Shown here: positions 1 to 64,000 of the stretch, one piece after another
How positions within the stretch are numbered: the first letter of the stretch is position 1
Layout of the letters: every line of letters starts with the position of its first letter
Assembly (NCBI GenBank): GCA_964566035.1
Contig: CAZMHH010000002.1
Coordinates: forward strand, 64,013 to 128,012
Reading direction: 5' to 3'
DNA length: 64,000 nucleotides
Source: an uncultured Thermodesulfobacteriota bacterium
GTDB lineage: Bacteria; Desulfobacterota; WTBG01; CAIYCZ01; CAIRTM01
The notes under the pieces: model-generated
What the model was told of the DNA's origin: nothing
Seen by the model: only the letters and a program-made list of their open reading frames with translations
The model's database searches: none
Made by a program: the position numbers and the translations under genes

Positions 1-648
1 CATTTTGCCTGAGGATGGGTTTGAGATGAAACGTACAGGGTCCGAATGTTCCCTTGTAGGCCCTGCTGTTACAATAACATTTTTATTAAGAAAATCTTTG
101 GGTGAAAAAATTGTCTCAATCCCATCAATAATATTGTCAAGGTTTGCAAGCCTGCCTTTTGCCTGTACTCCGCATGCAAGATCACCTGTTTCCGGCTCTA
201 TAAAAAAACAGCCGGTTTTCTTAAGTGTTAGAATATTGTTTTGAAGAACAGGGTTCTCCCACATATTGACATTCATTGCAGGACAGATTAACACAGGCGC
301 CTTTGTTGCCATAACAACTGTTGTAAGAAGGTCATCTGCAATCCCGCAGGCGATTTTGCCTATACAATTTGCTGTGGCAGGAGCAATAACCAGAATATCT
401 GCCCTTTCGGCAAGGGATATATGGCTTATTTCCTGTTCTCTGTGAAGATTAAAGAGTTCAGCGTAAACAGGTCTGTTTGTAAGGGTTTGAATAGTCAACG
501 GGGAGATGAATTCCTGTGCATTTTTTGTCATAACCGCATGTACTTGAGCGCCTGAACATACAAGGCTCCTTACAAGCTCTGCAGCCTTATATGCAGCAAT
601 ACACCCGGTTATCCCTAATACTATCTCTTTGCCTTTTAAAATTGACAT
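1..648 (-). CDS. coaBC: Phosphopantothenoylcysteine decarboxylase / phosphopantothenate-cysteine ligase (CoaBC), N-terminal part; gene continues beyond window start
   Basis: Minus-strand translation from ATG at 646-648 reads [29 protein letters not shown]... with the CoaC flavoprotein motif (GITG.IAAYK). It runs open to position 1, so the 3' end lies outside the window. It is absent from the ORF track because it is truncated. Confidence 0.75.
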
Positions 649-652
649 AAAC

Positions 653-1198
653 CTAAAGTTCCTCCACTTTATTATGGTTCAAAATTGAGAGACCGGAGAA
701 AATGTAATGAATACCTGATGCAATGGTTAATAATGCCGTAGTCCAGTATAAAAGATGGAGAATAAAATCAGGTCTTTCAATAATATAAAAAATAAAGACA
801 GCACATATTGTACTGAACTGAAACACTGTATTGCATTTGCTGATTAAACTGGGCTTAATATCAACATTCACCGTATTGATTCTTAAGGTAAGAAAACCAA
901 GGGAGATTATTACATCTCTGCTCACAACAAGGATTGTAAGCCATGCGGGTATAAGGGCAAGAACTGCAAAGACAATATATGCGCTGACAAGAAGCAGTTT
1001 GTCAGCCAGGGGATCAAGAAATGCACCAAGTGTTGTTTTCTGTTTAAGAACCCTTGCAAACAGACCGTCAAGAGCATCCGTTATGGCTGCCAGGGCAAAA
1101 ACGGCAAAGGCGGCTCTCAGTTGGTTGTAGCTCAAGAAAATTATAAAAACAGGTATCATCAGAATACGGGAAACAGAAAGAAGGTTTGGTATGTTCAT
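653..1198 (-). CDS. pgsA: CDP-diacylglycerol--glycerol-3-phosphate 3-phosphatidyltransferase (CDP-alcohol phosphatidyltransferase family)
   Basis: 181 aa. Shows the D-G-x2-A-R...G-x3-D-x3-D signature (DALDGLFAR...[10 protein letters not shown]) and several transmembrane helices. Typical PgsA N-terminus [13 protein letters not shown]. Confidence 0.85.
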
Positions 1199-1214
1199 AT
1201 TTAGGTAACTTAAT

Positions 1215-2405
1215 TTATTTATCTAAAAAATCAAACTCAAGCACATCATCTTTTGCTGAAACAAAGACGAAATAAAATCCGTCAATATGTGTCCTCAGAA
1301 GTCCTTCGCTTATCTCAGCCCCCGGCATTTTGCTTTTTGTACTTACTGATAATATGTCTTCAATTCTTTGAAAATTGTCAACTTTTAAATCAGGAAATAT
1401 GCTATTAAGGGTTTCGATAATCAATACTGCTGCTTTTTCTCTGTCTTTTGTCTTTAAATTAATATTTAAGATGTATTGATTAAAGTCTTTTGCATGGGAA
1501 TAGATCCTGTCAAAAACTTTTTCAGAAAAACCGTCACATGCTCTTGCTATTGCATCATTTATTGCAGAGTTTTCGTCAATATGTGTTCCAGGCATAAATG
1601 TTGAAATATGGGCTATTGGGTGTTCTGAGCTTGTATCAAAAACCTTTGCCTTGATATTGCATTGGATGTTCACGAGAGGACCGGAAGGCTGTTTCTCTGT
1701 TTTAACAAGCACTGCCTGGCCGGTGATCAGGTATTTTGCACCGTGATCAAGGGCTATCCTTCGGTACCGGGCGGCATCAGGCTCAATTTCTGAAATATTT
1801 ATCTCCTGTAATTTGTTCATTTCAATGTTAAAAGGATCTATTACTCTAAATCCTCTTTCCTTGAAAACAGAAGAAAGACGTGCTGTAATCTCACCGGGCA
1901 TATCAATTTCAATAATATCACCATGCCACCAGTAGTTGTAATCTTCATCAGCAACTCCTTTTTCGGCTAGCATGAAAAGTACAGAAGCAGGTTTCTGCTT
2001 TGAAGTCATTACCCCGACAGAGGAAAGCTCATCTGTCAATGCTTCTTCGTTGACAGATGCCTGAATGACTAATGTATATATGCCGAAATGTTGATAATCA
2101 TTGAGGATCCTGAAATTATTGAGATAAAAGCTGTAACTGTTGTAATAAATATCTTTCAATGTGTGGCTGTATTTTATAATATCATCTATTGAGATTCTGG
2201 CATAAACGGCACTCATAACAGCTTTTCTCTGTGCATCAAGGAGAGCTTCCTGTCTTGCTTTTGCAAGGTCTCCGTCATCAATTTTTGAAACACCATATGC
2301 GGTAAATTCCTTTGGCAGAATGTCCTGGGATAATAAAACAAAAGGGGTGAATAAAGTAAAAAAGAAAATAAAAATAGCTGCTTGTTTCATTAGTCTTTCT
2401 GTCAT
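1215..2405 (-). CDS. Hypothetical exported protein (N-terminal signal peptide), function unknown
   Basis: 396 aa. Hydrophobic N-terminus (AAIFIFFFTLFTPFVLLS). No recognisable catalytic motif. Lies in an operon-like minus-strand array between miaA and pgsA. Confidence 0.5.
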   Translation of the reverse strand: MTERLMKQAAIFIFFFTLFTPFVLLSQDILPKEFTAYGVSKIDDGDLAKARQEALLDAQRKAVMSAVYARISIDDIIKYSHTLKDIYYNSYSFYLNNFRILNDYQHFGIYTLVIQASVNEEALTDELSSVGVMTSKQKPASVLFMLAEKGVADEDYNYWWHGDIIEIDMPGEITARLSSVFKERGFRVIDPFNIEMNKLQEINISEIEPDAARYRRIALDHGAKYLITGQAVLVKTEKQPSGPLVNIQCNIKAKVFDTSSEHPIAHISTFMPGTHIDENSAINDAIARACDGFSEKVFDRIYSHAKDFNQYILNINLKTKDREKAAVLIIETLNSIFPDLKVDNFQRIEDILSVSTKSKMPGAEISEGLLRTHIDGFYFVFVSAKDDVLEFDFLDK

Positions 2406-2465
2406 ATCAATTATCTTAATGAAATTAGATTATAGTTAAAAGCCTAAGATATACTAACCTAAATG

Positions 2466-3398
2466 TTAACTATTATTCAAGAAGTTTTTAACTTGGGTTT
2501 CAAGCAAATTAAAGCTTTCATCTGCTCTGAACCAGATAATTTCAGGGTCATTCCGAAACCATGTAATCTGGCGTTTTGCATATCGTCTGGTCTGCTGTTT
2601 TGCGCAATAGATAGCCCTGTCCAGAGAGAGACTGCCTTTTATATATTGAATAAGCTGAAGATAGCCTATGCTCTGCATGGGTTTGAGTTCCGGGGAATAT
2701 CCCATGTTAAGAAGTTTTTTCACCTCTTCAATAAATCCCTGTGCTATCATTTCGTCTACCCGCAGGTCAATTTTTCGGTATAGAACATCCCTGTCAAGAT
2801 AGAGGCCAATTTTTAAACAGTCATAAGGCGTATCGGAAAAATCGTGTTCAGAGTGTAGGCTGGAAATGGTTCTGCCTGTAAGGTGGAATACCTCAAGGGC
2901 GCGTATTATTCTGTGCCGGTCGCTATGGTTTATCCTTTGAGCCTGTATAGGGTCGATTTTTTTGAGTTTTTCAAAAAGATGTTCAAGACTTTCTTCTGCC
3001 ATGCTTTTTCTGAAATCTTTATCAGAGCCCGGAGAATAGAAAAGCCCTTTTGTGAGGGATTTTATATAGAGACCTGTTCCCCCTGCAACAATCGGAATTT
3101 TGTTTCTTTCTGAAATATCTTCAATGGTTTTTCTGCCGAGCTTCATATAGTCTGCTGCGCTGAAAGGCTCGTCAGGGTTGATTATCGAGAGAAGGTGATG
3201 GGGAACTTTTTCGGTTTGGGAAGCAGTGGGCTTTGAAGTGCCTATATCCATATATCTGTAAACCTGCATGGAATCGGCATTTATTATTTCAGAAGGAAAT
3301 TTTTCAGCTAAACGCAAAGCTGAAGCGGTTTTACCTGATGCAGTAGGACCGACCAGAATCACCACCTTTTGTGCTGTTAATTTGTTGATATTGGGCAT
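2466..3398 (-). CDS. miaA: tRNA dimethylallyltransferase
   Basis: 310 aa. P-loop GPTASGKT near the N-terminus, and the overall MiaA pattern (INADSMQVYR, DIGT.KP). Confidence 0.9.
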   Translation of the reverse strand: MPNINKLTAQKVVILVGPTASGKTASALRLAEKFPSEIINADSMQVYRYMDIGTSKPTASQTEKVPHHLLSIINPDEPFSAADYMKLGRKTIEDISERNKIPIVAGGTGLYIKSLTKGLFYSPGSDKDFRKSMAEESLEHLFEKLKKIDPIQAQRINHSDRHRIIRALEVFHLTGRTISSLHSEHDFSDTPYDCLKIGLYLDRDVLYRKIDLRVDEMIAQGFIEEVKKLLNMGYSPELKPMQSIGYLQLIQYIKGSLSLDRAIYCAKQQTRRYAKRQITWFRNDPEIIWFRADESFNLLETQVKNFLNNS

Positions 3399-3460
3399 GC
3401 ATATTCCTTACCGCAAACCTGTAATTATAGTTTTTTCTAAACCCTGTAACCGGAGTGTTC

Positions 3461-4297
3461 TCAAAGGGCTTTTTTAAGTTTTTCGAGTACCTCATAAGGA
3501 ACATTCAGGCTTCCTTTCCCTGAGCCAAGTTCAATGCCGTTTAAGTTCTCTCCATGGAAATCGCTGCCACCGGTAACAAGGAGTTTATATTTTTCAGCAA
3601 TCCCCTTGCAGATTTTTGACATACCCCTGTCGTGGTCAGAGTAGTATGCCTCAATTCCTCTTAACCCGAGCTCAGTGAGTTCTCTGACCACACTCTCAAG
3701 TTCAAGGATGGTTTCACAGTTGAGTGTTATAGGGTGACTCAAAACAGGTATTCCGCCGGCCTTAAGGATAAGCTTTATAGCTTCTTCAGGATTAAAACGA
3801 TATTTTTCAACATAAGCTTTTGCACCTTTTGTAAGATATTTTTCAAAAGCCTCTCTCGGGGTTTTAACATATCCTTTGTTGAGAAGAACCTGGGCAAAAT
3901 GAGGCCTGCCAACCTGACCGGTTCCAGATACAGCAACAACCTCTTCAATCTCAATATCTATTCCAAGTTGCTGGAGTTTTTTTATTATACACGGGTTTCT
4001 CTGTGCTCTTGAATCCTGGAGCAATCCTATTTTTTTCATAAATATTGAATCATTATAATCCATGTAGTATCCAAGTATATGCATGGTCCCTGTCTTCCAT
4101 TCTGCGCTTATCTCAATACCCGGAACAACTTCCATGTCGGTTTGTCTGCCTGCCCCTATTGCTTCATCCAGTCCTTCCACTGTGTCATGGTCTGTTACTG
4201 CAAGAGCCCGGAGCTTTTTTTTGACGGCATATCTTACAAGTTCTGTCGGTGAAAGTTTTCCGTCAGATGCTGTTGTGTGGGTGTGTAGGTCTATCAT
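3461..4297 (-). CDS. PHP-domain metal-dependent phosphoesterase (TrpH/YciV-like)
   Basis: 278 aa. Begins MIDLHTHTTASDG, the PHP His-x-His-x-T motif, with further conserved His/Asp residues. Confidence 0.8.
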   Translation of the reverse strand: MIDLHTHTTASDGKLSPTELVRYAVKKKLRALAVTDHDTVEGLDEAIGAGRQTDMEVVPGIEISAEWKTGTMHILGYYMDYNDSIFMKKIGLLQDSRAQRNPCIIKKLQQLGIDIEIEEVVAVSGTGQVGRPHFAQVLLNKGYVKTPREAFEKYLTKGAKAYVEKYRFNPEEAIKLILKAGGIPVLSHPITLNCETILELESVVRELTELGLRGIEAYYSDHDRGMSKICKGIAEKYKLLVTGGSDFHGENLNGIELGSGKGSLNVPYEVLEKLKKAL

Positions 4298-4300
4298 TTT

Positions 4301-5227
4301 TTACTCAAACTTATTTAAGGATTTTTTTGCAAAATTTATGTCTTTTTTAATCTGTTCAACGAGGCTGTCAACATTGCCGAATTTTTTTTCGCCCCGTATT
4401 CTCTTGACAAATAATATTGTTATTTCCTTTCCATATATATCTTCATTGAAATCAAAGATATGTGTTTCAACACAGAGTTTTTTCATTTTGAAGGTAGGGT
4501 TAAATCCTATGTTTACAACCCCTTTTTGCATTCCGGAGGGCGTTTTGATTCTTACCGCATAAACACCCTCGGCCGGGATCAGATCCTTGATATGGCTTAA
4601 GTTTGCCGTTGGAAATCCAATAGCTCTTTTTTCGCCGTGAATAACCGTTCCTGAAATACAGTAATCTCTTCCAAGAAGTTTTCCTGCCAGGGAAACCCTG
4701 CCCTGCTTTATGAGGTTTCTTATAGTAGTGCTTCGCACAGGGATGTTCTTAATAGAAATGTCCTGGGTAACATGAACCCGGAACCCGTATTTTGAACCGA
4801 GTTTCTGCAACAGCTCGACATTGCCTTCCCTTGCTTTTCCGAATGCATAGTCATTTCCTATAACAACATCTACTGGTTCAATGTTGCTGTGAATAATTTT
4901 TGCTACAAAATCCTCTGCCGTCATTTCAGCAAATATTTTTGTAAACTTTTCACAGACAAGATACTTTATTCCAAGCTCTCCAATTATAGAGGCTTTTTCG
5001 TCTAAGGTTGTAATTTTGGGAGGATCCTTGTCAGGACGAAGAATGTTTAAAGGATGAGGATCAAAAGTGTAGACAATCGAAGCACCGCCTGATTCTTCCG
5101 CTATCTGCATTACCTTTCTTAAAATAATCTGATGTCCTTTATGAACACCATCAAAATTGCCAAATGTTACAACCGGGTTATTTAAATTAATCCTGCGAAG
5201 ATTTTGGCTTCCTTTTATTATCTGCAT
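4301..5227 (-). CDS. ribF: Bifunctional riboflavin kinase / FMN adenylyltransferase
   Basis: 308 aa. N-terminal FAD-synthetase nucleotidyltransferase motifs (GNFDGVHKGH). C-terminal riboflavin-kinase motifs (GFPTANL, ETHIFDF). Confidence 0.9.
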   Translation of the reverse strand: MQIIKGSQNLRRINLNNPVVTFGNFDGVHKGHQIILRKVMQIAEESGGASIVYTFDPHPLNILRPDKDPPKITTLDEKASIIGELGIKYLVCEKFTKIFAEMTAEDFVAKIIHSNIEPVDVVIGNDYAFGKAREGNVELLQKLGSKYGFRVHVTQDISIKNIPVRSTTIRNLIKQGRVSLAGKLLGRDYCISGTVIHGEKRAIGFPTANLSHIKDLIPAEGVYAVRIKTPSGMQKGVVNIGFNPTFKMKKLCVETHIFDFNEDIYGKEITILFVKRIRGEKKFGNVDSLVEQIKKDINFAKKSLNKFE

Positions 5228-5423
5228 TATTTTTTCCAGACAGCAACAATTAACAAATCAACTACAAACACAATTGAAGTAGCTGTTCCAAAAGTTTTTT
5301 ATCATGCTCAAAAGCAGAGAGGTGTAAATGAAAAACCTTTTTTAAAAGTTAATAAAGCTTGACAAATACAAAGGTTTATTGTAAATGGAAAAGGATTTAA
5401 TTGCAACAAATCAAATTTAAAAT

Positions 5424-5507
5424 GCCGAAGTGGTGGAACTGGTAGACACGCAAGATTCAGGTTCTTGTGGTGGCAACACCGTAGGAGTTCGAGTCTCCTC
5501 TTCGGCA
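5424..5507 (+). tRNA. tRNA-Leu (anticodon CAG)
   Basis: Manual fold. 7-bp acceptor stem GCCGAAG/CTTCGGC. D-arm GTGG..CAC. Anticodon stem CAAGA/TCTTG with loop TTCAGGT (anticodon CAG). Long variable arm GGTGgcaaCACC, characteristic of Leu. T-arm AGGAG-TTCGAGT-CTCCT. Discriminator A. CCA is not encoded. Confidence 0.85.
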
Positions 5508-5586
5508 TATTTTTTCTTCTTTGTTTTGTCAGCCTGAAAAACTCAAAACCCCTAGCGGCTAAATTTTAAACTTTTATGGATATGTT

Positions 5587-5826
5587 ATGAAAATTAAAGT
5601 AAAGCTTTTTGCAACCCTTCGCCACCATCTCCCTCCAAATGCTGAAAACAGCGCCTGTGAGGTTGAACTCCCTGACGGGTCATGTGTAAACGCTGTGATG
5701 GAGTTGTTTAAACTGCCTCCTGAAATTCCCAAAATAATACTCATCCATGGCATACAGAAGGATGCAGAAACCGAACTAAAAGACGGAGATATTTTGAGTA
5801 TTTTCCCACCTATTGCCGGTGGATAA
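5587..5826 (+). CDS. MoaD/ThiS-family ubiquitin-like sulfur-carrier protein (C-terminal Gly-Gly)
   Basis: 79 aa. Ends ...FPPIAGG, the di-glycine tail typical of the MoaD/ThiS beta-grasp family. Its stop lies 3 nt before the next ORF. Confidence 0.7.
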   Translation: MKIKVKLFATLRHHLPPNAENSACEVELPDGSCVNAVMELFKLPPEIPKIILIHGIQKDAETELKDGDILSIFPPIAGG

Positions 5827-5829
5827 AAG

Positions 5830-6228
5830 ATGCAATCCTCCAAAGATGAAATAAGTGTTTCCTCCGGAGAAAACAGTTTTTTGCTCACTGCAAGGGCTCA
5901 GCTTATAGGCAGGGATATACTTGTTTCAATTTCTGGGGGCACAAGTCCTCATATAGGTTCTGTAGTTGTATCCACTCCACGCAAAAGCCTTAAAAATCGA
6001 GAAAAAACAAGTAGTACCTCATCTGTTGTAAATATTGAGGGACATAAAGATGAGGCAATAGCCCGTATGTTTTCTGAAAAAATTGCTTCTGTTTTTTTCC
6101 GTACAACAGTTGCTGCAGCCGGTTTTCATATAGACAATTTGAATGCTGAGGATATTGAAAATGTTATGTCAAATGCAGAAAAACTCTGTTCAAAAATAAT
6201 TAAAATTCTGAAGAGGAAAAGTTATTGA
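5830..6228 (+). CDS. Conserved hypothetical protein, translationally coupled between the MoaD-like gene and ubiX (possibly a UbiX-associated/prFMN-related accessory protein)
   Basis: 132 aa. No diagnostic motif recognised; contains SISGGTSPHIGSVVV. Its stop overlaps the ubiX TTG start by 4 nt. An LpdD-like chaperone role is inference only. Confidence 0.45.
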   Translation: MQSSKDEISVSSGENSFLLTARAQLIGRDILVSISGGTSPHIGSVVVSTPRKSLKNREKTSSTSSVVNIEGHKDEAIARMFSEKIASVFFRTTVAAAGFHIDNLNAEDIENVMSNAEKLCSKIIKILKRKSY

Positions 6229-6797
6229 AAAAAAATGAAATAATAGTTGCTATAACCGGCGCAAGTGGAGCGGTATACGGACTCAGACTGCTGGAATTTT
6301 TTAAAAATTCAGGATATGCCGCAACACATCTTATTATGAGCAGAACTGCCAAGTTTATTATGGAGACAGAAATTGACAGCTTTGCCGTTGAAAGGTCTAT
6401 CTCACTTGCTGACAGGGTTTATGACAATGAAGACCTTACAGCCTGTATTGCAAGCGGTTCTTATAAAACAGCTGGTATGATTATAGCTCCGTGCAGTGCA
6501 AAGACTCTCTCCTCAATTGCTCATGGATTTTCAGACTGCCTTATTTCAAGAGCTGCCGATGTTGTATTAAAGGAGAGAAGACGGCTTGTTATGCTTTTCA
6601 GGGAAACACCTTTAAACCTTATACATATTGAAAACATGGCTTCTGTTACAAGGATGGGCGGTATTGTGCTTCCACCAGTTCCTGCCTTCTATCAGAACCC
6701 CGAATCAATTGATGAAATAGTGAATCATTCAGTCGGAAAAGCAGTGGAACTTTTTTTTGAGAAAGATCATGGCCTTTTCAAAAAATGGAGAGAATAG
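6225..6797 (+). CDS. ubiX: Flavin prenyltransferase UbiX (prenyl-FMN synthase)
   Basis: 190 aa. N-terminus IIVAITGASGAVYGLRLLE and the overall flavoprotein fold of the UbiX/Pad1 family. TTG start at 6225. Confidence 0.85.
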   Translation: MKKNEIIVAITGASGAVYGLRLLEFFKNSGYAATHLIMSRTAKFIMETEIDSFAVERSISLADRVYDNEDLTACIASGSYKTAGMIIAPCSAKTLSSIAHGFSDCLISRAADVVLKERRRLVMLFRETPLNLIHIENMASVTRMGGIVLPPVPAFYQNPESIDEIVNHSVGKAVELFFEKDHGLFKKWRE

Positions 6798-6963
6798 CTG
6801 AAAGCCGTTGAGTAAAGACAATAAGCAATGAGCAGTGGATAATGCATTGTAACCTGCAGTATATTTTAACTGTTTTTCAAAAATCCTTGATTATTATTGA
6901 AAAATTTTGTATTTATTATAAGAATACCTTTAAGAAAAGATTTTTCCGGAGGCTTCAAACCCT

Positions 6964-7278
6964 ATGATAGAGCAAATAAAAAAAATAAAAGAAGCGGAGA
7001 ATAAAACCCTTGCACAAATTGAAGCTGCAAAAAAAGAGGCTGCCGCAATTATTTCCAAGGCTGAACAGGAAGGAAGAGACATTGTCAAAAAAGCGCTTGA
7101 GGATGCCGACAGAAAAGCTGCTGAAATAATTAAAACCTCAGCCTCTGAGGCGGATTCTCAGGCAGAAAAGATAATTTCCGATGGAATTGAAAAGGCAAAG
7201 CAGATCAGAGATAAGGTTGAAGGAAGAATTGAGCATGCATCTGCGATAATAATTAAACATGTTGCTGGAGATGCATAA
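6964..7278 (+). CDS. atpH: A/V-type ATP synthase subunit H (peripheral stalk, V-type 'G'-like)
   Basis: 104 aa. Highly charged Ala/Lys/Glu-rich coiled-coil protein. First gene of an operon with the archaeal order H-I-K-E-C-F-A-B-D. Confidence 0.7.
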   Translation: MIEQIKKIKEAENKTLAQIEAAKKEAAAIISKAEQEGRDIVKKALEDADRKAAEIIKTSASEADSQAEKIISDGIEKAKQIRDKVEGRIEHASAIIIKHVAGDA

Positions 7279-9234
7279 ATGTTCTACCCTGAACCGGTTC
7301 AGCGAGTTATTGTTTTATCACACAATTCAGTAAAACAGAAGGTTGTGAAAAAGCTTCACGAAATAGGGGCTGTTCAGATAAATGATTTTAGAAACAGGCT
7401 TTCAGATAAAAACTGGAGCGAACTATTATCCTCACATCCTGTTCCCCATGATATACGCACGATTACAACGCAATTGATGGCTGTAAACAGGCTTCTTGAC
7501 ATATTCAATATGGTTTCCCCAGAAGAAGAGGAAGGCTTCTTTAAAAAACTCTTTGCCCCCGATCCGCCTGAAAAAATAAAGGTGCAGGATATGCATGGAG
7601 AAAGTCTTCTGGAAAAAGTTTTAAAAACAGTTTCTCAAATAGATGAACAGATTGCAGAACCTCTTGAAAAAATGGAGAAAGCAGCTGCTGAAACAGCAGA
7701 GCTCAAGTCTCATACGCTTTTTTTTGAAAAAATCAGTTCAATTAACCTTCCTCTGGAACTTACAGGCGAAGGCTCTTTTGTAAGCACAGTTATTGGAATT
7801 ACACACTCAAAAGATTTTATTCCGTTGCAGAAAGAACTTGAAGAAGCAACAAACGGAATGTTTTTTTTCAGTCATCAAAGTGTTTCCGAAGAAGAGTCTT
7901 TCATAGCTATTGTCTGCTTGTCAAAGCATTTAGAGGATATAGGGGGGATTATCAGAAAATGGGATATTGAAAAAATGCCATCATCGGAATATTCCGGGAC
8001 TCCGGCAGATGTTGTGGCTGAAATTAGAAGGAAAGTTAATATAATAGGTGCTGTTCAGAGTGAATGCAGGGAAAAAATAAGGGCACAGGCTCTTAACTGG
8101 AGAAAACAGCTTAAAACCTTCAGGGAACTTCTTGCAATTGACAGGGAGCGTGCAGAGGTTTTTACAAACTTTACCCAAACAGAATCAGTAACAGCAATTC
8201 AGGGCTGGGTAGTAAAAGAAAATGCAGACAGTGTTATAAAAGAAATAGAAAAAACAGGAGAGGGGCTTGCCTTTGCGATTGCTGAAGAACCAGATGAACC
8301 ACCGGACAAACTTCCTGTTTCCCTTAAAAACCCCGGAATAATTAAACATTTTGAACTCCTGGTAAAGCTTTATGCACCGCCAAAGTATGACGAGGTTGAC
8401 CCTACGGTTTTAATATTTCCATCTTTTCTTTTTTTCTTCGGAATAATGATAACAGATGCCATGTATGGTCTTGCCGCACTTATCCTCGGTATTCTGATTC
8501 TTAGGGGTGGAGGTAAATACTACCCCCTTTTTAAAAGCGCAGGTGTGCTTTTAAGCCTTGGAGGGCTTTCAACGGTAATACTTGGTTCAATGACAGGAGG
8601 GTGGTTCGGCAACCTTATGGTTGAATATTTGGGGTTTACTTTTCTTGATAAACTTGTTGTCATCAATCCCATGGTTGATGTTGCCCCGTTTCTTCTTTTT
8701 GCGCTTGGTGTAGGACTTCTTCATTTAAATATTGGTATAGTAATAGGAATTATTAAAGATGTAAGGAGAAAGAATATACCGGAGTCTCTGAAAAATGTCT
8801 GGATATTCTTTCTGGAAATTTCCCTTGCCTTTTACTATTTTGAGCAGATAACACCTGCTGCTGTATTTGCTGTTCCTGCTCTGATACTTCTTTTGTACAG
8901 CGCAAAAGGGATGGCTCTTTTTGGTGTTACCGGTCTTCTAGGCGATACTCTCTCTTATGCTAGGCTTATGGCTCTTGGTCTTGTAAGCTTCGGGCTTGCT
9001 GTTGCCATAAATGCCCTTGCAGATATGACATTTGGAATAAGCTACATTGGATGGCTGATTGCAATAATTATTTTAATCGGCGGACATTCATTCAGTCTGC
9101 TTTTGAATCTAATGGGGGCTTTTGCACATGGCATCAGACTTCATTTTGTAGAATTCTTTGGAAAATTTTACAGTGGAGGCGGGGATGAGTTTAAACCATT
9201 CAAAATAAAGAGGAATATAACAGAGGTATATTAA
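7279..9234 (+). CDS. atpI: A/V-type ATP synthase subunit I (membrane a-subunit)
   Basis: 651 aa. Hydrophilic N-terminal half, then about 7 transmembrane helices in the C-terminal half containing the conserved arginine region. Position in the operon. Confidence 0.85.
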   Translation: MFYPEPVQRVIVLSHNSVKQKVVKKLHEIGAVQINDFRNRLSDKNWSELLSSHPVPHDIRTITTQLMAVNRLLDIFNMVSPEEEEGFFKKLFAPDPPEKIKVQDMHGESLLEKVLKTVSQIDEQIAEPLEKMEKAAAETAELKSHTLFFEKISSINLPLELTGEGSFVSTVIGITHSKDFIPLQKELEEATNGMFFFSHQSVSEEESFIAIVCLSKHLEDIGGIIRKWDIEKMPSSEYSGTPADVVAEIRRKVNIIGAVQSECREKIRAQALNWRKQLKTFRELLAIDRERAEVFTNFTQTESVTAIQGWVVKENADSVIKEIEKTGEGLAFAIAEEPDEPPDKLPVSLKNPGIIKHFELLVKLYAPPKYDEVDPTVLIFPSFLFFFGIMITDAMYGLAALILGILILRGGGKYYPLFKSAGVLLSLGGLSTVILGSMTGGWFGNLMVEYLGFTFLDKLVVINPMVDVAPFLLFALGVGLLHLNIGIVIGIIKDVRRKNIPESLKNVWIFFLEISLAFYYFEQITPAAVFAVPALILLLYSAKGMALFGVTGLLGDTLSYARLMALGLVSFGLAVAINALADMTFGISYIGWLIAIIILIGGHSFSLLLNLMGAFAHGIRLHFVEFFGKFYSGGGDEFKPFKIKRNITEVY

Positions 9235-9483
9235 TAAAGATGGACCGGTAAAAAGTATAGAAACAACCATATTGTTATTTCGACCGCAGGAATAAATCTC
9301 CTTATTTCAATATGTTACGAGATCTCTCACTTCGTTCGAGATGACAGCGGGGGACTTTTTACGGAACCATCAATAAAGGCTATAGATCTATTGGCTTAAG
9401 CTGTCAGGAAAACCGTATTGTTGTAGAAATCGAAAAAGTTATAAAGATATTAAAAAATAATCTATAAAAAAGGAGGTACAAAA

Positions 9484-9969
9484 ATGGTTGGTGAATTTAC
9501 CTTGGGACTCGGTCTTGCAGCATTGGGAGCCGGTCTTGCAATGGGAGTCTCTGCGATAGGCTCTGGACTTGGTGTTGGTATTGCCGGAGCAGCAGGAGCG
9601 GGTGTTATTGCAGAAGACCCAAAAAAATTCGGTCCTGTGCTTATTCTGCAGGCATTTCCTCAAACTCAGGGCATCTATGGTTTTGTTACCGCTGTGCTTA
9701 TTCTCATGGGAGTTGGACTTCTTGGCGGAGAAATAAGACCAATATCCATGGAACTTGGTCTCATCTGTCTTGGGGCAGGTCTCTCCTCAGCACTTGGAGG
9801 ACTAACATCAATTGGTCAGGGTATGACAGCCGGAGCAGCAATGGGATCTGTTGCAAAAAAACCTGAGACTCTTGGGCAGAATATGGTTCTGTCGGTTATG
9901 TCGGAAACATTTGCAGTGTTTGCGCTTCTTATCGCGATACTTATTCTTGTCGGCGCTAAGGTAATGTAG
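9484..9969 (+). CDS. atpK: A/V-type ATP synthase proteolipid subunit K (duplicated 2-hairpin c-subunit)
   Basis: 161 aa. Four Gly/Ala-rich helices (GxGxGxG packing). The carboxylate (ETFAVFALL) sits only in helix 4; helix 2 has Q at the equivalent site (PQTQGIYG). Strong RBS AAAGGAGG upstream. Confidence 0.85.
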   Translation: MVGEFTLGLGLAALGAGLAMGVSAIGSGLGVGIAGAAGAGVIAEDPKKFGPVLILQAFPQTQGIYGFVTAVLILMGVGLLGGEIRPISMELGLICLGAGLSSALGGLTSIGQGMTAGAAMGSVAKKPETLGQNMVLSVMSETFAVFALLIAILILVGAKVM

Positions 9970-10166
9970 GTCAGCAATTTAGATTGTAGTTTTTAGCTGG
10001 TAGCATGGCCTGTGCAGGCAGCAGTCGGGAATCAGCCTTCAGGGTCCAGAAAAACGAGCTGTTGAACTAAACTCGGGTATCAGCAAAACCTTTTTATGGT
10101 CGAAACCATAAATCTTCAATTTAAATTTATTTTATCAATTCATACTGTTTATGAAAGGACGGGCTA

Positions 10167-10826
10167 ATGTCAACAGATGGCGTCCAAAACATTATTAAGG
10201 AAATAGAGAAAACATCCGATTCAAGGGTATCTGAGCTGCTTTCAGATGCAAAAGCAAAGGCTGATGAAATAATACGCCTTGCAGGGCAGGATGCAACGGA
10301 GAAATCCGGGCAGGTTTTAATGAAAGCAGAACAGGAAGCAAAACGCAATACCCAGAGAATACTTGCAGAGGCAAGAATAAAAGCCAGACGGGACGAAATA
10401 GCTGTCCGTGAAGAACTTGTAAACAAAACCTTTGAAAAAGCCGCTGAATCTCTGCAGACAATAACAGCAGGGGAAAACCAGGGAAAAATATCCTATAAAG
10501 ATGTTCTTATAAGCCTTATTAAAGAGGCTGCCATATCTTCAGGTGCTGACAGGCTGGAAGTTTTTGCAAGAAAAGCAGACAACAATATACTGACCCCCGA
10601 GCTTTTTGACAATATTGCCAAAGATGTTCATAGAGAAACTAAAGTAAAACCTTCTCTTCAATTATCTGAAGAATCAATTACAGTAAACGGGGGAGCAGTT
10701 GTGCGCAGTGTTGACGGCAAGGTGCGGGTGGACAACACATTTGAAGCACGACTTGAAAGATTCAAGGAGACAATTAGAACCGAAGTGGCAATGGAACTGT
10801 TTGGCGGGGATATAAAAGATGAATGA
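10167..10826 (+). CDS. atpE: A/V-type ATP synthase subunit E
   Basis: 219 aa. Charged coiled-coil N-terminus with a globular C-terminus, in the pattern expected of subunit E, supported by operon position. Confidence 0.75.
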   Translation: MSTDGVQNIIKEIEKTSDSRVSELLSDAKAKADEIIRLAGQDATEKSGQVLMKAEQEAKRNTQRILAEARIKARRDEIAVREELVNKTFEKAAESLQTITAGENQGKISYKDVLISLIKEAAISSGADRLEVFARKADNNILTPELFDNIAKDVHRETKVKPSLQLSEESITVNGGAVVRSVDGKVRVDNTFEARLERFKETIRTEVAMELFGGDIKDE

Positions 10827-11940
10827 TGGCTTTCTGCTGCTTGTTCTGCTGCTTGCAATAGGGTTTCTGCTTCCGCTGCTTATATTTCTTGTGCGAAATT
10901 TGAGAAACATATTGCCCTATCTCTATATGACCGCACGTATCAGGGCAAAAGAAGCACGTCTTATAAAACAGGAAACCATGGATGATATGATAAACTCAGG
11001 ATCGATTGCAGAAATAGCATCTATACTTGAAAACTCAGAATATGCTTTTGCCATGCAGGGACTTGTTCTTGACAGTTCAGAATCAATTGAAGAGCTTCTT
11101 ACCCGTCAGACAGCGGATATTTACTCAGAGGTTGTAAGAATGATGCCTAACAAGGCAAAAAATGTTTTTATGTTTCTGCATCTCCAGTGGGATGTAAAAA
11201 ACCTGAAAACCATTCTAAGAGGAGTAAGAAAATCTCTTCCTTCAGACAGAATTATTTCAAAAATTATCCCTTTTGGCGAACTGGACACTGAACTTTTAAG
11301 GAAAATGGCCGAGGCGACTTCTGTGGAAGATATGCTTCCTCTGTTTGAAAATACAAGGTATGAAGCTTTAAGTCTTATGTTGGGAGCCTATGAGCAGGAC
11401 AGAAACCTTGTTGTTCTTGAGGCCTTGCTTGACAAGATTCATCTTGAAGAGATGTGGAAGACGGTCATATCTGACAGGGAACTCTTAGACCTTAAACCAA
11501 CATTTTCAGCCCGCATTGATGCTCTTAACCTGAAGCTTATTTTCAGGGCGAAAAGAGATCATCTGCTTTTCAGCGATATTGAAAAATATCTTATTTCAGG
11601 AGGTGATCTGCCTGATGGAGTTAAAACCGGTTTTGGGGAGCTGGATGAAATATCTGAGCTGGTTTCAGAGCTTGAAGAAACGGTTTTCTATAAACCTCTT
11701 ATGGATAGTCTGCAGGAATATCAGCAGACGGGCAGGCTTATTGTTCTTGAAAAAGCAATTGACGAGACAGCTCTTCTAATTGGAAAGGAAACAGCTGTAA
11801 AGATTCCTTACGGAATTGCCCCCCTTCTTGGTTTTCTCTCCATGAAGGAGACAGAGGTAAGAAATATAAGGGCAATTTCCCGCTCAAAAGAGTCGGGTCT
11901 GCTGCCGGAAAACATAAAGCAGCTTGTTTTAAGGGTATAA
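10819..11940 (+). CDS. atpC: A/V-type ATP synthase subunit C (V-type 'd')
   Basis: 373 aa. The conserved N-terminal region (YLYMTARIRAKEARL) begins at the internal Met at 10927. The ORF from 10819 overlaps the atpE stop and adds a 36-aa hydrophobic extension, so the true start may be 10927. Confidence 0.75.
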   Translation: MNDGFLLLVLLLAIGFLLPLLIFLVRNLRNILPYLYMTARIRAKEARLIKQETMDDMINSGSIAEIASILENSEYAFAMQGLVLDSSESIEELLTRQTADIYSEVVRMMPNKAKNVFMFLHLQWDVKNLKTILRGVRKSLPSDRIISKIIPFGELDTELLRKMAEATSVEDMLPLFENTRYEALSLMLGAYEQDRNLVVLEALLDKIHLEEMWKTVISDRELLDLKPTFSARIDALNLKLIFRAKRDHLLFSDIEKYLISGGDLPDGVKTGFGELDEISELVSELEETVFYKPLMDSLQEYQQTGRLIVLEKAIDETALLIGKETAVKIPYGIAPLLGFLSMKETEVRNIRAISRSKESGLLPENIKQLVLRV

Positions 11941-11942
11941 AA

Positions 11943-12254
11943 ATGAATATAGTTTTTATAGGTGATAAGGATACGGGCACAGGCTTCAGGCTTGCTGGCT
12001 TGAAAAATGTGTTTACAGCTCAATACGGTCAGGAGAATCTGAAGGCTCTTCTTTCTGATGATTCAACAGGAATTATAATTGTAACAGAGAGGTTTGCAGA
12101 AAGTAACAGGGCTGTTATAAATGATCATAAAGCATCTAAAAGGCAGATCCCTCTGATTGTGGAAATACCCGATATAAAAGGTCAAATGGAGAACCGTAGA
12201 GACTTTATAAGCGAACTTATAAAGAGAGCTGTTGGAACTGATATATCAACTTAA
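11943..12254 (+). CDS. atpF: A/V-type ATP synthase subunit F
   Basis: 103 aa. MNIVFIGDKDTGTGFRLAGL... is the classic subunit F start (I.V.GD.D...GFRLAG). Confidence 0.85.
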   Translation: MNIVFIGDKDTGTGFRLAGLKNVFTAQYGQENLKALLSDDSTGIIIVTERFAESNRAVINDHKASKRQIPLIVEIPDIKGQMENRRDFISELIKRAVGTDIST

Positions 12255-12480
12255 GAGATGTTGAACTGATAAGCTGTTATGCAAAACCTTAAGACCAGGA
12301 TAGAAATTTTTTGCTTGTAACAAAATTCTTTTCGTGGTTGTTTTCATAATCGACAATTTGAGCCTGAAAAAGCAGCAAACAGAACTCAGGAAAAGAAAAC
12401 AGCTGTTAACTTGGAAGAATTGAGCGGGTTTAAGCAATAAACCAATGATAATCAAATTTAATCTTTTTAAGGAGGGATAA

Positions 12481-14253
12481 GTGTTGCCCGAATACAAAGA
12501 AGGTAGGATAAAAAGTATAGCAGGTCCTCTTGTCATAGCAAAAGAGATGAAGGGCTGTCAGATGTATGAGGTTGTCAGGGTCGGTGAGGAAGGTCTGATG
12601 GGTGAAACCATAAGACTTGACGGTGATGAGGCATATATACAGGTATATGAGGACACTTCAGGTCTAAAACCCGGAGAAAAGGTTGCACGAACAGGCGAAC
12701 CTTTGTCGGTTGAGCTGGGTCCTGGCATTATAAAAAATTTCTATGACGGTATTCAAAGACCCCTTCTTCTGATCAAAGAGAAGGCAGGAGACTATATAAA
12801 AAGAGGTATTTATGTACCCGGTCTTGATCCGGATACCCAATGGGAGTTTACCCCTTCTGTTGAAAAAGGCGTTGAGCTTGAAGAAGGAGATATAATCGGT
12901 TCTGTGCCTGAGTCAAAGGTAATATCCCATAAGATAATGATCCCACCCGGAAAATCAGGAAAACTGGTTGAAATAAAATCAGGCTCTTTTACTGTAAATG
13001 ATGAAATTGCAGTTATAGAAAAAGACGGTGAAAGATTTTCCATTATAATGAAACAGAATTGGCCTGTCCGTAAAGACAGACCATTCAAGAAAAAGGTTGA
13101 CCCTAATGTACCGCTTCTTACAGGACAGAGGATTTATGACACATTTTTTCCTATAGCAAAAGGAGGTACTGCTGCAATACCAGGAGGGTTTGGCACAGGT
13201 AAAACCGTAAGTCAGCACCAGGTTGCAAGATGGGCTGACTCCCAGGTAGTTGTATACGTAGGATGCGGAGAACGCGGAAATGAGATGACAGAGGTTCTGG
13301 ATACTTTTCCTGAAATTGACGACCCTAAGACAGGGTATAAACTTATGGAAAGGTCAACCCTTATTGCCAACACTTCAAATATGCCAGTTGCAGCGCGTGA
13401 AGCATCCATCTACACAGGTGTTACAATTGCTGAATATTACAGGGATATGGGCTATGATGTTGCCATAATGGCAGATTCAACTTCACGCTGGGCTGAAGCT
13501 CTGAGAGAAATCTCCGGAAGACTTGAAGAGATGCCCGGAGAAGAGGGTTATCCTGCATATCTTGCAACAAGAGTGGCAAGTTTTTATGAGAGAGCAGGAA
13601 GGGTTATAACCATGGGTGCAGAAGAAAGATTTGGTTCGGTCTCAATTATTGGTGCTGTTTCCCCCCCCGGTGGAGATCTTTCAGAGCCTGTCTCGCAGAA
13701 CACACTCAGGGTTGTCAGTTCCTTTTGGGCTCTTGACTCTACCCTTGCAGACAGACGCCATTTTCCTGCAATAAACTGGTTAAGGAGTTACTCTCTCTAT
13801 CTGGACTTTACAAAGAGCTGGTATGATGATCATATATCCTCCAGGTTCAGGCAGCTTAGAAACAGGGCAATGGTTGTGCTTCAGGAAGAGTCTGAGCTTT
13901 CCGAAATTGTTCAGCTCATAGGACCCGATGCACTTCCTGAGCGAGAAAGACTCACTCTTGAAATAGCGCGAATGATAAGGGAAGACTTTCTGCAGCAGCA
14001 TGCTTTTCACAATGTTGATACGTTCTGTCCACTTGAAAAACAGAACCTTATGCTTGATACAATAATGCTTTTCTACGATCTGGCAGTTAATGCCCTTGAA
14101 AAGGGAACAGGAATTGAGGCGATAACCAAAGTTCCTGTTGTTGATGAAATAGCCAGAATGAAATATATAGAAAACCAGGATTTTGCAACACAGCAGGAGA
14201 AGCTTGTGGAAAGGCTCAGAGAACAATTCAATTCATTAGGAGAGTCAAAATGA
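12481..14253 (+). CDS. atpA: A/V-type ATP synthase catalytic subunit A
   Basis: 590 aa. Walker A GGFGTGKT. Carries the non-homologous insertion typical of A-subunits. GTG start preceded by AAGGAGGG. Confidence 0.95.
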
Positions 14254-15647
14254 AAGCTGATATAAAAACCAGAGAATACAGAACAGTAAAAGAGGTAGCC
14301 GGTCCACTGATGGTTGTTGAAGGTGTTGATGGGGTTGCTTATGGAGAGGTTGTTCGGATACGAACCGGCACAGGAGAGGAACGCACAGGACAGGTTCTTG
14401 AGTCAAGGGAAGGGCTTTCCATTGTTCAGGTATTTGAAGGAACCTCAGGTATAGACACACTTGATACAACTGTCCGGTTTACCGGCGATACCATGAAACT
14501 TGCAGTTTCAAAAGAGATGGTTGGCAGGTTTTTTGACGGACTTGGAAGACCTATTGACGAAGGACCAGAAATAATATCAGATATTCGCCTCGATATTAAC
14601 GGAGCTCCGATAAACCCTACTGCACGTGAATTTCCAAACGAATTTATCCAGACAGGCATTTCAACAATCGATGGCATGAACACCCTTGTCCGTGGTCAGA
14701 AACTGCCTATATTTTCAGGTTCAGGTATGACACACAATGAACTGGCAGCCCAGATTGCGAGACAGGCGCGAGTATTGAGCTCTGATGAACCTTTCTCTGT
14801 AGTGTTTGCTGCAATGGGAATAACAAGTGAGGAAGCAAACTTTTTTATGCGTGATTTTGAAAGAACAGGGGCAATGGAACAGATTGTAGCTTTCATAAAT
14901 CTCGCAGATGACCCTGCAATAGAGCGCATCATAACCCCCAGAATGGCTCTTACAACTGCCGAGTTTCTTGCTTTTGAATGTGATATGCACGTTTTAGTTA
15001 TGCTCACTGACATGACCAACTACTGTGAAGCATTAAGAGAAATAGCGGCTGCAAGGGAAGAGGTTCCAGGAAGAAGAGGATATCCGGGTTATATGTACAC
15101 AGACCTTGCAACAGCTTATGAAAGAGCAGGCAGAATCAGAGGCAGAAAAGGATCCATTACACAGATGCCTATACTTTCAATGCCTGATGATGATATAACT
15201 CACCCTATACCAGACCTTACTGGTTATATTACAGAAGGTCAGTTTGTTCTCACGCGAGATCTTCACAGAAGAGGGGTATATCCGCCGGTTGATGTTCTTC
15301 CGAGTCTTTCCCGTCTTATGAATCAGGGAATAGGCGAGGGCAAGACAAGGGAGGATCACCTGGGTGTTTCAGATCAGTGCTACGCGGCTTACGCTGAAGG
15401 AAGGGATGTCAGGAATCTGGTGGCAGTTGTAGGTGAAGAGGCTCTTACCGAGCGAGATCGAAAGTACCTGGAATTTGCCGATGCTTTTGAGAGAGAGTTT
15501 GTTACACAGCAAAGAGATGACAACAGAACCATACAGGAAACACTGGAACTTGGCTGGGATCTTCTCAGTGTTCTTCCGGAATCAGAGCTTAAGAGAATTG
15601 ACCAGAAACAGATAGAAAAATATCATCCAAAACACAGAAAACAATAA
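14250..15647 (+). CDS. atpB: A/V-type ATP synthase regulatory subunit B
   Basis: 465 aa. B-subunit fold without a canonical P-loop ([18 protein letters not shown]). Overlaps the atpA stop (ATGA). Confidence 0.95.
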
Positions 15648-15668
15648 AGATTCGGAGAATTAATTTAA

Positions 15669-16328
15669 ATGGCTGATACCATAGAAGGAATAAAGCCTAC
15701 CAGAATGGAGCTTCTGAACCTGCGCAAAAGGGTCTTTCTTGCTCAGCGCGGGCATAAACTTTTAAAGGAGAAACGGGATGCTTTAATATCCGAATTTCTT
15801 GCAATTGCGGGGACAGTTCGCAGCATGAGAAAAGAATCAGAAGAGCAGCTTGCAAAAGCATACAAGGATGTACTTACAGCCGAAGCTGTTATGGGAGCAA
15901 ACCTTGTAAAAGAGATTTCCTGGAATACGGAGCAGGATATAAATGTAAAAATGAGCTCTCGCAATATTATGGGGGTCTCTGTTCCGATCATTGACATGGG
16001 AAACATTGAAAGAAATGTTGTTAGAAGGGGATATGGATTTGCAGATACATCCTGTGCACTTGATGATGCATGCAAAAGCATGGAGAGGGTTCTCTCCTCT
16101 ATTATAAAACTGGCAGAAATTGAGGAAACGGTCAGAAAACTCGGTCTAGAGGTTGAAAAGACTAAACGCAGAGTTAATGCCCTTGAATATATTGTATTGC
16201 CAAAACTGAAAGCCACGCTAAAATATATAAGAATGAGGCTTGACGAGATAGAAAGAGAGAGCTTTATAAGGCTTAAAAAAATTAAAGCGGTTCTTGATTC
16301 AAAGGCAAAACAGGTTGAAGTGCAATGA
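15669..16328 (+). CDS. atpD: A/V-type ATP synthase subunit D (central stalk)
   Basis: 219 aa. Begins ...IKPTRMELLNLRKRVFLAQRGHKLLKEKRDAL, the hallmark N-terminus of subunit D. Confidence 0.9.
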   Translation: MADTIEGIKPTRMELLNLRKRVFLAQRGHKLLKEKRDALISEFLAIAGTVRSMRKESEEQLAKAYKDVLTAEAVMGANLVKEISWNTEQDINVKMSSRNIMGVSVPIIDMGNIERNVVRRGYGFADTSCALDDACKSMERVLSSIIKLAEIEETVRKLGLEVEKTKRRVNALEYIVLPKLKATLKYIRMRLDEIERESFIRLKKIKAVLDSKAKQVEVQ

Positions 16329-16498
16329 CAATAAAAAAAACTCTGCTTCAGCAGTATTATGCTGAAAAAGAGCAGGATAAAGACAAAAACAATTTCAGGC
16401 TCTTTCTGTTGAGCCAGGTTGTTCAGTTGGCAGGGCTCCTTATTCTTCTTCTGGGAGGGATCTTCCTTATATTTTTTGGGTTAAAACTTGTTTTTTGA
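16325..16498 (+). CDS. Small hydrophobic protein (57 aa) translationally coupled to atpD; function unknown
   Basis: Its ATG overlaps the atpD TGA (ATGA). Sequence MTIKKTLLQQYYAEKEQDKDKNNFRLFLLSQVVQLAGLLILLLGGIFLIFFGLKLVF has a single C-terminal transmembrane helix. It is below the ORF-track size cutoff and was found by reading the sequence. Confidence 0.4.
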   Translation: MTIKKTLLQQYYAEKEQDKDKNNFRLFLLSQVVQLAGLLILLLGGIFLIFFGLKLVF

Positions 16499-16581
16499 CA
16501 CAAGCAGCTAAGGTGTATTATTTCAGATACTATAATTGGGCAAGTACAAAAACTTTATTAAAAAAAGGAGGGGGGGGTAAC

Positions 16582-17028
16582 ATGTCACTTCCAATATCCC
16601 ATATAATGAAGACACATATTGTAATATGTGAAGAGAAATCAACATTGAGAAAAGTTGCAGAAACCATGCTCAAAGAAAATACAGGTTCTGTTCTGGTACA
16701 GCATGGAGAAGAGACAGTTGGAATGATAACAGTAAATGATATCTTAAGAGCAGTACTTGCCGGAAAGGATTTTGATATTGTATCAGCAGAAGAAATTATG
16801 TCCCGTCCCCTTGATACAATAGACATAGACAGGGATATTGAACAGGCTATGAAAAAATTTGAAGAAACAGGCAGAACAAGGCTTGTTGTTATGGAAGGCT
16901 CCAGGGTTGCTGGCATTGTAAAGAGAAAAATCGCCGAACGGTTTAAGGGGGTTTCATCACTTCTGCATTTTTCCGATAAAACGCGCTCACTTCATTTCAG
17001 AAGAGGTTCAGGCAGTACTCTCAGCTAA
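16582..17028 (+). CDS. CBS-domain pair protein
   Basis: Start chosen at the ATG at 16582, directly after a strong RBS (AAAAAAGGAGGGGGGGG), rather than the track start at 16495. Tandem CBS motifs (GSVLV..GEETVGMITVNDIL; GRTRLVVMEGSRVAGIV). Confidence 0.7.
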   Translation: MSLPISHIMKTHIVICEEKSTLRKVAETMLKENTGSVLVQHGEETVGMITVNDILRAVLAGKDFDIVSAEEIMSRPLDTIDIDRDIEQAMKKFEETGRTRLVVMEGSRVAGIVKRKIAERFKGVSSLLHFSDKTRSLHFRRGSGSTLS

Positions 17029-17057
17029 ATGGCTGTAATATTGTTAGAAGATCGGCA

Positions 17058-17828
17058 ATGATTATTTTAAAAAACAGAAATGAACTTGATGCTATCTACA
17101 GAGCAAATCAAATCGTAGCGGAAACCCTTCAAATACTTTCAGAAAAAATAACCTCTGATATACCAACCGAAGATATTGACAGAATTGCAGAAGAGTTTAT
17201 CCGCAAAAAAGGAGGGTTTCCAGCCTTTAAAGGATACAGAGGTTTTCCCTCTAGCATCTGTATATCCATAAACGAAGAGATTGTTCACGGCATTCCGGGC
17301 AAGCGGAGAATAAAAACAGGGGATATAGTCAGCATTGATATAGGATGTTTTATAAACGGTTTTTATGGTGATTCTGCAATAACTGTGGGAGTTGGCAGAA
17401 TAAGCGAAAAAGCAGAAAAATTAATTGCAACAACAAGACACTCTCTTGATCTTGGAATAGAGAAAGCGCAGACAGGCAACAGGCTGTCAGACATTTCAAA
17501 AGCAATTCAGAACTGTGTAGAGTCAAACGGGTTCAGTGTTGTCAGAGATTTTGTCGGACACGGTATAGGTAAAAGTCTTCACGAGGATCCTCAGATACCA
17601 AATTTTTATTCGCCTGGCAACTTTAATCCCAGGCTTAAACAGGGCATGGTGTTTGCCCTTGAACCAATGGTAAATGAGGGAACCTATGATACCGCAGTTT
17701 TAAAAGATGGCTGGACAGCGGTGACAAGGGACCGAAAACTGTCTGCCCACTTCGAGCATTCAATAGCTGTAACAACCAATGGTCCTTGGATTCTAAGCAG
17801 TTTAAACTCAAAAAAGAGAAATATTTAA
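17058..17828 (+). CDS. map: Methionine aminopeptidase, type I
   Basis: 256 aa. The pita-bread metal ligands are in the expected pattern (D..D...H...E..E), with ...GHGIG...FALEPM. Confidence 0.9.
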   Translation: MIILKNRNELDAIYRANQIVAETLQILSEKITSDIPTEDIDRIAEEFIRKKGGFPAFKGYRGFPSSICISINEEIVHGIPGKRRIKTGDIVSIDIGCFINGFYGDSAITVGVGRISEKAEKLIATTRHSLDLGIEKAQTGNRLSDISKAIQNCVESNGFSVVRDFVGHGIGKSLHEDPQIPNFYSPGNFNPRLKQGMVFALEPMVNEGTYDTAVLKDGWTAVTRDRKLSAHFEHSIAVTTNGPWILSSLNSKKRNI

Positions 17829-18304
17829 TGGAACTTCTGACCTATCCTAATTCCCTGCTTCGAGGCAAGTCTGAGAAAATAGAAAATATTACAGACGATA
17901 TTATCACCACAGCTCAGATTATGGCTGAGATTATGTATGATAAAAAGGGGGTGGGTCTTGCAGCGCCTCAAATAGGGTTTTTGAAACAGCTAATCGTTTT
18001 TGATCAGGGAGAAGGGATTGTTACTCTTGCAAACCCAGAAATAACAGAGAGTTATGGTAGCGATTGCATGGAAGAGGGCTGCCTCTGTCTGCCGGGAATA
18101 ACTGCTGATATTGAAAGATATGAAAAAGTAAATGTCGAAGCAGTAGATCTGAATGGAAAACCGGTCTCTTTTGAGGCTGAAGGATATTTAGCCAGAATAT
18201 TTCAGCACGAGATAGATCATTTAAACGGTATTATTATAATCGACCATCTTTCAAAGGTCAAAAGAGATCTTGTGCTGAAAAAATACGGTAAACAGCAGAA
18301 GTAA
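17828..18304 (+). CDS. def: Peptide deformylase
   Basis: Start set at the ATG at 17828, which overlaps the map stop (TAATG) and gives the typical N-terminus MELLTYPNSLL. Motifs GVGLAAPQIG, EGCLCLPG and QHEIDHLNG are the three PDF signature motifs. Confidence 0.9.
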   Translation: MELLTYPNSLLRGKSEKIENITDDIITTAQIMAEIMYDKKGVGLAAPQIGFLKQLIVFDQGEGIVTLANPEITESYGSDCMEEGCLCLPGITADIERYEKVNVEAVDLNGKPVSFEAEGYLARIFQHEIDHLNGIIIIDHLSKVKRDLVLKKYGKQQK

Positions 18305-18379
18305 GGGGTCGGCTGCAAGTAACAAGGAAATCTAAACAAAATATTTTGATTACATCTGTTTTTATTGTGTTTTTAACTT

Positions 18380-19186
18380 CTATCTTCCTTCCCAAAGCTC
18401 AAGCCTGCTTCGGATAAAGTCTATTACCCTTTCGTGCTCCTGTTTTCCTGAACCGGTTACGGAAAACGGTTCTCCAAATTCAAAAAAGATAGTCTTTGTC
18501 GGATCAAGATGTCCGAAATCCCTTAAAATCAACCCAGAACCCCAGAAATCCGTCTTAAGAGCAACAGGTATGACAGGCACCTGTGCTTTTTTTGCGAGCT
18601 TTATTCCGAGAGAATTGAAGGACTTTTCATCAACTGTTTTGTAGCGTGTCGCCTGAGGAAAAACAATGACAGAAAAACCTTTGTTTAAAACCTCACTCCC
18701 TTTTGTTATAACGGTTTTAAAGTCATCTGATGGACTCTTTCTTGTCACAGCAATACAATCCTTTAAAAACTCCTTAAAAAAAGGAATTTTTGTAAGGCTT
18801 TGTTTCAAAATAAAAACTGTTTTTTTACGGGGATATGTCAATGCCGGAAATATAAAGGTTTCCATTGTGCTCATATGGTTTGCAATAAATACAACCGGGC
18901 CTTTTACTTTGGAAATATTTGCAAGCCCTTTTATGTCAAACCTGCCTCCGCATTTTTCAAGAACCTTAATAATCTCCCATGCTGCATTATGCCATGTTTC
19001 CTGGCTAAATCCTCTCTTTTTTGCAACTGCCCAGTTGGAGAACATTATTTGCAGAAACCGGGAAACATAATAAAATCTGCTTCGGAGTAAAAAAGCGTAA
19101 ATTCCATTCGGGCTTTTGCCCTCGGTTTTGTAAGAAGCGCTGTTGTTTTCAAGATAAGGCATTTTTTGCTCCGGGCTGCTTTCCAA
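18380..19186 (-). CDS. Lysophospholipid / 1-acyl-sn-glycerol-3-phosphate acyltransferase family protein (PlsC-like)
   Basis: The acyltransferase H-x4-D-like block (FIANHMSTMETF) and a downstream FPQATR block. The true start is probably an internal Met (for example near 19045), because the track ORF overlaps the upstream gene by 38 nt. Confidence 0.55.
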   Translation of the reverse strand: MESSPEQKMPYLENNSASYKTEGKSPNGIYAFLLRSRFYYVSRFLQIMFSNWAVAKKRGFSQETWHNAAWEIIKVLEKCGGRFDIKGLANISKVKGPVVFIANHMSTMETFIFPALTYPRKKTVFILKQSLTKIPFFKEFLKDCIAVTRKSPSDDFKTVITKGSEVLNKGFSVIVFPQATRYKTVDEKSFNSLGIKLAKKAQVPVIPVALKTDFWGSGLILRDFGHLDPTKTIFFEFGEPFSVTGSGKQEHERVIDFIRSRLELWEGR

Positions 19187-19634
19187 TCATTGAGTGCATT
19201 GTTCTGCCAGCTGTTTCATGGGCTTTTATCTTAAATATTTTCAGGGCATCCGGGTTTTTGACAGCTTTTCTGTAATACTGCATTCTTTTTTCAAGATACT
19301 GTCCCGCATCTATACCTGTTTTAACAAGATTTGCCCTTACAACAGACTCAATGACTTTAATATCATTTATTATCTCAAGTTCTCCATCTATTAAGACAGA
19401 AGACCATTGACTGTGATCATCATTCCATAGAAACACGTTGAAACAGACTTTTTTATTTTTCTGATAATAATGCCACTTTCTGCCTCTTGGAAACATGGAC
19501 AGATAGACAATGCCGTCAATATAGACAAACCCGAAAGGGATGCAGTATGGAACACCACCATCTGCAAAAGCAAGAACACCGTCCTTTGCATTTTTAAGTA
19601 CTCTGTCTATCTCTTCTTTTCCTGTCTTTTTCAT
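19149..19634 (-). CDS. Pyridoxamine-5'-phosphate-oxidase-like FMN-binding split-barrel protein
   Basis: 161 aa. Pattern GVLAFADGGVPYCIPFGFVYIDGIVYL is typical of PNPOx-like/general-stress-26 family proteins. Weak assignment. Confidence 0.4.
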   Translation of the reverse strand: MKKTGKEEIDRVLKNAKDGVLAFADGGVPYCIPFGFVYIDGIVYLSMFPRGRKWHYYQKNKKVCFNVFLWNDDHSQWSSVLIDGELEIINDIKVIESVVRANLVKTGIDAGQYLEKRMQYYRKAVKNPDALKIFKIKAHETAGRTMHSMIGKQPGAKNALS

Positions 19635-19832
19635 GGTTACCCCTTTATGATAAATGAGTTATTTTTATAGAACCAGAATAGAGAATTATTATCAATAGTT
19701 CAAGAAGATTATCAACTTAAAAGTAGAACATCAGGTATTGATTTTTAAATTGACATAACTTTTACAATGTATAATTATATTAGATATAAAAAAATATTAT
19801 GGTTTTCAAATTGAAAACATGGTGGAATAGAT

Positions 19833-22142
19833 TTGGGCAGAGATAATAAAACTGAAAAACACCTCAAAGAAAACAGTTTCCGGTTGTCCCTGTTTGAGGC
19901 CATTCTGGAGAATGCAGGAGAAGAATGTTATCTTGTCAAACCCGGAGGTCAGCTCGTTTATGTGAACAGAGCTGCTGCGCAGAGCCTTGGATACACGGTT
20001 GAGGAGATGCTTTCTATTGGAGTTCCTGGTTTTGACCTGAAATTCGGGCCTGTTTTTGAGAGCCTTTTTATGGAGTTAAAAGTTAAAAATGTTCCTCCTT
20101 TTGAAACTATCCACACAGCAAAAGACGGACGTAAAATTCCAAAAGAGATAAAAGCCGTTTACATGAGTTTTGGGGATGAGGAGTATGTATGCGGTTTTGG
20201 TCGCGATACAACAGAGCGCAAAGCCGCTGAGGAAGAACTGCACAGAAGGGAACGGCAGTTTTCGCTTATTGCCAATAATTTTCCGGGAATTGTATCCCGT
20301 CTTGACAGAAATCTGGTGTTTACATTTTCCATAAGAGGTTATGAGCCTGTATCAGAAATTGTTCCAAAAAATGTAATAGGCCAGTCATTAAGGGATGTAA
20401 TCGGCAGGAAAACATGGAACATTGCACAGCCGTATATCAAGCAGGCTCTGACCGGGGAACAGGTCTCTTTTGAAAACACCCATACTCTGCCTTCGGGAAA
20501 GACCTTTTCTGTTTTAAACACACTTGTTCCGGATCTTGATTCTGAAGACAATGTAGAAGGGATTTTTACTTTTGCAATAGATATAACGAAAAGAAAAGAG
20601 GCTGAACAGGCACTTCTTGAAAGCGAGGAGAGGTACAGGCGGTTGTATGAGGGCAGCAGGGACGGGATTGTAAGGGTTGATATGCACGGCAATATATTGG
20701 AATTTAATCAAAGCTACCAGGCAATGCTTGGATATACAAAGGAGGAAATAGAGGGAAAAAACTACAGACAGTTTACCCTGTCAAGGTGGTTGGAAGCAGA
20801 AGAACAGATTCTTTCAGAACAGACCAAGAAAAAGGGCTACTCTGAAGTTTATGAAAAAGAGTATGTAAGAAAGGACGGATCGATATTTCCCGTAGAACTG
20901 AGGACATTTCTTATAAATAAAAAAGGTAAAAATATCGGAATGTGGGCAATTGTACGTGATATTGAAGAACGTAAAAAGGTTGAGCAGAATTTAATGCAGG
21001 CTCATAAGATGCAGGCAATAGGCACACTTGCCGGAGGGATTGCTCATGATTTTAATAATATCCTGGCGGGGATTCTTGGATATGCCCAGATTATAAAGAA
21101 AAAACTGCCAGAGAACAGCCCACTGAACAGTTATATTCAACAGATATTCAGAATGGGTGACAGAGCGGTAAATCTTATCGATCAGATTCTTGCTTTCAGT
21201 CGAAAAACAGATATTCAACCCAAGCCATTGTTGCTTAGTCTTATTATAAAGGAAAGTCTTAAAATGCTTCATTCAACTATTCCTGCACATATAAGCATTG
21301 ATCAGAAAATATTTGACACAGAAAGCACTGTGCTTGCCGACCCTGCACAGATCCACCAGGTGCTTATGAATCTTTTCTCGAATGCAGCATACGAGTTGCA
21401 GGAGACAGGCGGTGTTATAGAGGTGGTACTTAAAAAGCTGAACCTGAAAGAAGAAAACATAAAAAAATATCCCGGACTGAAACCCGGGCATTTTTTATCC
21501 CTTACTGTAAGGGATACAGGGTCAGGGATTGACGGCTCAATTAAAGACCGTATTTTTGACCCCTTTTTTACAACTAAACCTGTTGGAAGCGGAACAGGCA
21601 TGGGGCTTGCCGTGGTACACGGGATTGTGGAAAGCCTTAATGGTGTAATAAGGGTTGAATCAGCAATTGAAAAGGGAACAACTTTTCAGATTATTTTGCC
21701 AGTATCAAAATTAATAGAAAATGTCCATACTGATGCTGAGGATACAAAGAAAATTGCGGGTGGAAGTGAGAGTATTATGATAATAGATGATGAAGAATCT
21801 CTTACCTTTACTTTTGGAAAAATTCTGGCAGAAATGGGTTACCGGATAAAAACAGAGAATAAAAGCATGGAAGCACTAAATGATTTTGAACAGAATCCAG
21901 CTTGCTATGATTTGATAATAACAGATATGTCAATGCCTCAGATGACGGGGTTTGAACTTGCCAAAAGGATAATGGATATACGTCCTGAAATGCCATTGAT
22001 AATATGTACGGGGCACAGTGATGTTCTTACAGAAGAAAAGATCCAAAAAGCAGGTATCAAAGCATTGTTAAAAAAGCCTGTAACTGCTGAAAAACTTCTG
22101 AAAACCGTCCGTTATGTTCTTGATGAAAACAAGATAAAATAA
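19833..22142 (+). CDS. PAS/PAC sensor hybrid histidine kinase with C-terminal receiver domain
   Basis: 769 aa. Several PAS-like segments. H-box HDFNNILAGILGYAQ, G-boxes DTGSGID and GSGTGMGLAVV, and a C-terminal REC domain (IIDDEE...DLIITDMSMP...K). TTG start. Confidence 0.85.
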   Translation: MGRDNKTEKHLKENSFRLSLFEAILENAGEECYLVKPGGQLVYVNRAAAQSLGYTVEEMLSIGVPGFDLKFGPVFESLFMELKVKNVPPFETIHTAKDGRKIPKEIKAVYMSFGDEEYVCGFGRDTTERKAAEEELHRRERQFSLIANNFPGIVSRLDRNLVFTFSIRGYEPVSEIVPKNVIGQSLRDVIGRKTWNIAQPYIKQALTGEQVSFENTHTLPSGKTFSVLNTLVPDLDSEDNVEGIFTFAIDITKRKEAEQALLESEERYRRLYEGSRDGIVRVDMHGNILEFNQSYQAMLGYTKEEIEGKNYRQFTLSRWLEAEEQILSEQTKKKGYSEVYEKEYVRKDGSIFPVELRTFLINKKGKNIGMWAIVRDIEERKKVEQNLMQAHKMQAIGTLAGGIAHDFNNILAGILGYAQIIKKKLPENSPLNSYIQQIFRMGDRAVNLIDQILAFSRKTDIQPKPLLLSLIIKESLKMLHSTIPAHISIDQKIFDTESTVLADPAQIHQVLMNLFSNAAYELQETGGVIEVVLKKLNLKEENIKKYPGLKPGHFLSLTVRDTGSGIDGSIKDRIFDPFFTTKPVGSGTGMGLAVVHGIVESLNGVIRVESAIEKGTTFQIILPVSKLIENVHTDAEDTKKIAGGSESIMIIDDEESLTFTFGKILAEMGYRIKTENKSMEALNDFEQNPACYDLIITDMSMPQMTGFELAKRIMDIRPEMPLIICTGHSDVLTEEKIQKAGIKALLKKPVTAEKLLKTVRYVLDENKIK

Positions 22143-22252
22143 ATCCAAAAACATTCTCTTCCTTCTTTATCTCTTTATAAATATAAAAAGATAATATATA
22201 ATATTAGCTTGCCCAAAAAAGTTACAATTTAATTTTTCAGGATTCTTCTTTT

Positions 22253-23944
22253 ATGAAAAAGAAAAAAATATTAATTGTATTGGTTCTTTCTGTTCTTTTG
22301 CTGTTCCTTATTTTTTTTGCAGTCGCTGCTTATTTATTTTCTCCAAAAGGCAATGAGTTTCTAAAAAATTATGCAGAGAAAGAACTGAACCAAAAAACAG
22401 ATATCCCTGTTGAAATCAAAACTCTTGAAATAAATTCGGGAAAAATTGTTCTGGAGATTTATTTTAAAGACAGCTCAAAAATAGTGTTTAATGGAAAATA
22501 TTCTCTTACCGGCTTATGGGCAAAAGGCGTCTATGATGCCGACATAAAAGACCTTTCAGTTCTGAAGGAATTTACCGGCAGAAAACTGCATGGTTCTCTG
22601 AAGATAAAAGGCAACCTGAAATGGGAAAAGGGTGAACTGAAATTTGAGGGCTTATCTGATATATTTGGGGGCAAATCATCTTTTTCAGGAAGCCTTAATG
22701 CACCTGTGATAAAGGATTTTTCCCTTGATATCCAGAAACTTAATGTAAAAAAGATGTTTGAGACCCTTGGTTTTCCCTTTTACACAACAGGAGATATAAA
22801 CGCGAGAGCGGATATTGCAAGCTTTAATCTCCATAGTAAAAAAATAGAAGGCAGGCTTGATATCTCCTCAAAAAATATAAGAACAGTTGATTCAGAGCTA
22901 AAAAGAACACTACAGCTTGACTATGTTGAACCAGTAAAGGCGGAGATTTATATTATCTCAAACTTTCAAGATACATTTGCAGTAATAACTGCCAATGTTA
23001 CAAGTAATATTGCCTCATTAAAAACCTCCCAAACAGCATTCGATCTTAGTACAAAAACGCTTGAGTCTGAGTATGAAATTTATCTGCCCGACCTTAAAAA
23101 ACTTAAATTTATTGCAGAACGCAATATGATAGGTGATTTGAGAGTCAAAGGCGATATAAAAAAAGAAGGTGAAATGATTTATTTCTCTGCATCAACCGGG
23201 TCTCTTGGGGGAAGCATTGCAATTGACTATAATAAAAATAAATTGACTGCAGAAATGAGAGATGTTTCAGCAGCAAAGGTAAGCTCTATGTTTGCTATGG
23301 ATGACATGTTTGGAAAAGGAGAGTTCAGTCTTGATGCAGATGCAGTTTTGTATGGAGAAAACAGGGAGGAAGTATTGAAAAACCTGTATGGAAAATTCCA
23401 TCTAAAGGGAAGAAACATTGTTTTAAATTTAATAGATATTGACGGTGTAATTGAGGGTTTGAGCCGAACAAAACAGATAAACCTTTTTGATATTGGCGCA
23501 ATAGCACTGGCAGGCCCGCTTGGTTTTGCCCTTACAAAAGCAGAGGATGTAAGCCGCACTGCTTACAGTTCATATGCAAGGGGCAGTAGCGTGATAAAAG
23601 AAATTAATGCCCAGTGGATTATAAACAGAGGAATAGCAGAAACAGAGGATGTTGCGTTTTCAACAAAAAAAAACCGCCTTGCTTCCAGGGGAAGGATAGA
23701 CCTTAAAAGCCAGAGGTTTTTGAACTTCAATATTGCTCTGATAGATGAACAGGGATGCTCAACATTTATGCAGCGGGTAGAGGGGAGGCTTACTAATCCC
23801 AAAGTATCGGCTTCAAAAACATTTGCTGAAACAGCAAGGAATATTTTTGATTCAATAGTATCAAAAGTGCCTGTACGGGAAGATAAGCAACAAAACAAAT
23901 GCGAATTCCTCTATAAAGGTGTTGTACAGCATCCTGTCAACTAA
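22253..23944 (+). CDS. AsmA-like / DUF748-type membrane-anchored periplasmic protein
   Basis: 563 aa. One N-terminal transmembrane helix (ILIVLVLSVLLLFLIFFAVAAYLF), followed by a long beta-rich Lys/Ser/Gly repetitive region, the architecture expected of AsmA-family proteins. Family assignment is tentative. Confidence 0.45.
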   Translation: MKKKKILIVLVLSVLLLFLIFFAVAAYLFSPKGNEFLKNYAEKELNQKTDIPVEIKTLEINSGKIVLEIYFKDSSKIVFNGKYSLTGLWAKGVYDADIKDLSVLKEFTGRKLHGSLKIKGNLKWEKGELKFEGLSDIFGGKSSFSGSLNAPVIKDFSLDIQKLNVKKMFETLGFPFYTTGDINARADIASFNLHSKKIEGRLDISSKNIRTVDSELKRTLQLDYVEPVKAEIYIISNFQDTFAVITANVTSNIASLKTSQTAFDLSTKTLESEYEIYLPDLKKLKFIAERNMIGDLRVKGDIKKEGEMIYFSASTGSLGGSIAIDYNKNKLTAEMRDVSAAKVSSMFAMDDMFGKGEFSLDADAVLYGENREEVLKNLYGKFHLKGRNIVLNLIDIDGVIEGLSRTKQINLFDIGAIALAGPLGFALTKAEDVSRTAYSSYARGSSVIKEINAQWIINRGIAETEDVAFSTKKNRLASRGRIDLKSQRFLNFNIALIDEQGCSTFMQRVEGRLTNPKVSASKTFAETARNIFDSIVSKVPVREDKQQNKCEFLYKGVVQHPVN

Positions 23945-25509
23945 CATTTTCCACTCTCCAGCGCCTCTCTAATCTTTCTTGAAATATCGTTTATACCGAA
24001 TGGTTTTTGTATAAAGGAACAAAAGCCGTTTTTAACAATATCCTCAACTTCCAGCTCATCTCCCAGCCCTGTTGCAAGAATAAACCTAGTATTTGAATTC
24101 TCCTGCCTGAGAACGTTAAACAGTTCTCCTCCGTTCATTTCAGGCATTAAATAATCAAGAACTACCACATCTATGTGTTCTCTGTTTTTTTTAAAAACAT
24201 CTACCGCATGATGAGGGCTGTTAGCCGTGATGGTTTTATACCCGAGTGTCTGGAGCATCTCTGCAGCAACATTAAGCATTGAAGGTTCATCATCAACAAG
24301 CATAACGGTTTCAGAGCCTTTAAAAACTTTTTCCCGGGGTGGTTCTATCTTCTGTGGTTTTTTATCAGAGGCAGGAAGGTAGATTGTAAATTCACTGCCG
24401 ATCTGCTTTTGACTTGTTGCGGTTATAATTCCGCCATGATTTTTAATTATTTCGTAACAGGAAGAAAGCCCAAGCCCCGACCCCAACTCATTTCCTTTTG
24501 TTGTAAAAAATGGTTCAAAAACTCTTTGCAGTATTTCTTCATCCATTCCTGTTCCTGTATCTTTAACTTTTATCATAACATATCTGCCCGGTGATATTAA
24601 GGTGGTCTGGGGATTTTGAGGCTTTATTTTAATGTTGCCTGTTTCAACAATTATTTTACCGCCATGTGGCATGGCATGACATGCATTGACATAAAGATTC
24701 ATCATTACCTGTTCAACCTGTCCTTCATCTGCTTCTATGCAGTGCATGTTTTTATCAAAAACATGTTCTATTGATATGTTTTTTCCTGTTTTTTGATAAA
24801 TGTCTGATATGCTTTTTATTAAATCTCTTATATCCAGAACAACTGTATCGCGTTTTCTGCCCTTTGCAAGGTTTAAAAGCTGTTTTGTTATTTTGGTGCC
24901 ACTTCTGACCTGTTTCTCAATACTCAGCAGTTTTTCATGTTCAGGGGATCCGGGAACTGAGGTTGCAATCAGCAGGGATGTATAACCCAGGACATTCATA
25001 AGTATATTGTTAAAGTCATGAGCCATACCTCCTGCAAGTGTTGCAACAGCTTTCATTGTTGCGGTATGCTGAACAAGGCGCTGAAACTTTTCTTCTGAAA
25101 GCTGAAGATTTTTTTTCATTGCAATGCTCTCAGCGCTCAGTCGTTTCTGCTCGAGAGCGTTTTCAACACGTTTTAGCAGCTCTTCAAACTCGAAAGGTTT
25201 TTTCAGATAATCATAAGCACCTTTTTTAAGAGCTTCAACAGCAGATTCTATTGTTGCATTTCCTGTTATTACAATGGTTTTAAAATCAACATTTTTCTCT
25301 TCAAAATGTTTTATTATATCAATTCCGTTCACATCCGGCAGGACCATATCAAGAATTACAATGTCAGGTTTGTGAGAACTTAAAATATCTATTGCCTCCC
25401 TGCCACACCCTGCAGTGGTAACTTCAAATCCCTGTCCTTTAAGGAGGATAGCCAGGCTCTGGCATATATGTTTTTCATCATCAACAACCAGTATTCTTTC
25501 CTTCTTCAT
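23941..25509 (-). CDS. Hybrid histidine kinase with N- and C-terminal receiver domains (REC-HisKA-HATPase-REC)
   Basis: 522 aa. N-terminal REC (ILVVDDEK...DIVILDMVLPDVNG...K). H-box HDFNNILMNVLGY. G-boxes DTGTGMD and GSGLGL. C-terminal REC (VMLVDDEP...DVVVLDYLMPEMNG). Confidence 0.85.
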   Translation of the reverse strand: MKKERILVVDDEKHICQSLAILLKGQGFEVTTAGCGREAIDILSSHKPDIVILDMVLPDVNGIDIIKHFEEKNVDFKTIVITGNATIESAVEALKKGAYDYLKKPFEFEELLKRVENALEQKRLSAESIAMKKNLQLSEEKFQRLVQHTATMKAVATLAGGMAHDFNNILMNVLGYTSLLIATSVPGSPEHEKLLSIEKQVRSGTKITKQLLNLAKGRKRDTVVLDIRDLIKSISDIYQKTGKNISIEHVFDKNMHCIEADEGQVEQVMMNLYVNACHAMPHGGKIIVETGNIKIKPQNPQTTLISPGRYVMIKVKDTGTGMDEEILQRVFEPFFTTKGNELGSGLGLSSCYEIIKNHGGIITATSQKQIGSEFTIYLPASDKKPQKIEPPREKVFKGSETVMLVDDEPSMLNVAAEMLQTLGYKTITANSPHHAVDVFKKNREHIDVVVLDYLMPEMNGGELFNVLRQENSNTRFILATGLGDELEVEDIVKNGFCSFIQKPFGINDISRKIREALESGKC

Positions 25510-25518
25510 AATTATTTA

Positions 25519-28518
25519 TTAATCTCCATTTACAGGCAGTCTAATTTTAAATTCTGTGCCCCTGTCCTTCTGTGGTAAACACTGAATTGTTCCTTTCATG
25601 GAATGTACAATACCATATACAACAGATAGCCCAAGTCCTGTATGCCCCTGCCCTTTTGTGGTAATATAAGGTTCAAAAATCCTCTGTCTTACCTCTTCGG
25701 GAAGCCCTGGCCCGTTATCGCTGATTATTATTTGAACAAAAGGCGGTTCAGAGGGAAGCAGATCAGTTTTTACAGTAATATCACCGCCTTCGGTAAGAGC
25801 TTCACCCGCATTTTTAATTAGATTGGTAAAGACCTGTTTAAGCCCTTCTTTGTTTGCTTTTAAATTTATTTCAGGCTGTTTAAATTGCGTATGAACCCTT
25901 ATTGCTTTTGTTGACAGGTATCCTTTAGTTATATTTAGTACCTCGGATATAACTTTATTTATATCAAGCAGTTCTTTAACAGCATGGTCAGGCAGAGAAA
26001 AATTAGACAAACCATCAACTATCCGTGAAGCTGAGTTTATCTCTTCCTGGATTATTTTAATTTCATTAAGATCAACATTCTGTTCAGCAAGGCGCATCTG
26101 TAGTATTTTTAAATAATTTTTGATTATACTAAGAGGGTTGTTTACTTCATGAGCAATTTTTCTGGCCACAGCCTTTGCTGCATCCATCCGCTCAGTTATT
26201 CTAACTACTTCCTGCTGATTTCTAAGTTTATCAGCATAGAGGGCAACACAGGTATGGTTCATAAAATTTTTAAGTAAGGCACTGTCATGTTTTAGAAATT
26301 CAATATAGTGTCTATCGCCCCCTACAGCAAAGACACCTAAACAGTCCCCCCTGCATGATAGCGGAAAACATATTATGCCCTCTTTTCCTGTGAGTTGTAT
26401 TATCTGTTCATCAATTATGGAGAGCCTGCTTTTTTGGAGGAACTCAAAAGAATCTGTAATAGTGTTATGTTTAAAACAATGGGACAATATGGTGCGGTCG
26501 TGTCTCAAAGGCACTGTAATTGGACCTATTGTTGAATTGAGACGGAGATCAGATGATGTGGAGCACACAAGAACGTCCATATTTTTTTTATACAGAAAAA
26601 CAAGTAGCTGTTCAGCTCCAAACAGTATCTTGAAACCACTTTCAGCAGCATTTATAATTTCCGCGGTATTTACCGCCTTTGAAATGTTTTCTACGGTTCC
26701 AAAAAGCACTGAAATCTCTTTTACATAACCTGAAAGCTCTTCCTGCTTCTGTTTGTCAGAAACATCTTCTTCTTCTGTTATTTCAATTCCAAGAGAAAGG
26801 GCTGTCTGGTTAGCCTTTTCTTTCATCTCATCTAATATCTTTTCCACCTCCTCGGATGAAAATCCGAGAAGTTCCCAGGCTTTTCTATAGCCTGTATTCC
26901 TCAGTTTTTCATTGTCAGAACAAAGGGCGTTTGATGTGTTGATTATTTTTACAAAATCAAATGCATTAAGCGCCCTTTCTAAGGGCTCATGATGATAAAG
27001 AACTGCATGACTGATAAAAGATTGAAGATTCCATTTCTGAATAAGTTCTGCGCCTGCCATGCAGTGATTTATACCGAGCTTGTTTTTTTCAAGATTTAAC
27101 AGCTCTTCCGGATCTGCTGCTTTTTTAAGTATAGCGGGGTATTTTTCGGGAAAGTTTGCAAGCAGAATTAGTTTTCCCATATCATGGAGAAGCCCTGATA
27201 GAAAGGCATCTTCAGGGGATGAAACAGAGCCTTTTTTTGCCATTAAACTTGAGCATATCCCTACATAAAGAGAGTGTCTCCAGAAATGTTTTAAGTTGAT
27301 AGAGCTGGAATATTGAGAGGTACTGAAAACCTGACAGACAGAAGCACTTACAGCCAGGTTTCTGATTGTTGAGCATCCGAGCAGGGATACAGCCTGTTCA
27401 ATATCTGTCGGTTTGGTGTTAAGATGGTAAAAGGCAGAATTAACCATCTTAAGGGTTTTTGAGCAGAGCACAGGATCTTTTTCAATAATACCGGCAATCT
27501 CTTTTAAACTTGTCTCCTCCCCTGAACATGCCTGAATCAGTCTCAGAAGAATATGCGGAAGAGACGGAAAGTTTAATGTATATAAGAGTCCCCTTTTTTC
27601 TTCCTTCAATTGTTGACCGGATATTTTAGATGGCAGGATGCCCTGTTTTTTTGAAGTAATTTTATCATCAGTTTGGTTCTTATTAACCTGCAAATGCTTT
27701 TCATTAAATTCAAAATTAGAGCCTGTAAAACTGAAAAATCTGGACCAGAAAGATGCTGAAGATGAAAGGTTAAGATTTTCGGTTCTGTTTTCAAGCAGCC
27801 GAACTGCAGCAGACTTAAACCCCTTTGAAGCTTTAGAACCTGGATAGAGGGTTATTAAAGGGACCTGTTTTTTTACTGCTTCCTGAAGAGCCTCATCATA
27901 GAGAATAACCCCAAGCGGTTCAATATCCACTGCAAGATATTTGTTTACAACCTCTTTTAATTTCTTATACACCTGTGTTGCTTTATCCATGTTGCTGCAC
28001 TGATTGATTACAAGCTTTATTGTACCGGTGAATTTTTGAGCGTTTAAAACCTTCAGCAGTGAATAGGAATCTGTTAAAGATGTAGGTTCCGGAGTTACCA
28101 CACAGACAATTTCTTTTGAAGCCATACAAAAACTTATTACATTTCTTGAAATCCCGGCTGCTGTATCAAATATTAAAAAGTCATAGCAATCAAGAGGATT
28201 AAAGGTTTTTATCAATTCATCAATTGACTCTTTTTCAAGATTTGCAAGTTTTTCAACCCCGGAACTTCCTGGAATAATATCGATACCGTGATAATTTTTA
28301 ATAATCACATCCTCAAGCCTTTTTTCCTTTGACACAACATCTTCAATACCAAACTCAGGATAAATACCAAGCAGTACATTTATATTTGAAAGCCCCAGGT
28401 CTGCATCAAAGAGACAGACCCTCGAGTCCTTTTCTGCAAGACAGAGCGCAAGGTTTAAAGCAGTGTTTGTTTTGCCCACACCTCCCTTACCACCTGTAAC
28501 TGCAATTGTTCTTATCAT
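25519..28518 (-). CDS. Multidomain sensor: MinD/ParA-family P-loop ATPase fused to an HDOD domain, a GAF-like domain and a histidine kinase
   Basis: 999 aa. N-terminal deviant Walker A GGKGGVGKT with a MinD/FlhG-like domain of about 250 aa. HDOD block (...LLHDMGKLILLANFPEKY...LYHHEP). C-terminal H-box HEVNNPLSII and G-boxes DNGPGLP and GLGLSVV. Confidence 0.8.
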   Translation of the reverse strand: MIRTIAVTGGKGGVGKTNTALNLALCLAEKDSRVCLFDADLGLSNINVLLGIYPEFGIEDVVSKEKRLEDVIIKNYHGIDIIPGSSGVEKLANLEKESIDELIKTFNPLDCYDFLIFDTAAGISRNVISFCMASKEIVCVVTPEPTSLTDSYSLLKVLNAQKFTGTIKLVINQCSNMDKATQVYKKLKEVVNKYLAVDIEPLGVILYDEALQEAVKKQVPLITLYPGSKASKGFKSAAVRLLENRTENLNLSSSASFWSRFFSFTGSNFEFNEKHLQVNKNQTDDKITSKKQGILPSKISGQQLKEEKRGLLYTLNFPSLPHILLRLIQACSGEETSLKEIAGIIEKDPVLCSKTLKMVNSAFYHLNTKPTDIEQAVSLLGCSTIRNLAVSASVCQVFSTSQYSSSINLKHFWRHSLYVGICSSLMAKKGSVSSPEDAFLSGLLHDMGKLILLANFPEKYPAILKKAADPEELLNLEKNKLGINHCMAGAELIQKWNLQSFISHAVLYHHEPLERALNAFDFVKIINTSNALCSDNEKLRNTGYRKAWELLGFSSEEVEKILDEMKEKANQTALSLGIEITEEEDVSDKQKQEELSGYVKEISVLFGTVENISKAVNTAEIINAAESGFKILFGAEQLLVFLYKKNMDVLVCSTSSDLRLNSTIGPITVPLRHDRTILSHCFKHNTITDSFEFLQKSRLSIIDEQIIQLTGKEGIICFPLSCRGDCLGVFAVGGDRHYIEFLKHDSALLKNFMNHTCVALYADKLRNQQEVVRITERMDAAKAVARKIAHEVNNPLSIIKNYLKILQMRLAEQNVDLNEIKIIQEEINSASRIVDGLSNFSLPDHAVKELLDINKVISEVLNITKGYLSTKAIRVHTQFKQPEINLKANKEGLKQVFTNLIKNAGEALTEGGDITVKTDLLPSEPPFVQIIISDNGPGLPEEVRQRIFEPYITTKGQGHTGLGLSVVYGIVHSMKGTIQCLPQKDRGTEFKIRLPVNGD

Positions 28519-28605
28519 AATATTTTTACTGTTTGTGTTGTTATTATATATTTTTATGGTAATCGGATTTTTTACAGATATGTTTAGATTTTTATGGCAG
28601 GGGCA

Positions 28606-28641
28606 GGAAAAAAGCCCCGGACTTTTTGGTCAGGGGCTTTT
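28606..28641 (-). terminator. Rho-independent terminator downstream of the lipoprotein gene 28673..30499
   Basis: On the minus strand: AGCCCC, a 14-nt loop, GGGGCT, then a T6 run. GC stem 28614-28618 pairs with 28633-28637. An A-run on the plus side makes it formally bidirectional. Confidence 0.6.
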
Positions 28642-28672
28642 GGGTTAGTCAGCAATTATAAAAAACTGTAAT

Positions 28673-30499
28673 TTATTCTTTTGCAAGCCGGTAAATCTTT
28701 GCTCCCAGATAACCCTCTTCCCTTTCATCCTCAGGCCAGTAGTTTGAGGGAAGAAGATTTGAAGCAGCAACATAGAGCTTGTCTTCAAATTCTGTAAAAG
28801 CCTCTATCTGGAGGATTGTTTTATCTCCAAAACCGTTTTGAAACACAGGGCTCCATGTATAAACTCCATCTTTTCCTGTCATCTTCCATAGATGCGCTCC
28901 TTCTATCTCATCAACTTTTTTCCCGAATTCAACATTGTTCTGATACGTGCCGGCATACATGGAATTTCCGAATGTATATAGATTCATACAAATAATTGAG
29001 GCATATCCCTTATTCATTCCAAACCCCCCCGGTACATCAGAATCGCCACCAACATTATACTGCCATGTAGGTGTTATTCCGTCATCCTGAAAGTCATTCT
29101 CTGAGCCTGTTTCTGTAAACATGATTCTTCCCCCGTCAAGAATTCTGGCAATAGATGTGAAAAGTTTCCCGTCGTATTCTGCCCAGTCCCAGGCTTGAAA
29201 ATTTGATTCAAAAAAATTTGTAGACCCATCTCCAAACCCGTTTTCATTAGTTCCCGTAGTATTTTCATCCACAAAATAATCTATAATAGGTGACCAGTCA
29301 CCGCTGTCGAGTTTGAACACCCTTGCCCCGATCCCGTTGCATCCTGTTGAACCTGTTCCGCCCACAAAGAGGGTCTCTTCTCCTGTTATAGTGCTTTTGC
29401 CGAATTTGTTTGAGCTTGAACAGACAGGACTCCCGTTTCTGTACTCCTGACTAGAAATTAAACATCCGTGCAAATTCAGGTTCCAGTCATATCCATGAAA
29501 AAGCCCGAAACTTCTCTTGGAGGATTTTTCCCAGTTAATTCCATCAGAGGTTTTCATGATGTGGGTTCCGCTTTCATAATTCAGTCCAATTGATGCATAA
29601 AGCTCATTGTCCAAGATTTCAAAATCAACAATGGTTTTATTCCAGAAATCTCCAAAACCGTTGATTCTGTCTCCGGTCATAATAAAATATTCCAAACCTG
29701 CTAAAAGCGCAGGAACTGTATATCCGGGACGGCCGGGTTCCCCCGGAACAAAAAATTCATCGCACCGGGTATATTCATTAAAATAGTCGGGGGTTCTATC
29801 AAGTTTTGCAGCAGCACATTCAGACTGTTGTACTGTAAGGGTATTTTCTGTATTACTGATTATTCTGAACACCCGTCCCTTGCTGTCAGATTTTTCATCT
29901 GTTATCCATAGGGTTCCTCCTGCCCATTCATTTTCATCCCAATCCTTGGCATAATCCGTGAAATCGGCTGTCTCATGGTCATCATCAAGGGAACAGCCAA
30001 AAATTTCATCTATTATGCCTTCTTCACTTTTATCAGCAAGCAAGTGTGAAATAACCGGTTCCCAGTCTTCTCCATCAAATCTCCATATTTCACAACCAAC
30101 TGATTTATATCTATTAGCTCCCTGAAACCCTGAAGATACGGCAACATAAAGATGTTCTTTAAATTCTATCATATCACCCCATATATTGTGCATAAATTCA
30201 TGGAAAATACCGTTGGTAAAGCCTGGTGCACTTACTTTCTCCCAACTCTCTCCTTTTGTATGCCACAACTCAAAACCTGATACATCATTGCGTGTAATGG
30301 CATAAAGACTTCCCTGAAAAGGAGTCATTGCCACAACAGAAACATTGTATTTATCTCCAAATCCGGCTACACTTACCCTTTCCCATACAGATCCGTCTTC
30401 ACCTTCAAGCTGTTCAAGGCTCTTTGGAACATTGTTTTCAGGAAAGCACCCCGTAAAAACAAATAATAAAAACAATATTGATAAAAATATCTTTTTCAT
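28673..30499 (-). CDS. Lipoprotein with ELWxxDG-like beta-propeller repeats; function unknown
   Basis: 608 aa. Lipobox FLLFVFTGC. Recurring blades (GFELWHTKGESW, EIWRFDGEDW, RVFKLDSGDW, HLWKMTGKDGVYTW) and many GFGD motifs. Confidence 0.6.
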   Translation of the reverse strand: MKKIFLSILFLLFVFTGCFPENNVPKSLEQLEGEDGSVWERVSVAGFGDKYNVSVVAMTPFQGSLYAITRNDVSGFELWHTKGESWEKVSAPGFTNGIFHEFMHNIWGDMIEFKEHLYVAVSSGFQGANRYKSVGCEIWRFDGEDWEPVISHLLADKSEEGIIDEIFGCSLDDDHETADFTDYAKDWDENEWAGGTLWITDEKSDSKGRVFRIISNTENTLTVQQSECAAAKLDRTPDYFNEYTRCDEFFVPGEPGRPGYTVPALLAGLEYFIMTGDRINGFGDFWNKTIVDFEILDNELYASIGLNYESGTHIMKTSDGINWEKSSKRSFGLFHGYDWNLNLHGCLISSQEYRNGSPVCSSSNKFGKSTITGEETLFVGGTGSTGCNGIGARVFKLDSGDWSPIIDYFVDENTTGTNENGFGDGSTNFFESNFQAWDWAEYDGKLFTSIARILDGGRIMFTETGSENDFQDDGITPTWQYNVGGDSDVPGGFGMNKGYASIICMNLYTFGNSMYAGTYQNNVEFGKKVDEIEGAHLWKMTGKDGVYTWSPVFQNGFGDKTILQIEAFTEFEDKLYVAASNLLPSNYWPEDEREEGYLGAKIYRLAKE

Positions 30500-30723
30500 G
30501 CAGTTACCTCCGTTAGAATTGGTTAAAGGGTTAATTCTTCCTATTAATATATATTATTAAGGTATATTTTTCAATAACAAAACGCCCCGTGAATAAATTA
30601 TAAACGGAGCAGTTGGTAAAAGGCTATATGTGATTATGGTATATACTGGGTAAACGATAGTTTGAAAATGATAACAAACAGAATAAGAGGGCAAAAGTAG
30701 ATAGTAAAAAATTCAAAAGAAGT

Positions 30724-31548
30724 TTATACCTTTTCAGTAGGTTGTTTTTTGCTAAAAAAGGCTGATTTAATGAAGACAAATGCCAAAACAGCGGCAAATA
30801 TCCAGCATAAAACAATTATTATGGAGAGAAGAGGGTTTTTGAGAAAGCCTGCTTTGTGAACTGTGCCAAAAACAGCAGCTGTCTTTTCTTCTGCATGACA
30901 ACTCATGCAGAGAGCTGTTTTTTCCTGCATTTTGCCGTGATTGACAGAATCAAAATGACAATCCATACAGTTGGCAGTTGTATTTGTACAGCCCAGGTTT
31001 TCCTTTCCGTGCCCTTTGATGCGGGTGGAAATAAAGGATAGATAAGGGGGGTCTGCCTCTTCAGGATGGCATGCGCCGCAGGTTTGGGCAATGTTATCGG
31101 GATGAACTGAAGAGGCCGGCTCATCAACAAGCATTACCTCATGGGTGGTGTGGCAGTCATAGCATTTTGGCGTGTCCGCTGCAAAACGGGGGTCAAGCAT
31201 GCTGTGGGTGCTTTTGTCAAAAGCCGCCTGAATATCCTCATGACATTCTGCACAGTTCACCTCGGGATATCCATCAGCAGGGTGCTCTTCAGGTGTTGCC
31301 TCTGTATGACAGTCAATACAGTTATAACCCATACTTCCGTGGATTGAGCTTAAGAAGGCGTCTTTATCAACAAACTGACTGACTTCTTTGCCTGTTTTTT
31401 CATCAACCCTTGTCAGGTTTCTGTCCTGATGACATTCAAGACATGCATCTATCTCGTAAGCGTAAGTACTTTCTGCACTCACCGAAAAGAAAATGGCTAT
31501 CAGCATAATAAAAATAAGAAGCACTATATTTTTTGATTTGACTGTCAT
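30724..31548 (-). CDS. Membrane-anchored heptaheme cytochrome c (periplasmic, C-terminal TM anchor)
   Basis: 274 aa. Signal peptide. Seven CxxCH motifs (CLECH, CIDCH, CAECH, CYDCH, CGACH, CMDCH, CMSCH). C-terminal hydrophobic helix LLSIIIVLCWIFAAVLAFVFI. Confidence 0.85.
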   Translation of the reverse strand: MTVKSKNIVLLIFIMLIAIFFSVSAESTYAYEIDACLECHQDRNLTRVDEKTGKEVSQFVDKDAFLSSIHGSMGYNCIDCHTEATPEEHPADGYPEVNCAECHEDIQAAFDKSTHSMLDPRFAADTPKCYDCHTTHEVMLVDEPASSVHPDNIAQTCGACHPEEADPPYLSFISTRIKGHGKENLGCTNTTANCMDCHFDSVNHGKMQEKTALCMSCHAEEKTAAVFGTVHKAGFLKNPLLSIIIVLCWIFAAVLAFVFIKSAFFSKKQPTEKV

Positions 31549-31559
31549 ATCTTTTTAAT

Positions 31560-33488
31560 TTACTCCATTGCCTTTAAAACAATTTCTGCGATATCAAGAC
31601 AAGAGACATCATCTGCTTTTTCCCTGACCTTTATCCCATCCTCAAACATGGTCAGACAGAAAGGACAGGCTGTTGCAACAGTATCAGGTAATTTTTCCAG
31701 AGCCTGATCTGTTCGCATCTCATTAATCCGTTGACCCATGTGCTCCTCCATCCACATCCTGCCCCCACCTGCTCCGCAGCAGAAACTCCTGTTTCTGTTT
31801 CTGTCCATCTCAACAAGGCTTAAGCCGTCGATGCCTTTCAAAAGCTCTCTTGGCTGGTCATAGATATTGTTGTATCTGCCAAGAAAACATGAGTCATGAT
31901 AAGCGATTTTTTTCTGCTCGGTCTTTTTTAATCTTATCTTCCCTGTCTTTACTAAATCAAGAATATATTCACTGTGATGATAAACCTCAAAATTTCCCCC
32001 ATGCTGAGGATACTCGTTTTTGAGCATATTATATCCATGAGGACATATTGCAACTATTTTTTTAATATTGTAATTGTTCATTACCGCTATGTTTTGCTGA
32101 ACAAGGGTATCGTAGAGGTATTCATTTCCAATCCTTCTCGCCGAATCCCCGCAGCAGCCCTCTTCTGAGCCAAGTATTACAAACTTAATTCCAGCCTTTT
32201 GCAAAATCTTTACTAAAGCTATAGATACCTTTTTATATCTGTCATCAAAAGCCCCTGCACAACCGACATAAAAGAGTATATCAAAATCTTCACTTTCTGC
32301 AGCTGTCTTTACCCCAAGGTCTTTTGCCCATTCTCCTCTTGAATGCGAACCCACTCCCCAAGGGTTGCTGTTATTTTCCATGTTTCTAAACACTGCCTGA
32401 ACCTCTTGAGGAAAGTTTGCCTCCATAAGTACAAGATACCTGCGCATTTCAATTGTCTTGTCAACGGTTGTTTCAAAAACAGGGCAGTGTTCATGACAGT
32501 TGAGACACATGGTGCATGACCATATTGTCTCATTTTCAATAATATCGCCTATCAATGCTCTGTTTGCAGCATCTTCTGATTTTGAAAACCCTTTATCCTC
32601 CATGTGTTTTTTTAAATCCTGAAGCAGTTTTTTTGGAGAGAGAGGTTTCTGGCTTAAATGTGCAGGGCAGTTATCCTGACATCTTCCGCACCGGGTACAG
32701 GCGTCAAGCTGAAAGAGCTGTTTTCTGGTAAACTCTTCAATGGTTGAAACCCCGAATGTTTCAGCGGTCTCAAAATCACTTATTGGCTCAATTACCCCCG
32801 GAGCGTCATATTTTCTTAGGAAAATCTGAACTGAAGAAGTAACGATATGAAAAAATTTGGTATAGGGAATAAATGCAATCAGAGCAAGAACAAGGATCAG
32901 GTGAATGCGCCATATAAGTGCATGTAACAGGGTTTGTGCCTCGTTTCCAAACGGAATAAAGAGGTATGAAAAAAGAAATCCTACAGGAGCATATTCCGCC
33001 CCCTGCCCGGTAATTGCAAGGCGAAGCCCCTCAATGCAGAAACCAAAGAATATGATGGCAAAAAGCCAGATGAGCGCTACAGCGTCTTCTGTTTTTGTAT
33101 CGCTTAATCGGTCGGGTTTTTGAATATATCTGCGGTAGGCAGCAAAGGCAATTGCCATAATCCCCAAGGCGCCGATTATGTCAAGAAACAAAGAGAATCC
33201 ATTTGCAATGTTTTGAGGGAGTTGAAAACGCAGGTTGACAGCAAATATTACAAGCAAAGGAATAATGCATGCTAAAAAAATAAGAAGATGCATTATTCCC
33301 GGATATTTCTCTTTTAATATCCTGCCATGACCTATGGCATACACAAAAAAATCTTTTATGCGCAATGCTGTGTTGCCTTGCGCATCGGAGCTTTTGCCCA
33401 TGTTCCAGAGTCTGAATCTTCTTGCGATTCCTGCTGAACATATTATCAGGGCAAGTATAACCAAAAGGGGGTCGATTAAAGAGAGCAT
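31560..33488 (-). CDS. Membrane-bound FeS oxidoreductase: N-terminal multi-TM cytochrome-b-like domain fused to an HdrD-like 2x[4Fe-4S] + 2xCCG domain (ETF:menaquinone-oxidoreductase 'EMO'/DUF224 type)
   Basis: 642 aa. About 5-6 transmembrane helices with conserved His residues. Ferredoxin motifs CTRCGRCQDNCP and CTMCLNCHEHCP. Two cysteine-rich CCG domains (..CCGDSARRIGNE.., ..FCCGAGGGRMWMEEH..). Sits immediately downstream of etfBA. Confidence 0.8.
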   Translation of the reverse strand: MLSLIDPLLVILALIICSAGIARRFRLWNMGKSSDAQGNTALRIKDFFVYAIGHGRILKEKYPGIMHLLIFLACIIPLLVIFAVNLRFQLPQNIANGFSLFLDIIGALGIMAIAFAAYRRYIQKPDRLSDTKTEDAVALIWLFAIIFFGFCIEGLRLAITGQGAEYAPVGFLFSYLFIPFGNEAQTLLHALIWRIHLILVLALIAFIPYTKFFHIVTSSVQIFLRKYDAPGVIEPISDFETAETFGVSTIEEFTRKQLFQLDACTRCGRCQDNCPAHLSQKPLSPKKLLQDLKKHMEDKGFSKSEDAANRALIGDIIENETIWSCTMCLNCHEHCPVFETTVDKTIEMRRYLVLMEANFPQEVQAVFRNMENNSNPWGVGSHSRGEWAKDLGVKTAAESEDFDILFYVGCAGAFDDRYKKVSIALVKILQKAGIKFVILGSEEGCCGDSARRIGNEYLYDTLVQQNIAVMNNYNIKKIVAICPHGYNMLKNEYPQHGGNFEVYHHSEYILDLVKTGKIRLKKTEQKKIAYHDSCFLGRYNNIYDQPRELLKGIDGLSLVEMDRNRNRSFCCGAGGGRMWMEEHMGQRINEMRTDQALEKLPDTVATACPFCLTMFEDGIKVREKADDVSCLDIAEIVLKAME

Positions 33489-33585
33489 AATCTGATTTCT
33501 TTGAAGAGGTTAATTATCAAATATAATTGAAACAACTCCAGGTACGGTCGAAAATATGTATCTGGAGTTGTTTTTTGTTTTCAAA

Positions 33586-34578
33586 TCAGTCTGCAAGCAT
33601 CTTTTTGAGTTCTTCTGTCAAAGGCGGAACAATTTTAAACAGATCATCAACCACGCCGTAATCGCATTTTGAGAATATCGGAGCCTCTTCGTCTTTATTG
33701 ATTGAAACTATGATTTTTGATGTACCCATTCCTGCATAGTGCTGAATAGCGCCTGAAATACCGCATGCAATGTAGAGGTTGGGGGAAACAACCTTTCCTG
33801 TCTGTCCAACCTGGTCTGATACAGGTCTCCATCCGGCATCAACTGCTGCTCGGGAAGCGCCGACTGTAGCTCCAATAACTTCAGCAAGCTCTTCAAGCAT
33901 CTTGTAGTTTTCAGCGCCCTTCATTCCTCTTCCTCCTGAAACAATTATTTCAGCCTCAGTAAGGTCAACCTTCCCTGCCGCGGTTTTTAAAACTTCAACA
34001 ACCTTTACCCTGATATCACTTTCGGAGATCTCTGGAGCAACATTAACAACCTCTGCGCTTTTGGATGTGTCAGGCTCTGCCGCGATTAATACATTCGGTC
34101 TTATTGACGCAATGCTTATATCAGTGTTTTGAAAGCTGACTTCGCAATATGCTTTTCCTGCATACATTGGTCTTTTTACAGATATATTGTCGTCATCGCC
34201 AAGCTTTAAATCAACGCAGTCTGATGCAAGACCTGCTCCTACACGGGCCGCTACTTTCGGAGACAGATCCCTTCCCAGCACGGTTGCGCCAAACAACACA
34301 GTAGAAGGCTGTTCCTTTGTTATAAGGTCACATAATGCCTTTGCATAGGCATCTGTTGTATACTGTTTGAGAAGATCATGTTCAACAATATATACTTTTT
34401 CAGCTCCATAGGGAGCAAACTTTTCTGCCAGAGCTCCTATGTCTTTTCCAAGGCATACAGCGCAAAGGGGCTCACCTTTTTTATCTGCTATCTTTCTGGC
34501 TTCACTTAAAATTTCAAAAGCAACTTTTCTAAGCTTGCCTTCTTCCTGCTCTGCAAATACCCAAATTCCTTTTCCCAT
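33586..34578 (-). CDS. etfA: Electron transfer flavoprotein alpha subunit
   Basis: 330 aa. The FAD-binding C-terminal domain ([39 protein letters not shown]) is characteristic of EtfA. Confidence 0.9.
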
Positions 34579-34612
34579 TTTTGTATCTCCTATATTTTTT
34601 TGTGGTCAACAG

Positions 34613-35425
34613 TTAAATTATTTTTGCTTCTTCTCTTAATGCCTTTGCAAGGTTTGCCGCTTTTTCTTCAGGACTTTCTCCCTGAATAATTTTTGCGGCT
34701 GTTCTTGCCGGAGGTGAAGAGAAATTGCCTGCTTTTGTTTTTGAGCCTGCAGCTCCAACGGTTGCAGTGTCAATTCCAAGGTCGGCTGCTTTTACAGGAT
34801 TAAGGGGTTTTTTCTTTGCTTTCATTATGCCGGGAAGGGAAGCATATCTTGGCTCATTGAGGCCTTTCTGAGTTGTTATAACACAAGGTACGGGCATTTC
34901 AAGAACCTCTTCTCCGCCGACAATCTGTCTGTGTACTTTAACACTCTTTTTGTCTTCGCCAACCTCTACTTTTATTACAAGTGAGGCATGTGGAATATTA
35001 AGATGTTCAGCAAGAGCTACTCCGACCTGTCCCTGGTCGTCATCGATAGCCTGCTTGCCGCAGAATATAAGGTCATACTCCATTTTTTTAATCTGCTCAG
35101 CAAGTATCTTTGCTGTAGTCATAGCGTCGCTTCCGTCAAAAGCAGGATCGTCAAGGTGATATGCATTATCAGCGCCCATTGCAAGACCTGTTCTTATCGC
35201 CTCAACACTGCGTGCCGGCCCAAGACATACAAGAGATACAGCACCTGCACCTGCTTTTTCTTTCTGCTGTAAAGCTTCCTCAATTCCAAACTCATCATAA
35301 GGGCTGATAATAAATTTAACCCCGTCGAGCACAACATCTGATCCGTCAGATTTTACACGGATCTGGGCTTCTGTGTCAGGAACCTGTTTTAAACATACAA
35401 TACTGTTCACATCATCCTCCATCAA
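34613..35425 (-). CDS. etfB: Electron transfer flavoprotein beta subunit
   Basis: 270 aa. N-terminal IVCLKQVPDTE and the ...DLIFCGKQAIDDD... motif are typical of EtfB. Confidence 0.9.
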   Translation of the reverse strand: MMEDDVNSIVCLKQVPDTEAQIRVKSDGSDVVLDGVKFIISPYDEFGIEEALQQKEKAGAGAVSLVCLGPARSVEAIRTGLAMGADNAYHLDDPAFDGSDAMTTAKILAEQIKKMEYDLIFCGKQAIDDDQGQVGVALAEHLNIPHASLVIKVEVGEDKKSVKVHRQIVGGEEVLEMPVPCVITTQKGLNEPRYASLPGIMKAKKKPLNPVKAADLGIDTATVGAAGSKTKAGNFSSPPARTAAKIIQGESPEEKAANLAKALREEAKII

Positions 35426-35832
35426 TTAAGTTTATTCTTTGGTTAAGTGGTTTTTAATTTAAAATTTTATCATATAAATGTGAATAATTTCAATAGTAAT
35501 TTAAAAGACAGCAATTGAGCTAAAGCCTGGTAACACAAAGAAGATCTTCTGATAAGTAAAAACAAAATTATAACAAGGCTTAAACCAGAAATGCCGGGTG
35601 CGGGGTTTATCTTTTAGCCTGGTTGTTGTGTTTACTTTATCTATATATATTATTTTTCTTTGTTTTTCTTATCTTATCAGAGGATAATTAAGGCAAACAT
35701 TATGCCAGTTAGCCCTTCAAAAAAAAGGGGATAATTATCTAAAAAAACAACAGTTTTGTATATGCGGGGTGATTCGGCAAGTGACAGTTTGTCAAAACAG
35801 TAAAAATATGGAATACGTTTGCCAAAAAAGGG

Positions 35833-37221
35833 TCAGTCGTCTTCGTCCATTCTTCTGTAAAGTGTTCTGGCAGAAACCCCGAGAATCTTTGAAGCGATAT
35901 TTTTATTGCCCTTTGAGTGTTTGAGTGTTTCGTTTATAACCATGTTTTCGATATCCTTAAGCGAAAGCTTGCCGATCGGGATATTCAGAACTTTTCCTTT
36001 CACCACCATGCTGTCCTGTTTTGAGCAGGAACTGACTATATCTTCGGGCAGATCTGATGTGGTTATTATGTCGTTTCTGGTCAGCACAACAGAGCGTTCA
36101 ATGGTGTTTTCCAGTTCCCTTACATTGCCGGGCCATGAATAAGCTGAAAGAATTGTCATAACATCATGGGAGATTGATTTTACGTTCTTTTCATTTTTTT
36201 TATTATAAATTTTCAGGAAATGATCTGCTAAAAGAGGAACATCCTCCTTTCTGTTTCTTAGGGGCGGTATATCAATGTTTATAACATTGAGCCTGTAGTA
36301 GAGATCTTCCCTGAACATCTTGTTTTCAACAAGTTCTTTAAGGGAGGCATTTGTTGCAGCTATGAGCCTTACATCAGCCTTCATTGTCCTGCCGCCTCCA
36401 AGTCTTTCAAATTCACCGCTTTGGAGCACCCTGAGAAGCTTTACCTGAACCGAAGGATTAATATCTCCAACCTCATCAAGAAAAAGAGTTCCGCCGTGAG
36501 AGAGCTCAAACCGGCCCTCCTTTTTTGAAAGAGCTCCTGTAAAAGCCCCTCTTTCATATCCAAAAAGCTCAGCCTCAAGCAGTGTCTCGGGAAGTGCTGC
36601 ACAGCTTACCTTCACAAATCTTTTGTCCCGTCTCGGGCTCATATTATGAATTGCTTTTGCAACAACCTCTTTTCCCACCCCGCTTTCACCTGTTATAAGA
36701 ATGGTCGCGGTGCTTGGAGCAACCTGAGAGAGCATTTCCATAAGATTTCTAAACGGCAGGCTTTTGCCTATTACCTGATTGTGAATTTCTATATCTTTGA
36801 GTCTTTCATGCAGATATCTGTTCTCCATGACAAGATTTTGTTTTTCGATAGCTTTTTTAAGAACCCTTAAAACAGTATTTTTATTAAAAGGTTTTTGAAT
36901 AAACTCAAAAGCACCTTCCTTCATAACCTCAACAGCCACTTCAACAGTGGCATGACCTGTTATGAGTATAACTTCAATATCCGGGGATATTGTCTTCGCG
37001 ATTCTTAACAGTTCTGCTCCATCTACCCCGGGCATTTTCAAATCAGTCAGAAGGACTGCAATATCATTTTTTTGAAGAATCTTTACAGCCTCATTTCCGT
37101 CCTGGGCGGTTATTACAATAAAATCCTCTTTTTGCAGAATTTTGGTTGCGGCTTCCCTTATACCAGGGTTGTCATCTGCTACAAGTATAACAGGCTTATT
37201 GGAGTTTTTTACATGCAACAT
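35833..37221 (-). CDS. Sigma-54-dependent response regulator (NtrC family: REC-AAA+-HTH)
   Basis: 462 aa. REC domain (ILVADDNP...AVLLTDLKMPGVDG). AAA+ Walker A GESGVGKE, the GAFTGA sigma-54 contact loop, and a C-terminal Fis-type HTH. Confidence 0.9.
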   Translation of the reverse strand: MLHVKNSNKPVILVADDNPGIREAATKILQKEDFIVITAQDGNEAVKILQKNDIAVLLTDLKMPGVDGAELLRIAKTISPDIEVILITGHATVEVAVEVMKEGAFEFIQKPFNKNTVLRVLKKAIEKQNLVMENRYLHERLKDIEIHNQVIGKSLPFRNLMEMLSQVAPSTATILITGESGVGKEVVAKAIHNMSPRRDKRFVKVSCAALPETLLEAELFGYERGAFTGALSKKEGRFELSHGGTLFLDEVGDINPSVQVKLLRVLQSGEFERLGGGRTMKADVRLIAATNASLKELVENKMFREDLYYRLNVINIDIPPLRNRKEDVPLLADHFLKIYNKKNEKNVKSISHDVMTILSAYSWPGNVRELENTIERSVVLTRNDIITTSDLPEDIVSSCSKQDSMVVKGKVLNIPIGKLSLKDIENMVINETLKHSKGNKNIASKILGVSARTLYRRMDEDD

Positions 37222-39368
37222 TACTCTTCTGATCCCTCTCTGTCTTTACTCCAGCATGGAACCCTGATTGTAAAGTAAGTTCCCTGTCCCTCAATGCTGT
37301 GGCATGAAATATATCCCTTATGTTCATAAATTATATGTTGTGTTATTGAGAGTCCAAGTCCTGTTCCGCCTTTTCTTAATGAGAAAAAAGGGGTAAAAAT
37401 CCTGTCAGTGTATTGGCTTGGTATCCCGCAGCCTGAATCTTTGAACACTATTTCTATATCCTGTTCCGCTGTTTTTGTAGAGACCTCTATAACACCGCCG
37501 GTATTCATTGAATCAACAGCGTTTCTGATAATATTGAGAAATGCCCTTCTGATCTGGGCCTTGTCAACAAAGGCAAAAGGCAGATCGTATTCAAAGTTTG
37601 TTTTAAAGATGATTTTTTTTCTCCTAAGCTCTTCTTCAAGCAACTCAAAAAGCTCTTCAATTATTGAGTGAATATCGTTCTTATCCGGACTTATTTTTGG
37701 AAAACGCGTACATTCAAGATATTCGTTAAGCACCTTATGAAGACTTTCTATTTCTGTTTTAATTGAGTCAAGAAGATTTTGAGCTTCCGAAATATCAGTC
37801 TCAACATAGGATTTTATTTCATCCTCAAGAAGATCAATATTGAGGGTAAGCGAGCCAAGCGGGTTTCTTATTTCATGGGCAACCTGAGCGGACATTTTTA
37901 CTATCATAGCTTTTCGTTCATGCTGTATAAGTTCTGATCTTAAAGCCATTTCCTTTGTAACATCTTTTACACATTCAGCAACGCGAATTGTTTTGCCGTC
38001 TTTGTCTTTCAACGGAAATGCATTCAGATGAAAATAAAATTTTCTGCCGCCAAGAACAATGCTAACCCTTTCCCTGAAAGCAGGTTTTCCTGTCTCAAAT
38101 GTTTCTCTTGCAGGGCAGCCTTCACAGAGAGAGTCCTGCTGGGTAAATACCTTGTAACATGCGAGGCCCTTGAAATCTTCAGGTTGTTTCCCGTGCCATT
38201 TGGCAACTGCCTGGTTGACCATAAGAACACGGTAGTTTCTGTCAACAATAGAAATACCGTCTGTTATTCCGTCAAAAACTTCCTGAGACCAGGTCAGTTC
38301 CTGCATAAAAAGATGTTTTCTTTTCTCCTGAACGCTTAAAAGAAGAGCTCCAGATAATATAACAATAATAAAAATTCCGGAAAAAACAATGGGCCATAAA
38401 AGACTTTCCATAAGAGCAGACATTGCTTCCCTGTAAGGAGCTGCAACCCCTATTGACCATGAAAGGTTATGAAAGGTTATGGGGCTGTAGGCTATAAGTT
38501 TTTTTGTGAGTTTTTTTTCTCCAAAATGCCAGCCTGTATATTCACCGCTTCCTTCTTCCCCCTTTGTCATTTCAAGATTTATAATAGTCTCGAGATTAAA
38601 TGAGGAATATTCGGGCCATAAACCCTGGAGAATTTCTATTGCATCTCTGCCCTCCATCTCCTTGCTGGGGTGAGAAATAAGCATGCCTTTGTCATCAATA
38701 ATCCAGGCATACCCTGTTTTGCCAGATTTAACAGGATAAACAAATTTATCCTTTATTGCATTAAAATCAGGGATTGTGCAGAGCCATCCGGAAAAATCCC
38801 CTGTCCTGACTCCAAGAATAAAGGAAAGCTTTCTTTCTTGTCCGGTTTCAAAAAAAGCAACTTTGGAAATTATTAAATCATCTGTTTGTTTAGAATCCGA
38901 AATAAATTTTTTCAGATCAAATTTATACAGTTGATCTACATCAACTGTTTCAGGGTAGGCAGCTGATATATTCCCTTGATTGTTCAGAATAAAAAAAGCT
39001 TCAATTACGTCCATCTGATTATTAAAAAGAGATTCAAGAACTTTTTTTTCAGGGGAATAGGGTATTATGTCAGAGGCTGTTCTAAGGGTTATCTCAATGC
39101 TCCGAAGGGCTCCTAAAACACTTTTAGCGGATTCTTTAACAAGATAAAGTTGCTGGTCGTTGAACGATGCAGCTGTTTTTTCGACAACGATTCTTTGACT
39201 GTTAAAAGCAATAAGCAGAATACCGCCAATGATTATAAAAGCGGCAATCCATATACTTTTTATCTCTGTTTTTATTCGGGGCAAGCTGCTATCTCCGGCA
39301 AAAGGTTTTCTTGAAAAAAAAGCACCTCTTTCAATACAAATAGTAATAGAAAGAAGAAGAAAAATCAA
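37221..39368 (-). CDS. Sensor histidine kinase with periplasmic Cache-like sensor domain and cytoplasmic PAS domain
   Basis: 715 aa. Two transmembrane helices flank a periplasmic domain of about 270 aa. PAS region with Cys-rich CYKVFTQQDSLCEGC. H-box HEIRNPLGSL and G-boxes DSGCGIP and GGTGLGL. Its stop overlaps the regulator start by 1 nt. Confidence 0.85.
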   Translation of the reverse strand: MIFLLLSITICIERGAFFSRKPFAGDSSLPRIKTEIKSIWIAAFIIIGGILLIAFNSQRIVVEKTAASFNDQQLYLVKESAKSVLGALRSIEITLRTASDIIPYSPEKKVLESLFNNQMDVIEAFFILNNQGNISAAYPETVDVDQLYKFDLKKFISDSKQTDDLIISKVAFFETGQERKLSFILGVRTGDFSGWLCTIPDFNAIKDKFVYPVKSGKTGYAWIIDDKGMLISHPSKEMEGRDAIEILQGLWPEYSSFNLETIINLEMTKGEEGSGEYTGWHFGEKKLTKKLIAYSPITFHNLSWSIGVAAPYREAMSALMESLLWPIVFSGIFIIVILSGALLLSVQEKRKHLFMQELTWSQEVFDGITDGISIVDRNYRVLMVNQAVAKWHGKQPEDFKGLACYKVFTQQDSLCEGCPARETFETGKPAFRERVSIVLGGRKFYFHLNAFPLKDKDGKTIRVAECVKDVTKEMALRSELIQHERKAMIVKMSAQVAHEIRNPLGSLTLNIDLLEDEIKSYVETDISEAQNLLDSIKTEIESLHKVLNEYLECTRFPKISPDKNDIHSIIEELFELLEEELRRKKIIFKTNFEYDLPFAFVDKAQIRRAFLNIIRNAVDSMNTGGVIEVSTKTAEQDIEIVFKDSGCGIPSQYTDRIFTPFFSLRKGGTGLGLSITQHIIYEHKGYISCHSIEGQGTYFTIRVPCWSKDREGSEE

Positions 39369-39630
39369 CTATTAGATTGATAAGACAAGTCTTACAGGAA
39401 AAGTAATAAGGTTAAGCCAGGTTGAAGCAGCACAAGGGATCAGGTATAGGCAAAAACAGAAAAGCTTATCTTAGGGAATTGAAGCTTTGTCTAAAAAGAA
39501 TATTGAGGTGAAATAGTTTTTGTGATTGTGTTTTGAAAAGAGTAAACAGATTAAAGCTGGATTCATTCATCCATCGAATATTTTTGAAGCTACGATGGCC
39601 ATAGTCTATTTATTGTTTTAACCAAAATAT

Positions 39631-39675
39631 AAAAAAGCGTGTAAAGGGATAAATATCCCGTTCACACGCTTTTTT
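39631..39675 (-). terminator. Rho-independent terminator downstream of acs
   Basis: Plus strand reads AAAAAAGCGTGTAAAGGGATA-aa-TATCCCGTTCACACGCTTTTTT. This is a 15-bp imperfect GC-containing stem flanked by an A-run and a T-run, giving poly-U on the minus strand immediately after the acs stop at 39711. Confidence 0.7.
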
Positions 39676-39710
39676 ATTAGACTAAACCGCCTTGTAAGGT
39701 TTTATTACAA

Positions 39711-41687
39711 TTATTGTCTGTTCTTTACAAGGTCATCAACTACCGCCGGTTCTGCAAGTGTAGTAGTATCTCCAAGATCATCTATCTGGCCTGCAGCCAC
39801 CTTCTTAAGAATTCGTCTCATTATCTTACCGCTTCTTGTCTTGGGAAGACCGTCAGCCCACTGAATCTTGTCCGGTGTTGCAATAGGACCGATTTCCTTG
39901 CGAACATGGGTGACGAGCTCTTTCTTAAGTTCGTCAGATTTTTCAACTCCAACATTAAGGGTTACAAAAGCATAGATTCCTTCTCCCTTAATATCATGAG
40001 GAAATCCAACCACTGCTGATTCAGCAACTTTTGGATGCGCTACAAGAGCACTTTCAACTTCCGCTGTTCCCATACGGTGACCGGAAACATTTATAACATC
40101 ATCAAGACGCCCCATTAGGAAGTAATCACCGTCAGCATCTTTTCTTGCACCATCACCTGTGTAGTATCTGCCTTTAAACTGCGTGAAATATGTATCTACA
40201 AATCTCTGATGATCTCCAAACACGGTTCTCATCATGCCCGGCCATGGTTTTGTAATTGTAAGATAGCCTCCTTCATTTACATCTGCAGGTTCGCCGTTTT
40301 CACGAACTATCTCAGGGGCTATGCCAAAGAAAGGCCTGTTTGCTGAACCCGGTTTAATCTTCATGGCTCCGGGTATTGGGGTAATAAGAAATCCTCCCGT
40401 CTCAGTCTGCCAGTAGGTGTCTACAATCGGGCATCTTCCACCGCCAACCTTGTTGTAGTACCACATCCATGCTTCGGGGTTTATAGGTTCGCCCACTGTT
40501 CCAAGGATTCTTAAGCTGCTCAGATCAATTCCTTCTAACCACTTGTCGCCCTGAGCTGCAACAGCGCGGATAGCAGTAGGTGCTGTATAGAACTGGTTTA
40601 CCTTGTATTTCTCTACAATTTGCCAGAATCTTGAATAGTCAGGATAACTTGGAACACCTTCAAACATGACACTTGCAGCTCCGTTTGAAAGCGGACCATA
40701 TACAATATAGCTGTGTCCTGTAACCCATCCGATATCAGCTGTACACCAGAATGTATCTTCTTCTTTCAGGTCAAAGACATACTTCAATGTTGTTGTAACA
40801 TAAAGAAGATATCCAGCTGTTGTATGAAGGGCTCCTTTGGGTTTACCGGTACTTCCTGATGTGTAAAGAATGAAGAGCGGGTCCTCTGCATCCATCTGTT
40901 CTGGTTCACAGTAAGCCTTCAACCCTTTTGCGTTCATCTCATCGTGCCACCATACATCTCTTCCTTCCTTCATTGAAACATCTGCACCTGTTCTTTTTAC
41001 AATTATGTTTGTCTCAATGCTCGGGCATGTCTCAAGGGCTGCATCGGCATTTTTCTTCAAGGGAACAACTTTTCCGCTTCTGTAAGAAGCATCACTGGTG
41101 ATTAACGCCTTTGCTTCGCAGTCCTGGATTCTGTCTCTGAGGGCATCTGAACTGAATCCGCCGAAAACTATACTGTGAACAGCTCCAATTCTTGTGCACG
41201 CAAGCATTGCAATGGGAAGCTCAGGGATCATTGGAAGATAGATCGCCACACGGTCGCCTTTCTTAACGCCTTTATTTTTAAGCACGTTTGCAAACTTGTT
41301 TACTTCGTGGTAGAGCTCAATATAGGTGTATGTCCGGGCATCATCAACCGGTTCACCCTGCCACATAAGGGCAGCCTTGTTTTTCCTTTCTGTCTTAATA
41401 TGTCTGTCAAGGCAGTTGTATGAAACATTAAGCTTTGCTCCCTTAAACCATGCTATATTTGCTTCAACCATGTCGGCTTCCAGAATCTTGTCTGCTTTTT
41501 TAAAGAACTCAATATGTTCATCCGCCATATCACTCCAGAATCCTTCAGGATCTTCGATTGAGCGTTTATACATCTTCTCATACTGGTCCATGCTGTTGAT
41601 GTGGGCTTTTTCTGCCAGTTCTTTGGGAATATCAAAGACTTTTCCCATACTCGCAAGCGATGTCATTGATTTTTTCTCTTCTGCCAT
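39711..41687 (-). CDS. acs: Acetyl-CoA synthetase (AMP-forming)
   Basis: 658 aa. AMP-binding signature [11 protein letters not shown], motifs [11 protein letters not shown] and the C-terminal ..[11 protein letters not shown], and the overall Acs length and N-terminus. Confidence 0.95.
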
Positions 41688-42352
41688 TCTTTCCTCCTTA
41701 AACTCTATTTAGTTGTAGAATTATTGTTTTGCCTTTTTTAAAAAGGCTTTATAAAATGTATATGTAAAATATTTTTGACACAGCAGTTTTTATGCCAAAG
41801 GTTATTTACGGGGCTTAATGTGGTGTTAATGAGAATCTATAATATTAAATTAAGTCAATATGGTTGTCAATAAAAAAATAAAAACAATTGGTTTTGACAT
41901 TATGTCATAGTGGTTTAGGTTTATATAATTAATTCAAATAACATTTAAATAGCTATACTTTAGCAAACAGTTGTTTTTATATAATTCCGTTAGTAAGTAT
42001 ATTGTATGTCAACATGACAATAGAGAGCAGAAGGAAAAAGCATTCAAAAGCAAAGATTAATAGACAAAAGGTCGAATATCTGTTAGTTTTGCAATTACAA
42101 AAATCAATATATTAACAGATTAAAAACTCTTGAGGTTTATGGCTCTGTTTTTGCAAATATTATATTATGCTGCAGTTAGCAGTGAAGCAGAAAGTGAGTG
42201 GATGAGTTAAAACACAGGGGGTAAGTTACAGGATAAAACTGAAACCATAAATAATTAATCTTTAATAATTTTTTGCTTTTGCTTAACAGTTCTTACCTGT
42301 TATCATGCTTTTGCTGCCAACTACGAACAAAATTCTAGTACAAAGGATTTTC

Positions 42353-43801
42353 ATGGAACAAAAAGATACCACAAGCTCTTTTCTCCACCCTCTTGAGGAG
42401 TCTGTTCTCTCTCTTGCCACAGGAAAAGTTGACCAGCCACAAGAGTTGTCGGAGACATTTTTCAAAGAAACTGCTGAAGAAGAGCCTGACAGACCATATA
42501 CACTGCAAACTGACAAAATTCACACAATTTCAGAAAACATTAATGAATGTATGAGATTTGTCGGAAGCAAAGTGCTTGGCAGGAACGAAACCATCAAACA
42601 GACCTTTATTGCCCTGATAACAGGTGAGCACCAGCTTTTTATAAGCAGAACCGGAATGGCAAAATCGCTGCTTGCCAGGCAGATATTTTCCTGCTTTGAT
42701 GGTGCTCAGGTTTTTGAAAAACAGCTTACAAAAGATACTATGCCAGAGAACCTTTTCGGCGCCTATGATATCGAAGCAATGAAAAAGGGAAAGATGATTC
42801 ACAATGTGGAAGGTTCGCTTGTTCTTTCACACTTTGCTTTTCTTGATGAAATATTTGATGCAAATGATATGCTTCTCAGGTCTCTTCTTTCACTTCTAAA
42901 CGAAAAACAGCTTGTAAACGGTGAACAGATTGTTTACTCAACCCTTCACAGCTCTATTGCAGCGGCAAACTATATAAGGGTTACAGAGATACTCGAGGCT
43001 GTTATTGACAGGTTTCTCTATAAAAGTTATATACCTGAAAACAAGGAGCTGTTTTTTCAGTATTCGATTGACCAGATTTATCAGGAACAGTTCGGAAAGG
43101 TTTATGTTCCTGATAAGCGTTTAACATTGGGAGAGCTTGCTCTGATTAAAAAAGTTATTCAGAGCAAGCAGATAGAAATACCTGGATATGTTCTTTTTCT
43201 CAAGAATTATGCTGTAAAAAGGTATATAGAAGAGACAAGAAGCACTGTATCAGATAAAAAGGCATTTACCATAAGTGACAGGACGAGCGTAAAAAGTCAG
43301 GACACACTAAGAGCTTCAGCAATACTTGACGGAAGACTCAATGTTGATGAGAAAGACCTTGACAGTCTTATATATATTCTCTGTACAATTGGAAGAGAGG
43401 ATGAAAAGACAAGGCTAAACAAGATAATAGGTGCTGCCAAAAACTATTTCAGACAGGATAAAGCCCTTCTTGAAAGTTGTTTTGATGCAATAGCTGTTTT
43501 AAATATTATCAAAGCTTCCAGGACAAACAGGTCTTTAAAGTCAGATACGGGTTTCAAGCAGGTTATCAAAAGACTTGAATGTTTTCATAAAAAAGAAGGT
43601 TCTGTTTTAAAAGAATATTTCAGCAGACTTAAAAACACCCTTATGGGTTTTTCAAAAGACACATTCCTTCCTGAAACATTTTCATTGCTTGAAAATATAA
43701 GCGAAGTTGCCTTAAAAAATGCCAAGTCAAAGGAGACAAGGGAACTTATCTCTGGTTTCAGGGAAGAAGTTTTTTACGAAAAAAAGCTTATGAAAATTTA
43801 A
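42353..43801 (+). CDS. RavA-like MoxR-family AAA+ ATPase
   Basis: Start set at the ATG at 42353 (an AAGGA Shine-Dalgarno 8 nt upstream) rather than the track start at 42305. Walker A ITGEHQLFISRTGMAKSLLARQI and Walker B AFLDEIFDANDMLLRSLLSLLNEKQLVNG follow the RavA pattern G..FLLGPPGIAKSL.AR / FLDEIWKA...LL..INER.F.NG. Confidence 0.75.
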   Translation: MEQKDTTSSFLHPLEESVLSLATGKVDQPQELSETFFKETAEEEPDRPYTLQTDKIHTISENINECMRFVGSKVLGRNETIKQTFIALITGEHQLFISRTGMAKSLLARQIFSCFDGAQVFEKQLTKDTMPENLFGAYDIEAMKKGKMIHNVEGSLVLSHFAFLDEIFDANDMLLRSLLSLLNEKQLVNGEQIVYSTLHSSIAAANYIRVTEILEAVIDRFLYKSYIPENKELFFQYSIDQIYQEQFGKVYVPDKRLTLGELALIKKVIQSKQIEIPGYVLFLKNYAVKRYIEETRSTVSDKKAFTISDRTSVKSQDTLRASAILDGRLNVDEKDLDSLIYILCTIGREDEKTRLNKIIGAAKNYFRQDKALLESCFDAIAVLNIIKASRTNRSLKSDTGFKQVIKRLECFHKKEGSVLKEYFSRLKNTLMGFSKDTFLPETFSLLENISEVALKNAKSKETRELISGFREEVFYEKKLMKI

Positions 43802-43807
43802 GCAAAA

Positions 43808-45382
43808 ATGCATACCTCGTCAATTCAGTCACACCTTGATTTTTATTCCCCTCGCTGCACAGCGGATAGCCCCGGATCTCTGCTTTTTACACCTGAGCTT
43901 ATGAAAATATTCTACATAGCCAGGGTAATAATGAGTGAAACAAGCAGTCACAGAGTAAAAACCCAGGTAGCCCCGCTTTTTAACAGAGAAAAGATATTTG
44001 AAGCAAGGGATGATAAGCCTGAAAAAAAACCCCCTTTTTTAAAAAAAAACAGTTTTGACAATTTCATAAACATAGAACGGATAAACTCTTTTGGGGATAT
44101 AGCAAGGCTTCTTCCAAGAGAACATTTAATCTATTCTGAAACAGTCTTTTATAAAAAACTTGCCAACCGTGAACTCATAAAAATCAGTTATGAAGGTTTT
44201 GCCGGAGATGTAACCTCTGTTGACAGTTTTGTTAACACAATGGAAACAGAGCTTGAAAGAAGCCAGAAGGTATATCTTCTTTATGACAACTCCACTTCGA
44301 TGAACGGAGAAGATTTTAAGAAGCTTTTCATCTCAAAATCAATAGCAATAGAATATTTAAGACGTGTTTCAGGAGAAAACCCGCAAATATACTTCCGCAC
44401 ATTCCACAGTGAAGTGGGCAATCTTGTAAAAGCAAGCACAAAGGAGGAGGTCTACAGTCTTACAGATACCATAGTAAGGATTACAACCGGGGGGGGCAGG
44501 ATAACCAGAATCGGAGACGCGGTCATGCAGGCTATTGAAGACATAAAAAGCGACCCTGATCTTGAAGATGCTGAAATACTGGTGATAACCGATGGTTTTG
44601 GTCCTATACCAAAAGATCTCAAGGAAAGACTTGGCAGGATTAAATTGCATATAATACTAATCCCCGACCTTGATATTGAAAAAATACTAAAACTTTATCC
44701 TGACAGGACAGCATGGGAAAGAGGAGGAAATGATGGAAACAGGCCCATGCCCCAGTTCTGGAAATACTACAGTTCAAATCCGCCGCCTGCTGTTATTGAC
44801 GGTGATGATCTTTTTCAGGATAATAAACGTTCTTACAGGACAGCATCAAAAAGCGTTAAGGAGCTTAAAGCACTTGAAATACTTCAGGGTTTAAATCAGA
44901 TATATCTTCTTCAGGAAGTTTGTGAAAATTTTATCTTTGTTGTTATAACATCCCTGATGGATGAACATTTTGAAATATCCGTTAATGATGTTGGGGGTTT
45001 TGAGAGTTTTGTTGAAGAACTGAAAATAAGGCTAAATGATCCAATGACAAACGAGGAAAAACTGAAATTTCTTCAGACCGTCAACTTTCTGCTCAATTTT
45101 TTTCAGATAGCCATGGTTAATTCACAGGAGAAGGAAACAAAGAAAAGAATAAAAAAACTTATCTCCGCTCTTGAACTCCTGCAGTCATCCATACTTGAGG
45201 ATCCCTGGCTTCAGTCAGTCTTAAAGGCTGACAACATAAAAATGGAGATAAAACTGAGCAGTGCGCTGAAACAGACCAAAAAAGAAGATATGCCGCTTTT
45301 TGAAGCGCTTTTCTATCTGATGAAGATTTTATGGCAGAATCTATGTTTTTATTTCAAGCGGATAGGTAAACATAAGATATAG
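43808..45382 (+). CDS. von Willebrand factor A (vWA) domain protein, ViaA-like partner of the RavA-like ATPase
   Basis: 524 aa. MIDAS motif YLLYDNSTSMNG (DxSxS) with downstream T and D residues (ITRIGDA...VITDG). Separated from the ATPase gene by only 6 nt. Confidence 0.7.
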   Translation: MHTSSIQSHLDFYSPRCTADSPGSLLFTPELMKIFYIARVIMSETSSHRVKTQVAPLFNREKIFEARDDKPEKKPPFLKKNSFDNFINIERINSFGDIARLLPREHLIYSETVFYKKLANRELIKISYEGFAGDVTSVDSFVNTMETELERSQKVYLLYDNSTSMNGEDFKKLFISKSIAIEYLRRVSGENPQIYFRTFHSEVGNLVKASTKEEVYSLTDTIVRITTGGGRITRIGDAVMQAIEDIKSDPDLEDAEILVITDGFGPIPKDLKERLGRIKLHIILIPDLDIEKILKLYPDRTAWERGGNDGNRPMPQFWKYYSSNPPPAVIDGDDLFQDNKRSYRTASKSVKELKALEILQGLNQIYLLQEVCENFIFVVITSLMDEHFEISVNDVGGFESFVEELKIRLNDPMTNEEKLKFLQTVNFLLNFFQIAMVNSQEKETKKRIKKLISALELLQSSILEDPWLQSVLKADNIKMEIKLSSALKQTKKEDMPLFEALFYLMKILWQNLCFYFKRIGKHKI

Positions 45383-45414
45383 TTAGCGATATGAATCTAA
45401 AAAAACCATATTAG

Positions 45415-46737
45415 TTATTCAACTTCAGGAAGTTCTAAAATCTGGCCTGATTCACCACTGCTTAATGTGCCGACATTCTTCAATTTTCTGTTGATTAAGT
45501 TTGTTCTTGTTGTCCTCAAAGTACTCAACGAATTTGATGCAGTATTTAACTGCTTGTCAACCAGCTCAAGCTGGGAAGCAAAGTTGCTGAACTCAGTCTT
45601 AACAGCTTCCAGAATTTTCCACACCTCACTGCTTCTTTTTTGTACTGTCAAAGTTCTGAAACCCATTTGAAGACTGTTCAAAAGAGCTGATAATGTGGTT
45701 GGCCCAGTGACGGTAATGCGATAGTTGCGTTGTAGTGTTTCAAAAAGACCAGGGTGTCTTAATACCTCTGCATATAAACCTTCCACCGGCAAAAACATGA
45801 TTGCAAAATCAGTCGTATGAGGCGGGTCAATATATTTGGAGTTTATAGCTTTTGCAAAACCTTCCACAGATTTAAGTAACATTTTCTGTTCGGTTTCAAT
45901 TTTTAACCTGTCGCCATCCTCATAAGCTGCAAGCAGTTTCTGATACCCTTCTATTGGAAATTTTGAGTCGATAGGCATCCAGACTTCATTGTCTGAATCC
46001 CTGCCCGGCAGTTTTACTGCAAACTCTACGTTTGCCTGACTGCCCTTTTTTGTTGCGACATTTTTTGCATATTGATCTGGAGTCATTATCTGTTCCAAAA
46101 TGTTTTCCAGTTGATACTCGCCCAGCACCCCGCGTGTTTTAACATTTGAAAGCACTTTTTTTAAGTCTCCTACGCCTGTGGCAATATTCTGCATTTCCCC
46201 CAAGCCTTTGTGAACCTGTTCCAGCCGTTCGCTGACGAGTTTGAAAGACCGGCTGATCCTGTTTTCGAGGGTTTCCTGAAGTTTTTCGTCAACAGTTTTT
46301 CTCATTTCAGACAATTGAAGAGAGTTGTCATCCCTGATTGTTTTGAGCTGTTTTTCAACAGTCTCTTTGACCTCTTTTATACTGTCAGTTGCCTGCCGGT
46401 TCAGCTCAGACTGTTCTTTGCTGAAGTCTCCGAATTTAAGCCTTATCAAATCATTTAACTCCTTGATATTAGCAGTAAAGCTTTCCTCAAATGATTTAAG
46501 AGACTTTGCAAGTTCATCCCTGCTAGATTTGGCGCTCTCATTTGTCTCAATTCTGATGCTATGGAATTCTTCCTTAACAGCTTTCTCGGTCCTTTCAAGG
46601 TTTGTGTCAAACCTTAAAATGGATGTCTTAACATCTCCCAAATGAGGCTCTATATCAATCTTTGTTTTTTTTACAAACACAATTACAAAATTGATAATCC
46701 CGATAATAATTAAGACTATGAGCAGTATTTCAATCAC
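45415..46737 (-). CDS. rmuC: DNA recombination protein RmuC-family (N-terminal TM, coiled coil, C-terminal RmuC nuclease-like domain)
   Basis: 440 aa. TM helix MIEILLIVLIIIGIINFVIVFV. Long heptad-like region. C-terminal ...VEFAVKLPGRDSDNEVWMPIDSKFP...AIMFLPVEGLY... matches the conserved RmuC core. Confidence 0.7.
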   Translation of the reverse strand: MIEILLIVLIIIGIINFVIVFVKKTKIDIEPHLGDVKTSILRFDTNLERTEKAVKEEFHSIRIETNESAKSSRDELAKSLKSFEESFTANIKELNDLIRLKFGDFSKEQSELNRQATDSIKEVKETVEKQLKTIRDDNSLQLSEMRKTVDEKLQETLENRISRSFKLVSERLEQVHKGLGEMQNIATGVGDLKKVLSNVKTRGVLGEYQLENILEQIMTPDQYAKNVATKKGSQANVEFAVKLPGRDSDNEVWMPIDSKFPIEGYQKLLAAYEDGDRLKIETEQKMLLKSVEGFAKAINSKYIDPPHTTDFAIMFLPVEGLYAEVLRHPGLFETLQRNYRITVTGPTTLSALLNSLQMGFRTLTVQKRSSEVWKILEAVKTEFSNFASQLELVDKQLNTASNSLSTLRTTRTNLINRKLKNVGTLSSGESGQILELPEVE

Positions 46738-47307
46738 CTGCTTTTCCCCTTCCTGTATTAATTAAAAATAGCTCTTGTTATTTAAGCAGTTGCTTGCTAC
46801 CTTTTTGTCACTTGTCCTAACTTTTGAACAAGACTAATTACTTTATAGAATATCAAATATGAACAAAAATACAATCTTGTTAAAAAAATACGGGGGAGCA
46901 TTTCTTTTGAAATTAACAGAAAGTTATGTGCAGGATACACTTTATGTAACGACAACCTTTCAAACTATGCAATTACCATAATAGATTCCGAAATCCTGTT
47001 CATAATACGCTTACCCTTTGAACTTAACCGCCCCCGAATATACCGACGTATACCATGGAGGAAGAAATGAGTGGTTTTTATAATAAAAAAGGGGGGAACT
47101 CAGAGTTATCTCTTTTCGCTTGACAAAAACCATCTTTCCATATTTAATTAATACTAATTATTCTTTAATAAATAATGGGCTAAATACCATTAGCTTTTAT
47201 GTTTAGTAAAAAAACAGTTCTTTTAGTCACAACCGATATTTCCCGTTAAAAACAGTATGTTTTAGATTAAGTAGAAATGCTTATCATTATAGAGGTTTAT
47301 ACCTGTT

Positions 47308-47418
47308 ATGAAAAAGTCTTATAGCATTAAATTTAAGATATGGTTTAGCATAGGAATTGTTGTAGCCGGTTATGTTCTATCGGTTTTTGTAGGTGCTGTT
47401 ATGTCAGCCGGCATGTAA
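47308..47418 (+). CDS. Small ORF (36 aa: MKKSYSIKFKIWFSIGIVVAGYVLSVFVGAVMSAGM) 160 nt upstream of the radical-SAM/SPASM gene; candidate precursor/leader peptide or small membrane protein
   Basis: Found by reading the sequence; it is below the ORF-track cutoff. Has a Lys/Trp/Tyr-rich N-terminus and a hydrophobic C-terminus. No cysteines. Purely positional evidence. Confidence 0.25.
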   Translation: MKKSYSIKFKIWFSIGIVVAGYVLSVFVGAVMSAGM

Positions 47419-47576
47419 GTTCAACTCAACAAGTCCACAGAAATCCTATATCCTATTGCCATAGCTGCCAGAGAAACTCTTAACATCTTATTGAAATCTG
47501 TCGGTTACAAAAGCGTATAGAAAAAGAAATAAGTTAAAATTATCAAAATTAGACTGGAAAAGACAGGATTAATGAT

Positions 47577-48740
47577 ATGTCCTTAAATTTTGAAAAAGAA
47601 CCGCCCGTTTCTGAAAATCAATCCAAGAATAAGTCGGATGTCCTAAAAAAAATATATATTGAGCCCACAAATGCCTGCAACCTTTCATGCAAAACCTGCA
47701 TACGCAATGTATGGGAAGATGAGACAGAAGGCATGATGGACAGAGATATATTTGAGGCTTTAATTTATGGACTTAAAGAATTTCCTGATGTACAGACACT
47801 GGCTTTTGCAGGCTTTGGCGAACCTCTTATGCATCCGGATTTTTCAGAAATGGTCAGAAAAGCAAAATCAAATGGTCTTTGTACAGAGGTAACAACCAAT
47901 GCCATGCTTCTTACCCGGCATCTGGCGCAAAACATTGTTGAGGCTGGCATTGATCAGTTGGTTGTCTCAATTGATGGAACATCGGCAGAAAGTTTCGGCG
48001 ATGTGAGAGAAGGCGCTTCTTTTGAAAAAGTTATTGAAAACGTACGTGAGTTTTCAAGGCTCAGTGAATACGGATCCGGACAACATGCAGTTATAGGAAT
48101 TGAGTTTGTGGCAATGCGCAGCAATATTAATGAACTTCCCGGCCTTCAAAATGTTGCTAAGCAGATAGGCGCAAACTTTATAATTGTAAGCAATGTTCTT
48201 ATCTACTCCCCAGAGCTTCAAAATGAGGCTCTCTACCATATCAAAGCTACTGCCAATAAAGGAAAGGAGACCACCCTCACTCCGCGCTGGATACTCCCAA
48301 AGATTGATTTCAACAATAAAACCCAGGAGCCTCTATCCAAAATCATGCGCACTCAGAAAAATATAAGCTTTCTTGACCATGACCTTGAAGACAGGAACAA
48401 TTACTGTCCATTCATAAATGCCGGGGCTATGGCTGTATCCTGGAAGGGAGATATAAGTCCGTGTCCTGCCCTTCTGCACTCCTACACCTGCTTTGTACCG
48501 GAGAGACAAAAAAAAATACATTCATACCTCTGCGGGAATCTTGCTGAAAAATCCCTGAATGAAATATGGAATGAAAGCAGATATGCTGCTTTTCGTAAAA
48601 GAGTAAGAGAGTTTGACTTTCCTCCATGCACAGACTGCAGCTGTGAGCTTTCAAAAACAAATAAGGAGGACTGTTATGGAAATCCCTTTCCGGTCTGCGG
48701 AGACTGCCTGTGGGCGAGAGGGATAATAAGGTGTGCATGA
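47577..48740 (+). CDS. Radical SAM enzyme with C-terminal SPASM (auxiliary [4Fe-4S]) domain
   Basis: 387 aa. Radical-SAM cluster motif NACNLSCKTC (Cx3Cx2C) and a GFGEPL glycine-rich SAM motif. C-terminal Cys-rich SPASM region (CPFINAG...CPALLHSYTC...CGNL; CTDCSCELS...CYGNPFPVCGDCLWARGIIRC). Confidence 0.85.
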   Translation: MSLNFEKEPPVSENQSKNKSDVLKKIYIEPTNACNLSCKTCIRNVWEDETEGMMDRDIFEALIYGLKEFPDVQTLAFAGFGEPLMHPDFSEMVRKAKSNGLCTEVTTNAMLLTRHLAQNIVEAGIDQLVVSIDGTSAESFGDVREGASFEKVIENVREFSRLSEYGSGQHAVIGIEFVAMRSNINELPGLQNVAKQIGANFIIVSNVLIYSPELQNEALYHIKATANKGKETTLTPRWILPKIDFNNKTQEPLSKIMRTQKNISFLDHDLEDRNNYCPFINAGAMAVSWKGDISPCPALLHSYTCFVPERQKKIHSYLCGNLAEKSLNEIWNESRYAAFRKRVREFDFPPCTDCSCELSKTNKEDCYGNPFPVCGDCLWARGIIRCA

Positions 48741-49453
48741 GTTAGCAAATTAGCTGGTACTAAAAGATGTTTGTGCTGTAGTGTTATCCGCTAAATATGA
48801 CTTGAGTCATTATTAATTATTGATATAACAAAAAGATATTTTCATGACCTTTTATTAAAACCGTGGACAGACAAATTGAGCAGGAAGAAAAGAAAAAATA
48901 TCTATTATAAATATTTGCAATAATTCAAAATAACTTAATTAATAACGGCATAAAAATTATTGCCGCAGTTTTTAGGAATTTGTTTCAGAGAAACAGATAA
49001 TCTTAAATTTAACACCCTCGCCTAAATATTATGACTGTGTTCAAAAAAAAACTTGACATTGGAAATATATTATAATATTTGTGAATATAAGCAGGACAAA
49101 AAGCTTTAGATGTTACGTTCCTGAGTCGGGAGAATATTTAAAACATTAAAGCCGACATTCAGTAGTTTGTAAATCAGTTTCTTCCGTGGTCATATTTTTA
49201 TAATATTATATTTGCAGAGCACTTTATAATAAGAAGGCAAATATAACAGTGACCGGTCTTTATGTTTGTTCTTGAAAATCGAAAAATTGCTTTTGTCTAT
49301 TGCGTCACAGCTTTTTTAAGGCTTTTATCAAAAAAAAATTGTATTTTGTTTTGAGTTATGATAAAAATTAATTTCGCCAGGCAAACATCTTGATTCTTAT
49401 GCTAAAATTGATGGATTATTTTAATTACTTAACTGCGGTTTGCTCTAATTCAA

Positions 49454-50587
49454 ATGACAACAGACACATCAGATAGACTTGCAAGTATTTACAGAGAACA
49501 TTTTTACTCCTGCATCCAGTGCGGAAAATGCACAGGCGGATGCCCTATTTCTGTTGTTTCCCCTCTTTTTAATATCAGACGCCTTCTCTACGAAGCACTG
49601 AACACCAAAGGAGAAGAGATTGCCTACCACAAGGAGATGTTATGGGACTGTAGCACATGCACAACATGTGTTAAACGCTGCCCCAAAGATATAGACCCTG
49701 TTGAGCTGATAGTAAGCATGCGGAGCGTGCTTGTTGAAGATGGTCAACTCCCCCCTAAAATCAGAGACGTTTTAAAAAGCATATCTATCCGCGCAAACCC
49801 CTGGAACATAGGGCAGGAAAAAAGGTCTGAGTGGACAGAAGGTTTGAATATCAAAAACATAGCAGATGCTGAAGTTCTCTACTATGTAGGCTGTACCACC
49901 GCTTTTGATTCAAGACTCCATAAGGTTGCAAAATCTCTTGCAACAGCTCTGCAAAAGGCAGGTGTTAATTTTGGAACCTTTGGCAACGATGAGGTCTGCT
50001 GCGGAAACGAGATAAGACGAATGGGAGATGTATGGTCTTTTGATGCTCTCAAAGAGATGAACATGGAAATGTTCAAAATGTATCCGATTAAACAGATTAT
50101 TACTACCTCGCCTCACTGCTACAATACTTTCAAAAATGAGTATACTGAGCTGGAAATAGATGTCAAACACTACACCCAGGTTGTTGCTGATCTAATCAAG
50201 AATAAACAGCTTAAATTTACAAAAAAATTCGAAAAAACTGTAACCTATCACGATCCCTGTTTTCTTGGACGACAGAATCAGATATTTAAGAAACCGAGGG
50301 CAATACTAAAAAGAGTCCCAGGCATAAAGTTTGTTGAGATGGACAGGTCAAGGGAAAGAGCGCTCTGCTGTGAGGGCGGTGGCGGAAGAATGTGGGTTGA
50401 AGCACATGAAACACAGCAGAGAACTGTAACTATCAGAATACAGGAGGCTATAGATGCAGGTGCGGAGATAATTGCCGTTGCCTGTCCGTTCTGTCTCTTA
50501 ACCCTTGAGGATGAAGTAAAAAAGCAGGGGCTTGAAGACAAAATTCAGGTTCTTGACATAATGGAAATTGTAAATAAGGTTATATAG
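49454..50587 (+). CDS. HdrD-like heterodisulfide-reductase subunit (HdrC-type 2x[4Fe-4S] N-domain fused to HdrB-type 2xCCG domain)
   Basis: 377 aa. Ferredoxin motifs CIQCGKCTGGCP and CSTCTTCVKRCP. CCG domains (VCCGNEIRRMGD, LCCEGGGGRMWVEAHE). Confidence 0.8.
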   Translation: MTTDTSDRLASIYREHFYSCIQCGKCTGGCPISVVSPLFNIRRLLYEALNTKGEEIAYHKEMLWDCSTCTTCVKRCPKDIDPVELIVSMRSVLVEDGQLPPKIRDVLKSISIRANPWNIGQEKRSEWTEGLNIKNIADAEVLYYVGCTTAFDSRLHKVAKSLATALQKAGVNFGTFGNDEVCCGNEIRRMGDVWSFDALKEMNMEMFKMYPIKQIITTSPHCYNTFKNEYTELEIDVKHYTQVVADLIKNKQLKFTKKFEKTVTYHDPCFLGRQNQIFKKPRAILKRVPGIKFVEMDRSRERALCCEGGGGRMWVEAHETQQRTVTIRIQEAIDAGAEIIAVACPFCLLTLEDEVKKQGLEDKIQVLDIMEIVNKVI

Positions 50588-50602
50588 CAGGAATTTTATT
50601 CG

Positions 50603-52576
50603 ATGAGTAAGATAAAAACAGGTGTATATATATGTCACTGCGGTGTAAATATTACATCTACCATTGATATAGACAGGTTGACTCAGTTTGCAGAGGAACT
50701 GCCAAGTGTATCCGTCGCCAAGCAGTATATCTACCTCTGTTCTGATCCCGGTCAGGAACTCTTAAGAAAAGATATTAAAGAGCTTGGACTGAACCGTATT
50801 GTTGTCGCCTCCTGCTCACCTCGTATGCATGAACCCACGTTCAGGAAGGTAATGAGAAGTGCAGGGTTAAACCCTTATTGTCTTGAGATTGCAAATATCA
50901 GGGAACAGTGCAGTTGGGTTCATGAGGATAAAGATAAAGCGACCCGGAAAGCTGAATCAATACTTGCAGCATCAGTTGCAAAAGCCCGTCTGCTTGAGCC
51001 TCTCACAGAAAAGCAGGTGGATGTTACCCCTTCAGCACTTGTAATAGGTGCCGGAATTGCCGGTATTCAGGCAGCCCTTGATATTGCTGATAATGGATTT
51101 AAGGTCTATCTTGTTGAAAAAGAGCCGAGCATCGGGGGACATATGGTACAGCTTGACAAAACCTTTCCAACACTTGACTGTTCAGCCTGCATACTGACCC
51201 CAAAAATGTCTGATGTTGGAAACCATCCAAATATTGAACTCCACTCATACTCCGAAGTAGAGGAAGTAAAAGGTTTCATCGGGAACTTTAAGGTAAAAAT
51301 AAAGAAGAAACCAAGATATATTATTGAAGAAAAATGCAACGCATGCGGGCAATGTGTATCATACTGCCCCGTAGAAATACCCGATCCGTTCAACATGAAT
51401 CTGTCCACAATGAAGTGTCTCTATATTCCTTTTCCTCAGGCAGTGCCTGCAAGCTATGTGATTGATCCTGAACACTGCAGATATACCCTGCGAAGAGAGT
51501 GCAAACAGTGCGAACCGGTCTGCAAGGAACTGAATGCAATTGACCTGAAACAGAAAGAAAAATTTATTGATATAGAGGTTGGTACAATAGTTGTGGCAAC
51601 AGGGTTTGATACCTTTGACCCCAAACTTAAACCAGAGTTTGGATACGGTTATTATCCAAATGTTATAACAGGGCTTGAGTTTGAACGTCTCTCATCAGCC
51701 TCAGGTCCCAATCTTGGAGAGTTGAAAATTCACGGTAAAAAACCAAAAGATGTTGTTTTTATCCAGTGTGTTGGATCAAGGGATAAGACGGTTGGAAATG
51801 AATACTGTTCAAGGGTCTGCTGCATGTATACAGCAAAGCAGGCACACCTTGTCAGGGAAAAAATTCCCGATGCCAATGTGACGGTTTTTTATATGGATGT
51901 CCGGGCATTTGGAAAAGGGTTTGAAGAGTTTTATGACAGAGTAAAACATGAAGGTATTGTATATCGAAGAGGAAATGTTGCTGATGTTTTCAGGAGAAAA
52001 GACCGCCTTGTAGTCCGTGCTGAAGATACGCTTATGAGTCAGCCCGTAGAGGTTGAGGCGGATCTTGTAGTACTTGCGGTTGGAATGGTTCCGGGCAAGG
52101 ACAGTGCCGCTCTTGCAAAAACCCTTAAACTCTCCAATTCTGCAGACAGGTTCTTCCTTGAAGCCCACCCCAAGCTAAGGCCTGTTGATACTGCTACAGA
52201 CGGTGTGTTTGTTGCCGGATGCTGCCAGGGACCCAAGGATATCCCTGACACTGTTGCTCAGGCAAGCGGAGCTGCTGCCAGGGCTTGTATACCGCTTTCA
52301 CAGGGAAAGGTTACAACTGAGGCTATTGTTTCCTTTGTAGATGAGCGGGTATGCCGGGGATGTGCGCTCTGTGTTGATGCATGTCCTTATGAGGCTATTG
52401 AACTTAAAATAATTGACCGTGCGGGAAAACAGGTTCAGGTTGCATGGGTAAACGAGGTTCTCTGCAAAGGATGCGGCACCTGTGTGGCTGCATGTAATTG
52501 CGGAGTTATGCAGCAGAGATCCTTTAATGATCATCAGATACTGTCAATGATAGAAACGCTGAGTGAACAAATATGA
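50603..52576 (+). CDS. hdrA: Heterodisulfide reductase subunit A (FAD-containing, electron-bifurcating HdrA-type)
   Basis: 657 aa. N-terminal Cys cluster (YICHCG...C..C). FAD/Rossmann motif VIGAGIAGIQAALDIADNG. Inserted ferredoxin motif CNACGQCVSYCP. Thioredoxin-reductase-like CSRVCCMY. C-terminal 2x[4Fe-4S] CRGCALCVDACP and CKGCGTCVAAC. Confidence 0.9.
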   Translation: MSKIKTGVYICHCGVNITSTIDIDRLTQFAEELPSVSVAKQYIYLCSDPGQELLRKDIKELGLNRIVVASCSPRMHEPTFRKVMRSAGLNPYCLEIANIREQCSWVHEDKDKATRKAESILAASVAKARLLEPLTEKQVDVTPSALVIGAGIAGIQAALDIADNGFKVYLVEKEPSIGGHMVQLDKTFPTLDCSACILTPKMSDVGNHPNIELHSYSEVEEVKGFIGNFKVKIKKKPRYIIEEKCNACGQCVSYCPVEIPDPFNMNLSTMKCLYIPFPQAVPASYVIDPEHCRYTLRRECKQCEPVCKELNAIDLKQKEKFIDIEVGTIVVATGFDTFDPKLKPEFGYGYYPNVITGLEFERLSSASGPNLGELKIHGKKPKDVVFIQCVGSRDKTVGNEYCSRVCCMYTAKQAHLVREKIPDANVTVFYMDVRAFGKGFEEFYDRVKHEGIVYRRGNVADVFRRKDRLVVRAEDTLMSQPVEVEADLVVLAVGMVPGKDSAALAKTLKLSNSADRFFLEAHPKLRPVDTATDGVFVAGCCQGPKDIPDTVAQASGAAARACIPLSQGKVTTEAIVSFVDERVCRGCALCVDACPYEAIELKIIDRAGKQVQVAWVNEVLCKGCGTCVAACNCGVMQQRSFNDHQILSMIETLSEQI

Positions 52577-52995
52577 GCACATTTGAACCAAACATTATAG
52601 CCTTTCTTTGTAACTGGTGTTCTTATGCCGGGGCGGATTTAACAGGCACAAGCCGCATACATTATCCCTCTAACCTTAAAGTAATTAGGGTGATGTGCAC
52701 TGGAAGACTAAATCCTCTTTTTGTGGTACAGTCTCTCAGGCAGGGAGCAGACGGTGTTCTTATTTCAGGGTGTCACCCCGGAGAATGTCATTACATGAAA
52801 GGCAATTATCTTGCAAGGAGAAGGTTTATACTTATGCGAAAACTCCTTGAGTTTGTAGGGATAGACCCGTTAAGACTTCGGATGAGCTGGGTGTCCGCCT
52901 CTGAAGGCAAGAAGTTTGCCGACGTTGTAACAACTGTTACTGAAGACATAAGAAAAATTGGACCAATGCCTTCTTTTATTAGAGATGTAAAATGA
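52573..52995 (+). CDS. MvhD-like [2Fe-2S] protein (methyl-viologen-reducing hydrogenase delta subunit homologue; FlxD-type)
   Basis: 140 aa. Begins ..IIAFLCNWCSYAGADLTG, the MvhD signature, with further Cys (CTGR...GCHPGECHY). Overlaps the hdrA stop (ATGA). Confidence 0.85.
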   Translation: MSTFEPNIIAFLCNWCSYAGADLTGTSRIHYPSNLKVIRVMCTGRLNPLFVVQSLRQGADGVLISGCHPGECHYMKGNYLARRRFILMRKLLEFVGIDPLRLRMSWVSASEGKKFADVVTTVTEDIRKIGPMPSFIRDVK

Positions 52996-53963
52996 ATATT
53001 CAAAAAATAAGGGAAGAAGCCCTCAAAGCAATAAGTGATAAGGATGTAAAATACCTTATAGGCTATAAACAGGGGAGTTACGGATTCAGGATATCCCCGG
53101 TATTTATCAGAAACAAGGATGAAGTGGAAAGCCTTGTTTTCAATCCGCTCTGCCAGTTGGGACTTGTAACATATCTTACAAAGGATGAGGTAATCCCGAT
53201 TGTTGATGAGGCAAAAAAGCATGCTTCAAAAATTGCCATACTTGTAAGAGGATGTGACTCAAGGGCGATAAATCAACTGGTTGCAGAAAAGGGGATACCA
53301 AGAGAAAGTCTCTATATTATCGGAATTCCATGCACAGGCGTGATAGAACTTAAGAAAATTGAGAACAAATTCCCGGGTGTATCATCAAATGCGGATGTTA
53401 AAGAAGAGGGTGATAATTACATTATTACGGTTGACGATCAAACCCATACTGTGCCGAAACAGGAACTGCTGGCGGAACTTTGCAAGACCTGTCCCCATCC
53501 CAGTCCTCTTAGTTATGACAAGCTTGCTGGAGATGAAATAAAATCCAAAACAGATACTTTTGAAGACATAAAGCTCTGGGAAGAAAAACCTGCTGAAGAG
53601 AGATTTGACTTCTGGCTGAATCAGTTTGACCGATGCATAAGATGTTATGCATGCAGGAATGCCTGTCCTCTCTGTTACTCTATTGTCTGTACACTGGAAG
53701 ACACTCAGTGGGTAAAACGCTCAAGCACAACTTCTGAGAATTTTATGTTTCATATGACCGCCGCCTTTCATCTTGCAGGAAGGTGTATAAACTGCGGGGA
53801 GTGTGAGCGGGTATGCCCTATGGAACTTCCCATTATGAAACTCAACCGCAAACTTGAAAAAGATGCGCGAGAGCTGTTCGGACATGAATCAGGCAAGACT
53901 GCTGATACAAAAACCCCCCTTACAAGCTTTGAATTAGAAGACAAAGAAGATTTTATATTGTAA
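52992..53963 (+). CDS. Iron-sulfur protein with two [4Fe-4S] ferredoxin motifs (FlxC-like)
   Basis: 323 aa. Motifs CIRCYACRNACPLCYS and CINCGECERVCP in the C-terminal half. Overlaps the preceding stop (ATGA). Assignment is by context. Confidence 0.55.
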   Translation: MNIQKIREEALKAISDKDVKYLIGYKQGSYGFRISPVFIRNKDEVESLVFNPLCQLGLVTYLTKDEVIPIVDEAKKHASKIAILVRGCDSRAINQLVAEKGIPRESLYIIGIPCTGVIELKKIENKFPGVSSNADVKEEGDNYIITVDDQTHTVPKQELLAELCKTCPHPSPLSYDKLAGDEIKSKTDTFEDIKLWEEKPAEERFDFWLNQFDRCIRCYACRNACPLCYSIVCTLEDTQWVKRSSTTSENFMFHMTAAFHLAGRCINCGECERVCPMELPIMKLNRKLEKDARELFGHESGKTADTKTPLTSFELEDKEDFIL

Positions 53964-54097
53964 AATAAGTCTATGGATGATTGGCTATAGCAGAAAAACC
54001 GGGGGTATGGACCAGCAGTCAGGGGGAGAAGAAAAACAGGCTAAAGCAATAAGCTGATAGCTTTTCGTATTTTATCTATTTTAGGTATTCAATATTT

Positions 54098-55120
54098 ATG
54101 AAATCGTATTTACTCCACCAGGATAAGTTAGGCGACTTCTTAAAAACGCTTGATGAATACAGGGTTTTTGCACCTGTTAAAAGAGACACTGTCACCGTGC
54201 TCCAGGTTTACCAAAACCCTCAGGATACACCTCTTGACCTCGCATCTCAGCCTCAGATTACAAAGAAAAGCATTTTCCCCCATACAGAGGAACTTTTCAA
54301 GTTTGACAAAGGAGCAGCTATAGCAGATTCATCCAAGAGCCTTTTATCAAATAAGACAGTTGTATTTGGAATAAGACCCTGTGATGCTGTAAGTTTTCTT
54401 ACAATTGATCCTGTGTTTGACAATGATTTTCCTGACCCCTACTATATAAACCGCAGAAAGAGCACAATATTAATTGCCCTTGCCTGCAACAAGTCTTTTG
54501 CAAACTGTTTCTGTACATCATTGGGCAAGAGCCCTTTTTCAACTGAAGGTGTCGATGTTTTATTTGTGGACTTGGGCAGCAAATTTCTGGTGGAACCGGT
54601 TTCAGAAAAAGCTGAAGATATAATAAAAAAAACATCGTCGATTCTTGAACCTGCAACAGATGAAGATATTGAAGAGAAACAGAGAATAGCTGAGTCTGCA
54701 TCAAAATCTGTCAAACGGAGCATTGATCTTAAAGGTATGCCAGAGAAACTCTCAGAACTTTTTGAGCATCCTGTCTGGAAGGAGCTTTCCTCAAAATGTA
54801 CTGGATGCGGAATCTGTACATATACCTGCCCGACCTGCTACTGTTTTGACATACAGGATGAAGCTGCAATGCACAACAGGGGGAGAAGGGTAAGGATATG
54901 GGATTCATGCATGTATGATGAATATACCCGCCATGCTTCAGGACACAATCCAAGGCCAACAAGAACAGAAAGACTTAAAAACAGAATATACCACAAGTTT
55001 AAATACCATGTGGATAACGTGGGCATGTTCGGGTGTGTCGGGTGTGGCAGATGCATCTCATTGTGCCCGTTTAATGTAGATCTTATTGAAACACTCACAG
55101 CGGTAAAGAGTATTGCATGA
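54098..55120 (+). CDS. Iron-sulfur subunit, sulfhydrogenase-beta / AsrA-like (FlxB-like)
   Basis: 340 aa. C-terminal motifs CTGCGICTYTCPTCYC and CVGCGRCISLCP. Overlaps the next gene by 4 nt. Confidence 0.6.
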   Translation: MKSYLLHQDKLGDFLKTLDEYRVFAPVKRDTVTVLQVYQNPQDTPLDLASQPQITKKSIFPHTEELFKFDKGAAIADSSKSLLSNKTVVFGIRPCDAVSFLTIDPVFDNDFPDPYYINRRKSTILIALACNKSFANCFCTSLGKSPFSTEGVDVLFVDLGSKFLVEPVSEKAEDIIKKTSSILEPATDEDIEEKQRIAESASKSVKRSIDLKGMPEKLSELFEHPVWKELSSKCTGCGICTYTCPTCYCFDIQDEAAMHNRGRRVRIWDSCMYDEYTRHASGHNPRPTRTERLKNRIYHKFKYHVDNVGMFGCVGCGRCISLCPFNVDLIETLTAVKSIA

Positions 55121-55941
55121 AAAACTTCTACATCCCGGAAATAGCAACCGTTACTGATGTCCGCGAGGAAGCCTCCGGGCAGAGACCAATTAAGACCTTC
55201 AGGGTTGAGCTTGCTGATGGTAAGGATTTTAATCAAAAACCTGGGCAGTGTGCCATGATAGGGGTTCTTGGCATTGGCGAAAGTATGATATCAATTGCAT
55301 CATCTCCTACAAAAAAAGGTTATCTTGAGTTCAGTATCATGAAGCTCGGCAAGGTGACTTCTGCTTTTCATGCTCTTGAACCGGGTGATGCCATAACAAT
55401 AAGGGGTCCTTATGGCAACGGATTTCCGTTAGAAGAGTGGAAGGGTAAAAACATAGTTACAGTGGGGGGTGGAATAGGTCAAGCACCGCTCCGTCCCATT
55501 ATACAGTATATCCTTGATAACAGAGCCGACTTTGGGACTCTTGATGTAATCTATGGAGCCAGAAGTTCAAATGATTTATGTTTTAAGCATGAGCTTTTTG
55601 ATCTTGAAAAAAGCCCTGGCTTGAATGTTCATCTTTCAATAGATGCTGCCGAGCCTGAATGGACACGGTTTGTAGGATTCGTGCCTTCAAATCTTCTCAA
55701 TGTTAAACCGAAGCCTGAAAACACTTTAGCTGTTACCTGCGGACCAGGGGTCATGATAAAATATGTAATAAAAAACTTTATTGAACTTGGTTTTGCAGAT
55801 GATCAGATTTTCACTACACTTGAAAACAGGATGAAATGCGGGGTGGGCATCTGCGGCAGATGTAATGTTACAAACCTTTATGTCTGCAAAGACGGCCCTG
55901 TTTTTAATTACAGCGTGCTGAAAAATCTGTCGGAATACTGA
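55117..55941 (+). CDS. FAD/NAD(P)H-binding oxidoreductase subunit with C-terminal [2Fe-2S] (sulfhydrogenase-gamma / AsrB / PyrK-like; FlxA-like)
   Basis: 274 aa. FAD-binding RxYS-like segment, NAD-binding GGGIGQAPL, and C-terminal CGVGICGRC. Confidence 0.75.
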   Translation: MKNFYIPEIATVTDVREEASGQRPIKTFRVELADGKDFNQKPGQCAMIGVLGIGESMISIASSPTKKGYLEFSIMKLGKVTSAFHALEPGDAITIRGPYGNGFPLEEWKGKNIVTVGGGIGQAPLRPIIQYILDNRADFGTLDVIYGARSSNDLCFKHELFDLEKSPGLNVHLSIDAAEPEWTRFVGFVPSNLLNVKPKPENTLAVTCGPGVMIKYVIKNFIELGFADDQIFTTLENRMKCGVGICGRCNVTNLYVCKDGPVFNYSVLKNLSEY

Positions 55942-56158
55942 AATAGCAATTTAGCTTGTAGCTGATAGTTTGCAGTAAATCCTTTTTTCCCGGTCGTGAT
56001 TGTAGTTATAGTCAAGGCTGTGCTCAGCAGTCAGATATCAGAATAGAAAAAGCATTTGTAAGTGTTAGTGTAAAAAGGCTTTTAATATTTTACTACGGGC
56101 TTAATTGCTATTTTTTTTATTCACCTTTTAATTTTGTATTAAGAAAGGAGGAACTCTT

Positions 56159-57988
56159 ATGAACGGATGGGCGGGAAAAATCTTAAGAGTTGATCTAACA
56201 AACGGGACTTTTAAAGATGAAGATTTAGATTTAGAACTTGCAAAAAACTATGTGGGGGGAAGAGGGCTTGCAACAAAGATGCTCTTTGATGAGATAGACC
56301 CTAAAATTGATGCTTTGAGTCCGGAAAATAAACTTATTTTTGCATCTGGTCCCTTAACAGGTACAGGCGCTATTGCAGCGTCACGTTATATGGTAATAAC
56401 CAAATCGCCTCTGACCGGCTACATTGCCTGTTCAAACTCCGGTGGTTATTTCGGACCTGAGATGAAATACGCAGGCTATGACATGTTTATATTTGAAGGA
56501 AAATCTCCCGAGCCTGTATATCTCTTCATAGCCGGCGATACCATCGAGCTAAGACCGGCAACAGAGCTCTGGGGCAAGACCACGCATGAAACAGAAGATG
56601 CAATTCGTGAAACTATCGGAATGCCCTGGAAGGGTGAAATGTTTAGAATTGCAAGCATTGGCCCTGCAGGAGAAAAACTTTCCCGTGCAGCCTGTATTAT
56701 TAATGATAAGGCACGGGCTGCGGGCAGATCTGGGGTTGGAGCTGTGATGGGCTCCAAGAATTTAAAAGCAATAGCAATAAAGGGCTCAAAACCTATAAAT
56801 ATTGCCCAACATGAAAGATTCAGGGAAATTGTCCGTGAAAACATTCAGAAAAACCGCTCTGATGCTGCAAAGGTAACAGCTCAGGCGCTTCCTGTATTTG
56901 GCACCTCAATACTTGTAAACATAATAAATGAAAGCGGAATACTGTGTACCAGAAACTTTCAGGCAGGCACGTTTGAAGGAGCAGGTAAAATAAGCGGTGA
57001 GACAATTGTGGATACAATCCTTAGAAGAAGAAGGGGATGTTTTTCATGTCCCATGTCCTGCGGAAGGGTTACAGAATCAATAGACCCCAAATTTCCAGGG
57101 CATGGAGAGGGGCCGGAGTATGAGACTGTTGCACTTTTTGGAGCTTCATGCGGTGTTGATAACCTGTCTGCTGTTGCAAAGGCTAACTTTATATGTAACG
57201 AACTTGGTATTGATACAATTGAGGCTGGAAATATTGTTGCCTGTGCTATGGAACTCTATGAAAAGGGTTATCTGCCTGAGTCAGATATTGGTTTCAAGGC
57301 AAACTTCGGGGATGCAGAAGCACTCGTAAAACTGACTGAGTTGATGGGTAAAAGAGAGGGCATTGGCGATCTGCTTTCTGAAGGCGGCCATGCCCTGGCA
57401 GAAAAATATGGACATCCGGAGCTATTTATGGGTGTAAAAAATCAAGGGCTCCCGGCTTATGATCCAAGAGGTGTTCAGGGCATGGGATTGAGTTATGCAA
57501 CATCAAACAGAGGCGCCTGTCATGTGAGAAGCTATCTTATTGCTATTGAAATACTCGGGGTAAATGTTAAGGTTGATCCTTTTACAACAGAAAACAAAGC
57601 ATCTCTGTTAAGAAATTTCCAGGATTTTACAGCAGTGATTGACTCCGCGGGGCTTTGTCTATTTGTAAGCCTTGCAGAAGGTTATGGTCAGGATGATGTT
57701 GCCGAGCTTCTTACCGCTGTAACCGGAGAGACCTATACAAAAGATGATGTTATGGCAATAGGTGAGAGAATCTGGACTCTTGAACGTCTCTTCAATATAA
57801 AAGCCGGCCTTACCAAGGCGGAAGACACTCTTCCCCCAAGGTTTCTATCAGAGCCCCTGCCTGATGGACCTGCAAAGGGTAAGGTATGTAAGCTTGAAGA
57901 GATGCTTAAAGAATACTATCAGCTCAGGGGATGGGATGACAATGGCATTCCGCCTGCTGATAAATTGTCACAGATAGGTTTGAACTGA
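56159..57988 (+). CDS. aor: Aldehyde:ferredoxin oxidoreductase (tungsten/molybdopterin AOR family)
   Basis: 609 aa. N-terminus MNGWAGKILRVDLTNG is the classic AOR start. [4Fe-4S] motif CFSCPMSCGR. Large C-terminal pterin-binding domains. Strong RBS AAAGGAGG. Confidence 0.9.
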   Translation: MNGWAGKILRVDLTNGTFKDEDLDLELAKNYVGGRGLATKMLFDEIDPKIDALSPENKLIFASGPLTGTGAIAASRYMVITKSPLTGYIACSNSGGYFGPEMKYAGYDMFIFEGKSPEPVYLFIAGDTIELRPATELWGKTTHETEDAIRETIGMPWKGEMFRIASIGPAGEKLSRAACIINDKARAAGRSGVGAVMGSKNLKAIAIKGSKPINIAQHERFREIVRENIQKNRSDAAKVTAQALPVFGTSILVNIINESGILCTRNFQAGTFEGAGKISGETIVDTILRRRRGCFSCPMSCGRVTESIDPKFPGHGEGPEYETVALFGASCGVDNLSAVAKANFICNELGIDTIEAGNIVACAMELYEKGYLPESDIGFKANFGDAEALVKLTELMGKREGIGDLLSEGGHALAEKYGHPELFMGVKNQGLPAYDPRGVQGMGLSYATSNRGACHVRSYLIAIEILGVNVKVDPFTTENKASLLRNFQDFTAVIDSAGLCLFVSLAEGYGQDDVAELLTAVTGETYTKDDVMAIGERIWTLERLFNIKAGLTKAEDTLPPRFLSEPLPDGPAKGKVCKLEEMLKEYYQLRGWDDNGIPPADKLSQIGLN

Positions 57989-58027
57989 AAAAATATTATT
58001 AAACAATAATATGAGGAGGAATCTCTC

Positions 58028-58486
58028 ATGAAAACAATAGTAAAAAAGATACAGATGGATTATGACAAATGCACAGGTTGTCGCCACTGCGAAATTGCAT
58101 GCGCTCTGGCGCACACTGAGACAAGTTCAGTAGACCCCAACCAGTCAAGAATAAAGGTTTTTGTGGATCTGGATTCTGGCTACAGCTTTCCTGTAATTTC
58201 AGGCCCCTATACAGATGCAAAGTGTACATCCAAGAACTACGTCATTATCGGCGGACAGAAATTCAATACATGTATGCTCTGCAGGGTTGCATGTCCTGAA
58301 AAACCCTTCTTCTTTGAGCCAGGATCAGAGGTTCCATTAAAGTGTGATCTCTGCGGTGATCCACCGGATCCTTCATGTGTTAAATGGTGTACAAGCGAAG
58401 CACTCTCTATGATAGAAGTTGAAGAGGACGTTGAAGAGGAAACAGTTGAAGAGACTGATTCCGACTTTGATGATGATGAGGAATAA
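58028..58486 (+). CDS. Polyferredoxin-like [4Fe-4S] electron-transfer protein with acidic C-terminal tail (AOR-associated)
   Basis: 152 aa. Motifs CTGCRHCEIAC, CMLCRVACP and CDLC...C..WC. C-terminal EEDVEEETVEETDSDFDDDEE. RBS GAGGAGG. Confidence 0.75.
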   Translation: MKTIVKKIQMDYDKCTGCRHCEIACALAHTETSSVDPNQSRIKVFVDLDSGYSFPVISGPYTDAKCTSKNYVIIGGQKFNTCMLCRVACPEKPFFFEPGSEVPLKCDLCGDPPDPSCVKWCTSEALSMIEVEEDVEEETVEETDSDFDDDEE

Positions 58487-58510
58487 CTTAAAGCTAATAA
58501 CTATCTATAT

Positions 58511-58545
58511 AAAAAAGGCTATGGAATAATCACCATAGCCTTTTG
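58511..58545. terminator. Bidirectional rho-independent terminator between the aor-ferredoxin operon and the convergent BNR-protein gene
   Basis: AAAAAAGGCTATGG-aataatca-CCATAGCCTTTTG. An 8-bp stem (58517-58524 / 58533-58540) flanked by an A-run and a T-run. Confidence 0.7.
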
Positions 58546-58622
58546 TATTAGGTATGTTTATAGAACCTTTTTTTGCTATAATTTAAAGTAATTTGTCATG
58601 TTTTTATCCCGTTTTACTCAAT

Positions 58623-61175
58623 TCAGAACCCGCCAAGCCGGTAAGCGCCGTCCCCGGAGGTACCTGCATAGAGCACCGTGCCATCGGTGGAAAGTGCAAG
58701 TTGTAATATCTCTTTGGTATCCAGTCCCGTGCTGATATCCTGCCATGTCAATCCGCTGTCTGTTGATACATAGACACCACTTAATCTGCCGGAGGCATAC
58801 ACAACCCCGGGATTCGCCCGATCAACAATTATACTGGTAATATTAGCCTCGGGGTTCAAACCGCTGCTCGTATGCGACCAGCTTTGCCCGCTGTCCGTGC
58901 TTCGGTAAATGCCACTTTTATAAGTGCCGGCATACAGCACTGTGCGGTCGGCAGGATCAATCGCCAGAGATCTAATCGGGACTTCCGGCAGACCTGTTCC
59001 AATCTGCTGCCATGAAGCGCCTGAGTCAATAGACTTATAAAGTTCATACGGCAGCCTTGAGGCATACACGGTTTGTACATCCTCCGGATCAACTGCAAAG
59101 GTGATCAGATTAAAACCCGTCTCTGAATCCATTGCCTGACCCCACGTTTCTCCACGGTCATTTGAAACGTAAAGGCCGATTCCAGGCTGGTCGCAAAATT
59201 CATAATCAAATTCAATTCCAAAATCTTCCACCCAACATCTAAGTTTAGTCACGTTAGCATAGACTGTTGATGGATTTGATGGTGCGAATACGAACTCGAA
59301 GGGCACTATCGTCACTGGAACTGGAAAAACTTCCCAACTTGATCCGCCATCAAAGCTTGATACAATACCGTTTATATCTACCCCTGAGGTCAGTACATGA
59401 TCAGGATCCTTCGGATCAACCGCAATGGCGATTATTTCATTCAGGGGACGCTCCTTTAAGCTTTCAGATGGATTTGCATGGCCAATCCAGGTTTTTCCGC
59501 CGTCAATTGTAGAGAACACACCGGTCCGGCTCCCCGTATAAAGCCGCTTGGGGTTATCGCCAACCAGTGCCAGTACTTTCACTTCTGCACCTGTATAACC
59601 GGAACTCACATTCGACCAGGTCTGACCACCGTCAGAGGACAGAAACACCCCGCCGAGATAGCTGTTGATAAATACCCGATTAGGATCCCTCGGGTCACAC
59701 TGCATATCAATGGGCGTACCGCCGATAACGCCCGGAGGTCCCCATGTTCCGCTCTCTCTGGTATATGTATTCCATATTTCACCGGCGTCATCACTGCGAT
59801 ATACCGCAGATCCGGATGCAGCATAATAGACATTCGGATCGGCTTCACTGATTTCAACGCTGGTAAACATATCATCACCAAGCAACTTCTCCCAGCTTTC
59901 ACCGCCATTCGTTGAAAGAAACACACCCCCTGTATCTTCACCGGTAACCCCTGAAAGCTCTGACCCGCATCCGGCAAGCAGAATATCAGGATTTTCAGGA
60001 TGCATGTACAGGCTGCCGACATACAGATCCGCAAGCCCGTTTTCCTCTCCTATAATTTTCCAGGTTGCACCACCGTCGGTTGACTTTACAATGCCCACCC
60101 CTCCAGGTATTCCGGCCATACCGTCACTGTTGGCAGCTTCACGATCAAAAATCCCTGTTGACACATATAAAATGTTGGTATCGTTAGGGTCAATCCAGCA
60201 ATAGCGGGCGAGGTTGTCTCCGCGCCACAACTCCGTCCAGTTCTCTCCGCCATCTGTCGTCCGGTAAACAATTCCCTGCACACGATCGGTTTCCATACCC
60301 CATACAAGCTGTCCATCATCACTCCAACCCTGGCTTGATATTTCAGCCATGGCATATACTGTATCCGAATCATAGGGGTGTACGGTAAACCCTCTGAAAC
60401 TCAATGCCACTTTGTTGATCAAATCCTGATCAATACCGTTGATTTTTGCCTCCCAGTTGTTGCCCCCATCAATTGATTTATAAATTATTCCTGAATAACG
60501 GGTACCTGTCCAGACAATATCAGGGTTAATGTGGTCTACGGTAACACAAAAAACAGGAACGGAACTGTCAACTGAATCCCGAACCATGCCGTTGATACTT
60601 TTAACCCAGGTATTCCCATTGTCAGTGCTTTTATGGAGCCCTGCATTGGCATCAGTTACATACCAGGTGTTGTAATCATCGTATTTATATCTGATGTCAT
60701 AGCCGATTCCTCCAATGGGACCCCCAAGTCGAATCCAGGAATCCTGCATATAAGCAGGGGTTCCTTCAGCTTCGCTCATATTCATTTCAACGCTTATATA
60801 TTTTTCCTCTCCCGCAAGTATATCAATGTTTTCAGAAACAGAGATATAGTCGGTTGCAGACACAGTTATGGTATAGCTACCGGATGGAATATCTACAATA
60901 ACAAAATTACCTTCCTGGTCTGAAGTAGCAGACAGGTTTAAAGGCTCTGTGGTTACAAAAGCACCATCTAAGGGAAGGCCGTTGCTGCTGTCTGTTATTC
61001 TGCCGCTCAAAACCCCGTTTTCATTTGTGCACGAAACAGTATAAAATATTAAAACCGATAACAATAAGAGCGGTAAAAAAATTACCTTCTTCCTGAAAAC
61101 TCCTGTGGCACCTTTAATCATTTCTACTTCTGTAACCCTTTTACTCTTTTTTACTCTCATAACTGATCCTTTCAT
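58623..61175 (-). CDS. Exported BNR/Asp-box repeat beta-propeller protein with N-terminal carboxypeptidase-regulatory-like (CarbopepD_reg) domain
   Basis: 850 aa. Signal/anchor helix. N-terminal domain GRITDSSNGLPLDGAFVTT...GNFVIVDIPSGSYTITVSATDY. Twelve S-x-D-x-G-x-T-W repeats (e.g. SIDGGNNW, TTDGGENW, STDGGATW, STNGGESW, SSDGGQTW, TIDGGKTW, SFDGGSSW, SNDRGETW, SIDSGASW, STDSGQSW, STDSGLTW). Confidence 0.8.
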   Translation of the reverse strand: MKGSVMRVKKSKRVTEVEMIKGATGVFRKKVIFLPLLLLSVLIFYTVSCTNENGVLSGRITDSSNGLPLDGAFVTTEPLNLSATSDQEGNFVIVDIPSGSYTITVSATDYISVSENIDILAGEEKYISVEMNMSEAEGTPAYMQDSWIRLGGPIGGIGYDIRYKYDDYNTWYVTDANAGLHKSTDNGNTWVKSINGMVRDSVDSSVPVFCVTVDHINPDIVWTGTRYSGIIYKSIDGGNNWEAKINGIDQDLINKVALSFRGFTVHPYDSDTVYAMAEISSQGWSDDGQLVWGMETDRVQGIVYRTTDGGENWTELWRGDNLARYCWIDPNDTNILYVSTGIFDREAANSDGMAGIPGGVGIVKSTDGGATWKIIGEENGLADLYVGSLYMHPENPDILLAGCGSELSGVTGEDTGGVFLSTNGGESWEKLLGDDMFTSVEISEADPNVYYAASGSAVYRSDDAGEIWNTYTRESGTWGPPGVIGGTPIDMQCDPRDPNRVFINSYLGGVFLSSDGGQTWSNVSSGYTGAEVKVLALVGDNPKRLYTGSRTGVFSTIDGGKTWIGHANPSESLKERPLNEIIAIAVDPKDPDHVLTSGVDINGIVSSFDGGSSWEVFPVPVTIVPFEFVFAPSNPSTVYANVTKLRCWVEDFGIEFDYEFCDQPGIGLYVSNDRGETWGQAMDSETGFNLITFAVDPEDVQTVYASRLPYELYKSIDSGASWQQIGTGLPEVPIRSLAIDPADRTVLYAGTYKSGIYRSTDSGQSWSHTSSGLNPEANITSIIVDRANPGVVYASGRLSGVYVSTDSGLTWQDISTGLDTKEILQLALSTDGTVLYAGTSGDGAYRLGGF

Positions 61176-61202
61176 TTGTTTGCAGGTAAAAAATAAAGTC
61201 TA

Positions 61203-62843
61203 TTATTCTATCTTCAGTTTGTCCTGCTCCATCAAAATATCCGGTGTATCCCAGCCCTTCTGATCCATCAGGTCCTTGAATGCCCGGCGGTAGAGCAGGC
61301 GCACTGAAACATCCGCTGTTTTTGTATCTGAAGCATCAAACAGATATCTACTGTTATCTGTTTCAAAAGCAGCAAGCCGGTTGTCGCTTACCTCCCTGAA
61401 ATGACTCCAGTAGTTTGCCGTTGGTGAAACACCTGTCCAAAGTTCTTCCAGTATTCGGGCAAAAGCTTTTCCCGGCAGTCCGGCATAATATCCTTCTTCG
61501 GGATTGCCTGTACCACACCAGTCGGGTATAACATCTCCGCCAATCTGTGCAAGGCTGTCACCGTTTTCATCCAATGCCTCAACAATGAGTATCATGTGTC
61601 TCAGGGGTGAGTCTGTTGGAACATGATGTCCGGTTTTGTCGTTTGTAATGCTGATAGAAACACTGAGCCGGCTGTGTTCAATTTTTCCCGAAACACTCAT
61701 GGTCAAGGAATTCTGGAGCAGTTCCACATCAGCAGCGCCCGGCATTTTGTGGCTGTATATACGGCTCGGATCACGATAATATCCTCCCTTTTCGGGATAG
61801 ACAAAATAGTTGTAATCAACCTGAGGCATGTGGCAATCCTGACATGTCTGTCCGGTTTCAGGATCGCTGTAAGGGCTTTCAAGCCATTCTCCAAAGGAGT
61901 TATACACCGGCGTATCCCAGAACACTCCGAAATGACAGGGACTGCAGTAGGCGCTTTCTTCATATAGCGGGTGCCGGCTGACCCTGCGGGTGACATCATC
62001 AAACTGGGCAAAGAAAAGCTGCTGACCCTCTTCCGGACGGAAAAGCTTCATGGAAAGAACACCGGGATAATTGGGATAGGGGAGCCCTGTTTCATCATCC
62101 AGCAGTACATCCCCGATTTTATGACAGAAATCACAGAATATACCCTCAAGATGAATGCCCTCAACATGGTTTGGATCAACAGCATACGCCATACCGGGCA
62201 TGGATGCCGGACCAGGTACATGGCAGGTGGCACAGTTGCCTGATGTTGAAGGAAAGTCCAGTTTATACCCGGGTCCATAGTAGGGTTTTGACGGGTCGGG
62301 GGGAAGCGGTATAATCCCGTAATCTTTGACCGTTATATAACGGGTAAGCGGACTCTGATTACCCTCTACATCCGTGCCGTTGTACATGGTAAGAAACCGC
62401 TCATTTATGGCAGACTGGCTGTGGGCATCGTCAAGCCATTCAGGATAGGCTGGCATACAGTGCCCGCAGCTCTTAGAACCGTCAAGCCCTTCCATGGAAA
62501 ACCAGTCATAATCCGGATTGTCTGTGGTGTAGTAGGGTTTCAGGGTGATGGTCACATCGGAGGCATTATCCCGGGTCACGGTTTCCCAGCCTACAAAATA
62601 TCCTTTCGCCCAGGCAGTCACGGTAACAGGGGTGCTAAGTGCTATACTGCTCAAAAAGAAAGCGCCCAGATGCCCTGTTGTGGTTTTGTTCTCCGTTGCC
62701 TGAACCCTGACCGTTGCACCTTCTACAGGTCCCCTTTCATCTACTACCCTGCCCGTAACTGTTTCCTGAATATTGCAGCCGAAGAAGAAGGTAAACGCCG
62801 ATAAGGCGATCATACTGAAAACAGATTCTATCAATATCTTCAT
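61203..62843 (-). CDS. Tetraheme cytochrome c lipoprotein with N-terminal CarbopepD_reg-like domain
   Basis: 546 aa. Lipobox FFFGC. N-terminal GRVVDERGPVEGATVRVQA...GYFVGW beta-sandwich. Four CxxCH motifs (CATCH, CDFCH, CSPCH, CQDCH). CGHCM is CxxCM and was not counted as a heme site. Confidence 0.75.
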   Translation of the reverse strand: MKILIESVFSMIALSAFTFFFGCNIQETVTGRVVDERGPVEGATVRVQATENKTTTGHLGAFFLSSIALSTPVTVTAWAKGYFVGWETVTRDNASDVTITLKPYYTTDNPDYDWFSMEGLDGSKSCGHCMPAYPEWLDDAHSQSAINERFLTMYNGTDVEGNQSPLTRYITVKDYGIIPLPPDPSKPYYGPGYKLDFPSTSGNCATCHVPGPASMPGMAYAVDPNHVEGIHLEGIFCDFCHKIGDVLLDDETGLPYPNYPGVLSMKLFRPEEGQQLFFAQFDDVTRRVSRHPLYEESAYCSPCHFGVFWDTPVYNSFGEWLESPYSDPETGQTCQDCHMPQVDYNYFVYPEKGGYYRDPSRIYSHKMPGAADVELLQNSLTMSVSGKIEHSRLSVSISITNDKTGHHVPTDSPLRHMILIVEALDENGDSLAQIGGDVIPDWCGTGNPEEGYYAGLPGKAFARILEELWTGVSPTANYWSHFREVSDNRLAAFETDNSRYLFDASDTKTADVSVRLLYRRAFKDLMDQKGWDTPDILMEQDKLKIE

Positions 62844-63903
62844 TTCTTGAAATACCTTTATTTATCTTTATCCAACCTGGTATGTGCCGAATGTATTCTG
62901 TAAAAACATATAATTTTACATATACCTGTATATAGACAAATGTCAAGAATTTTCTTATGGTTAATTATTTTATGGAATAAGTTGAATAATTAAGAAGAAA
63001 CGGAGACCGGTTTTGTAGCTCACCTCTCTGAAATGCCTTCCAGTATTTAATTAAGATCATCTTCCACAAGGCTTATTTCGGCAAAACCTCCGCAAATGTC
63101 GCTGCCGACATACCAGTCATCTCCTATACCCAATGTTTCCCCGGTTATGGATGAGAGATATTCCCCTGTCACGGATCAATACCTGGCATTTCGTCCGTAT
63201 CCTGCTCCCGCAGTAGTATCCTGCAAACCCGTTGTAATACCATCCCTGCCTGTCTGCAGGATCAATCTGCTTTGCAATTAAAACCTCCCACTGGTTCCCC
63301 TCTTCTCCTAAAAATTCGCCGCTCATACATACGTTCCGGATCAGTTCTGCATACAATATCCATCTTCTGCCTTTTTTATCATCCAGAAAATCGGAATCAT
63401 CTACAAATTGCAAAGACCATCCCCGCCTGCGATAAATTCCATCCTGCAGGCAGGATACAATAAACCGATGCTCTCCGCATTAAAGAAGAACCTTTTGTCC
63501 CTCAATGCATTCACCCCAGAGCTCTTCAGTTATAAAAAGCTGTCTTACCATGATATCACACACAAGTCCCCTGTCCCGGACAACAGTTCTGGAACGGATA
63601 TAGTTATTGCTAATTACTTGCTCTCTGATGCTTTTGGTTTCCCTTTTCAGACTTTATTTACAGTCTTTTTAATGAAAAATATTTTTGTTCTAAGAGTAAT
63701 CAGAATCGTATATAATAAAAAATTCAATTTCAAGATAAACTAATTATGCGGTTACAATATAAGATAAAGTTCTATAATAAATTACAGTTCTTGAGTTCAA
63801 AATGTTTCAGTCAACTCTTTTTTCTTGACAGAATTCATGTGCATTGTAATAATTTAATTTACTTTGCTGAATACCATCAAACTTTAAAAAAGGGGATTTA
63901 TAA

Positions 63904-64000
63904 ATGAGAAAAAATTATGCCGGTTTAGGTTTCAAAGAGAGTGCAATAATTATTATATCTTTTTTTGTTGCGATTGTATTTATTTGTGATCCTGTCTCAA
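63904..64000 (+). CDS. 5' end of a gene encoding a protein with an N-terminal hydrophobic segment (continues beyond window)
   Basis: ATG at 63904 preceded by AAAAAAGGGGA. Translation MRKNYAGLGFKESAIIIISFFVAIVFICDPVS... has no stop before the window end. Confidence 0.4.
   Translation, partial: MRKNYAGLGFKESAIIIISFFVAIVFICDPVS

What the first reader, a model, noticed from the sequence alone, without database searches (positions are those of the whole stretch)
5587..6797. MoaD/ThiS-like Gly-Gly protein and an unknown 132-aa protein translationally coupled to UbiX, with no UbiD or E1 enzyme nearby
Three ORFs are stacked with 3-nt and overlapping junctions: a beta-grasp sulfur-carrier-like protein ending in GG, an uncharacterised protein, and the prenyl-FMN synthase UbiX. 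UbiX normally pairs with UbiD-family decarboxylases. A ubiquitin-like GG protein in this context is unexpected. It could indicate a sulfur-carrier or thiocarboxylate step, or a protein-conjugation function, linked to prenylated-flavin cofactor supply. The middle protein might instead be a prFMN chaperone.
Basis: partly seen in the sequence, partly recalled or inferred. Interest (0 to 1): 0.5.

Follow-up and report, generated by a model that had tools for sequence, protein, structure and literature searches.

The report
Ubiquitin-like partner of prenyl-flavin chaperone operon
Three tightly coupled genes encode a small Gly-Gly ubiquitin-fold protein, the LpdD chaperone for prenylated flavin, and the flavin prenyltransferase UbiX; this trio recurs in many sulfate-reducer-type bacteria, and in some the first two genes are fused, which suggests an undescribed helper in how strict anaerobes load this cofactor.

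Summary
On the + strand, 5587-5826 (79 aa, MoaD/ThiS fold, ends AGG), 5830-6228 (132 aa) and 6225-6797 (190 aa, UbiX) are stacked with a 3-nt gap and a 4-nt overlap.

The "unknown" middle protein is an LpdD-family prFMNH2 chaperone. It scores 114 bits on Pfam PF21758. Its AlphaFold model matches LpdD crystal structures, and both functional histidines are conserved.

No UbiD, ThiF/MoeB E1 or MoaE lies in the 64 kb.

The trio is not a chance adjacency. The same order (MoaD-like, LpdD, UbiX) occurs in 30 loci from Thermodesulfobacteriota/"delta" MAGs and metagenomes, despite about 43-59% median identity and changing flanks. In a related LpdD clade the MoaD-like and LpdD genes are fused: 10 protein clusters, and one identical fusion protein on 15 contigs from several samples.

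The GG protein's wider family consists of E1-linked sulfur carriers. They sit at the 3' end of tungsten aldehyde-oxidoreductase operons or next to ThiF, CysK or sulfite reductase.

Best reading: this is a prFMN supply operon whose LpdD has acquired a dedicated ubiquitin-fold partner. What that partner does chemically is unresolved. The main rival is that it is a pterin or cysteine sulfur carrier that merely shares the operon.

I rate this a new variant of a known system. I found no paper that describes it.

The parts
5587..5826 (+). ubl: a 79-aa MoaD/ThiS-fold (beta-grasp) protein ending in FPPIAGG. It belongs to the clade with the signature ...PKIILINGxQK...FPPI[AS]GG that sits upstream of lpdD.
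   Evidence: Pfam ThiS 27.3 bits (cut-off 22.5). NCBIfam SAMP1, moaD_arch and moaD all fall below their cut-offs. The best PDB sequence match is P. furiosus MoaD 1vjk, E 3e-7. There are 204 homologues. Orthologues sit upstream of LpdD in 30 loci. [quoted passage not shown]
5830..6228 (+). lpdD: a 132-aa LpdD-family prFMNH2-binding chaperone with a proteasome-assembly-chaperone-like fold.
   Evidence: Pfam PF21758 113.9 bits (cut-off 27). PDB LpdD entries 8p4w/8pzh/8po5, E 3e-7. AF2 model pLDDT 92.9, pTM 0.87. Top Foldseek hits are LpdD crystal structures, TM 0.74-0.85, followed by Pba3/4 and PAC3/4. H41 and H72 align to the PHIG and HKD motifs of L. plantarum LpdD and are taken here as its H35 and H61. 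Both are invariant in the family alignment. PMC10865409 reports that H35A abolishes prFMNH2 binding.
6225..6797 (+). ubiX: a 190-aa flavin prenyltransferase with a TTG start that overlaps the lpdD stop by 4 nt.
   Evidence: NF004685 238 bits (cut-off 188), TIGR00421 224 bits (cut-off 108.9), Pfam Flavoprotein 143 bits. The overlap is read directly from the sequence. The same -4 overlap between lpdD and ubiX occurs in most triad loci.
5810..5832 (+). ubl-lpdD junction: a 3-nt gap after the TAA stop, with the Shine-Dalgarno-like GGTGGA formed by the Gly-Gly codons.
   Evidence: Sequence. The equivalent gap is 1-22 nt in 21 of 30 triad loci. No promoter-like or terminator-like site lies between the genes.

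Best explanation
The three ORFs form one operon (ubl-lpdD-ubiX) that makes and hands over prenylated FMN in an anaerobic bacterium of the Desulfobacterota type.

- UbiX prenylates FMNH2 with dimethylallyl phosphate to give prFMNH2.
- The 132-aa LpdD-family chaperone binds this oxygen-sensitive product and delivers it to a UbiD-family (de)carboxylase encoded elsewhere in the genome.
- The 79-aa Gly-Gly beta-grasp protein descends from the E1-activated MoaD-like sulfur carriers found in tungsten aldehyde-oxidoreductase operons and next to ThiF. In this lineage it has been recruited as a dedicated partner of LpdD.

Shown: the identities of the three proteins, the operon structure, the conserved three-gene order, and the natural MoaD-like::LpdD fusions.

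Inferred: that the two proteins act together physically, most likely through the flexible C-terminal Gly-Gly tail. Two modes are possible.
(a) The tail acts as a non-covalent cap or adaptor at the conserved His/Asp site of LpdD and controls the holding and release of prFMNH2. I favour this slightly, because the GG motif stays invariant in fusions where it is internal.
(b) After activation by a distal ThiF-type E1, and after processing in the fused forms, the protein acts as a thiocarboxylate or acyl-persulfide that takes part in oxygen-independent maturation of the cofactor.
For: LpdD identity rests; UbiX identity. Translational coupling is visible.

Conservation of the trio:
- All 12 Thermodesulfobacteriota/'delta' loci found with an LpdD profile carry the MoaD-like gene immediately upstream of LpdD.
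- Fifteen further metagenome loci and P0024 show the same arrangement.
- Gaps from ubl to lpdD are mostly 1-22 nt, and from lpdD to ubiX mostly -4.
- Median pairwise identities are only 52% (Ubl), 43% (LpdD) and 59% (UbiX).
- Flanking genes differ between loci and are housekeeping genes.

The Ubl stays with whichever prFMN gene remains. L012 and P0285/L130 have Ubl plus LpdD without UbiX. L038 has Ubl-UbiX-UbiD without LpdD.

Rosetta-stone fusions of MoaD-like::LpdD:
- The P0243 clade has 10 clusters at 66-100% identity, with FPPIAGG invariant.
- The identical 213-aa fusion protein P0243 is encoded on 15 contigs; the four places shown come from four different samples.
- An independent fusion, P0285, lies in the typical speD/ctpA-envC-ftsX neighbourhood.

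All MoaD-associated LpdDs (triad and fusion clades) fall in one clade, apart from the Firmicutes LpdDs linked to UbiD/UbiX.

The physiological oxidant and helper for prFMN maturation in strict anaerobes is stated to be unknown (PMC13040415), so a role is vacant.
Against: - No interaction or chemistry has been demonstrated.
- The AF2 model of the natural fusion gives two folded domains joined by a low-confidence linker (residues 78-83, pLDDT below 50), with pTM 0.60. It shows no confident interface, although it is a monomer model of a protein that is normally dimeric.
- The GG protein's wider family is tied to other jobs. Relatives sit at the 3' end of 4Fe4S-AOR-FAD oxidoreductase operons in 33 loci, next to ThiF and near sulfite reductase and a PALP-domain (CysK-like) gene, or stand alone.
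- A copy 95% identical to a triad copy sits in an Rrf2-Ubl-CysK context (L050 against L046).
- LpdD-UbiX(-UbiD) modules of Firmicutes, and two archaeon-labelled loci, lack any MoaD-like gene. The Ubl is therefore not a general requirement of LpdD.
- The window has a tungsten AOR (56159-57988) with no MoaD-like gene beside it, so the organism needs a MoaD-type carrier anyway.
- The NJ tree of the 79-aa proteins is poorly resolved, and triad-linked copies are not cleanly monophyletic.
Confidence: 0.5

Rival explanations
1. Operon passenger. The GG protein is simply the organism's MoaD-type sulfur carrier, for tungsto-/molybdopterin (as in AOR) and/or for thiocarboxylate-dependent cysteine or homocysteine synthesis. 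It happens to be transcribed with lpdD-ubiX, perhaps so that cofactor-maturation genes are regulated together. It has no joint chemistry or contact with LpdD or prFMN.
For: - Relatives end AorABC-like operons in 33 loci. AorD/AorE in Aromatoleum are described as MoaD-like putative W-cofactor maturation factors (PMC6365974).
- ThiF E1 is adjacent in the sister clade and lies near the AOR-operon relatives.
- A near-identical paralogue sits next to CysK.
- The window has an AOR without its own MoaD-like gene, and only one MoaD-family ORF in 64 kb.
- The convergent ctpA-like neighbour is also conserved in 9 of 12 loci. This shows that plain inherited synteny persists at this evolutionary distance.
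Against: - In-frame MoaD-like::LpdD fusions are maintained over 66-100% identity, with the GG motif invariant, and occur in two lineages. A passenger gene would not be expected to show this.
- The Ubl is retained next to LpdD when UbiX is absent, and next to UbiX-UbiD when LpdD is absent.
- No E1, MoaE or Moco riboswitch lies at any triad locus.
- The protein fails the canonical MoaD equivalog models.
Confidence: 0.3
2. Protein conjugation. The GG protein is a SAMP/Urm1-like modifier that is covalently attached, via an E1, to LpdD, UbiX or the client UbiD. The attachment would regulate or target them.
For: - The protein has a C-terminal Gly-Gly on a ubiquitin fold.
- Its best NCBIfam hit is SAMP1, although below the cut-off (33.9 against 60).
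- Some members carry residues after GG or are synthesised as fusions, like ubiquitin precursors.
Against: - No E1, JAMM peptidase or E2-like gene lies at any of 30 triad loci or in the window.
- The SAMP1 model is not met.
- The sister clades have classic sulfur-metabolism contexts.
Confidence: 0.05
3. Re-purposed LpdD. In this clade the LpdD-like protein no longer handles prFMN. Instead it serves with the MoaD-like protein in pterin (W/Mo cofactor) sulfuration or delivery, acting as a MoaE-like partner.
For: - Ubl::LpdD fusions and Ubl-LpdD pairs exist without UbiX.
- The Ubl family is associated with AOR operons.
Against: - lpdD overlaps ubiX by 4 nt in most triad loci.
- The histidines implicated in prFMNH2 and metal binding in LpdD are invariant (PMC10865409).
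- One locus has Ubl-UbiX-UbiD.
- LpdD has no fold similarity to MoaE.
Confidence: 0.05

Closest known systems
lpdB-lpdD (UbiX plus the LpdD chaperone) of Lactobacillus plantarum gallate decarboxylase (PMC10865409)
   Same: An LpdD-family protein is co-transcribed with UbiX. The client UbiD (LpdC) is encoded elsewhere. The fold matches, and the His residues corresponding to H35 and H61 are conserved.
   Different: The gene order here is lpdD then ubiX, preceded by a MoaD-like Gly-Gly protein. That protein is absent from the Firmicutes modules (0 of 16 loci). This LpdD belongs to a separate clade, only 21-22% identical to L. plantarum LpdD in the structure-based alignment.
AorD/AorE, the MoaD-like proteins at the end of the aorABCDE tungsten aldehyde-oxidoreductase operon of Aromatoleum aromaticum (PMC6365974)
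   Same: The window protein belongs to the same broad sequence family as small Gly-Gly beta-grasp proteins that end AorABC-like operons in 33 metagenome loci. Direct comparison with AorD/AorE themselves was not done. ThiF is often nearby in those loci.
   Different: The window gene is not in an AOR operon (the AOR lies 50 kb away). It sits upstream of lpdD-ubiX with no E1 nearby, and it carries a clade signature (PKIILINGxQK, FPPIAGG).
MoaD-MoaE molybdopterin synthase (established knowledge; PDB 1fm0 appears among the hits)
   Same: A small GG-tailed beta-grasp protein is paired with a roughly 130-150-aa partner that binds a reduced tricyclic cofactor phosphate. This offers a precedent for a tail that inserts into the partner's ligand site.
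   Different: LpdD has a proteasome-assembly-chaperone-like fold, not the MoaE fold. The canonical MoaD models are not met. No sulfur is known in prFMN.
Ubiquitin-like sulfur carriers made with C-terminal extensions and processed by JAMM peptidases (CysO/Mec+, QbsE/QbsD; from my own knowledge, not checked here)
   Same: Some members here carry residues after GG (L010, L044/45, P0327) or are fused to LpdD. One close paralogue sits next to CysK.
   Different: No JAMM peptidase or E1 is encoded at these loci, and processing has not been shown.
PhdC, the prFMN maturase of the phdABC operon (PMC13040415)
   Same: It is a small accessory protein encoded with UbiX that helps UbiD activation. It illustrates that prFMN systems recruit lineage-specific helpers.
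   Different: PhdC is an HpaC-like flavin-reductase-fold enzyme that needs O2 or ferricyanide. It is unrelated in fold and sequence to the proteins here.

Membership tests
LpdD prFMNH2 chaperone (Pfam PF21758) | Family HMM scores above the gathering threshold | tested here: met
   113.9 bits against a cut-off of 27, covering 15-127 of 132 aa.
LpdD prFMNH2 chaperone (Pfam PF21758) | Pba3/4-like (PAC) fold as in the LpdD crystal structures | tested here: met
   AF2 pLDDT 92.9. Foldseek ranks 1-6 are LpdD entries 8pzh/8po5/8pzo/8p4w, TMq 0.69-0.76 and TMt 0.74-0.85, followed by Pba3/4 and PAC3/4.
LpdD prFMNH2 chaperone (Pfam PF21758) | Conserved metal-site and prFMNH2-site histidines (H35, H61 of L. 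plantarum LpdD) | tested here: met
   H41 (GGTSPHIG) and H72 (GHKDE) align to the PHIG and HKD motifs of L. plantarum LpdD and are invariant in 26 homologues. Their roles are taken from PMC10865409.
LpdD prFMNH2 chaperone (Pfam PF21758) | Co-transcription with UbiX | tested here: met
   4-nt overlap with ubiX. The same holds in most triad loci.
LpdD prFMNH2 chaperone (Pfam PF21758) | Binds prFMNH2 and assists UbiD activation | not testable with these tools
   This needs biochemistry. No UbiD lies within 64 kb.
UbiX flavin prenyltransferase | Curated family models score above cut-off | tested here: met
   NF004685 238.1 bits against 188; TIGR00421 224 against 108.9. CoaBC and CoaC reach only 27-30 bits.
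MoaD/ThiS sulfur-carrier superfamily | Beta-grasp ThiS-family domain with a C-terminal Gly-Gly | tested here: met
   Pfam ThiS 27.3 bits against 22.5. The protein ends in AGG. The homologous domain of the fusion P0243 folds as a beta-grasp-sized unit with strands and helices at pLDDT 79-95.
Canonical MoaD (molybdopterin synthase small subunit) | Equivalog HMMs TIGR01682 and NF008347 score above cut-off | tested here: not met
   21.7 bits against 66.15; 17.4 against 94. moaD_arch scores 33.6 against 49.5.
Canonical MoaD (molybdopterin synthase small subunit) | MoaE and MoeB partners in the genome or neighbourhood | tested here: inconclusive
   None in the 64-kb window or within 8-10 kb of 30 triad loci. 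The rest of the genome is not available.
E1-activated sulfur carrier (thiocarboxylate formation) | Adenylation and thiocarboxylation by a ThiF/MoeB-type E1 | not testable with these tools
   The only support is indirect. The sister clade (about 48% identity) lies directly upstream of a ThiF gene, and ThiF lies near the AOR-operon relatives.
AorD/AorE-type MoaD-like proteins of AOR operons | Location at the 3' end of a 4Fe4S-AOR-FAD subunit operon | tested here: not met
   The window gene follows a tRNA-Leu and precedes lpdD. The AOR is at 56159-57988 with no MoaD-like neighbour.
SAMP/Urm1-type protein modifiers | SAMP1 equivalog model scores above cut-off; E1 and JAMM genes in context | tested here: not met
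   NF041918 scores 33.9 bits against 60. No E1 gene (direct ThiF search) and no JAMM-type neighbour among the conserved flanking genes annotated.

The most novel reading that the evidence does not exclude
In strictly anaerobic Desulfobacterota, a ubiquitin-fold Gly-Gly protein is an integral third component of the prFMN system. Once charged by an E1 as an acyl-persulfide or thiocarboxylate, or docked through its tail into LpdD's His/Asp metal site, it would provide the missing oxygen-independent step that converts or hands over LpdD-bound prFMNH2 to UbiD enzymes. For example, it could serve as the two-electron acceptor. This would be a new job for the MoaD/ubiquitin fold and an answer to how prFMN is matured without O2.
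Probability: 0.12. Interest if true: 0.85.

Novelty: new variant of a known kind. Interest (0 to 1): 0.58.

Why it matters
UbiD/UbiX enzymes are widespread, and they are used in biocatalysis for (de)carboxylation and CO2 fixation onto aromatics. Their activation is the bottleneck.

LpdD is the only described prFMNH2-binding chaperone and PhdC the only described prFMN maturase. [quoted passage not shown]

This finding is a conserved ubiquitin-fold partner of LpdD, sometimes fused to it, found in strict anaerobes. It gives a concrete candidate that can be tested. The experiment is short: express Ubl, LpdD and UbiX with an anaerobe's UbiD.

If instead the Ubl is only a sulfur carrier that shares the operon, the result still sharpens annotation. 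The 'hypothetical' 132-aa protein is LpdD. The 'MoaD/ThiS family protein' belongs to an AOR- and ThiF-associated carrier family, not to canonical MoaD.

Tried and rejected
It was repeated with 10 sequences.
- An exact look-up of the window's GG protein was not on record, and the cluster look-up gave no names. The organism is therefore known only by analogy to Thermodesulfobacteriota/'delta' MAG hits.
- Searches for a Moco, FMN or other riboswitch upstream of the triad found nothing. The window region 4000-8000 held only tRNA-Leu. Eighteen related loci had no family hit at gathering score.
- The promoter and terminator scan was uninformative.
- AF2 of the natural fusion, used as a proxy for a complex, gave no confident inter-domain packing (pTM 0.60). 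It neither supports nor excludes an interface.
- The afdb50 fold library was unavailable.
- The NJ tree of the 79-aa proteins is too poorly resolved to decide orthology against paralogy between triad-linked and stand-alone copies.
- Literature searches for UbiX plus MoaD, UbiX plus 'sulfur carrier protein', and LpdD plus UbiX found no description of this association.
- I considered that ORF3 might be an HFCD/CoaC-type cysteine decarboxylase acting on a Ubl-Cys adduct. I rejected this because the UbiX models score 224-238 bits against 27-30 for CoaBC and CoaC.
- I considered that ribF and miaA upstream might be functionally linked, since they relate to FMN and dimethylallyl supply. Their adjacency is not conserved in other triad loci.
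- I could not test genome-wide co-occurrence with UbiD, MoaE or E1.
Full report
**1. Observation**

- 5587-5826: 79 aa, ATG start, ending ...FPPIAGG.
- 5830-6228: 132 aa, ATG start, 3 nt after the first stop. The Gly-Gly codons form a GGTGGA Shine-Dalgarno-like sequence.
- 6225-6797: 190 aa, TTG start overlapping the previous stop as TTGA, preceded by GAGGAA.

A tRNA-Leu(CAG) lies 78 nt upstream, at 5423-5508. No promoter-like or terminator-like site separates the three genes.

**2. What the three proteins are**

ORF3 is UbiX. It scores 238 bits on NF004685 (cut-off 188) and 224 bits on TIGR00421 (cut-off 108.9). The related CoaBC and CoaC models reach only 27-30 bits.

ORF2 is not an unknown protein. 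It is an LpdD-family protein.
- It scores 113.9 bits on Pfam PF21758 (cut-off 27). A precomputed annotation names this model 'LpdD_chaperone'.
- phmmer finds the Lactobacillus plantarum LpdD crystal structures at E 3e-7.
- An AlphaFold2 model (pLDDT 92.9, pTM 0.87) has those LpdD structures as its six best Foldseek hits (TM 0.69-0.85). The proteasome-assembly chaperones Pba3/4 and PAC3/4 follow.
- H41 and H72 align to the PHIG and HKD motifs of L. plantarum LpdD, which I take to be H35 and H61. PMC10865409 links these two histidines to metal and prFMNH2 binding. Both are invariant in 26 homologues, together with H100, D102 and an S-T-S-S motif.

ORF1 is a MoaD/ThiS-fold protein (Pfam ThiS 27.3 bits against 22.5). 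It fails every specific model: moaD 21.7 against 66, PRK11130 17.4 against 94, moaD_arch 33.6 against 49.5, and SAMP1 33.9 against 60.

**3. Surroundings in the window**

- Upstream on the other strand lie ribF, a PHP-domain protein, miaA, an unknown lipoprotein-like ORF and a CDP-alcohol phosphatidyltransferase.
- Downstream lies a V/A-type ATPase operon.
- The rest of the window holds two-component and sigma-54 regulators, ETF, cytochromes, acetyl-CoA synthetase, a MoxR-VWA pair, RmuC, a radical-SAM/SPASM protein, and an Hdr/Mvh-like cluster that ends in a tungsten-type aldehyde:ferredoxin oxidoreductase at 56159-57988.
- phmmer with UbiD seeds and ThiF seeds finds nothing in the window. A MoaD-family HMM finds only ORF1.

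So 'no UbiD or E1 nearby' is true for the 64 kb. This is not odd in itself. In L. plantarum, lpdB/lpdD also lie far from lpdC (PMC10865409).

**4. Is the trio conserved?**

I scanned one genome per species with an LpdD profile and obtained 30 loci.
- All 12 loci from Thermodesulfobacteriota/'delta proteobacterium' MAGs have a 77-79-aa MoaD-like gene directly upstream of lpdD on the same strand. Eleven of the 12 have ubiX directly downstream.
- A metagenome scan with the MoaD-like alignment added 15 more such loci. One further homologue, P0024, is also in a triad.
- Counting the window, that makes 30 loci. The ubl-to-lpdD gap is 1-22 nt in most of them, and the lpdD-to-ubiX junction is usually a 4-nt overlap.

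The proteins are well diverged. Median pairwise identity is 52% for the Ubl, 43% for LpdD and 59% for UbiX.

Flanks vary and are housekeeping genes: rumA-like methyltransferase with radical SAM, speD, the ctpA-envC-ftsX group, and an H+-pyrophosphatase. None of these loci has a UbiD, an E1 or a MoaE within 8-10 kb.

Informative variants:
- L012 has Ubl-LpdD but no UbiX.
- L038 has Ubl-UbiX-UbiD but no LpdD.

Exceptions within the same Ubl clade:
- L050 reads Rrf2 regulator - Ubl - CysK - COG1900-like protein. Its Ubl is 95% identical in protein and 91.5% in DNA to the triad copy of L046 from the same study, with unrelated flanks.
- L048 has no LpdD in the 0.8 kb available downstream.

**5. What family does the GG protein come from?**

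- The closest non-triad relatives (about 48-54% identity, from Desulfobacterales and Syntrophobacterales) either stand alone or lie directly upstream of a 250-aa ThiF-type E1. In one case they follow a PALP-domain (CysK-like) gene, a sulfite reductase and a YHS-domain gene.
- More distant relatives (74-84 aa, E 1e-13 to 1e-19) sit at the 3' end of a conserved operon. The order is 4Fe-4S protein, then AOR, then an FAD/NAD oxidoreductase, then the MoaD-like gene, in 33 loci. ThiF is often nearby.
- This is the aorABC-type operon. Its trailing MoaD-like genes (aorD and aorE in Aromatoleum) are regarded as putative tungsten-cofactor maturation factors (PMC6365974).

By descent, then, the window protein is an E1-type sulfur carrier. 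The branch in front of lpdD has lost E1 proximity. It carries its own signature (PKIILINGxQK, FPPI[AS]GG).

**6. Gene fusions**

An exhaustive profile search found 1,790 LpdD-family representatives at E up to 1e-3. Among the best 150 are two proteins in which a MoaD-like domain ending in FPPIAGG runs straight into an LpdD domain: P0243 (213 aa) and P0285 (218 aa).
- P0243 defines a clade of 10 fusion clusters at 66-100% identity. FPPIAGG is invariant in all of them, followed by C or S.
- The identical P0243 protein is encoded on 15 contigs, and the four places shown come from four different samples. It is not a sequencing artefact.
- Close unfused relatives have a separate LpdD that starts at the Met present in the fusion linker. 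Their separate MoaD-like proteins carry residues after GG.
- P0285 is only 36% identical to P0243. It sits in the speD / ctpA-envC-ftsX neighbourhood typical of the Desulfobacterota triads, again without ubiX. It is seen on one contig only.
- The window Ubl is 42% identical over its full length to the N-domain of P0285, and 39% identical over 49 residues to that of P0243.
- In an LpdD tree, the triad, fusion and near-fusion sequences form one clade, separate from the Firmicutes LpdDs. Ten of the 16 Firmicutes loci have a UbiD next to UbiX and LpdD, and none has a MoaD-like gene.

**7. Interpretation**

The LpdD-UbiX pair is a prFMN synthesis and hand-over module of a known kind, and I hold that with high confidence.

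What is new is the conserved ubiquitin-fold gene. Several facts argue that it works with LpdD and does not merely ride in the operon:
- operon order is conserved despite divergence and changing flanks;
- the genes are translationally coupled;
- the Ubl is retained with whichever prFMN gene remains;
- above all, in-frame fusions recur.

How it works is inference. The fusion model shows two folded domains joined by a disordered GG-containing linker, with no confident interface (pTM 0.60).

I slightly favour a non-covalent cap or adaptor role for the GG tail at LpdD's conserved His/Asp site. The precedent is the MoaD tail inserting into MoaE. My reason is that GG is conserved even where it is internal.

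The alternative is an E1-charged thiocarboxylate or acyl-persulfide role in O2-independent maturation. That role is open according to PMC13040415, which states that the physiological oxidant in strict anaerobes is unclear. It would require processing of the fused forms.

**8. Main rival**

The Ubl may simply be the cell's pterin or cysteine sulfur carrier. Supporting this:
- the family's AOR, ThiF and CysK contexts;
- the near-identical CysK-linked paralogue;
- a window AOR that lacks its own MoaD-like gene;
- the absence of the Ubl from Firmicutes and archaeon-labelled LpdD modules;
- the convergent ctpA neighbour, also conserved in 9 of 12 loci, which shows that inherited synteny alone can persist at this distance.

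The fusions are the chief argument against it. I put the partner model at about 0.5, the passenger model at about 0.3, and conjugation or a re-purposed LpdD at about 0.05 each.

**9. Novelty and limits**

Full-text searches found no paper linking UbiX or LpdD with MoaD/ThiS-type proteins. The LpdD paper itself does not mention MoaD, ubiquitin or genomic neighbourhood.

I rate this a new variant of a known system (LpdD-UbiX).

I could not examine whole genomes. Co-occurrence with UbiD, MoaE, E1 and JAMM genes is therefore untested. The short Ubl tree is poorly resolved. No riboswitch gives a regulatory clue.

Noticed in passing
P0296 and P0209 (proteins; not in the window): Two other natural LpdD fusions turned up. 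P0296 is LpdD fused to a type-1 isopentenyl-diphosphate isomerase (Nudix) domain, assigned by eye from the sequence. P0209 is UbiX fused to LpdD. The first hints at a link between LpdD and the supply of the dimethylallyl donor.
   Followed up: no
L019:3901-7729 and L016:2-3157: In two MAG contigs labelled archaeon/Nanoarchaeota, LpdD sits between a UbiD-family decarboxylase and an AcnX-type dehydratase large-subunit-like gene, with UbiX about 0.4 kb further on. This resembles the archaeal mevalonate pathway (phosphomevalonate dehydratase plus anhydromevalonate-phosphate decarboxylase) with its own prFMN chaperone. No MoaD-like gene is present, although these LpdDs nest inside the triad clade.
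   Followed up: partly
L050:1353-4302: The gene order is Rrf2 (CymR/IscR-like) regulator, MoaD-like, cysteine synthase CysK, then a 'methanogenesis marker 16'/COG1900-like protein. This looks like a CysO-type thiocarboxylate route to cysteine or homocysteine. It uses a Ubl 95% identical to one that precedes lpdD in L046.
   Followed up: partly
window 2466-5508: miaA (a dimethylallyl-transferring enzyme, 2466-3398, - strand) and ribF (an FMN/FAD-forming enzyme, 4301-5227, - strand) lie just upstream of the triad and diverge from it. tRNA-Leu(CAG) at 5423-5508 lies between them and ubl. Both enzymes handle the two precursors of prFMN, but the adjacency is not seen in the 12 other genome loci.
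   Followed up: partly
window 49454-58486: An HdrD-like, HdrA-like, MvhD-like, Fe-S, FAD/NAD-binding cluster is followed by a tungsten-type aldehyde:ferredoxin oxidoreductase (56159-57988) and a small ferredoxin. No MoaD-like gene lies next to this AOR, unlike the AorABC-type operons of relatives.
   Followed up: partly
window 25519-28518 (- strand): A 999-aa protein combines an N-terminal MinD/ParA-like ATPase domain (residues 3-260) with a C-terminal sensor histidine kinase. This is an unusual architecture.
   Followed up: no
window 6964-16328: A complete V/A-type ATPase operon (G/H-like, I, K, E, C, F, A, B and D subunits) lies immediately downstream of ubiX in a bacterium of the Desulfobacterota type. 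Only the G-like, I, A and B subunits were scanned against Pfam; the other subunits are assigned by eye from the ORF list.
   Followed up: no
L010:9691-9957; L044:7777-8028; L045:7408-7659; P0327: Some MoaD-like proteins of the lpdD-linked clade carry residues after the Gly-Gly: +CRQIKKDLA, +SK, +SK and +CPENTCRN. Cys is often the first extra residue, as it is in the fusions. If a free GG is needed, these would require C-terminal processing.
   Followed up: partly
window 28673-30499 and 1215-2405 (- strand): Two sizeable ORFs (608 aa and 396 aa) have no Pfam family at E up to 1e-3.
   Followed up: no
L120:6001-6387: An LpdD homologue (P0143, 42% identical) stands alone between an ABC transporter and ychF, with no UbiX, UbiD or MoaD-like gene within 6 kb. 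LpdD genes therefore also occur as orphans.
   Followed up: no

Follow-up and report, generated by a model that had tools for sequence, protein, structure and literature searches.

Within the 64,000-nucleotide stretch of DNA that we analysed (hereafter the window), which probably stems from a bacterium of sulfate-reducer type, the minus-strand gene 25519..28518 encodes a protein of 999 residues in a single frame with an ATG start and zero internal stops, as read from the ORF list and the translation. From its N to its C terminus the protein comprises an FlhG-like ATPase, a short helix bearing an FW..F motif, a disordered linker, and HDOD, GAF, HisKA and HATPase_c domains (Table 1). The Pfam matches to AAA_31, ParA, CbiA, HDOD, HisKA and HATPase_c all exceed their gathering cut-offs and the GAF domain was recognised through a family profile and its fold, in agreement with the original prediction of a MinD/ParA-type ATPase joined to an HDOD-GAF-histidine kinase; the N-terminal region in particular matches the MinD/ParA models (AAA_31, ParA and CbiA) above cut-off. 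No transmembrane helix was found in the protein, whose highest 19-residue Kyte-Doolittle mean (1.49) falls in the strands of the GAF domain, and there is no Pfam match to Response_reg, the receivers being encoded by the next gene (23941..25509). We therefore regard the product as a cytoplasmic and soluble sensor histidine kinase with several domains, an explanation that, taken together with the mechanism proposed below, we hold with moderate confidence. The full-length AF2 model has a pTM of 0.33, so that contacts between domains are not readable from it.

Table 1. Coordinates of the fusion gene, its domains and motifs, and adjoining features in the window.
Feature	Position	Strand	Basis
Fusion sensor kinase gene, 999 aa, stop codon included	25519..28518	-	ORF list, translation, Pfam, full-length homologues at 41-45% identity
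FlhG/FleN-like deviant-Walker-A ATPase domain, residues 1-245	27784..28518	-	Pfam, solved relatives, AF2
Deviant Walker A G10-K11-G-G-V-G-K16-T17; signature lysine K11, P-loop lysine K16	28468..28491	-	Invariant in 18 homologues, codon positions checked
Switch I D38-A39-D40, numbered as D38/D40 in E. coli MinD	28399..28407	-	Invariant in 18 homologues
Amphipathic helix, residues 254-264 (SASFWSRFFSF), candidate internalised FlhG membrane-targeting sequence	27727..27759	-	Conservation, FlhG alignment, AF2
Disordered low-complexity linker, residues 265-317	27568..27726	-	pLDDT, variable length and composition
HDOD, residues 318-575 (Pfam core 318-512); H415, H445-D446, H485, H509-H510	26794..27567	-	Pfam, 3hc1 alignment
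Divergent GAF, about residues 615-745	26284..26676	-	Profile against PDB, Pfam GAF in relatives, AF2 and Foldseek
DHp/HisKA helical hairpin, residues 746-845	25984..26283	-	Pfam, conservation, AF2 helices
Phospho-acceptor H790	26149..26151	-	H-box within HisKA
HATPase_c, residues 849-996; N box N899/N903, G1 D934-x-G936-x-G938, G2 G961-x-G963	25531..25974	-	Pfam, boxes invariant
REC-HisKA-HATPase-REC hybrid kinase, 522 aa, partner; D54, H164, D452	23941..25509	-	Pfam, junction sequence
Terminator-like hairpin separating the kinase gene from the lipoprotein gene upstream of it	28610..28641	-	Sequence, RNA fold

The fusion is genuine. Its full architecture recurs in 27 clusters at 90% identity, which are 36-45% identical to the 25519..28518 protein, making the arrangement, originally called unusual, rare but not unique; many relatives are split or differently fused. 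An artefact, arising from mis-assembly or from a sequencing error that erased the stop codon of an ATPase gene in front of an HDOD kinase gene, might be suspected on the grounds that the junction is a low-complexity region and that split arrangements do occur in other genomes. We find this scarcely credible, given that the 27 clusters are independent, derive from different samples and assemblers and preserve the same continuous frame, that the linker stays uninterrupted despite varying in length and sequence, and that base composition is uniform along 25519..28518. The split genomes, moreover, show other gene orders, namely an HDOD-GAF-HK gene followed by genes for an MshEN protein and the ATPase, or an ATPase-HDOD-GAF gene followed by HDOD-HK and REC-PAS-HK-REC genes, with PilZ present or not, and from these orders the protein described here would not arise merely by losing a stop codon.

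The ATPase module is matched by AAA_31 (residues 3-160, 64.9 bits against a cut-off of 27, E 1e-17), ParA (residues 3-239, 59.5 bits, cut-off 27.1) and CbiA (residues 5-220, 58.4 bits, cut-off 25.4), and its AF2 model displays the alternating strands and helices of a Rossmann-like fold. The motifs initially quoted are in place, GGKGGVGKT spanning residues 9-17 and FDTAAG residues 117-122, and none of 18 homologues deviates at K11, K16, D38, D40 or the Walker B aspartate, D118; the roles of the switch I DxD residues are established for MinD and FlhG. Judged by these matches and motifs, the module is a member of the MinD/ParA (SIMIBI, deviant Walker A) superfamily, and its closest solved structures identify it as FlhG/FleN-like: across residues 2-240, FleN (5j1j) is matched with E 1.5e-55 and Geobacillus FlhG (4rz2) with E 3e-44, compared with 4e-25 for archaeal MinD, 2e-15 for E. 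coli MinD (3q9l, the twelfth-best solved match) and ~1e-9 for Soj. Assignment to MinD proper was rejected, with NCBIfam scores of 123.1 bits for TIGR01968 minD_bact (cut-off 212.9) and 127.2 bits for TIGR01969 minD_arch (cut-off 201.75).

Within the FlhG-like group the fused ATPases stand apart, forming a clade separate from stand-alone FlhG in a neighbour-joining (NJ) tree (bootstrap 79/100). The matches begin at residue 15 of FleN and residue 31 of FlhG, and strand 1 of the fusion's own ATPase lies at residue 3. Among clade members longer than 700 aa, the G-K-G-G Walker A motif has its first glycine at position 12 or earlier in 106 of 114 (fused-clade median 10). In stand-alone FlhG of up to 310 aa the median is position 38, and the 27-40 aa N-terminal extension of these proteins is missing from the fused clade. 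In FlhG this extension carries the FlhF-activating motif. What was first described as a complete MinD/FlhG-like ATPase is thus one with intact catalytic and dimerisation motifs, but it is no complete MinD, belonging instead to an FlhG-like clade that lacks the extension. These observations also bear on whether the protein could be a bona fide FlhG, governing flagellar number or placement, that has gained a kinase and so wires flagellar assembly to a phosphorelay. Such a role would accord with FleN and FlhG being the closest solved structures, with the label 'flagellar biosynthesis protein FlhG' that JGI gives to some relatives, and with the repeated literature ties of the HDOD proteins GsmR, Cj0248, SadB and PSPTO_4229 to flagellar motility. 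We consider it very unlikely, however, for a protein that starts two residues before strand 1, whose ATPase falls outside the stand-alone clade, and for which neither the 64-kb window nor the loci of the four closest relatives examined (L081-L084) contain flagellar, flhF or fliA genes.

Beyond the ATPase lies the FW..F helix, in which F257, W258 and F261 vary little or not at all and whose 'FW' is shared by 112 of those 114 long clade members. Its SFWSRFF aligns with the C-terminal end of stand-alone FlhG, which reads ..FFWKR(F/I/L).. in related phyla and ..FFWKRxF.. in Desulfobacterota, Nitrospirota and others, an amphipathic tail that we take to be a membrane-targeting helix. In the AF2 model the segment is an isolated helix of low pLDDT; its hydrophobic moment of about 0.45 is moderate, and it is internal rather than C-terminal. 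The adjoining 'PLKL' is likewise conserved, so that the segment could instead be a docking peptide. From residue 248 to 323 the pLDDT is below 50, and the linker, measured from F261 to P318, is at 57 aa the shortest of the family (66-118 aa elsewhere), differing in length and sequence among the 18 aligned homologues without the frame ever being broken. A disordered linker of 57-118 aa fits a tether or a role in localisation more readily than it fits allosteric coupling, and this weighs against an alternative in which the ATPase senses ATP/ADP, and hence energy charge, its ATP-dependent dimerisation toggling the kinase allosterically with no role in localisation. In keeping with that alternative, the residues for nucleotide binding and dimerisation are all preserved without change in the 18 homologues, and energy-metabolism genes surround the fusion gene (V-type ATPase, ETF, Hdr-like, multihaem cytochrome); histidine kinases are also obligate dimers, so that two ATPase modules would always be held near each other. 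However, these neighbours are not kept in the loci of the relatives (L081-L084), so variable a linker would make a poor allosteric conduit, and the conserved FlhG-type amphipathic motif would be left unexplained, such that we consider a pure nucleotide sensor doubtful.

The HDOD domain (PF08668, residues 318-512) is matched with 185.8 bits against a cut-off of 22.9 (E 8e-55), is all-helical in the AF2 model (residues 320-575) and finds eight solved HDOD structures, of which 3hc1 is nearest (E 4e-24). H415, H445, D446, H485, H509 and H510 all align to 3hc1 and are invariant in the 18 homologues. Two Fe ions are held by five His and one Asp in 3HC1 (PMC12075610), and conservation of this ligand set marks the pocket as a candidate di-metal site. 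Such a site would not be universal across the wider clade, since in divergent members of class B, the relatives whose ATPase-HDOD protein has no kinase, H-T, H-N or H-I stands in place of the HH pair (P0087, P0096, P0106, P0110 and P0113). An HD-GYP c-di-GMP phosphodiesterase was also considered and rejected, as 'GYP' is absent from the whole protein and Pfam calls HDOD rather than HD-GYP.

The region initially described as GAF-like proved to be GAF by fold and family profile, although PF01590 scores 15 bits on the single sequence, under the Pfam cut-off of 22.4. Pfam GAF families are matched by 11-12 of 15 relatives (GAF_2 in 12 of the 15) with E down to 1e-6, and a profile of the 15 family members matches the GAF structures 3o5y (E 5e-7) and 3oov (E 4e-5) in the PDB. 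Furthermore, residues 585-775 were modelled by AF2 with a pLDDT of 87 and a pTM of 0.82, and the top 50 Foldseek matches to this model are essentially all of GAF fold (best 5w10, TM 0.70, E 2e-8). A long helix joins the GAF domain to the DHp, where long helices span residues 746-812 and 818-841 (AF2). Pfam places HisKA at residues 785-841 (33.8 bits, cut-off 26.9) and HATPase_c at residues 890-996 (78.5 bits, cut-off 26.4). The H-box H790-E791-V-N-N-P-L is invariant, and the catalytic motifs of ATPase and kinase alike are invariant across the alignment of 18 homologues. With its H-box and its N, G1 and G2 boxes complete, the transmitter is, to judge from these motifs, a HisKA-type histidine kinase.

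The ATG of the hybrid kinase gene 23941..25509 lies 9 nt past the fusion-gene stop. This gene is orthologous, at 44-49% identity, to a REC-PAS-HK-REC gene in L081-L084, the PAS domain of these counterparts being missing from 23941..25509, and a REC-(PAS)-HK-REC gene is found directly downstream in all five loci examined (the window and L081-L084). The arrangement points to a conserved two-gene signalling module, in which the downstream gene is probably co-transcribed with the fusion kinase. Upstream, the terminator-like hairpin has a predicted energy of -17.9 kcal/mol (z = -3.4 against shuffles) and a six-U run, the first four U being stem-paired, which suggests that the fusion kinase gene begins its own transcription unit. 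The original prediction had set the fusion in a cluster with two hybrid kinases, and both have the domains then described, 19833..22142 being PAS-HisKA-HATPase-REC by Pfam. The conserved partnership nevertheless extends to 23941..25509 only, as 19833..22142 lies on the opposite strand, beyond an unrelated gene, and has no counterpart in the loci of the relatives. That prediction is therefore supported in part: the fusion is genuine and conserved and its ATPase motifs are intact, but the ATPase is no complete MinD and one hybrid kinase of the pair is not a conserved partner. The ATP-dependent localisation that it proposed is putative. The 64-kb window contains neither an output domain nor an Hpt protein nor a c-di-GMP gene, and among the window and the four closest relatives a GGDEF gene occurs in L084 alone, about 4.7 kb downstream.

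Clade membership places the fusion gene in a wider group of FlhG-like ATPases tied to signalling proteins; our search found no published account of this group or of the fusion. In this clade the ATPase is either fused to HDOD or encoded beside it; elsewhere PilZ, cNMP-binding (with DUF4388), CheX or HATPase_c domains take that place. In Marinobacter, for example, the ATPase stands beside HDOD-GAF-HK, followed by REC-PAS-GGDEF-EAL. This diversity allows a reading in which the core of the system is the FlhG-like ATPase together with HDOD, the latter serving as client or regulator of the ATPase (compare MinE with MinD, or FliM/FliY with FlhG), and the kinase is one of several interchangeable outputs in a c-di-GMP or pilus pathway, so that the module would not be a device for localising a kinase. 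The class-B relatives do suggest that the pair may be the functional core and the kinase a dispensable addition: ATPase and HDOD occur together without a kinase in about 50 representatives at 50% identity (720-870 aa), and as adjacent separate genes in L003, L088 and L037, with the order MshEN-T2SSE, ATPase, HDOD in the L003 and L088 clusters. Fusions or neighbours with MshEN-T2SSE, MshEN, PilZ and GGDEF-EAL are in line with such a pathway, and the link to HDOD is specific to the clade, an HDOD gene lying within 10 kb of six of nine unfused special-clade members compared with two of 72 stand-alone FlhG loci. Against this, the HDOD-free fusions indicate that HDOD is not obligatory, the long disordered linker does not suggest a fixed intramolecular complex, and no PilZ or MshEN gene adjoins the operon in the window or in the four closest relatives examined. 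We consider an ATPase-HDOD core possible, though tentatively so, and it is compatible with the explanation that we prefer rather than exclusive of it.

In that preferred explanation, which we judge somewhat probable as a whole, an FlhG-type switch that depends on ATP would clamp a soluble kinase or tether it to the membrane, with sensing by the di-metal HDOD and GAF domains and downstream phosphotransfer. For each of these steps, from ATP-dependent dimerisation and membrane binding to metal binding and phosphotransfer, the argument is from homology. ATP binding would drive formation of a sandwich dimer through the signature lysine K11, as in FlhG and MinD, exposing the amphipathic FW..F helix for binding to the membrane or a membrane-associated partner, and ATP hydrolysis would release it. 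The ATPase module may thereby mainly tether or concentrate the kinase dimer at a particular site, its putative role in cellular localisation, conformational signalling being unlikely through so flexible a linker. The HDOD di-metal pocket and GAF domain would act as the sensors, plausibly, in an anaerobe, of a cue related to redox, O2/NO or metals, and through continuous helices into the DHp they would control autophosphorylation of H790. The phosphoryl group could then pass from H790 to the downstream hybrid kinase, at D54 of its N-terminal receiver, and this receiver may gate a second kinase step and the C-terminal receiver of that protein. In lineages where the module is found beside PilZ, MshEN or GGDEF-EAL, these neighbours make a link to c-di-GMP likely.

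Among known systems, FlhG/FleN (4RZ2/4RZ3, 5J1J) is the best match over residues 2-240 and has in common with the fusion the deviant Walker A with its signature lysine, the switch I DxD and the Walker B Asp, as well as a counterpart of the FW..F motif in its C-terminal tail. The fusion differs in lacking the N-terminal extension, in belonging to its own clade, in the absence of a flagellar gene context, and in having its amphipathic helix internal, with 735 residues beyond. MinD provides the mechanistic paradigm of an ATPase whose dimerisation on ATP is coupled to its attachment to the membrane by a terminal amphipathic helix; it is of the same superfamily and fold, and by direct reading the numbering of K11, K16, D38 and D40 is identical, but its match is far weaker (3q9l, E 2e-15), the NCBIfam minD scores are below cut-off, and there is no minC or minE near the fusion gene.

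The HDOD proteins (Geobacter 3HC1, SadB, GsmR, Cj0248 and PSPTO_4229) are strongly matched, with the 3HC1 ligand set conserved in the fusion. Those known are small or fused to REC or YbaK-like domains and have links to motility or biofilms, whereas the HDOD of the fusion is placed between an ATPase and a GAF-kinase. SadB is without the metal ligands, and P. aeruginosa SadB does not bind c-di-GMP (PMC12075610), so that its adaptor mechanism need not apply to the fusion. Among cytoplasmic GAF/PAS-HisKA kinases, the transmitter most resembles those of AtoS, ZraS and NtrB type in its HEVNNPL H-box and N/G1/G2 boxes, but the ATPase and HDOD input region is not found in these kinases. All NCBIfam equivalogs score far under cut-off (e.g. 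AtoS, 160.7 against 646), and the fusion is accordingly not an orthologue of any named kinase.

Precedents for the localising of secretion or signalling machinery are provided by TadZ/CpaE and ParC/PpfA, MinD/ParA-type ATPases that position pili or chemoreceptor arrays, and of which, to our knowledge, none is fused to HDOD, GAF or histidine-kinase domains. TadZ is itself fused to a receiver-like domain and genetically linked to an ATPase of the T2SSE family. The L003 and L088 clusters of MshEN-T2SSE, ATPase and HDOD resemble this TadZ-T2SSE linkage.

The original prediction of a MinD/ParA-type ATPase, an HDOD domain and a full HisKA/HATPase transmitter within a single open reading frame was confirmed by translation and by Pfam, all four domain assignments exceeding their curated cut-offs (see table), and both of the ATPase motifs it had quoted are present in the product (GGKGGVGKT at residues 9-17 and FDTAAG at residues 117-122). 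The two hybrid kinases that it had placed in the same cluster likewise carry the appropriate Pfam domains, in the order PAS-HisKA-HATPase-REC (19833..22142) and REC-HisKA-HATPase-REC (23941..25509). Base composition is even along the fusion gene, and no NCBIfam equivalog matched its protein.

Features of the fusion gene and its protein, matches of the ATPase module to solved structures, and other fusions of related ATPases (L, loci of relatives; P, single relative proteins)
Feature	Position	Strand	Evidence
Fusion gene	25519..28518	minus	999 codons, ATG start, zero internal stops (ORF list, translation)
MinD/ParA-type P-loop region	residues 3-240		Pfam AAA_31 64.9 bits, ParA 59.5, CbiA 58.4
HDOD	residues 318-512		Pfam 185.8 bits, E 8e-55
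HisKA	residues 785-841		Pfam 33.8 bits
HATPase_c	residues 890-996		Pfam 78.5 bits
Match to P. aeruginosa FleN	residues 2-240		E 1.5e-55
Match to Geobacillus FlhG	residues 2-240		E 3e-44
Match to archaeal MinD	residues 2-240		about E 1e-24
Match to E. coli MinD	residues 2-240		E 2e-15
Match to Soj/ParA	residues 2-240		about E 1e-9
Clade ATPase fused to PilZ	L089 616..2202		
Clade ATPase fused to cNMP-binding domain with DUF4388	L005 9980..11977; P0201, P0220		
Clade ATPase fused to CheX	P0221		
Clade ATPase fused to HATPase_c without H-box	P0181, P0151, P0194		

Mis-assembly joining two genes had been set as a check on this prediction, and the fusion was found to recur in relatives. Among 5.8 billion proteins searched, 27 clusters at 90% identity had the same full architecture (999-1097 aa; identity to the window protein 36-45%), all from Desulfobacterota/Deltaproteobacteria metagenome bins of several sources, to which all taxonomically named relatives also belong; where these proteins have a database name, it is only 'HDOD domain-containing protein'. 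Across 18 aligned homologues the ATPase-HDOD junction is a low-complexity linker of 57-118 residues that varies in composition and is never interrupted. This recurrence and the unbroken linker both speak against an assembly artefact, which we regard as scarcely credible. Gene order also differs where the parts are split, such that mere loss of a stop codon would not generate the fusion protein. Unequal recombination between tandem paralogues, one an ATPase-HDOD-GAF protein without kinase and the other an HDOD-GAF histidine kinase, was rejected as the origin of the full form: sliding-window identities revealed no breakpoint, the full form being about equally similar to both along the HDOD-GAF stretch, and the two paralogues, found together in the same genomes, share higher identity (0.50-0.69) with one another than with the full form. 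Duplication with partial loss in the lineage carrying both paralogues, or gene conversion, would fit these identities better.

The region described as GAF-like required a family profile and a structure model for its assignment, because Pfam and NCBIfam returned no GAF match for the window protein alone (15 bits against a cut-off of 22.4). Residues 585-775 were excised from the family alignment (15 members), and the resulting profile matched GAF domains among solved structures (3o5y, E 5e-7; 3oov, E 4e-5; PDE10A GAF, E 2e-3), with members individually matching Pfam GAF_2 (12/15), GAF_3 (11/15) and GAF (11/15). The AlphaFold model of this segment (pLDDT 87, pTM 0.82) retrieved essentially only GAF-fold proteins in Foldseek (5w10, TM 0.70, E 2e-8). 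Residues about 615-745 are thus a divergent but genuine GAF domain.

With respect to the ATPase, the original assignment to the MinD family holds for the superfamily and its motifs and fails for MinD proper: NCBIfam MinD models scored far under their cut-offs on the fusion protein, and the solved structures of FleN and FlhG are closer matches. On these grounds we class the module, by sequence, as FlhG/FleN-like. None of the 18 homologues deviates at the signature lysine K11, P-loop K16-T17, switch I D38-A-D40 or Walker B D118; as in MinD and FlhG, these residues presumably serve ATP binding, formation of the nucleotide sandwich dimer and hydrolysis, and such strict conservation points to an ATP switch that still works and away from a relic. 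Neighbour-joining over 239 columns of 109 ATPase domains, with E. coli MinD as outgroup, placed every HDOD-fused protein in one clade (bootstrap 79/100) together with split ATPases from Desulfobacterota (L002, L003, L006) and the ATPases of L004 and L005; the 72 stand-alone FlhG lie outside it. Sister to the clade are two gammaproteobacterial ATPases (L008 and L037) whose genes also adjoin HDOD genes. Members of the clade start 2-3 residues before strand 1 and, unlike stand-alone FlhG, lack the 27-40 aa N-terminal extension that we take to carry the FlhF-activating motif. No flagellar genes were found within the 64-kb window or the loci of relatives. Given the missing extension, the separate clade and this absence of flagellar genes, we classify the fusion ATPase as FlhG-like and not as an FlhG, and consider a genuine FlhG to which a kinase has been added very unlikely.

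Straight after the ATPase fold lies SASFWSRFFSF (residues 254-264), in which F257 and W258 are invariant and F261 nearly so among the 18 homologues. At the aligned position, stand-alone FlhG of Desulfobacterota, Nitrospirota and other phyla have their C-terminal tail, ..(I/V)(Q/K)FFWKR(I/F/L).., which we assume to be an amphipathic membrane-targeting helix. The FW motif also occurs in the split ATPases and in every other clade fusion inspected, and of the 114 clade members exceeding 700 aa, 112 have 'FW'; no transmembrane segment was detected in either the fusion kinase or its partner. In the AlphaFold model residues 254-264 are predicted to form an isolated helix, after which the chain is disordered up to residue 318, while HDOD, GAF and DHp are modelled as linked by long continuous helices (555-575, 590-614 and 746-812), which is the usual arrangement for signal transmission between domains. 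Because the full-length model has a pTM of 0.33, no conclusion is drawn on contacts between ATPase, HDOD and kinase. Nevertheless, the FW..F helix and disordered linker, set against the continuous HDOD-GAF-DHp helices, favour a model in which the ATPase and its helix act as a tether or localiser and HDOD-GAF forms the sensing path to the kinase. An ATPase acting allosterically as a sensor of energy charge is unlikely, as the long disordered linker counts against it.

We propose a tethering mechanism that, taken as a whole chain, we regard as reasonably probable. ATP-loaded ATPase modules within the kinase dimer would form a sandwich dimer, which would expose the FW..F helix and so anchor the soluble kinase to the membrane or to a partner. 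HDOD and GAF would govern the rate of H790 autophosphorylation, and the phosphoryl group would then pass from H790 to D54 of the downstream REC-HK-REC protein, leading to a second kinase step.

The gene neighbourhood supplies this candidate recipient, as the partner hybrid kinase starts 9 nt after the stop codon of the fusion gene. At four loci of relatives that lie on long contigs (L081-L084) the fusion gene, preceded by a divergent ABC permease gene pair, is followed directly by a gene for a REC-PAS-HisKA-HATPase-REC protein (642-654 aa), of which the window partner is the orthologue (44-49% identity). The PAS domain (~125 aa) is present in all four orthologues examined (e.g. L081 11199..13142) and missing from the window protein, and the ATPase-HDOD linker of the window fusion is the shortest in the family; the window lineage thus looks like a trimmed version of the kinase module. 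At L081, about 4 kb from the kinase operon, we also observed a 448-aa CheD-HDOD fusion (15347..16693, minus strand), another unusual HDOD architecture, here with a chemotaxis link.

Just upstream of the kinase operon in the window, a gene on the minus strand (28673..30499) encodes a predicted 608-aa lipoprotein (N-terminus MKKIFLSILFLLFVFTGC) with zero Pfam or NCBIfam matches, in which recurring W-x-x-V-x-x-x-GFG-like motifs suggest a repeat or propeller protein. Sequence reading and folding revealed a strong terminator-like hairpin with a U run between this gene and the operon, which the terminator scan missed because its apical region exceeds the 8-nt loop limit; a sigma-70 promoter scan, with 33 sites against 21 expected, was not informative. 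Elsewhere in the window, genes at 30724..35425 (minus) specify a 274-aa multihaem cytochrome c, a 642-aa HdrD/DsrK-like CCG iron-sulfur protein of the membrane that has a nitrate-reductase-gamma-like N-terminus, and ETF alpha and beta; together they resemble the membrane-linked modules for electron transfer that are typical of anaerobic Desulfobacterota. A V/A-type ATPase operon with I, C/AC39, A and B subunits is found at 7279..15647 (plus), and the genome appears Desulfobacterota-like. Also present are a bpMoxR-type AAA ATPase, a type known from MoxR-vWA-beta-propeller ternary systems, with a 524-aa protein that lacks a Pfam match encoded after it (42305..45382, plus), and a complete two-component system with no evident tie to the fusion kinase (35833..39368, minus; a dCache-PAS-HisKA-HATPase kinase, then a REC-sigma54-activator-HTH_8 regulator).

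In other genomes these parts have been rearranged independently. At L085, L086 and L087 a kinase-less ATPase-HDOD-GAF gene (797-833 aa) adjoins an HDOD-HK gene (719-754 aa); REC-PAS-HK-REC is again present, and two of these loci continue with a PilZ gene. L006 and L002 encode, in order, HDOD-GAF-HK, a 324-aa MshEN-domain protein and an ATPase of 352-363 aa, while L003 (7312..12069) and L088 (283..5284) combine, in this order, an MshEN-T2SSE ATPase (PilB/GspE-like), the FlhG-like ATPase and an HDOD protein of 293-294 aa, a three-gene cluster that hints at a link of the ATPase clade to pili or secretion and to c-di-GMP. A split version is carried by a cultured gammaproteobacterium, Marinobacter sp. 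C2H3 (L008; NZ_JBBBNZ010000002.1, 8484..14170), in which the genes for the ATPase (445 aa) and for HDOD-GAF-HK (673 aa) are divergently oriented, with REC-PAS-GGDEF-EAL (724 aa) after the latter; this tractable strain is a possible experimental model. At L037 two HDOD genes and a GGDEF-EAL gene flank the ATPase. Adjacent PilZ, MshEN and GGDEF-EAL genes point to a c-di-GMP link in these other lineages. The clade ATPase is also fused to domains other than HDOD (see table), with FW..(L/F) kept after the ATPase fold in L089, L005, P0221, P0181, P0151 and P0194; the last three were left out of the histidine kinases because an H-box is not recognisable.

HDOD is the recurrent partner among these arrangements. 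An HDOD profile search of 1.16 Mb detected an HDOD ORF within 10 kb at 2 of 72 stand-alone FlhG loci, which leaves a general tie between HDOD and genuine FlhG unsupported, and HDOD lies within 10 kb of 6/9 unfused members of the special clade. One of the two exceptions, from an Aminicenantes bin (L012 14158..15965), has two tandem HDOD ORFs about 3.4 kb downstream of FlhG. A library of 1.84 billion representatives, clustered at 50% identity, holds 2-3 clusters of the ~1000-aa kinase form and about 50 of the ATPase-HDOD form, as well as many 'extended' ATPases of 340-530 aa. HDOD may thus be the actual client of the ATPase, with the kinase one among several outputs, a possibility that we entertain with some doubt and that is compatible with the tethering mechanism.

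Together, these data show that FlhG-like ATPases have been drawn into signalling proteins as an entire, distinct clade, with HDOD as its preferred partner, fused or adjacent, in Desulfobacterota and some Gammaproteobacteria, including the cultured Marinobacter. More speculatively, and rather improbably, HDOD could act on a MinD-type ATP switch as its regulator, or be its client, in a new signalling device, a positional or second-messenger-linked ATPase-HDOD pair attachable to kinases, PilZ, cNMP-binding domains, CheX and pilus ATPases; a previously unrecognised FlhG-like clade, characteristically partnered by HDOD, would then be dedicated to signal transduction and would explain HDOD function. 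Such a device, if true, would offer the first mechanistic handle on HDOD, whereas, if the module turns out to be only a dimerisation accessory, the finding would still extend the known range of kinase input domains modestly. A search of full texts that covered subscription journals thinly turned up no paper on an FlhG/MinD-type ATPase linked either to HDOD or to a histidine kinase, an absence that is not proof. Every single domain is ordinary, and the architecture already stands unnamed in public databases; what is new here is that a histidine kinase carries an ATP-switch module that is both unusual and conserved. MinD/FlhG-type ATPases are usually viewed as stand-alone spatial regulators, and the role of HDOD, as well as whether a histidine kinase is positioned by its own ATP switch, now become testable.

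HDOD is among the commonest bacterial signalling domains, and to our knowledge no biochemical function has been established for it; motility and biofilm phenotypes have repeatedly been reported. The nearest solved relative of the fusion HDOD is Geobacter 3hc1 (E 4e-24), to whose WAHS, LLHD, SHC and YHH motifs H415, H445-D446, H485 and H509-H510 align. The six residues do not vary among the 18 full-length homologues, and one histidine of the HH pair is substituted in the five divergent kinase-less relatives inspected. The GYP motif is absent from the fusion protein, which is consequently not an HD-GYP phosphodiesterase. In 3HC1, two iron ions are held by five histidines and one aspartate, as described with the 2025 structure of SadB (PMC12075610). 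The alignment shows that the fusion family has kept this complete set of predicted di-metal ligands, and it is plausible that such a site would report redox state, O2/NO or metal status as an input. SadB, which does not bind c-di-GMP, lacks three of the five histidines (PMC12075610), in contrast to the fusion HDOD, which retains them all.

What the first reader, a model, noticed from the sequence alone, without database searches (positions are those of the whole stretch)
30724..35425. etfB-etfA-EMO cluster extended by a membrane-anchored heptaheme cytochrome c
EtfAB followed by a membrane FeS oxidoreductase (cytochrome-b-like TM domain plus an HdrD-like CCG domain) is the arrangement proposed in syntrophic fatty-acid oxidisers to pass ETF electrons to menaquinone. 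Here a fourth, tightly linked gene (11 nt downstream) encodes a periplasmic seven-haem cytochrome c with a C-terminal TM anchor. That suggests an electron route: ETF, then the cytoplasmic CCG/FeS domain, then haem b in the membrane, then a periplasmic multihaem cytochrome. This would be a transmembrane wire from acyl-CoA oxidation to periplasmic acceptors such as hydrogenase, formate dehydrogenase or extracellular partners, possibly bypassing or supplementing the quinone pool.
Basis: partly seen in the sequence, partly recalled or inferred. Interest (0 to 1): 0.6.

Follow-up and report, generated by a model that had tools for sequence, protein, structure and literature searches.

The report
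ETF oxidoreductase paired with heptahaem cytochrome
A membrane enzyme that takes electrons from fatty-acid oxidation (EMO/EtfD) is here, and throughout a large clade of Thermodesulfobacteriota, encoded next to its own membrane-anchored seven-haem cytochrome c, a pairing I did not find described, which suggests these electrons can be wired across the membrane into the periplasm.

Summary
On the minus strand lie etfB, etfA, a 642-aa EMO/EtfD-type oxidoreductase (NarI-like haem-b domain, 2x[4Fe-4S], 2xCCG) and, 11 nt later, a 274-aa cytochrome c with a signal peptide, seven CxxCH and a C-terminal TM anchor.

The pairing is conserved, not a local accident.
- Every cytochrome homologue whose context I could read lies beside an EMO-like gene, or in one etf-EMO operon (about 12 independent loci, cytochrome identity down to about 29%).
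- EMO and cytochrome distances co-vary (r = 0.885; Mantel 0 of 5000).
- None of 60 more distant EMO loci (50% identity or less) has a multihaem gene.
- The three haem-b histidine ligands of the solved Syntrophus EMO are invariant.
- The periplasmic loop that covers the distal haems is uniformly shorter in cytochrome-linked EMOs.
- In sister loci the EMO-cytochrome pair follows a tetrahaem/Tat-FeS/NrfD module instead of etfBA.

This composition resembles Tmc, Hmc and DsrMKJOP but is a member of none. The best reading is an ETF-linked transmembrane haem wire. The direction of flow and the fate of the quinone site are unresolved. None of the EMO/EtfD or SRB genome papers I could read mentions a cytochrome partner. 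Verdict: new variant of a known kind, interest about 0.65.

The parts
30724..31548 (-). Heptahaem cytochrome c, 274 aa. It has a Sec-type signal peptide, seven CxxCH, seven further invariant His (70, 89, 115, 136, 180, 204, 231) and a C-terminal TM anchor at 233-251 with a lysine-rich cytoplasmic tail.
   Evidence: invariant columns in alignments of 12 and 65 sequences; 252 family clusters at E <= 1e-10. AlphaFold2 model, pLDDT 71; weak Foldseek match to MtrA.
31560..33488 (-). EMO/EtfD-type membrane ETF oxidoreductase, 642 aa. It has a five-TM NarI-like haem-b domain (haem ligands H67, H196, H214; also H54, H189, E153), two cubane 4Fe-4S motifs and two CCG (non-cubane cluster) motifs.
33586..34578 (-). 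etfA, the electron-transfer flavoprotein alpha subunit with the FAD-binding domain.
   Evidence: (ETF 2.7e-48, ETF_alpha 3.8e-37).
34613..35410 (-). etfB, the electron-transfer flavoprotein beta subunit. The ORF runs to the TTG at 35425, but the likely start is GTG at 35410, preceded by GGAGGA.
   Evidence: (same GTG/MNSIVCL start in L020).
35693..35707 (-). Sigma-54-type promoter element TGGCATaatgtTTGC (GG-N10-GC) in the etfB upstream intergenic region. It is the candidate promoter of the four-gene operon.
   Evidence: It has 1 mismatch to TGGCAC-N5-TTGC. Such matches are not rarer than chance in the window as a whole (56 seen, about 54 expected), so only its position supports it. L020 has a weaker TGGCATatattTTGA at the equivalent place.
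35833..37221 (-). Sigma-54-dependent response regulator (REC-AAA+-HTH_8), a probable regulator of the operon.
   Evidence: It is conserved in the same position in L020 (67% identity).
37221..39368 (-). dCache-PAS histidine kinase, the partner of the response regulator.
   Evidence: It is conserved in L020 (50% identity).
39711..41687 (-). AMP-forming acetyl-CoA synthetase, a conserved upstream neighbour of etf-EMO clusters.
   Evidence: It is found in L020 and in L031 (64% identity). Syntrophus aciditrophicus has Acs1 SYN_02635 next to etfBA-EMO SYN_02636-38 (PMC4992975, PMC5606693).

Best explanation
The four genes encode one respiratory module. EtfAB collects electrons from acyl-CoA dehydrogenases and delivers them to the cytoplasmic non-cubane and cubane FeS clusters of an EMO/EtfD-type protein. 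The electrons cross the membrane through its proximal and distal b haems. On the periplasmic face they are exchanged with a dedicated heptahaem, all-bis-His cytochrome c, which is tethered beside EMO by a C-terminal TM helix.

Because the electron moves from the negative to the positive side of the membrane, the membrane potential pushes the low-energy beta-oxidation electrons (enoyl-CoA/acyl-CoA about -10 mV) down to the potentials of periplasmic haem carriers. From there they can reach NrfD/Qrc-type quinone reductases, the periplasmic cytochrome c3 pool, formate dehydrogenase or hydrogenase, or extracellular partners.

In design it is an ETF-fed counterpart of the Tmc/Hmc/DsrMKJOP transmembrane complexes.

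Shown here: gene content, topology signals, haem and cluster ligands, conserved pairing and co-divergence, and a clade-specific shortening of the loop over the distal haems.

Inferred: the physical complex, b-to-c electron transfer, outward direction during fatty-acid oxidation, and the acceptors.
For: 1. Tight linkage. The gap is 11 nt here, and -4 to 38 nt in seven relatives from the window's own EMO clade. In the sister-clade loci L026 and L027 it is 269 and 66 nt.

2. Conserved pairing. All cytochrome homologues with readable context lie directly after an EMO-like gene: window/L001, L002, L003, L004, L005, L006/7, L009, L018/19, L020/21, L024, L026, L027. In L022/23 the cytochrome sits inside the same etfBA...EMO operon.

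3. Co-residence and co-divergence. EMO and cytochrome hits share contigs in the sister clade, judged by matching longest-contig lengths, for example P0078/P0164 from a Syntrophaceae MAG. EMO and cytochrome pairwise identities correlate with r = 0.885, and 0 of 5000 Mantel permutations reach this.

4. Specificity. 60 more distant EMO loci with at least 1 kb of downstream sequence have no multihaem ORF at all.

5. Competent wire. The haem-b ligands H67, H196 and H214 and the Ca/propionate ligand E153 are conserved. The cytochrome has 7 CxxCH plus exactly 7 further invariant His.

6. Periplasmic face remodelled. The TM II-III segment that covers the distal twin haem in Syntrophus EMO is exactly 35 residues in 10 of 10 cytochrome-linked EMOs, against 39-61 residues in 60 of 60 cytochrome-less ones. 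The proposed MMK proton donor H109 maps to a non-conserved position, Q89. D6, P77, G109 and R194 are specific to the clade.

7. Modular contexts. The same EMO-cytochrome pair (EMO 64-71% identical) follows an N-anchored tetrahaem, a Tat-exported FeS protein and an NrfD protein in L004, L018 and L024. In L022 it is interleaved with a Qrc-like set. Its partners are therefore periplasmic cytochrome/quinone modules.

8. Precedent from established knowledge: Tmc and Hmc move electrons between periplasmic cytochrome c and a cytoplasmic CCG protein through a NarI-type cytochrome b (summarised in PMC5109826).
Against: - There is no biochemical, expression or structural evidence for a complex.
- Native Syntrophus EMO is a stand-alone methylmenaquinone reductase with no cytochrome subunit (bioRxiv 10.64898/2026.08.18.745454), so the default activity of the family is quinone reduction.
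- An acidic residue (the invariant D6) lies close to where E22 of SaEMO aligns, and F94/F240 are replaced by the smaller C74/L203, so a quinone site may well persist.
- All cytochrome-linked EMOs belong to one or two related clades. The loop-length and residue correlations are therefore not phylogenetically independent.
- The cytochrome model is only moderately confident, and the fold searches were inconclusive.
- The organism's electron acceptors are unknown.
Confidence: 0.5

Rival explanations
1. EMO remains a menaquinone reductase, and the cytochrome is a side port. The distal haem/quinone site would be a three-way junction, so that the periplasmic cytochrome pool (H2, formate or extracellular donors and acceptors) and ETF both equilibrate with menaquinone. 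The pair would then act as an ETF- and cytochrome c:menaquinone oxidoreductase, with a role like Qrc, CbcL or ImcH, rather than as a quinone bypass.
For: - The family's demonstrated activity is (M)MK reduction (bioRxiv 10.64898/2026.08.18.745454; PMC13083937).
- The distal haem ligand H196 and E153 are retained, an invariant acidic D6 lies near the E22 position, and small residues sit at the F94/F240 positions lining the central MK pocket.
- EMOs in etf contexts and in NrfD contexts are 64-76% identical, which suggests one shared core activity.
Against: - H109 of the proposed MMK site is not conserved, and the loop over the distal haems is shortened in all cytochrome-linked EMOs.
- Type B and L022 loci add a separate NrfD-type quinone module, which would be redundant if EMO itself handled quinone.
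Confidence: 0.25
2. Electrons flow inward, as in Tmc. Electrons from periplasmic H2 or formate oxidation, or from a syntrophic or electrode partner, would enter through the heptahaem cytochrome and cross via the b haems. In the cytoplasm they would reduce ETF (for enoyl-CoA respiration or reductive steps) or a thiol/disulfide carrier at the CCG clusters.
For: - Tmc is thought to work in this direction (PMC5109826).
- EMO runs in reverse during crotonate 'enoyl-CoA respiration' in Syntrophus (PMC8805022).
- Type B loci lack etf genes nearby.
Against: - Inward electron flow works against the membrane potential.
- The conserved neighbours in type A loci (acetyl-CoA synthetase and etfBA, with aldehyde oxidoreductase downstream in L020) point to oxidative acyl-CoA catabolism.
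- No DsrC-like or thiol-carrier gene is linked.
Confidence: 0.12
3. The adjacency carries no functional coupling. The cytochrome would be an independent periplasmic protein that merely shares an operon with etfBA-EMO.
For: The evidence is genomic only. No complex has been shown.
Against: - The pairing persists across about 12 independent loci while cytochrome identity falls to about 29%.
- It survives replacement of the upstream etfBA by a different gene set.
- The two proteins co-diverge.
- The cytochrome family was never seen without an EMO-like gene in the loci read.
Confidence: 0.05

Closest known systems
EMO / EtfD (ETF:(methyl)menaquinone oxidoreductase; Syntrophus aciditrophicus SYN_02638, Mycobacterium EtfD/Rv0338c, PDB 9ojn; also called DUF224 protein, HdrF3, FadF)
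   Same: - Single polypeptide with a five-TM NarI-like haem-b domain, two cubane clusters and two CCG non-cubane clusters.
- Encoded directly after etfB-etfA, with acetyl-CoA synthetase upstream as in Syntrophus.
- All three haem ligands and E187/E153 are conserved.
- E = 3e-109 to 9ojn.
   Different: - The characterised EMOs work alone and reduce (M)MK. No cytochrome c partner is reported in the papers I could read (PMC8805022, PMC13083937, bioRxiv 2026.08.18.745454, PMC2702500, PMC5109826).
- The window protein is about 45% identical to the Syntrophus-like protein.
- It lacks the 19-residue periplasmic N-terminal extension.
- Its TM II-III loop is 9 residues shorter.
- H109 is not conserved.
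- It is always paired with a heptahaem cytochrome.
TmcABCD complex of Desulfovibrio and other sulfate reducers
   Same: It has a periplasmic multihaem cytochrome c, a NarI-type cytochrome b and a cytoplasmic HdrD-like CCG FeS protein, forming a quinone-independent transmembrane electron path. It is the minimal version of Hmc.
   Different: - TmcA is a soluble tetrahaem type II c3, TmcB and TmcC are separate proteins, and there is a TmcD.
- Its cytoplasmic partner is thought to be DsrC, not ETF.
- The window EMO scores 70.7 bits against the TmcB model, whose cut-off is 735.
DsrMKJOP and HmcABCDEF complexes
   Same: The type B sister loci (N-anchored tetrahaem, Tat-exported FeS protein, NrfD protein, NarI/CCG protein, anchored cytochrome c) have the same subunit inventory as DsrMKJOP or Hmc. 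The window has the M/K plus J-like part.
   Different: - Here M and K (or E and F) are fused into one protein.
- The cytochrome has 7 bis-His-type haems, against 3 in DsrJ and 16 in HmcA.
- All scores are far below the family cut-offs: DsrK 71 against 400, HmcF 51 against 750, DsrO-like 176 against 200.
- The window locus has no O/P (FeS/NrfD) genes and has etfBA instead.
MtrA/DmsE/NrfB-type linear multihaem wires
   Same: The best, though weak, structural match of the model is MtrA, 6r2q_A (probability 0.95, TM 0.36). NCBIfam gives weak partial hits to decahaem families. The haems appear closely spaced and bis-His ligated.
   Different: - It has seven haems rather than ten.
- It is anchored in the inner membrane by a C-terminal helix, with no porin partner.

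Membership tests
EMO / EtfD | N-terminal NarI-like five-TM domain with the haem-b ligands (SaEMO H87, H233, H251) | tested here: met
   - Pfam Nitrate_red_gam, 1.1e-8.
- Five hydropathy segments.
- H67, H196 and H214 are invariant in 26-sequence and 71-sequence alignments.
- They map onto H87, H233 and H251 through a Syntrophus-like proxy sequence that reproduces all published landmark residues.
EMO / EtfD | [quoted passage not shown] | tested here: met
   Pfam Fer4_8 and Fer4_10 plus CCG with 2 stretches, 4e-36. The Cys columns are invariant. E = 3e-109 to the EtfD structure 9ojn.
EMO / EtfD | Gene adjacent to etfB-etfA | tested here: met
   The same order is seen in L002, L003, L005, L020, L026 and L027.
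EMO / EtfD | Residues proposed as the MMK-site proton donors in SaEMO (E22, H109) | tested here: inconclusive
   H109 maps to Q89, which is S/V/T/Q across the clade. E22 maps to S3, but an invariant D6 lies three residues away and the alignment at the N-terminus is uncertain. The site itself is only a docking model in the source paper.
EMO / EtfD | ETF:(methyl)menaquinone oxidoreductase activity | not testable with these tools
   This needs an enzyme assay.
Tmc complex | TmcB-type CCG protein, separate TmcC cytochrome b, tetrahaem TmcA | tested here: not met
   The NCBIfam TmcB model gives 70.7 bits against a cut-off of 735. The b and CCG parts are fused, and the cytochrome has 7 haems and a TM anchor.
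DsrMKJOP | DsrK, DsrJ (trihaem), DsrO and DsrP equivalogs | tested here: not met
   DsrK scores 71.4 bits against a cut-off of 400. There are no O or P genes in the window. The type B relatives' FeS protein scores 176 against 200, and their NrfD protein 48 against 350.
Hmc complex | HmcF, HmcB and HmcC equivalogs and the 16-haem HmcA | tested here: not met
   HmcF scores 50.6 against 750. In the relatives, HmcB scores 102 against 420 and HmcC 24 against 550. The cytochrome has 7 haems.
MtrA/DmsE decahaem family | Ten-haem periplasmic wire that reaches the family model cut-off | tested here: not met
   There are 7 CxxCH. The GSU2203-family model gives 35.8 bits against a cut-off of 325. Foldseek to MtrA gives only E = 0.06.

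The most novel reading that the evidence does not exclude
In a large clade of Thermodesulfobacteriota (sulfate reducers and Syntrophaceae-like syntrophs), EMO is not a quinone reductase but a quinone-independent ETF:cytochrome c oxidoreductase driven by the membrane potential. Beta-oxidation electrons would leave the cell membrane through a dedicated heptahaem wire. They would be passed to interchangeable periplasmic modules (NrfCD/Qrc-like quinone reductases, formate dehydrogenase or hydrogenase) or to extracellular partners. This would give fatty-acid oxidisers a direct route to interspecies or extracellular electron transfer.
Probability: 0.25. Interest if true: 0.85.

Novelty: new variant of a known kind. 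Interest (0 to 1): 0.65.

Why it matters
How electrons from acyl-CoA oxidation (about -10 mV) reach low-potential acceptors is the central bioenergetic problem of syntrophic and sulfate-dependent fatty-acid degradation. The current answer rests on a stand-alone EMO that reduces methylmenaquinone in a reverse redox loop.

A conserved, dedicated cytochrome c partner in a large environmental clade implies a second solution. It would link ETF directly to the periplasmic cytochrome network and so possibly to formate or H2 production, to Qrc/NrfD-type quinone modules, or to direct interspecies electron transfer.

The idea is directly testable, because the genes, predicted ligands and clade-specific structural differences are now defined. 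It also shows that the Tmc/Hmc/Dsr design has been reused with ETF as the cytoplasmic partner.

Tried and rejected
- Genome scan. 
- Cluster look-up. The listing of cluster members gave no names or accessions, so the taxonomy of the window organism stays unresolved beyond 'Thermodesulfobacteriota-like'.
- First cytochrome search. The single-sequence search made the family look tiny, with 7 members. This was an artefact of the word index. The profile search found 252 clusters.
- Metagenome scan. It was useful as a cytochrome-less control set, but it did not sample the window's own clade.
- P0008. This is an 11-haem protein next to ETF-QO/etf in another phylum. I rejected it as a family member because its architecture and context differ.
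- The 608-aa lipoprotein downstream (28673-30499). I rejected it as part of the module. It is found only in the window's own genome, follows a 224-nt gap and has its own promoter-like site.
- Syntrophus locus. I could not read the gene after SYN_02638. The Syntrophus-like contig L031 ends 56 nt after EMO, and SYN_02639 appears in no held paper.
- Literature. Ten full-text searches found no description of an EMO-associated cytochrome. Pereira et al. 2011 (comparative genomics of SRB energy metabolism) is not held and was not checked.
- Not tested. Whether EtfAB is of the bifurcating type.

Full report
**1. What is in the sequence**

Four co-directional genes lie on the minus strand.
- etfB is the ORF 34613-35425. 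The likely true start is GTG at 35410, behind GGAGGA, which gives 265 aa and the same MNSIVCL N-terminus as the orthologue in L020.
- etfA is 33586-34578.
- A 642-aa membrane FeS protein is at 31560-33488.
- A 274-aa cytochrome c is at 30724-31548.

Pfam confirms ETF and ETF_alpha. For the 642-aa protein it finds a NarI-type (Nitrate_red_gam) TM domain, a 4Fe-4S dicluster domain and two CCG stretches. For the last gene it finds Cytochrom_c3_2 and Cytochrome_C7.

The EMO stop codon and the cytochrome ATG are 11 nt apart. The cytochrome has a signal peptide, seven CxxCH, and a C-terminal TM helix followed by a lysine-rich tail. Seven of the 13 CxxCH motifs found in all six-frame ORFs of the window fall in this one ORF.

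**2. Identity of the membrane protein**

Its best solved relative is mycobacterial EtfD, also called MsEMO (9ojn_A, E = 3e-109). More than 5,700 homologues exist. No NCBIfam equivalog reaches its cut-off: TfrB, DsrK, TmcB, GlpC and HmcF are all far below.

A 2026 preprint reports the cryo-EM structure of the native Syntrophus aciditrophicus EMO (bioRxiv 10.64898/2026.08.18.745454). In that structure:
- haem bP is ligated by H87 and H251;
- the distal twin haem is ligated by H233;
- E187 holds a cation on the propionates;
- E22 and H109 are proposed proton donors for methylmenaquinone;
- the periplasmic TM II-III region covers the twin haem;
- no cytochrome c subunit is present.

Metagenome contig L031 carries ACS-etfB-etfA-EMO. 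Its EMO reproduces every one of the published landmark residues at the published numbering, so I used it as a proxy for SaEMO. The mapping gives H87 to H67, H233 to H196, H251 to H214 and E187 to E153, all conserved. H109 maps to Q89 and is not conserved. E22 maps to S3, with an invariant D6 nearby. F94 and F240 map to C74 and L203. H67, H196 and H214 are invariant in 10 cytochrome-linked and 60 cytochrome-less EMOs.

**3. Is the cytochrome a real partner?**

*Context of the cytochrome homologues.* A single-sequence search found only seven relatives. All of them lie directly after an EMO-like gene. The truncated upstream ORFs in L009 and L005 are an EMO C-terminus and an EtfA C-terminus respectively.

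*Context starting from EMO.* Relatives from other branches of the window's clade gave the same picture.
- P0041 and P0026 both have a seven-haem gene of 280-295 aa right after EMO.
- P0065 does too, in a locus (L020) that is syntenic with the window from ACS through the histidine kinase and sigma-54 regulator to the cytochrome.
- In P0069 (L022) a family member sits directly after etfA in the same operon as EMO.

*Family size.* A profile of 12 cytochromes retrieved 252 clusters at E <= 1e-10. About 100 of these are proteins of 285-310 aa, annotated only as 'cytochrome c3 family' or hypothetical, from Thermodesulfobacteriota and Syntrophaceae MAGs. Several share contig lengths with EMO hits of the sister clade.

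*Control set.* In a metagenome sample of 80 EMO loci at 36-60% identity, only L026 and L027 have an adjacent multihaem gene. Both fall in that sister clade. The other loci contain no ORF with three or more CxxCH.

*Co-divergence.* Pairwise identities of EMO and cytochrome across 10 loci correlate with r = 0.885, and 0 of 5000 Mantel permutations reach this value.

*Conserved features of the cytochrome.* All members keep seven CxxCH (one is a CxxxCH in L022) and exactly seven further invariant His, enough for bis-His ligation of every haem. All also keep the C-terminal anchor.

**4. A structural correlate in EMO**

The segment from the bP ligand to the conserved Asp at the start of TM III (H67 to D103) includes the periplasmic TM II-III loop. 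It is exactly 35 residues in all 10 cytochrome-linked EMOs. In all 60 cytochrome-less EMOs it is 39-61 residues, and 44 in the Syntrophus-like protein. This is the element that caps the distal haems in SaEMO.

The cytochrome-linked proteins also lack the 19-residue periplasmic N-terminal extension. They carry clade-specific D6, H54, P77, G109 and R194, where R194 is W in the other EMOs. These differences fit a distal haem site that is opened towards a protein partner. They are not phylogenetically independent, however, and I could not build a complex model.

**5. Alternative contexts**

In L004, L018/19 and L024 the EMO-cytochrome pair (EMO 64-71% identical to the window's) is not preceded by etfBA. 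Instead three genes precede it:
- a 160-aa N-anchored tetrahaem cytochrome;
- a Tat-exported 4x[4Fe-4S] protein (RRQFLK motif; best NCBIfam hits TtrB, DsrO and NrfC);
- a 390-aa NrfD protein.

L022 has etfBA, the seven-haem cytochrome, an FeS protein, an NrfD protein, a molybdopterin-like protein (QrcB/PhsA-like), an N-anchored hexahaem cytochrome, EMO and a flavodoxin-like protein, in that order.

The pair thus behaves as a cassette that is combined either with ETF or with periplasmic cytochrome/quinone modules. Its composition equals DsrMKJOP or Hmc with the b and CCG subunits fused. The window's version corresponds to a Tmc-like minimal complex fed by ETF.

**6. Operon and regulation**

Only generic sigma-70-like pattern matches lie inside the cluster. 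A GG-N10-GC sigma-54-type element, TGGCATaatgtTTGC, lies at 35693-35707 between etfB and a sigma-54 response regulator, and a dCache-PAS kinase follows. The regulator pair and the ACS gene are conserved in L020. The sigma-54 pattern is not enriched in the window as a whole, so this promoter is only a candidate.

**7. Mechanism and rivals**

*Best-supported reading (about 0.5).* The route is ETF, then the EMO FeS clusters, then haem bP and haem bD, then the heptahaem cytochrome. During fatty-acid oxidation the flow is outward and helped by the membrane potential, and it delivers electrons to periplasmic carriers.

*Rivals.*
- EMO still reduces menaquinone and the cytochrome is a side port (0.25).
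- Electrons flow inward, as in Tmc (0.12).
- There is no coupling (0.05).

The data do not decide between bypass of the quinone pool and a three-way junction.

**8. Novelty**

I read the EMO and EtfD literature (PMC8805022, PMC13083937, the 2026 preprint), the genome papers that name homologues HdrF3 or FadF (PMC2702500, PMC5109826), and papers on Smithella and syntrophic SRB (PMC5606693, PMC10553843, PMC6687939). None mentions a cytochrome c encoded with EMO.

Ten full-text searches found nothing further. The library is incomplete, so priority cannot be excluded.

I classify this as a new variant of a known kind: the EMO/EtfD family combined with the Tmc/Hmc/Dsr architectural principle.

**9. 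Cytochrome fold**

An exhaustive profile search shows that the N-terminal five-haem unit recurs 4-9 times in many cytochromes of 400-1000 aa. Full-length single-copy members of 260-320 aa account for about 16 of the top 150 representatives at 50% clustering.

Noticed in passing
window 7279-16328 (+): This is a V/A-type ATPase gene cluster, with an I/a subunit at 7279-9234, a C/AC39 subunit at 10819-11940, an A subunit at 12481-14253 and a B subunit at 14250-15647, in an organism that otherwise looks like a Thermodesulfobacteriota anaerobe.
   Followed up: partly
window 58623-62843 (-): A second multihaem protein lies here (61203-62843, 546 aa, 4 CxxCH, CarboxypepD_reg domain), next to an 850-aa BNR/Sortilin-Vps10/CarboxypepD_reg protein. 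This may be a cell-surface redox pair.
   Followed up: no
window 49454-52576 (+) and 56159-57988 (+): A soluble HdrD-like protein (Fer4 plus 2xCCG, 377 aa) is followed directly by an HdrA-like flavoprotein (657 aa). An aldehyde:ferredoxin oxidoreductase lies 3.6 kb further on. AOR genes also flank the EMO-cytochrome loci L020 and L024.
   Followed up: partly
window 28673-30499 (-): This is a 608-aa predicted lipoprotein (signal ...FVFTGC) with repeated GFGD-type motifs and no Pfam or NCBIfam hit. Among the loci read it was found only in the window's own genome. It has its own promoter-like site at 30574-30546.
   Followed up: partly
window 25519-28518 (-): This is an unusual 999-aa fusion of a MinD/ParA-type ATPase, an HDOD domain and a histidine kinase (HisKA plus HATPase_c).
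   Followed up: no
window 41783-41797 (-): A second sigma-54-like element, TGGCATaaaaaCTGC, lies about 100 nt upstream of the acetyl-CoA synthetase gene. The same regulator may therefore control both ACS and the etf-EMO-cytochrome operon.
   Followed up: no
L022 1-9592 (also L023): This operon reads etfB, etfA, seven-haem family cytochrome, FeS protein, NrfD protein, molybdopterin-like (QrcB/PhsA-like) protein, N-anchored hexahaem cytochrome, EMO-like protein and flavodoxin-like protein. A Qrc-like module is thus embedded between etf and EMO.
   Followed up: partly
L003 and L024 (both from sample ERZ27252234): One metagenome holds both an etfBA-linked and an NrfD-linked EMO-cytochrome pair, and their EMOs are 76% identical. 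They may be paralogues in one genome or come from two related organisms.
   Followed up: no
protein hits P0257-P0402: The N-terminal five-haem unit of the cytochrome (profile positions about 14-167) is repeated 4-9 times in hundreds of large multihaem cytochromes of 400-1000 aa. It therefore looks like a widely reused building block.
   Followed up: no
window 5423-5508 (+): tRNA-Leu(CAG) is the only RNA gene that ARAGORN and Rfam detect in the window.
   Followed up: yes
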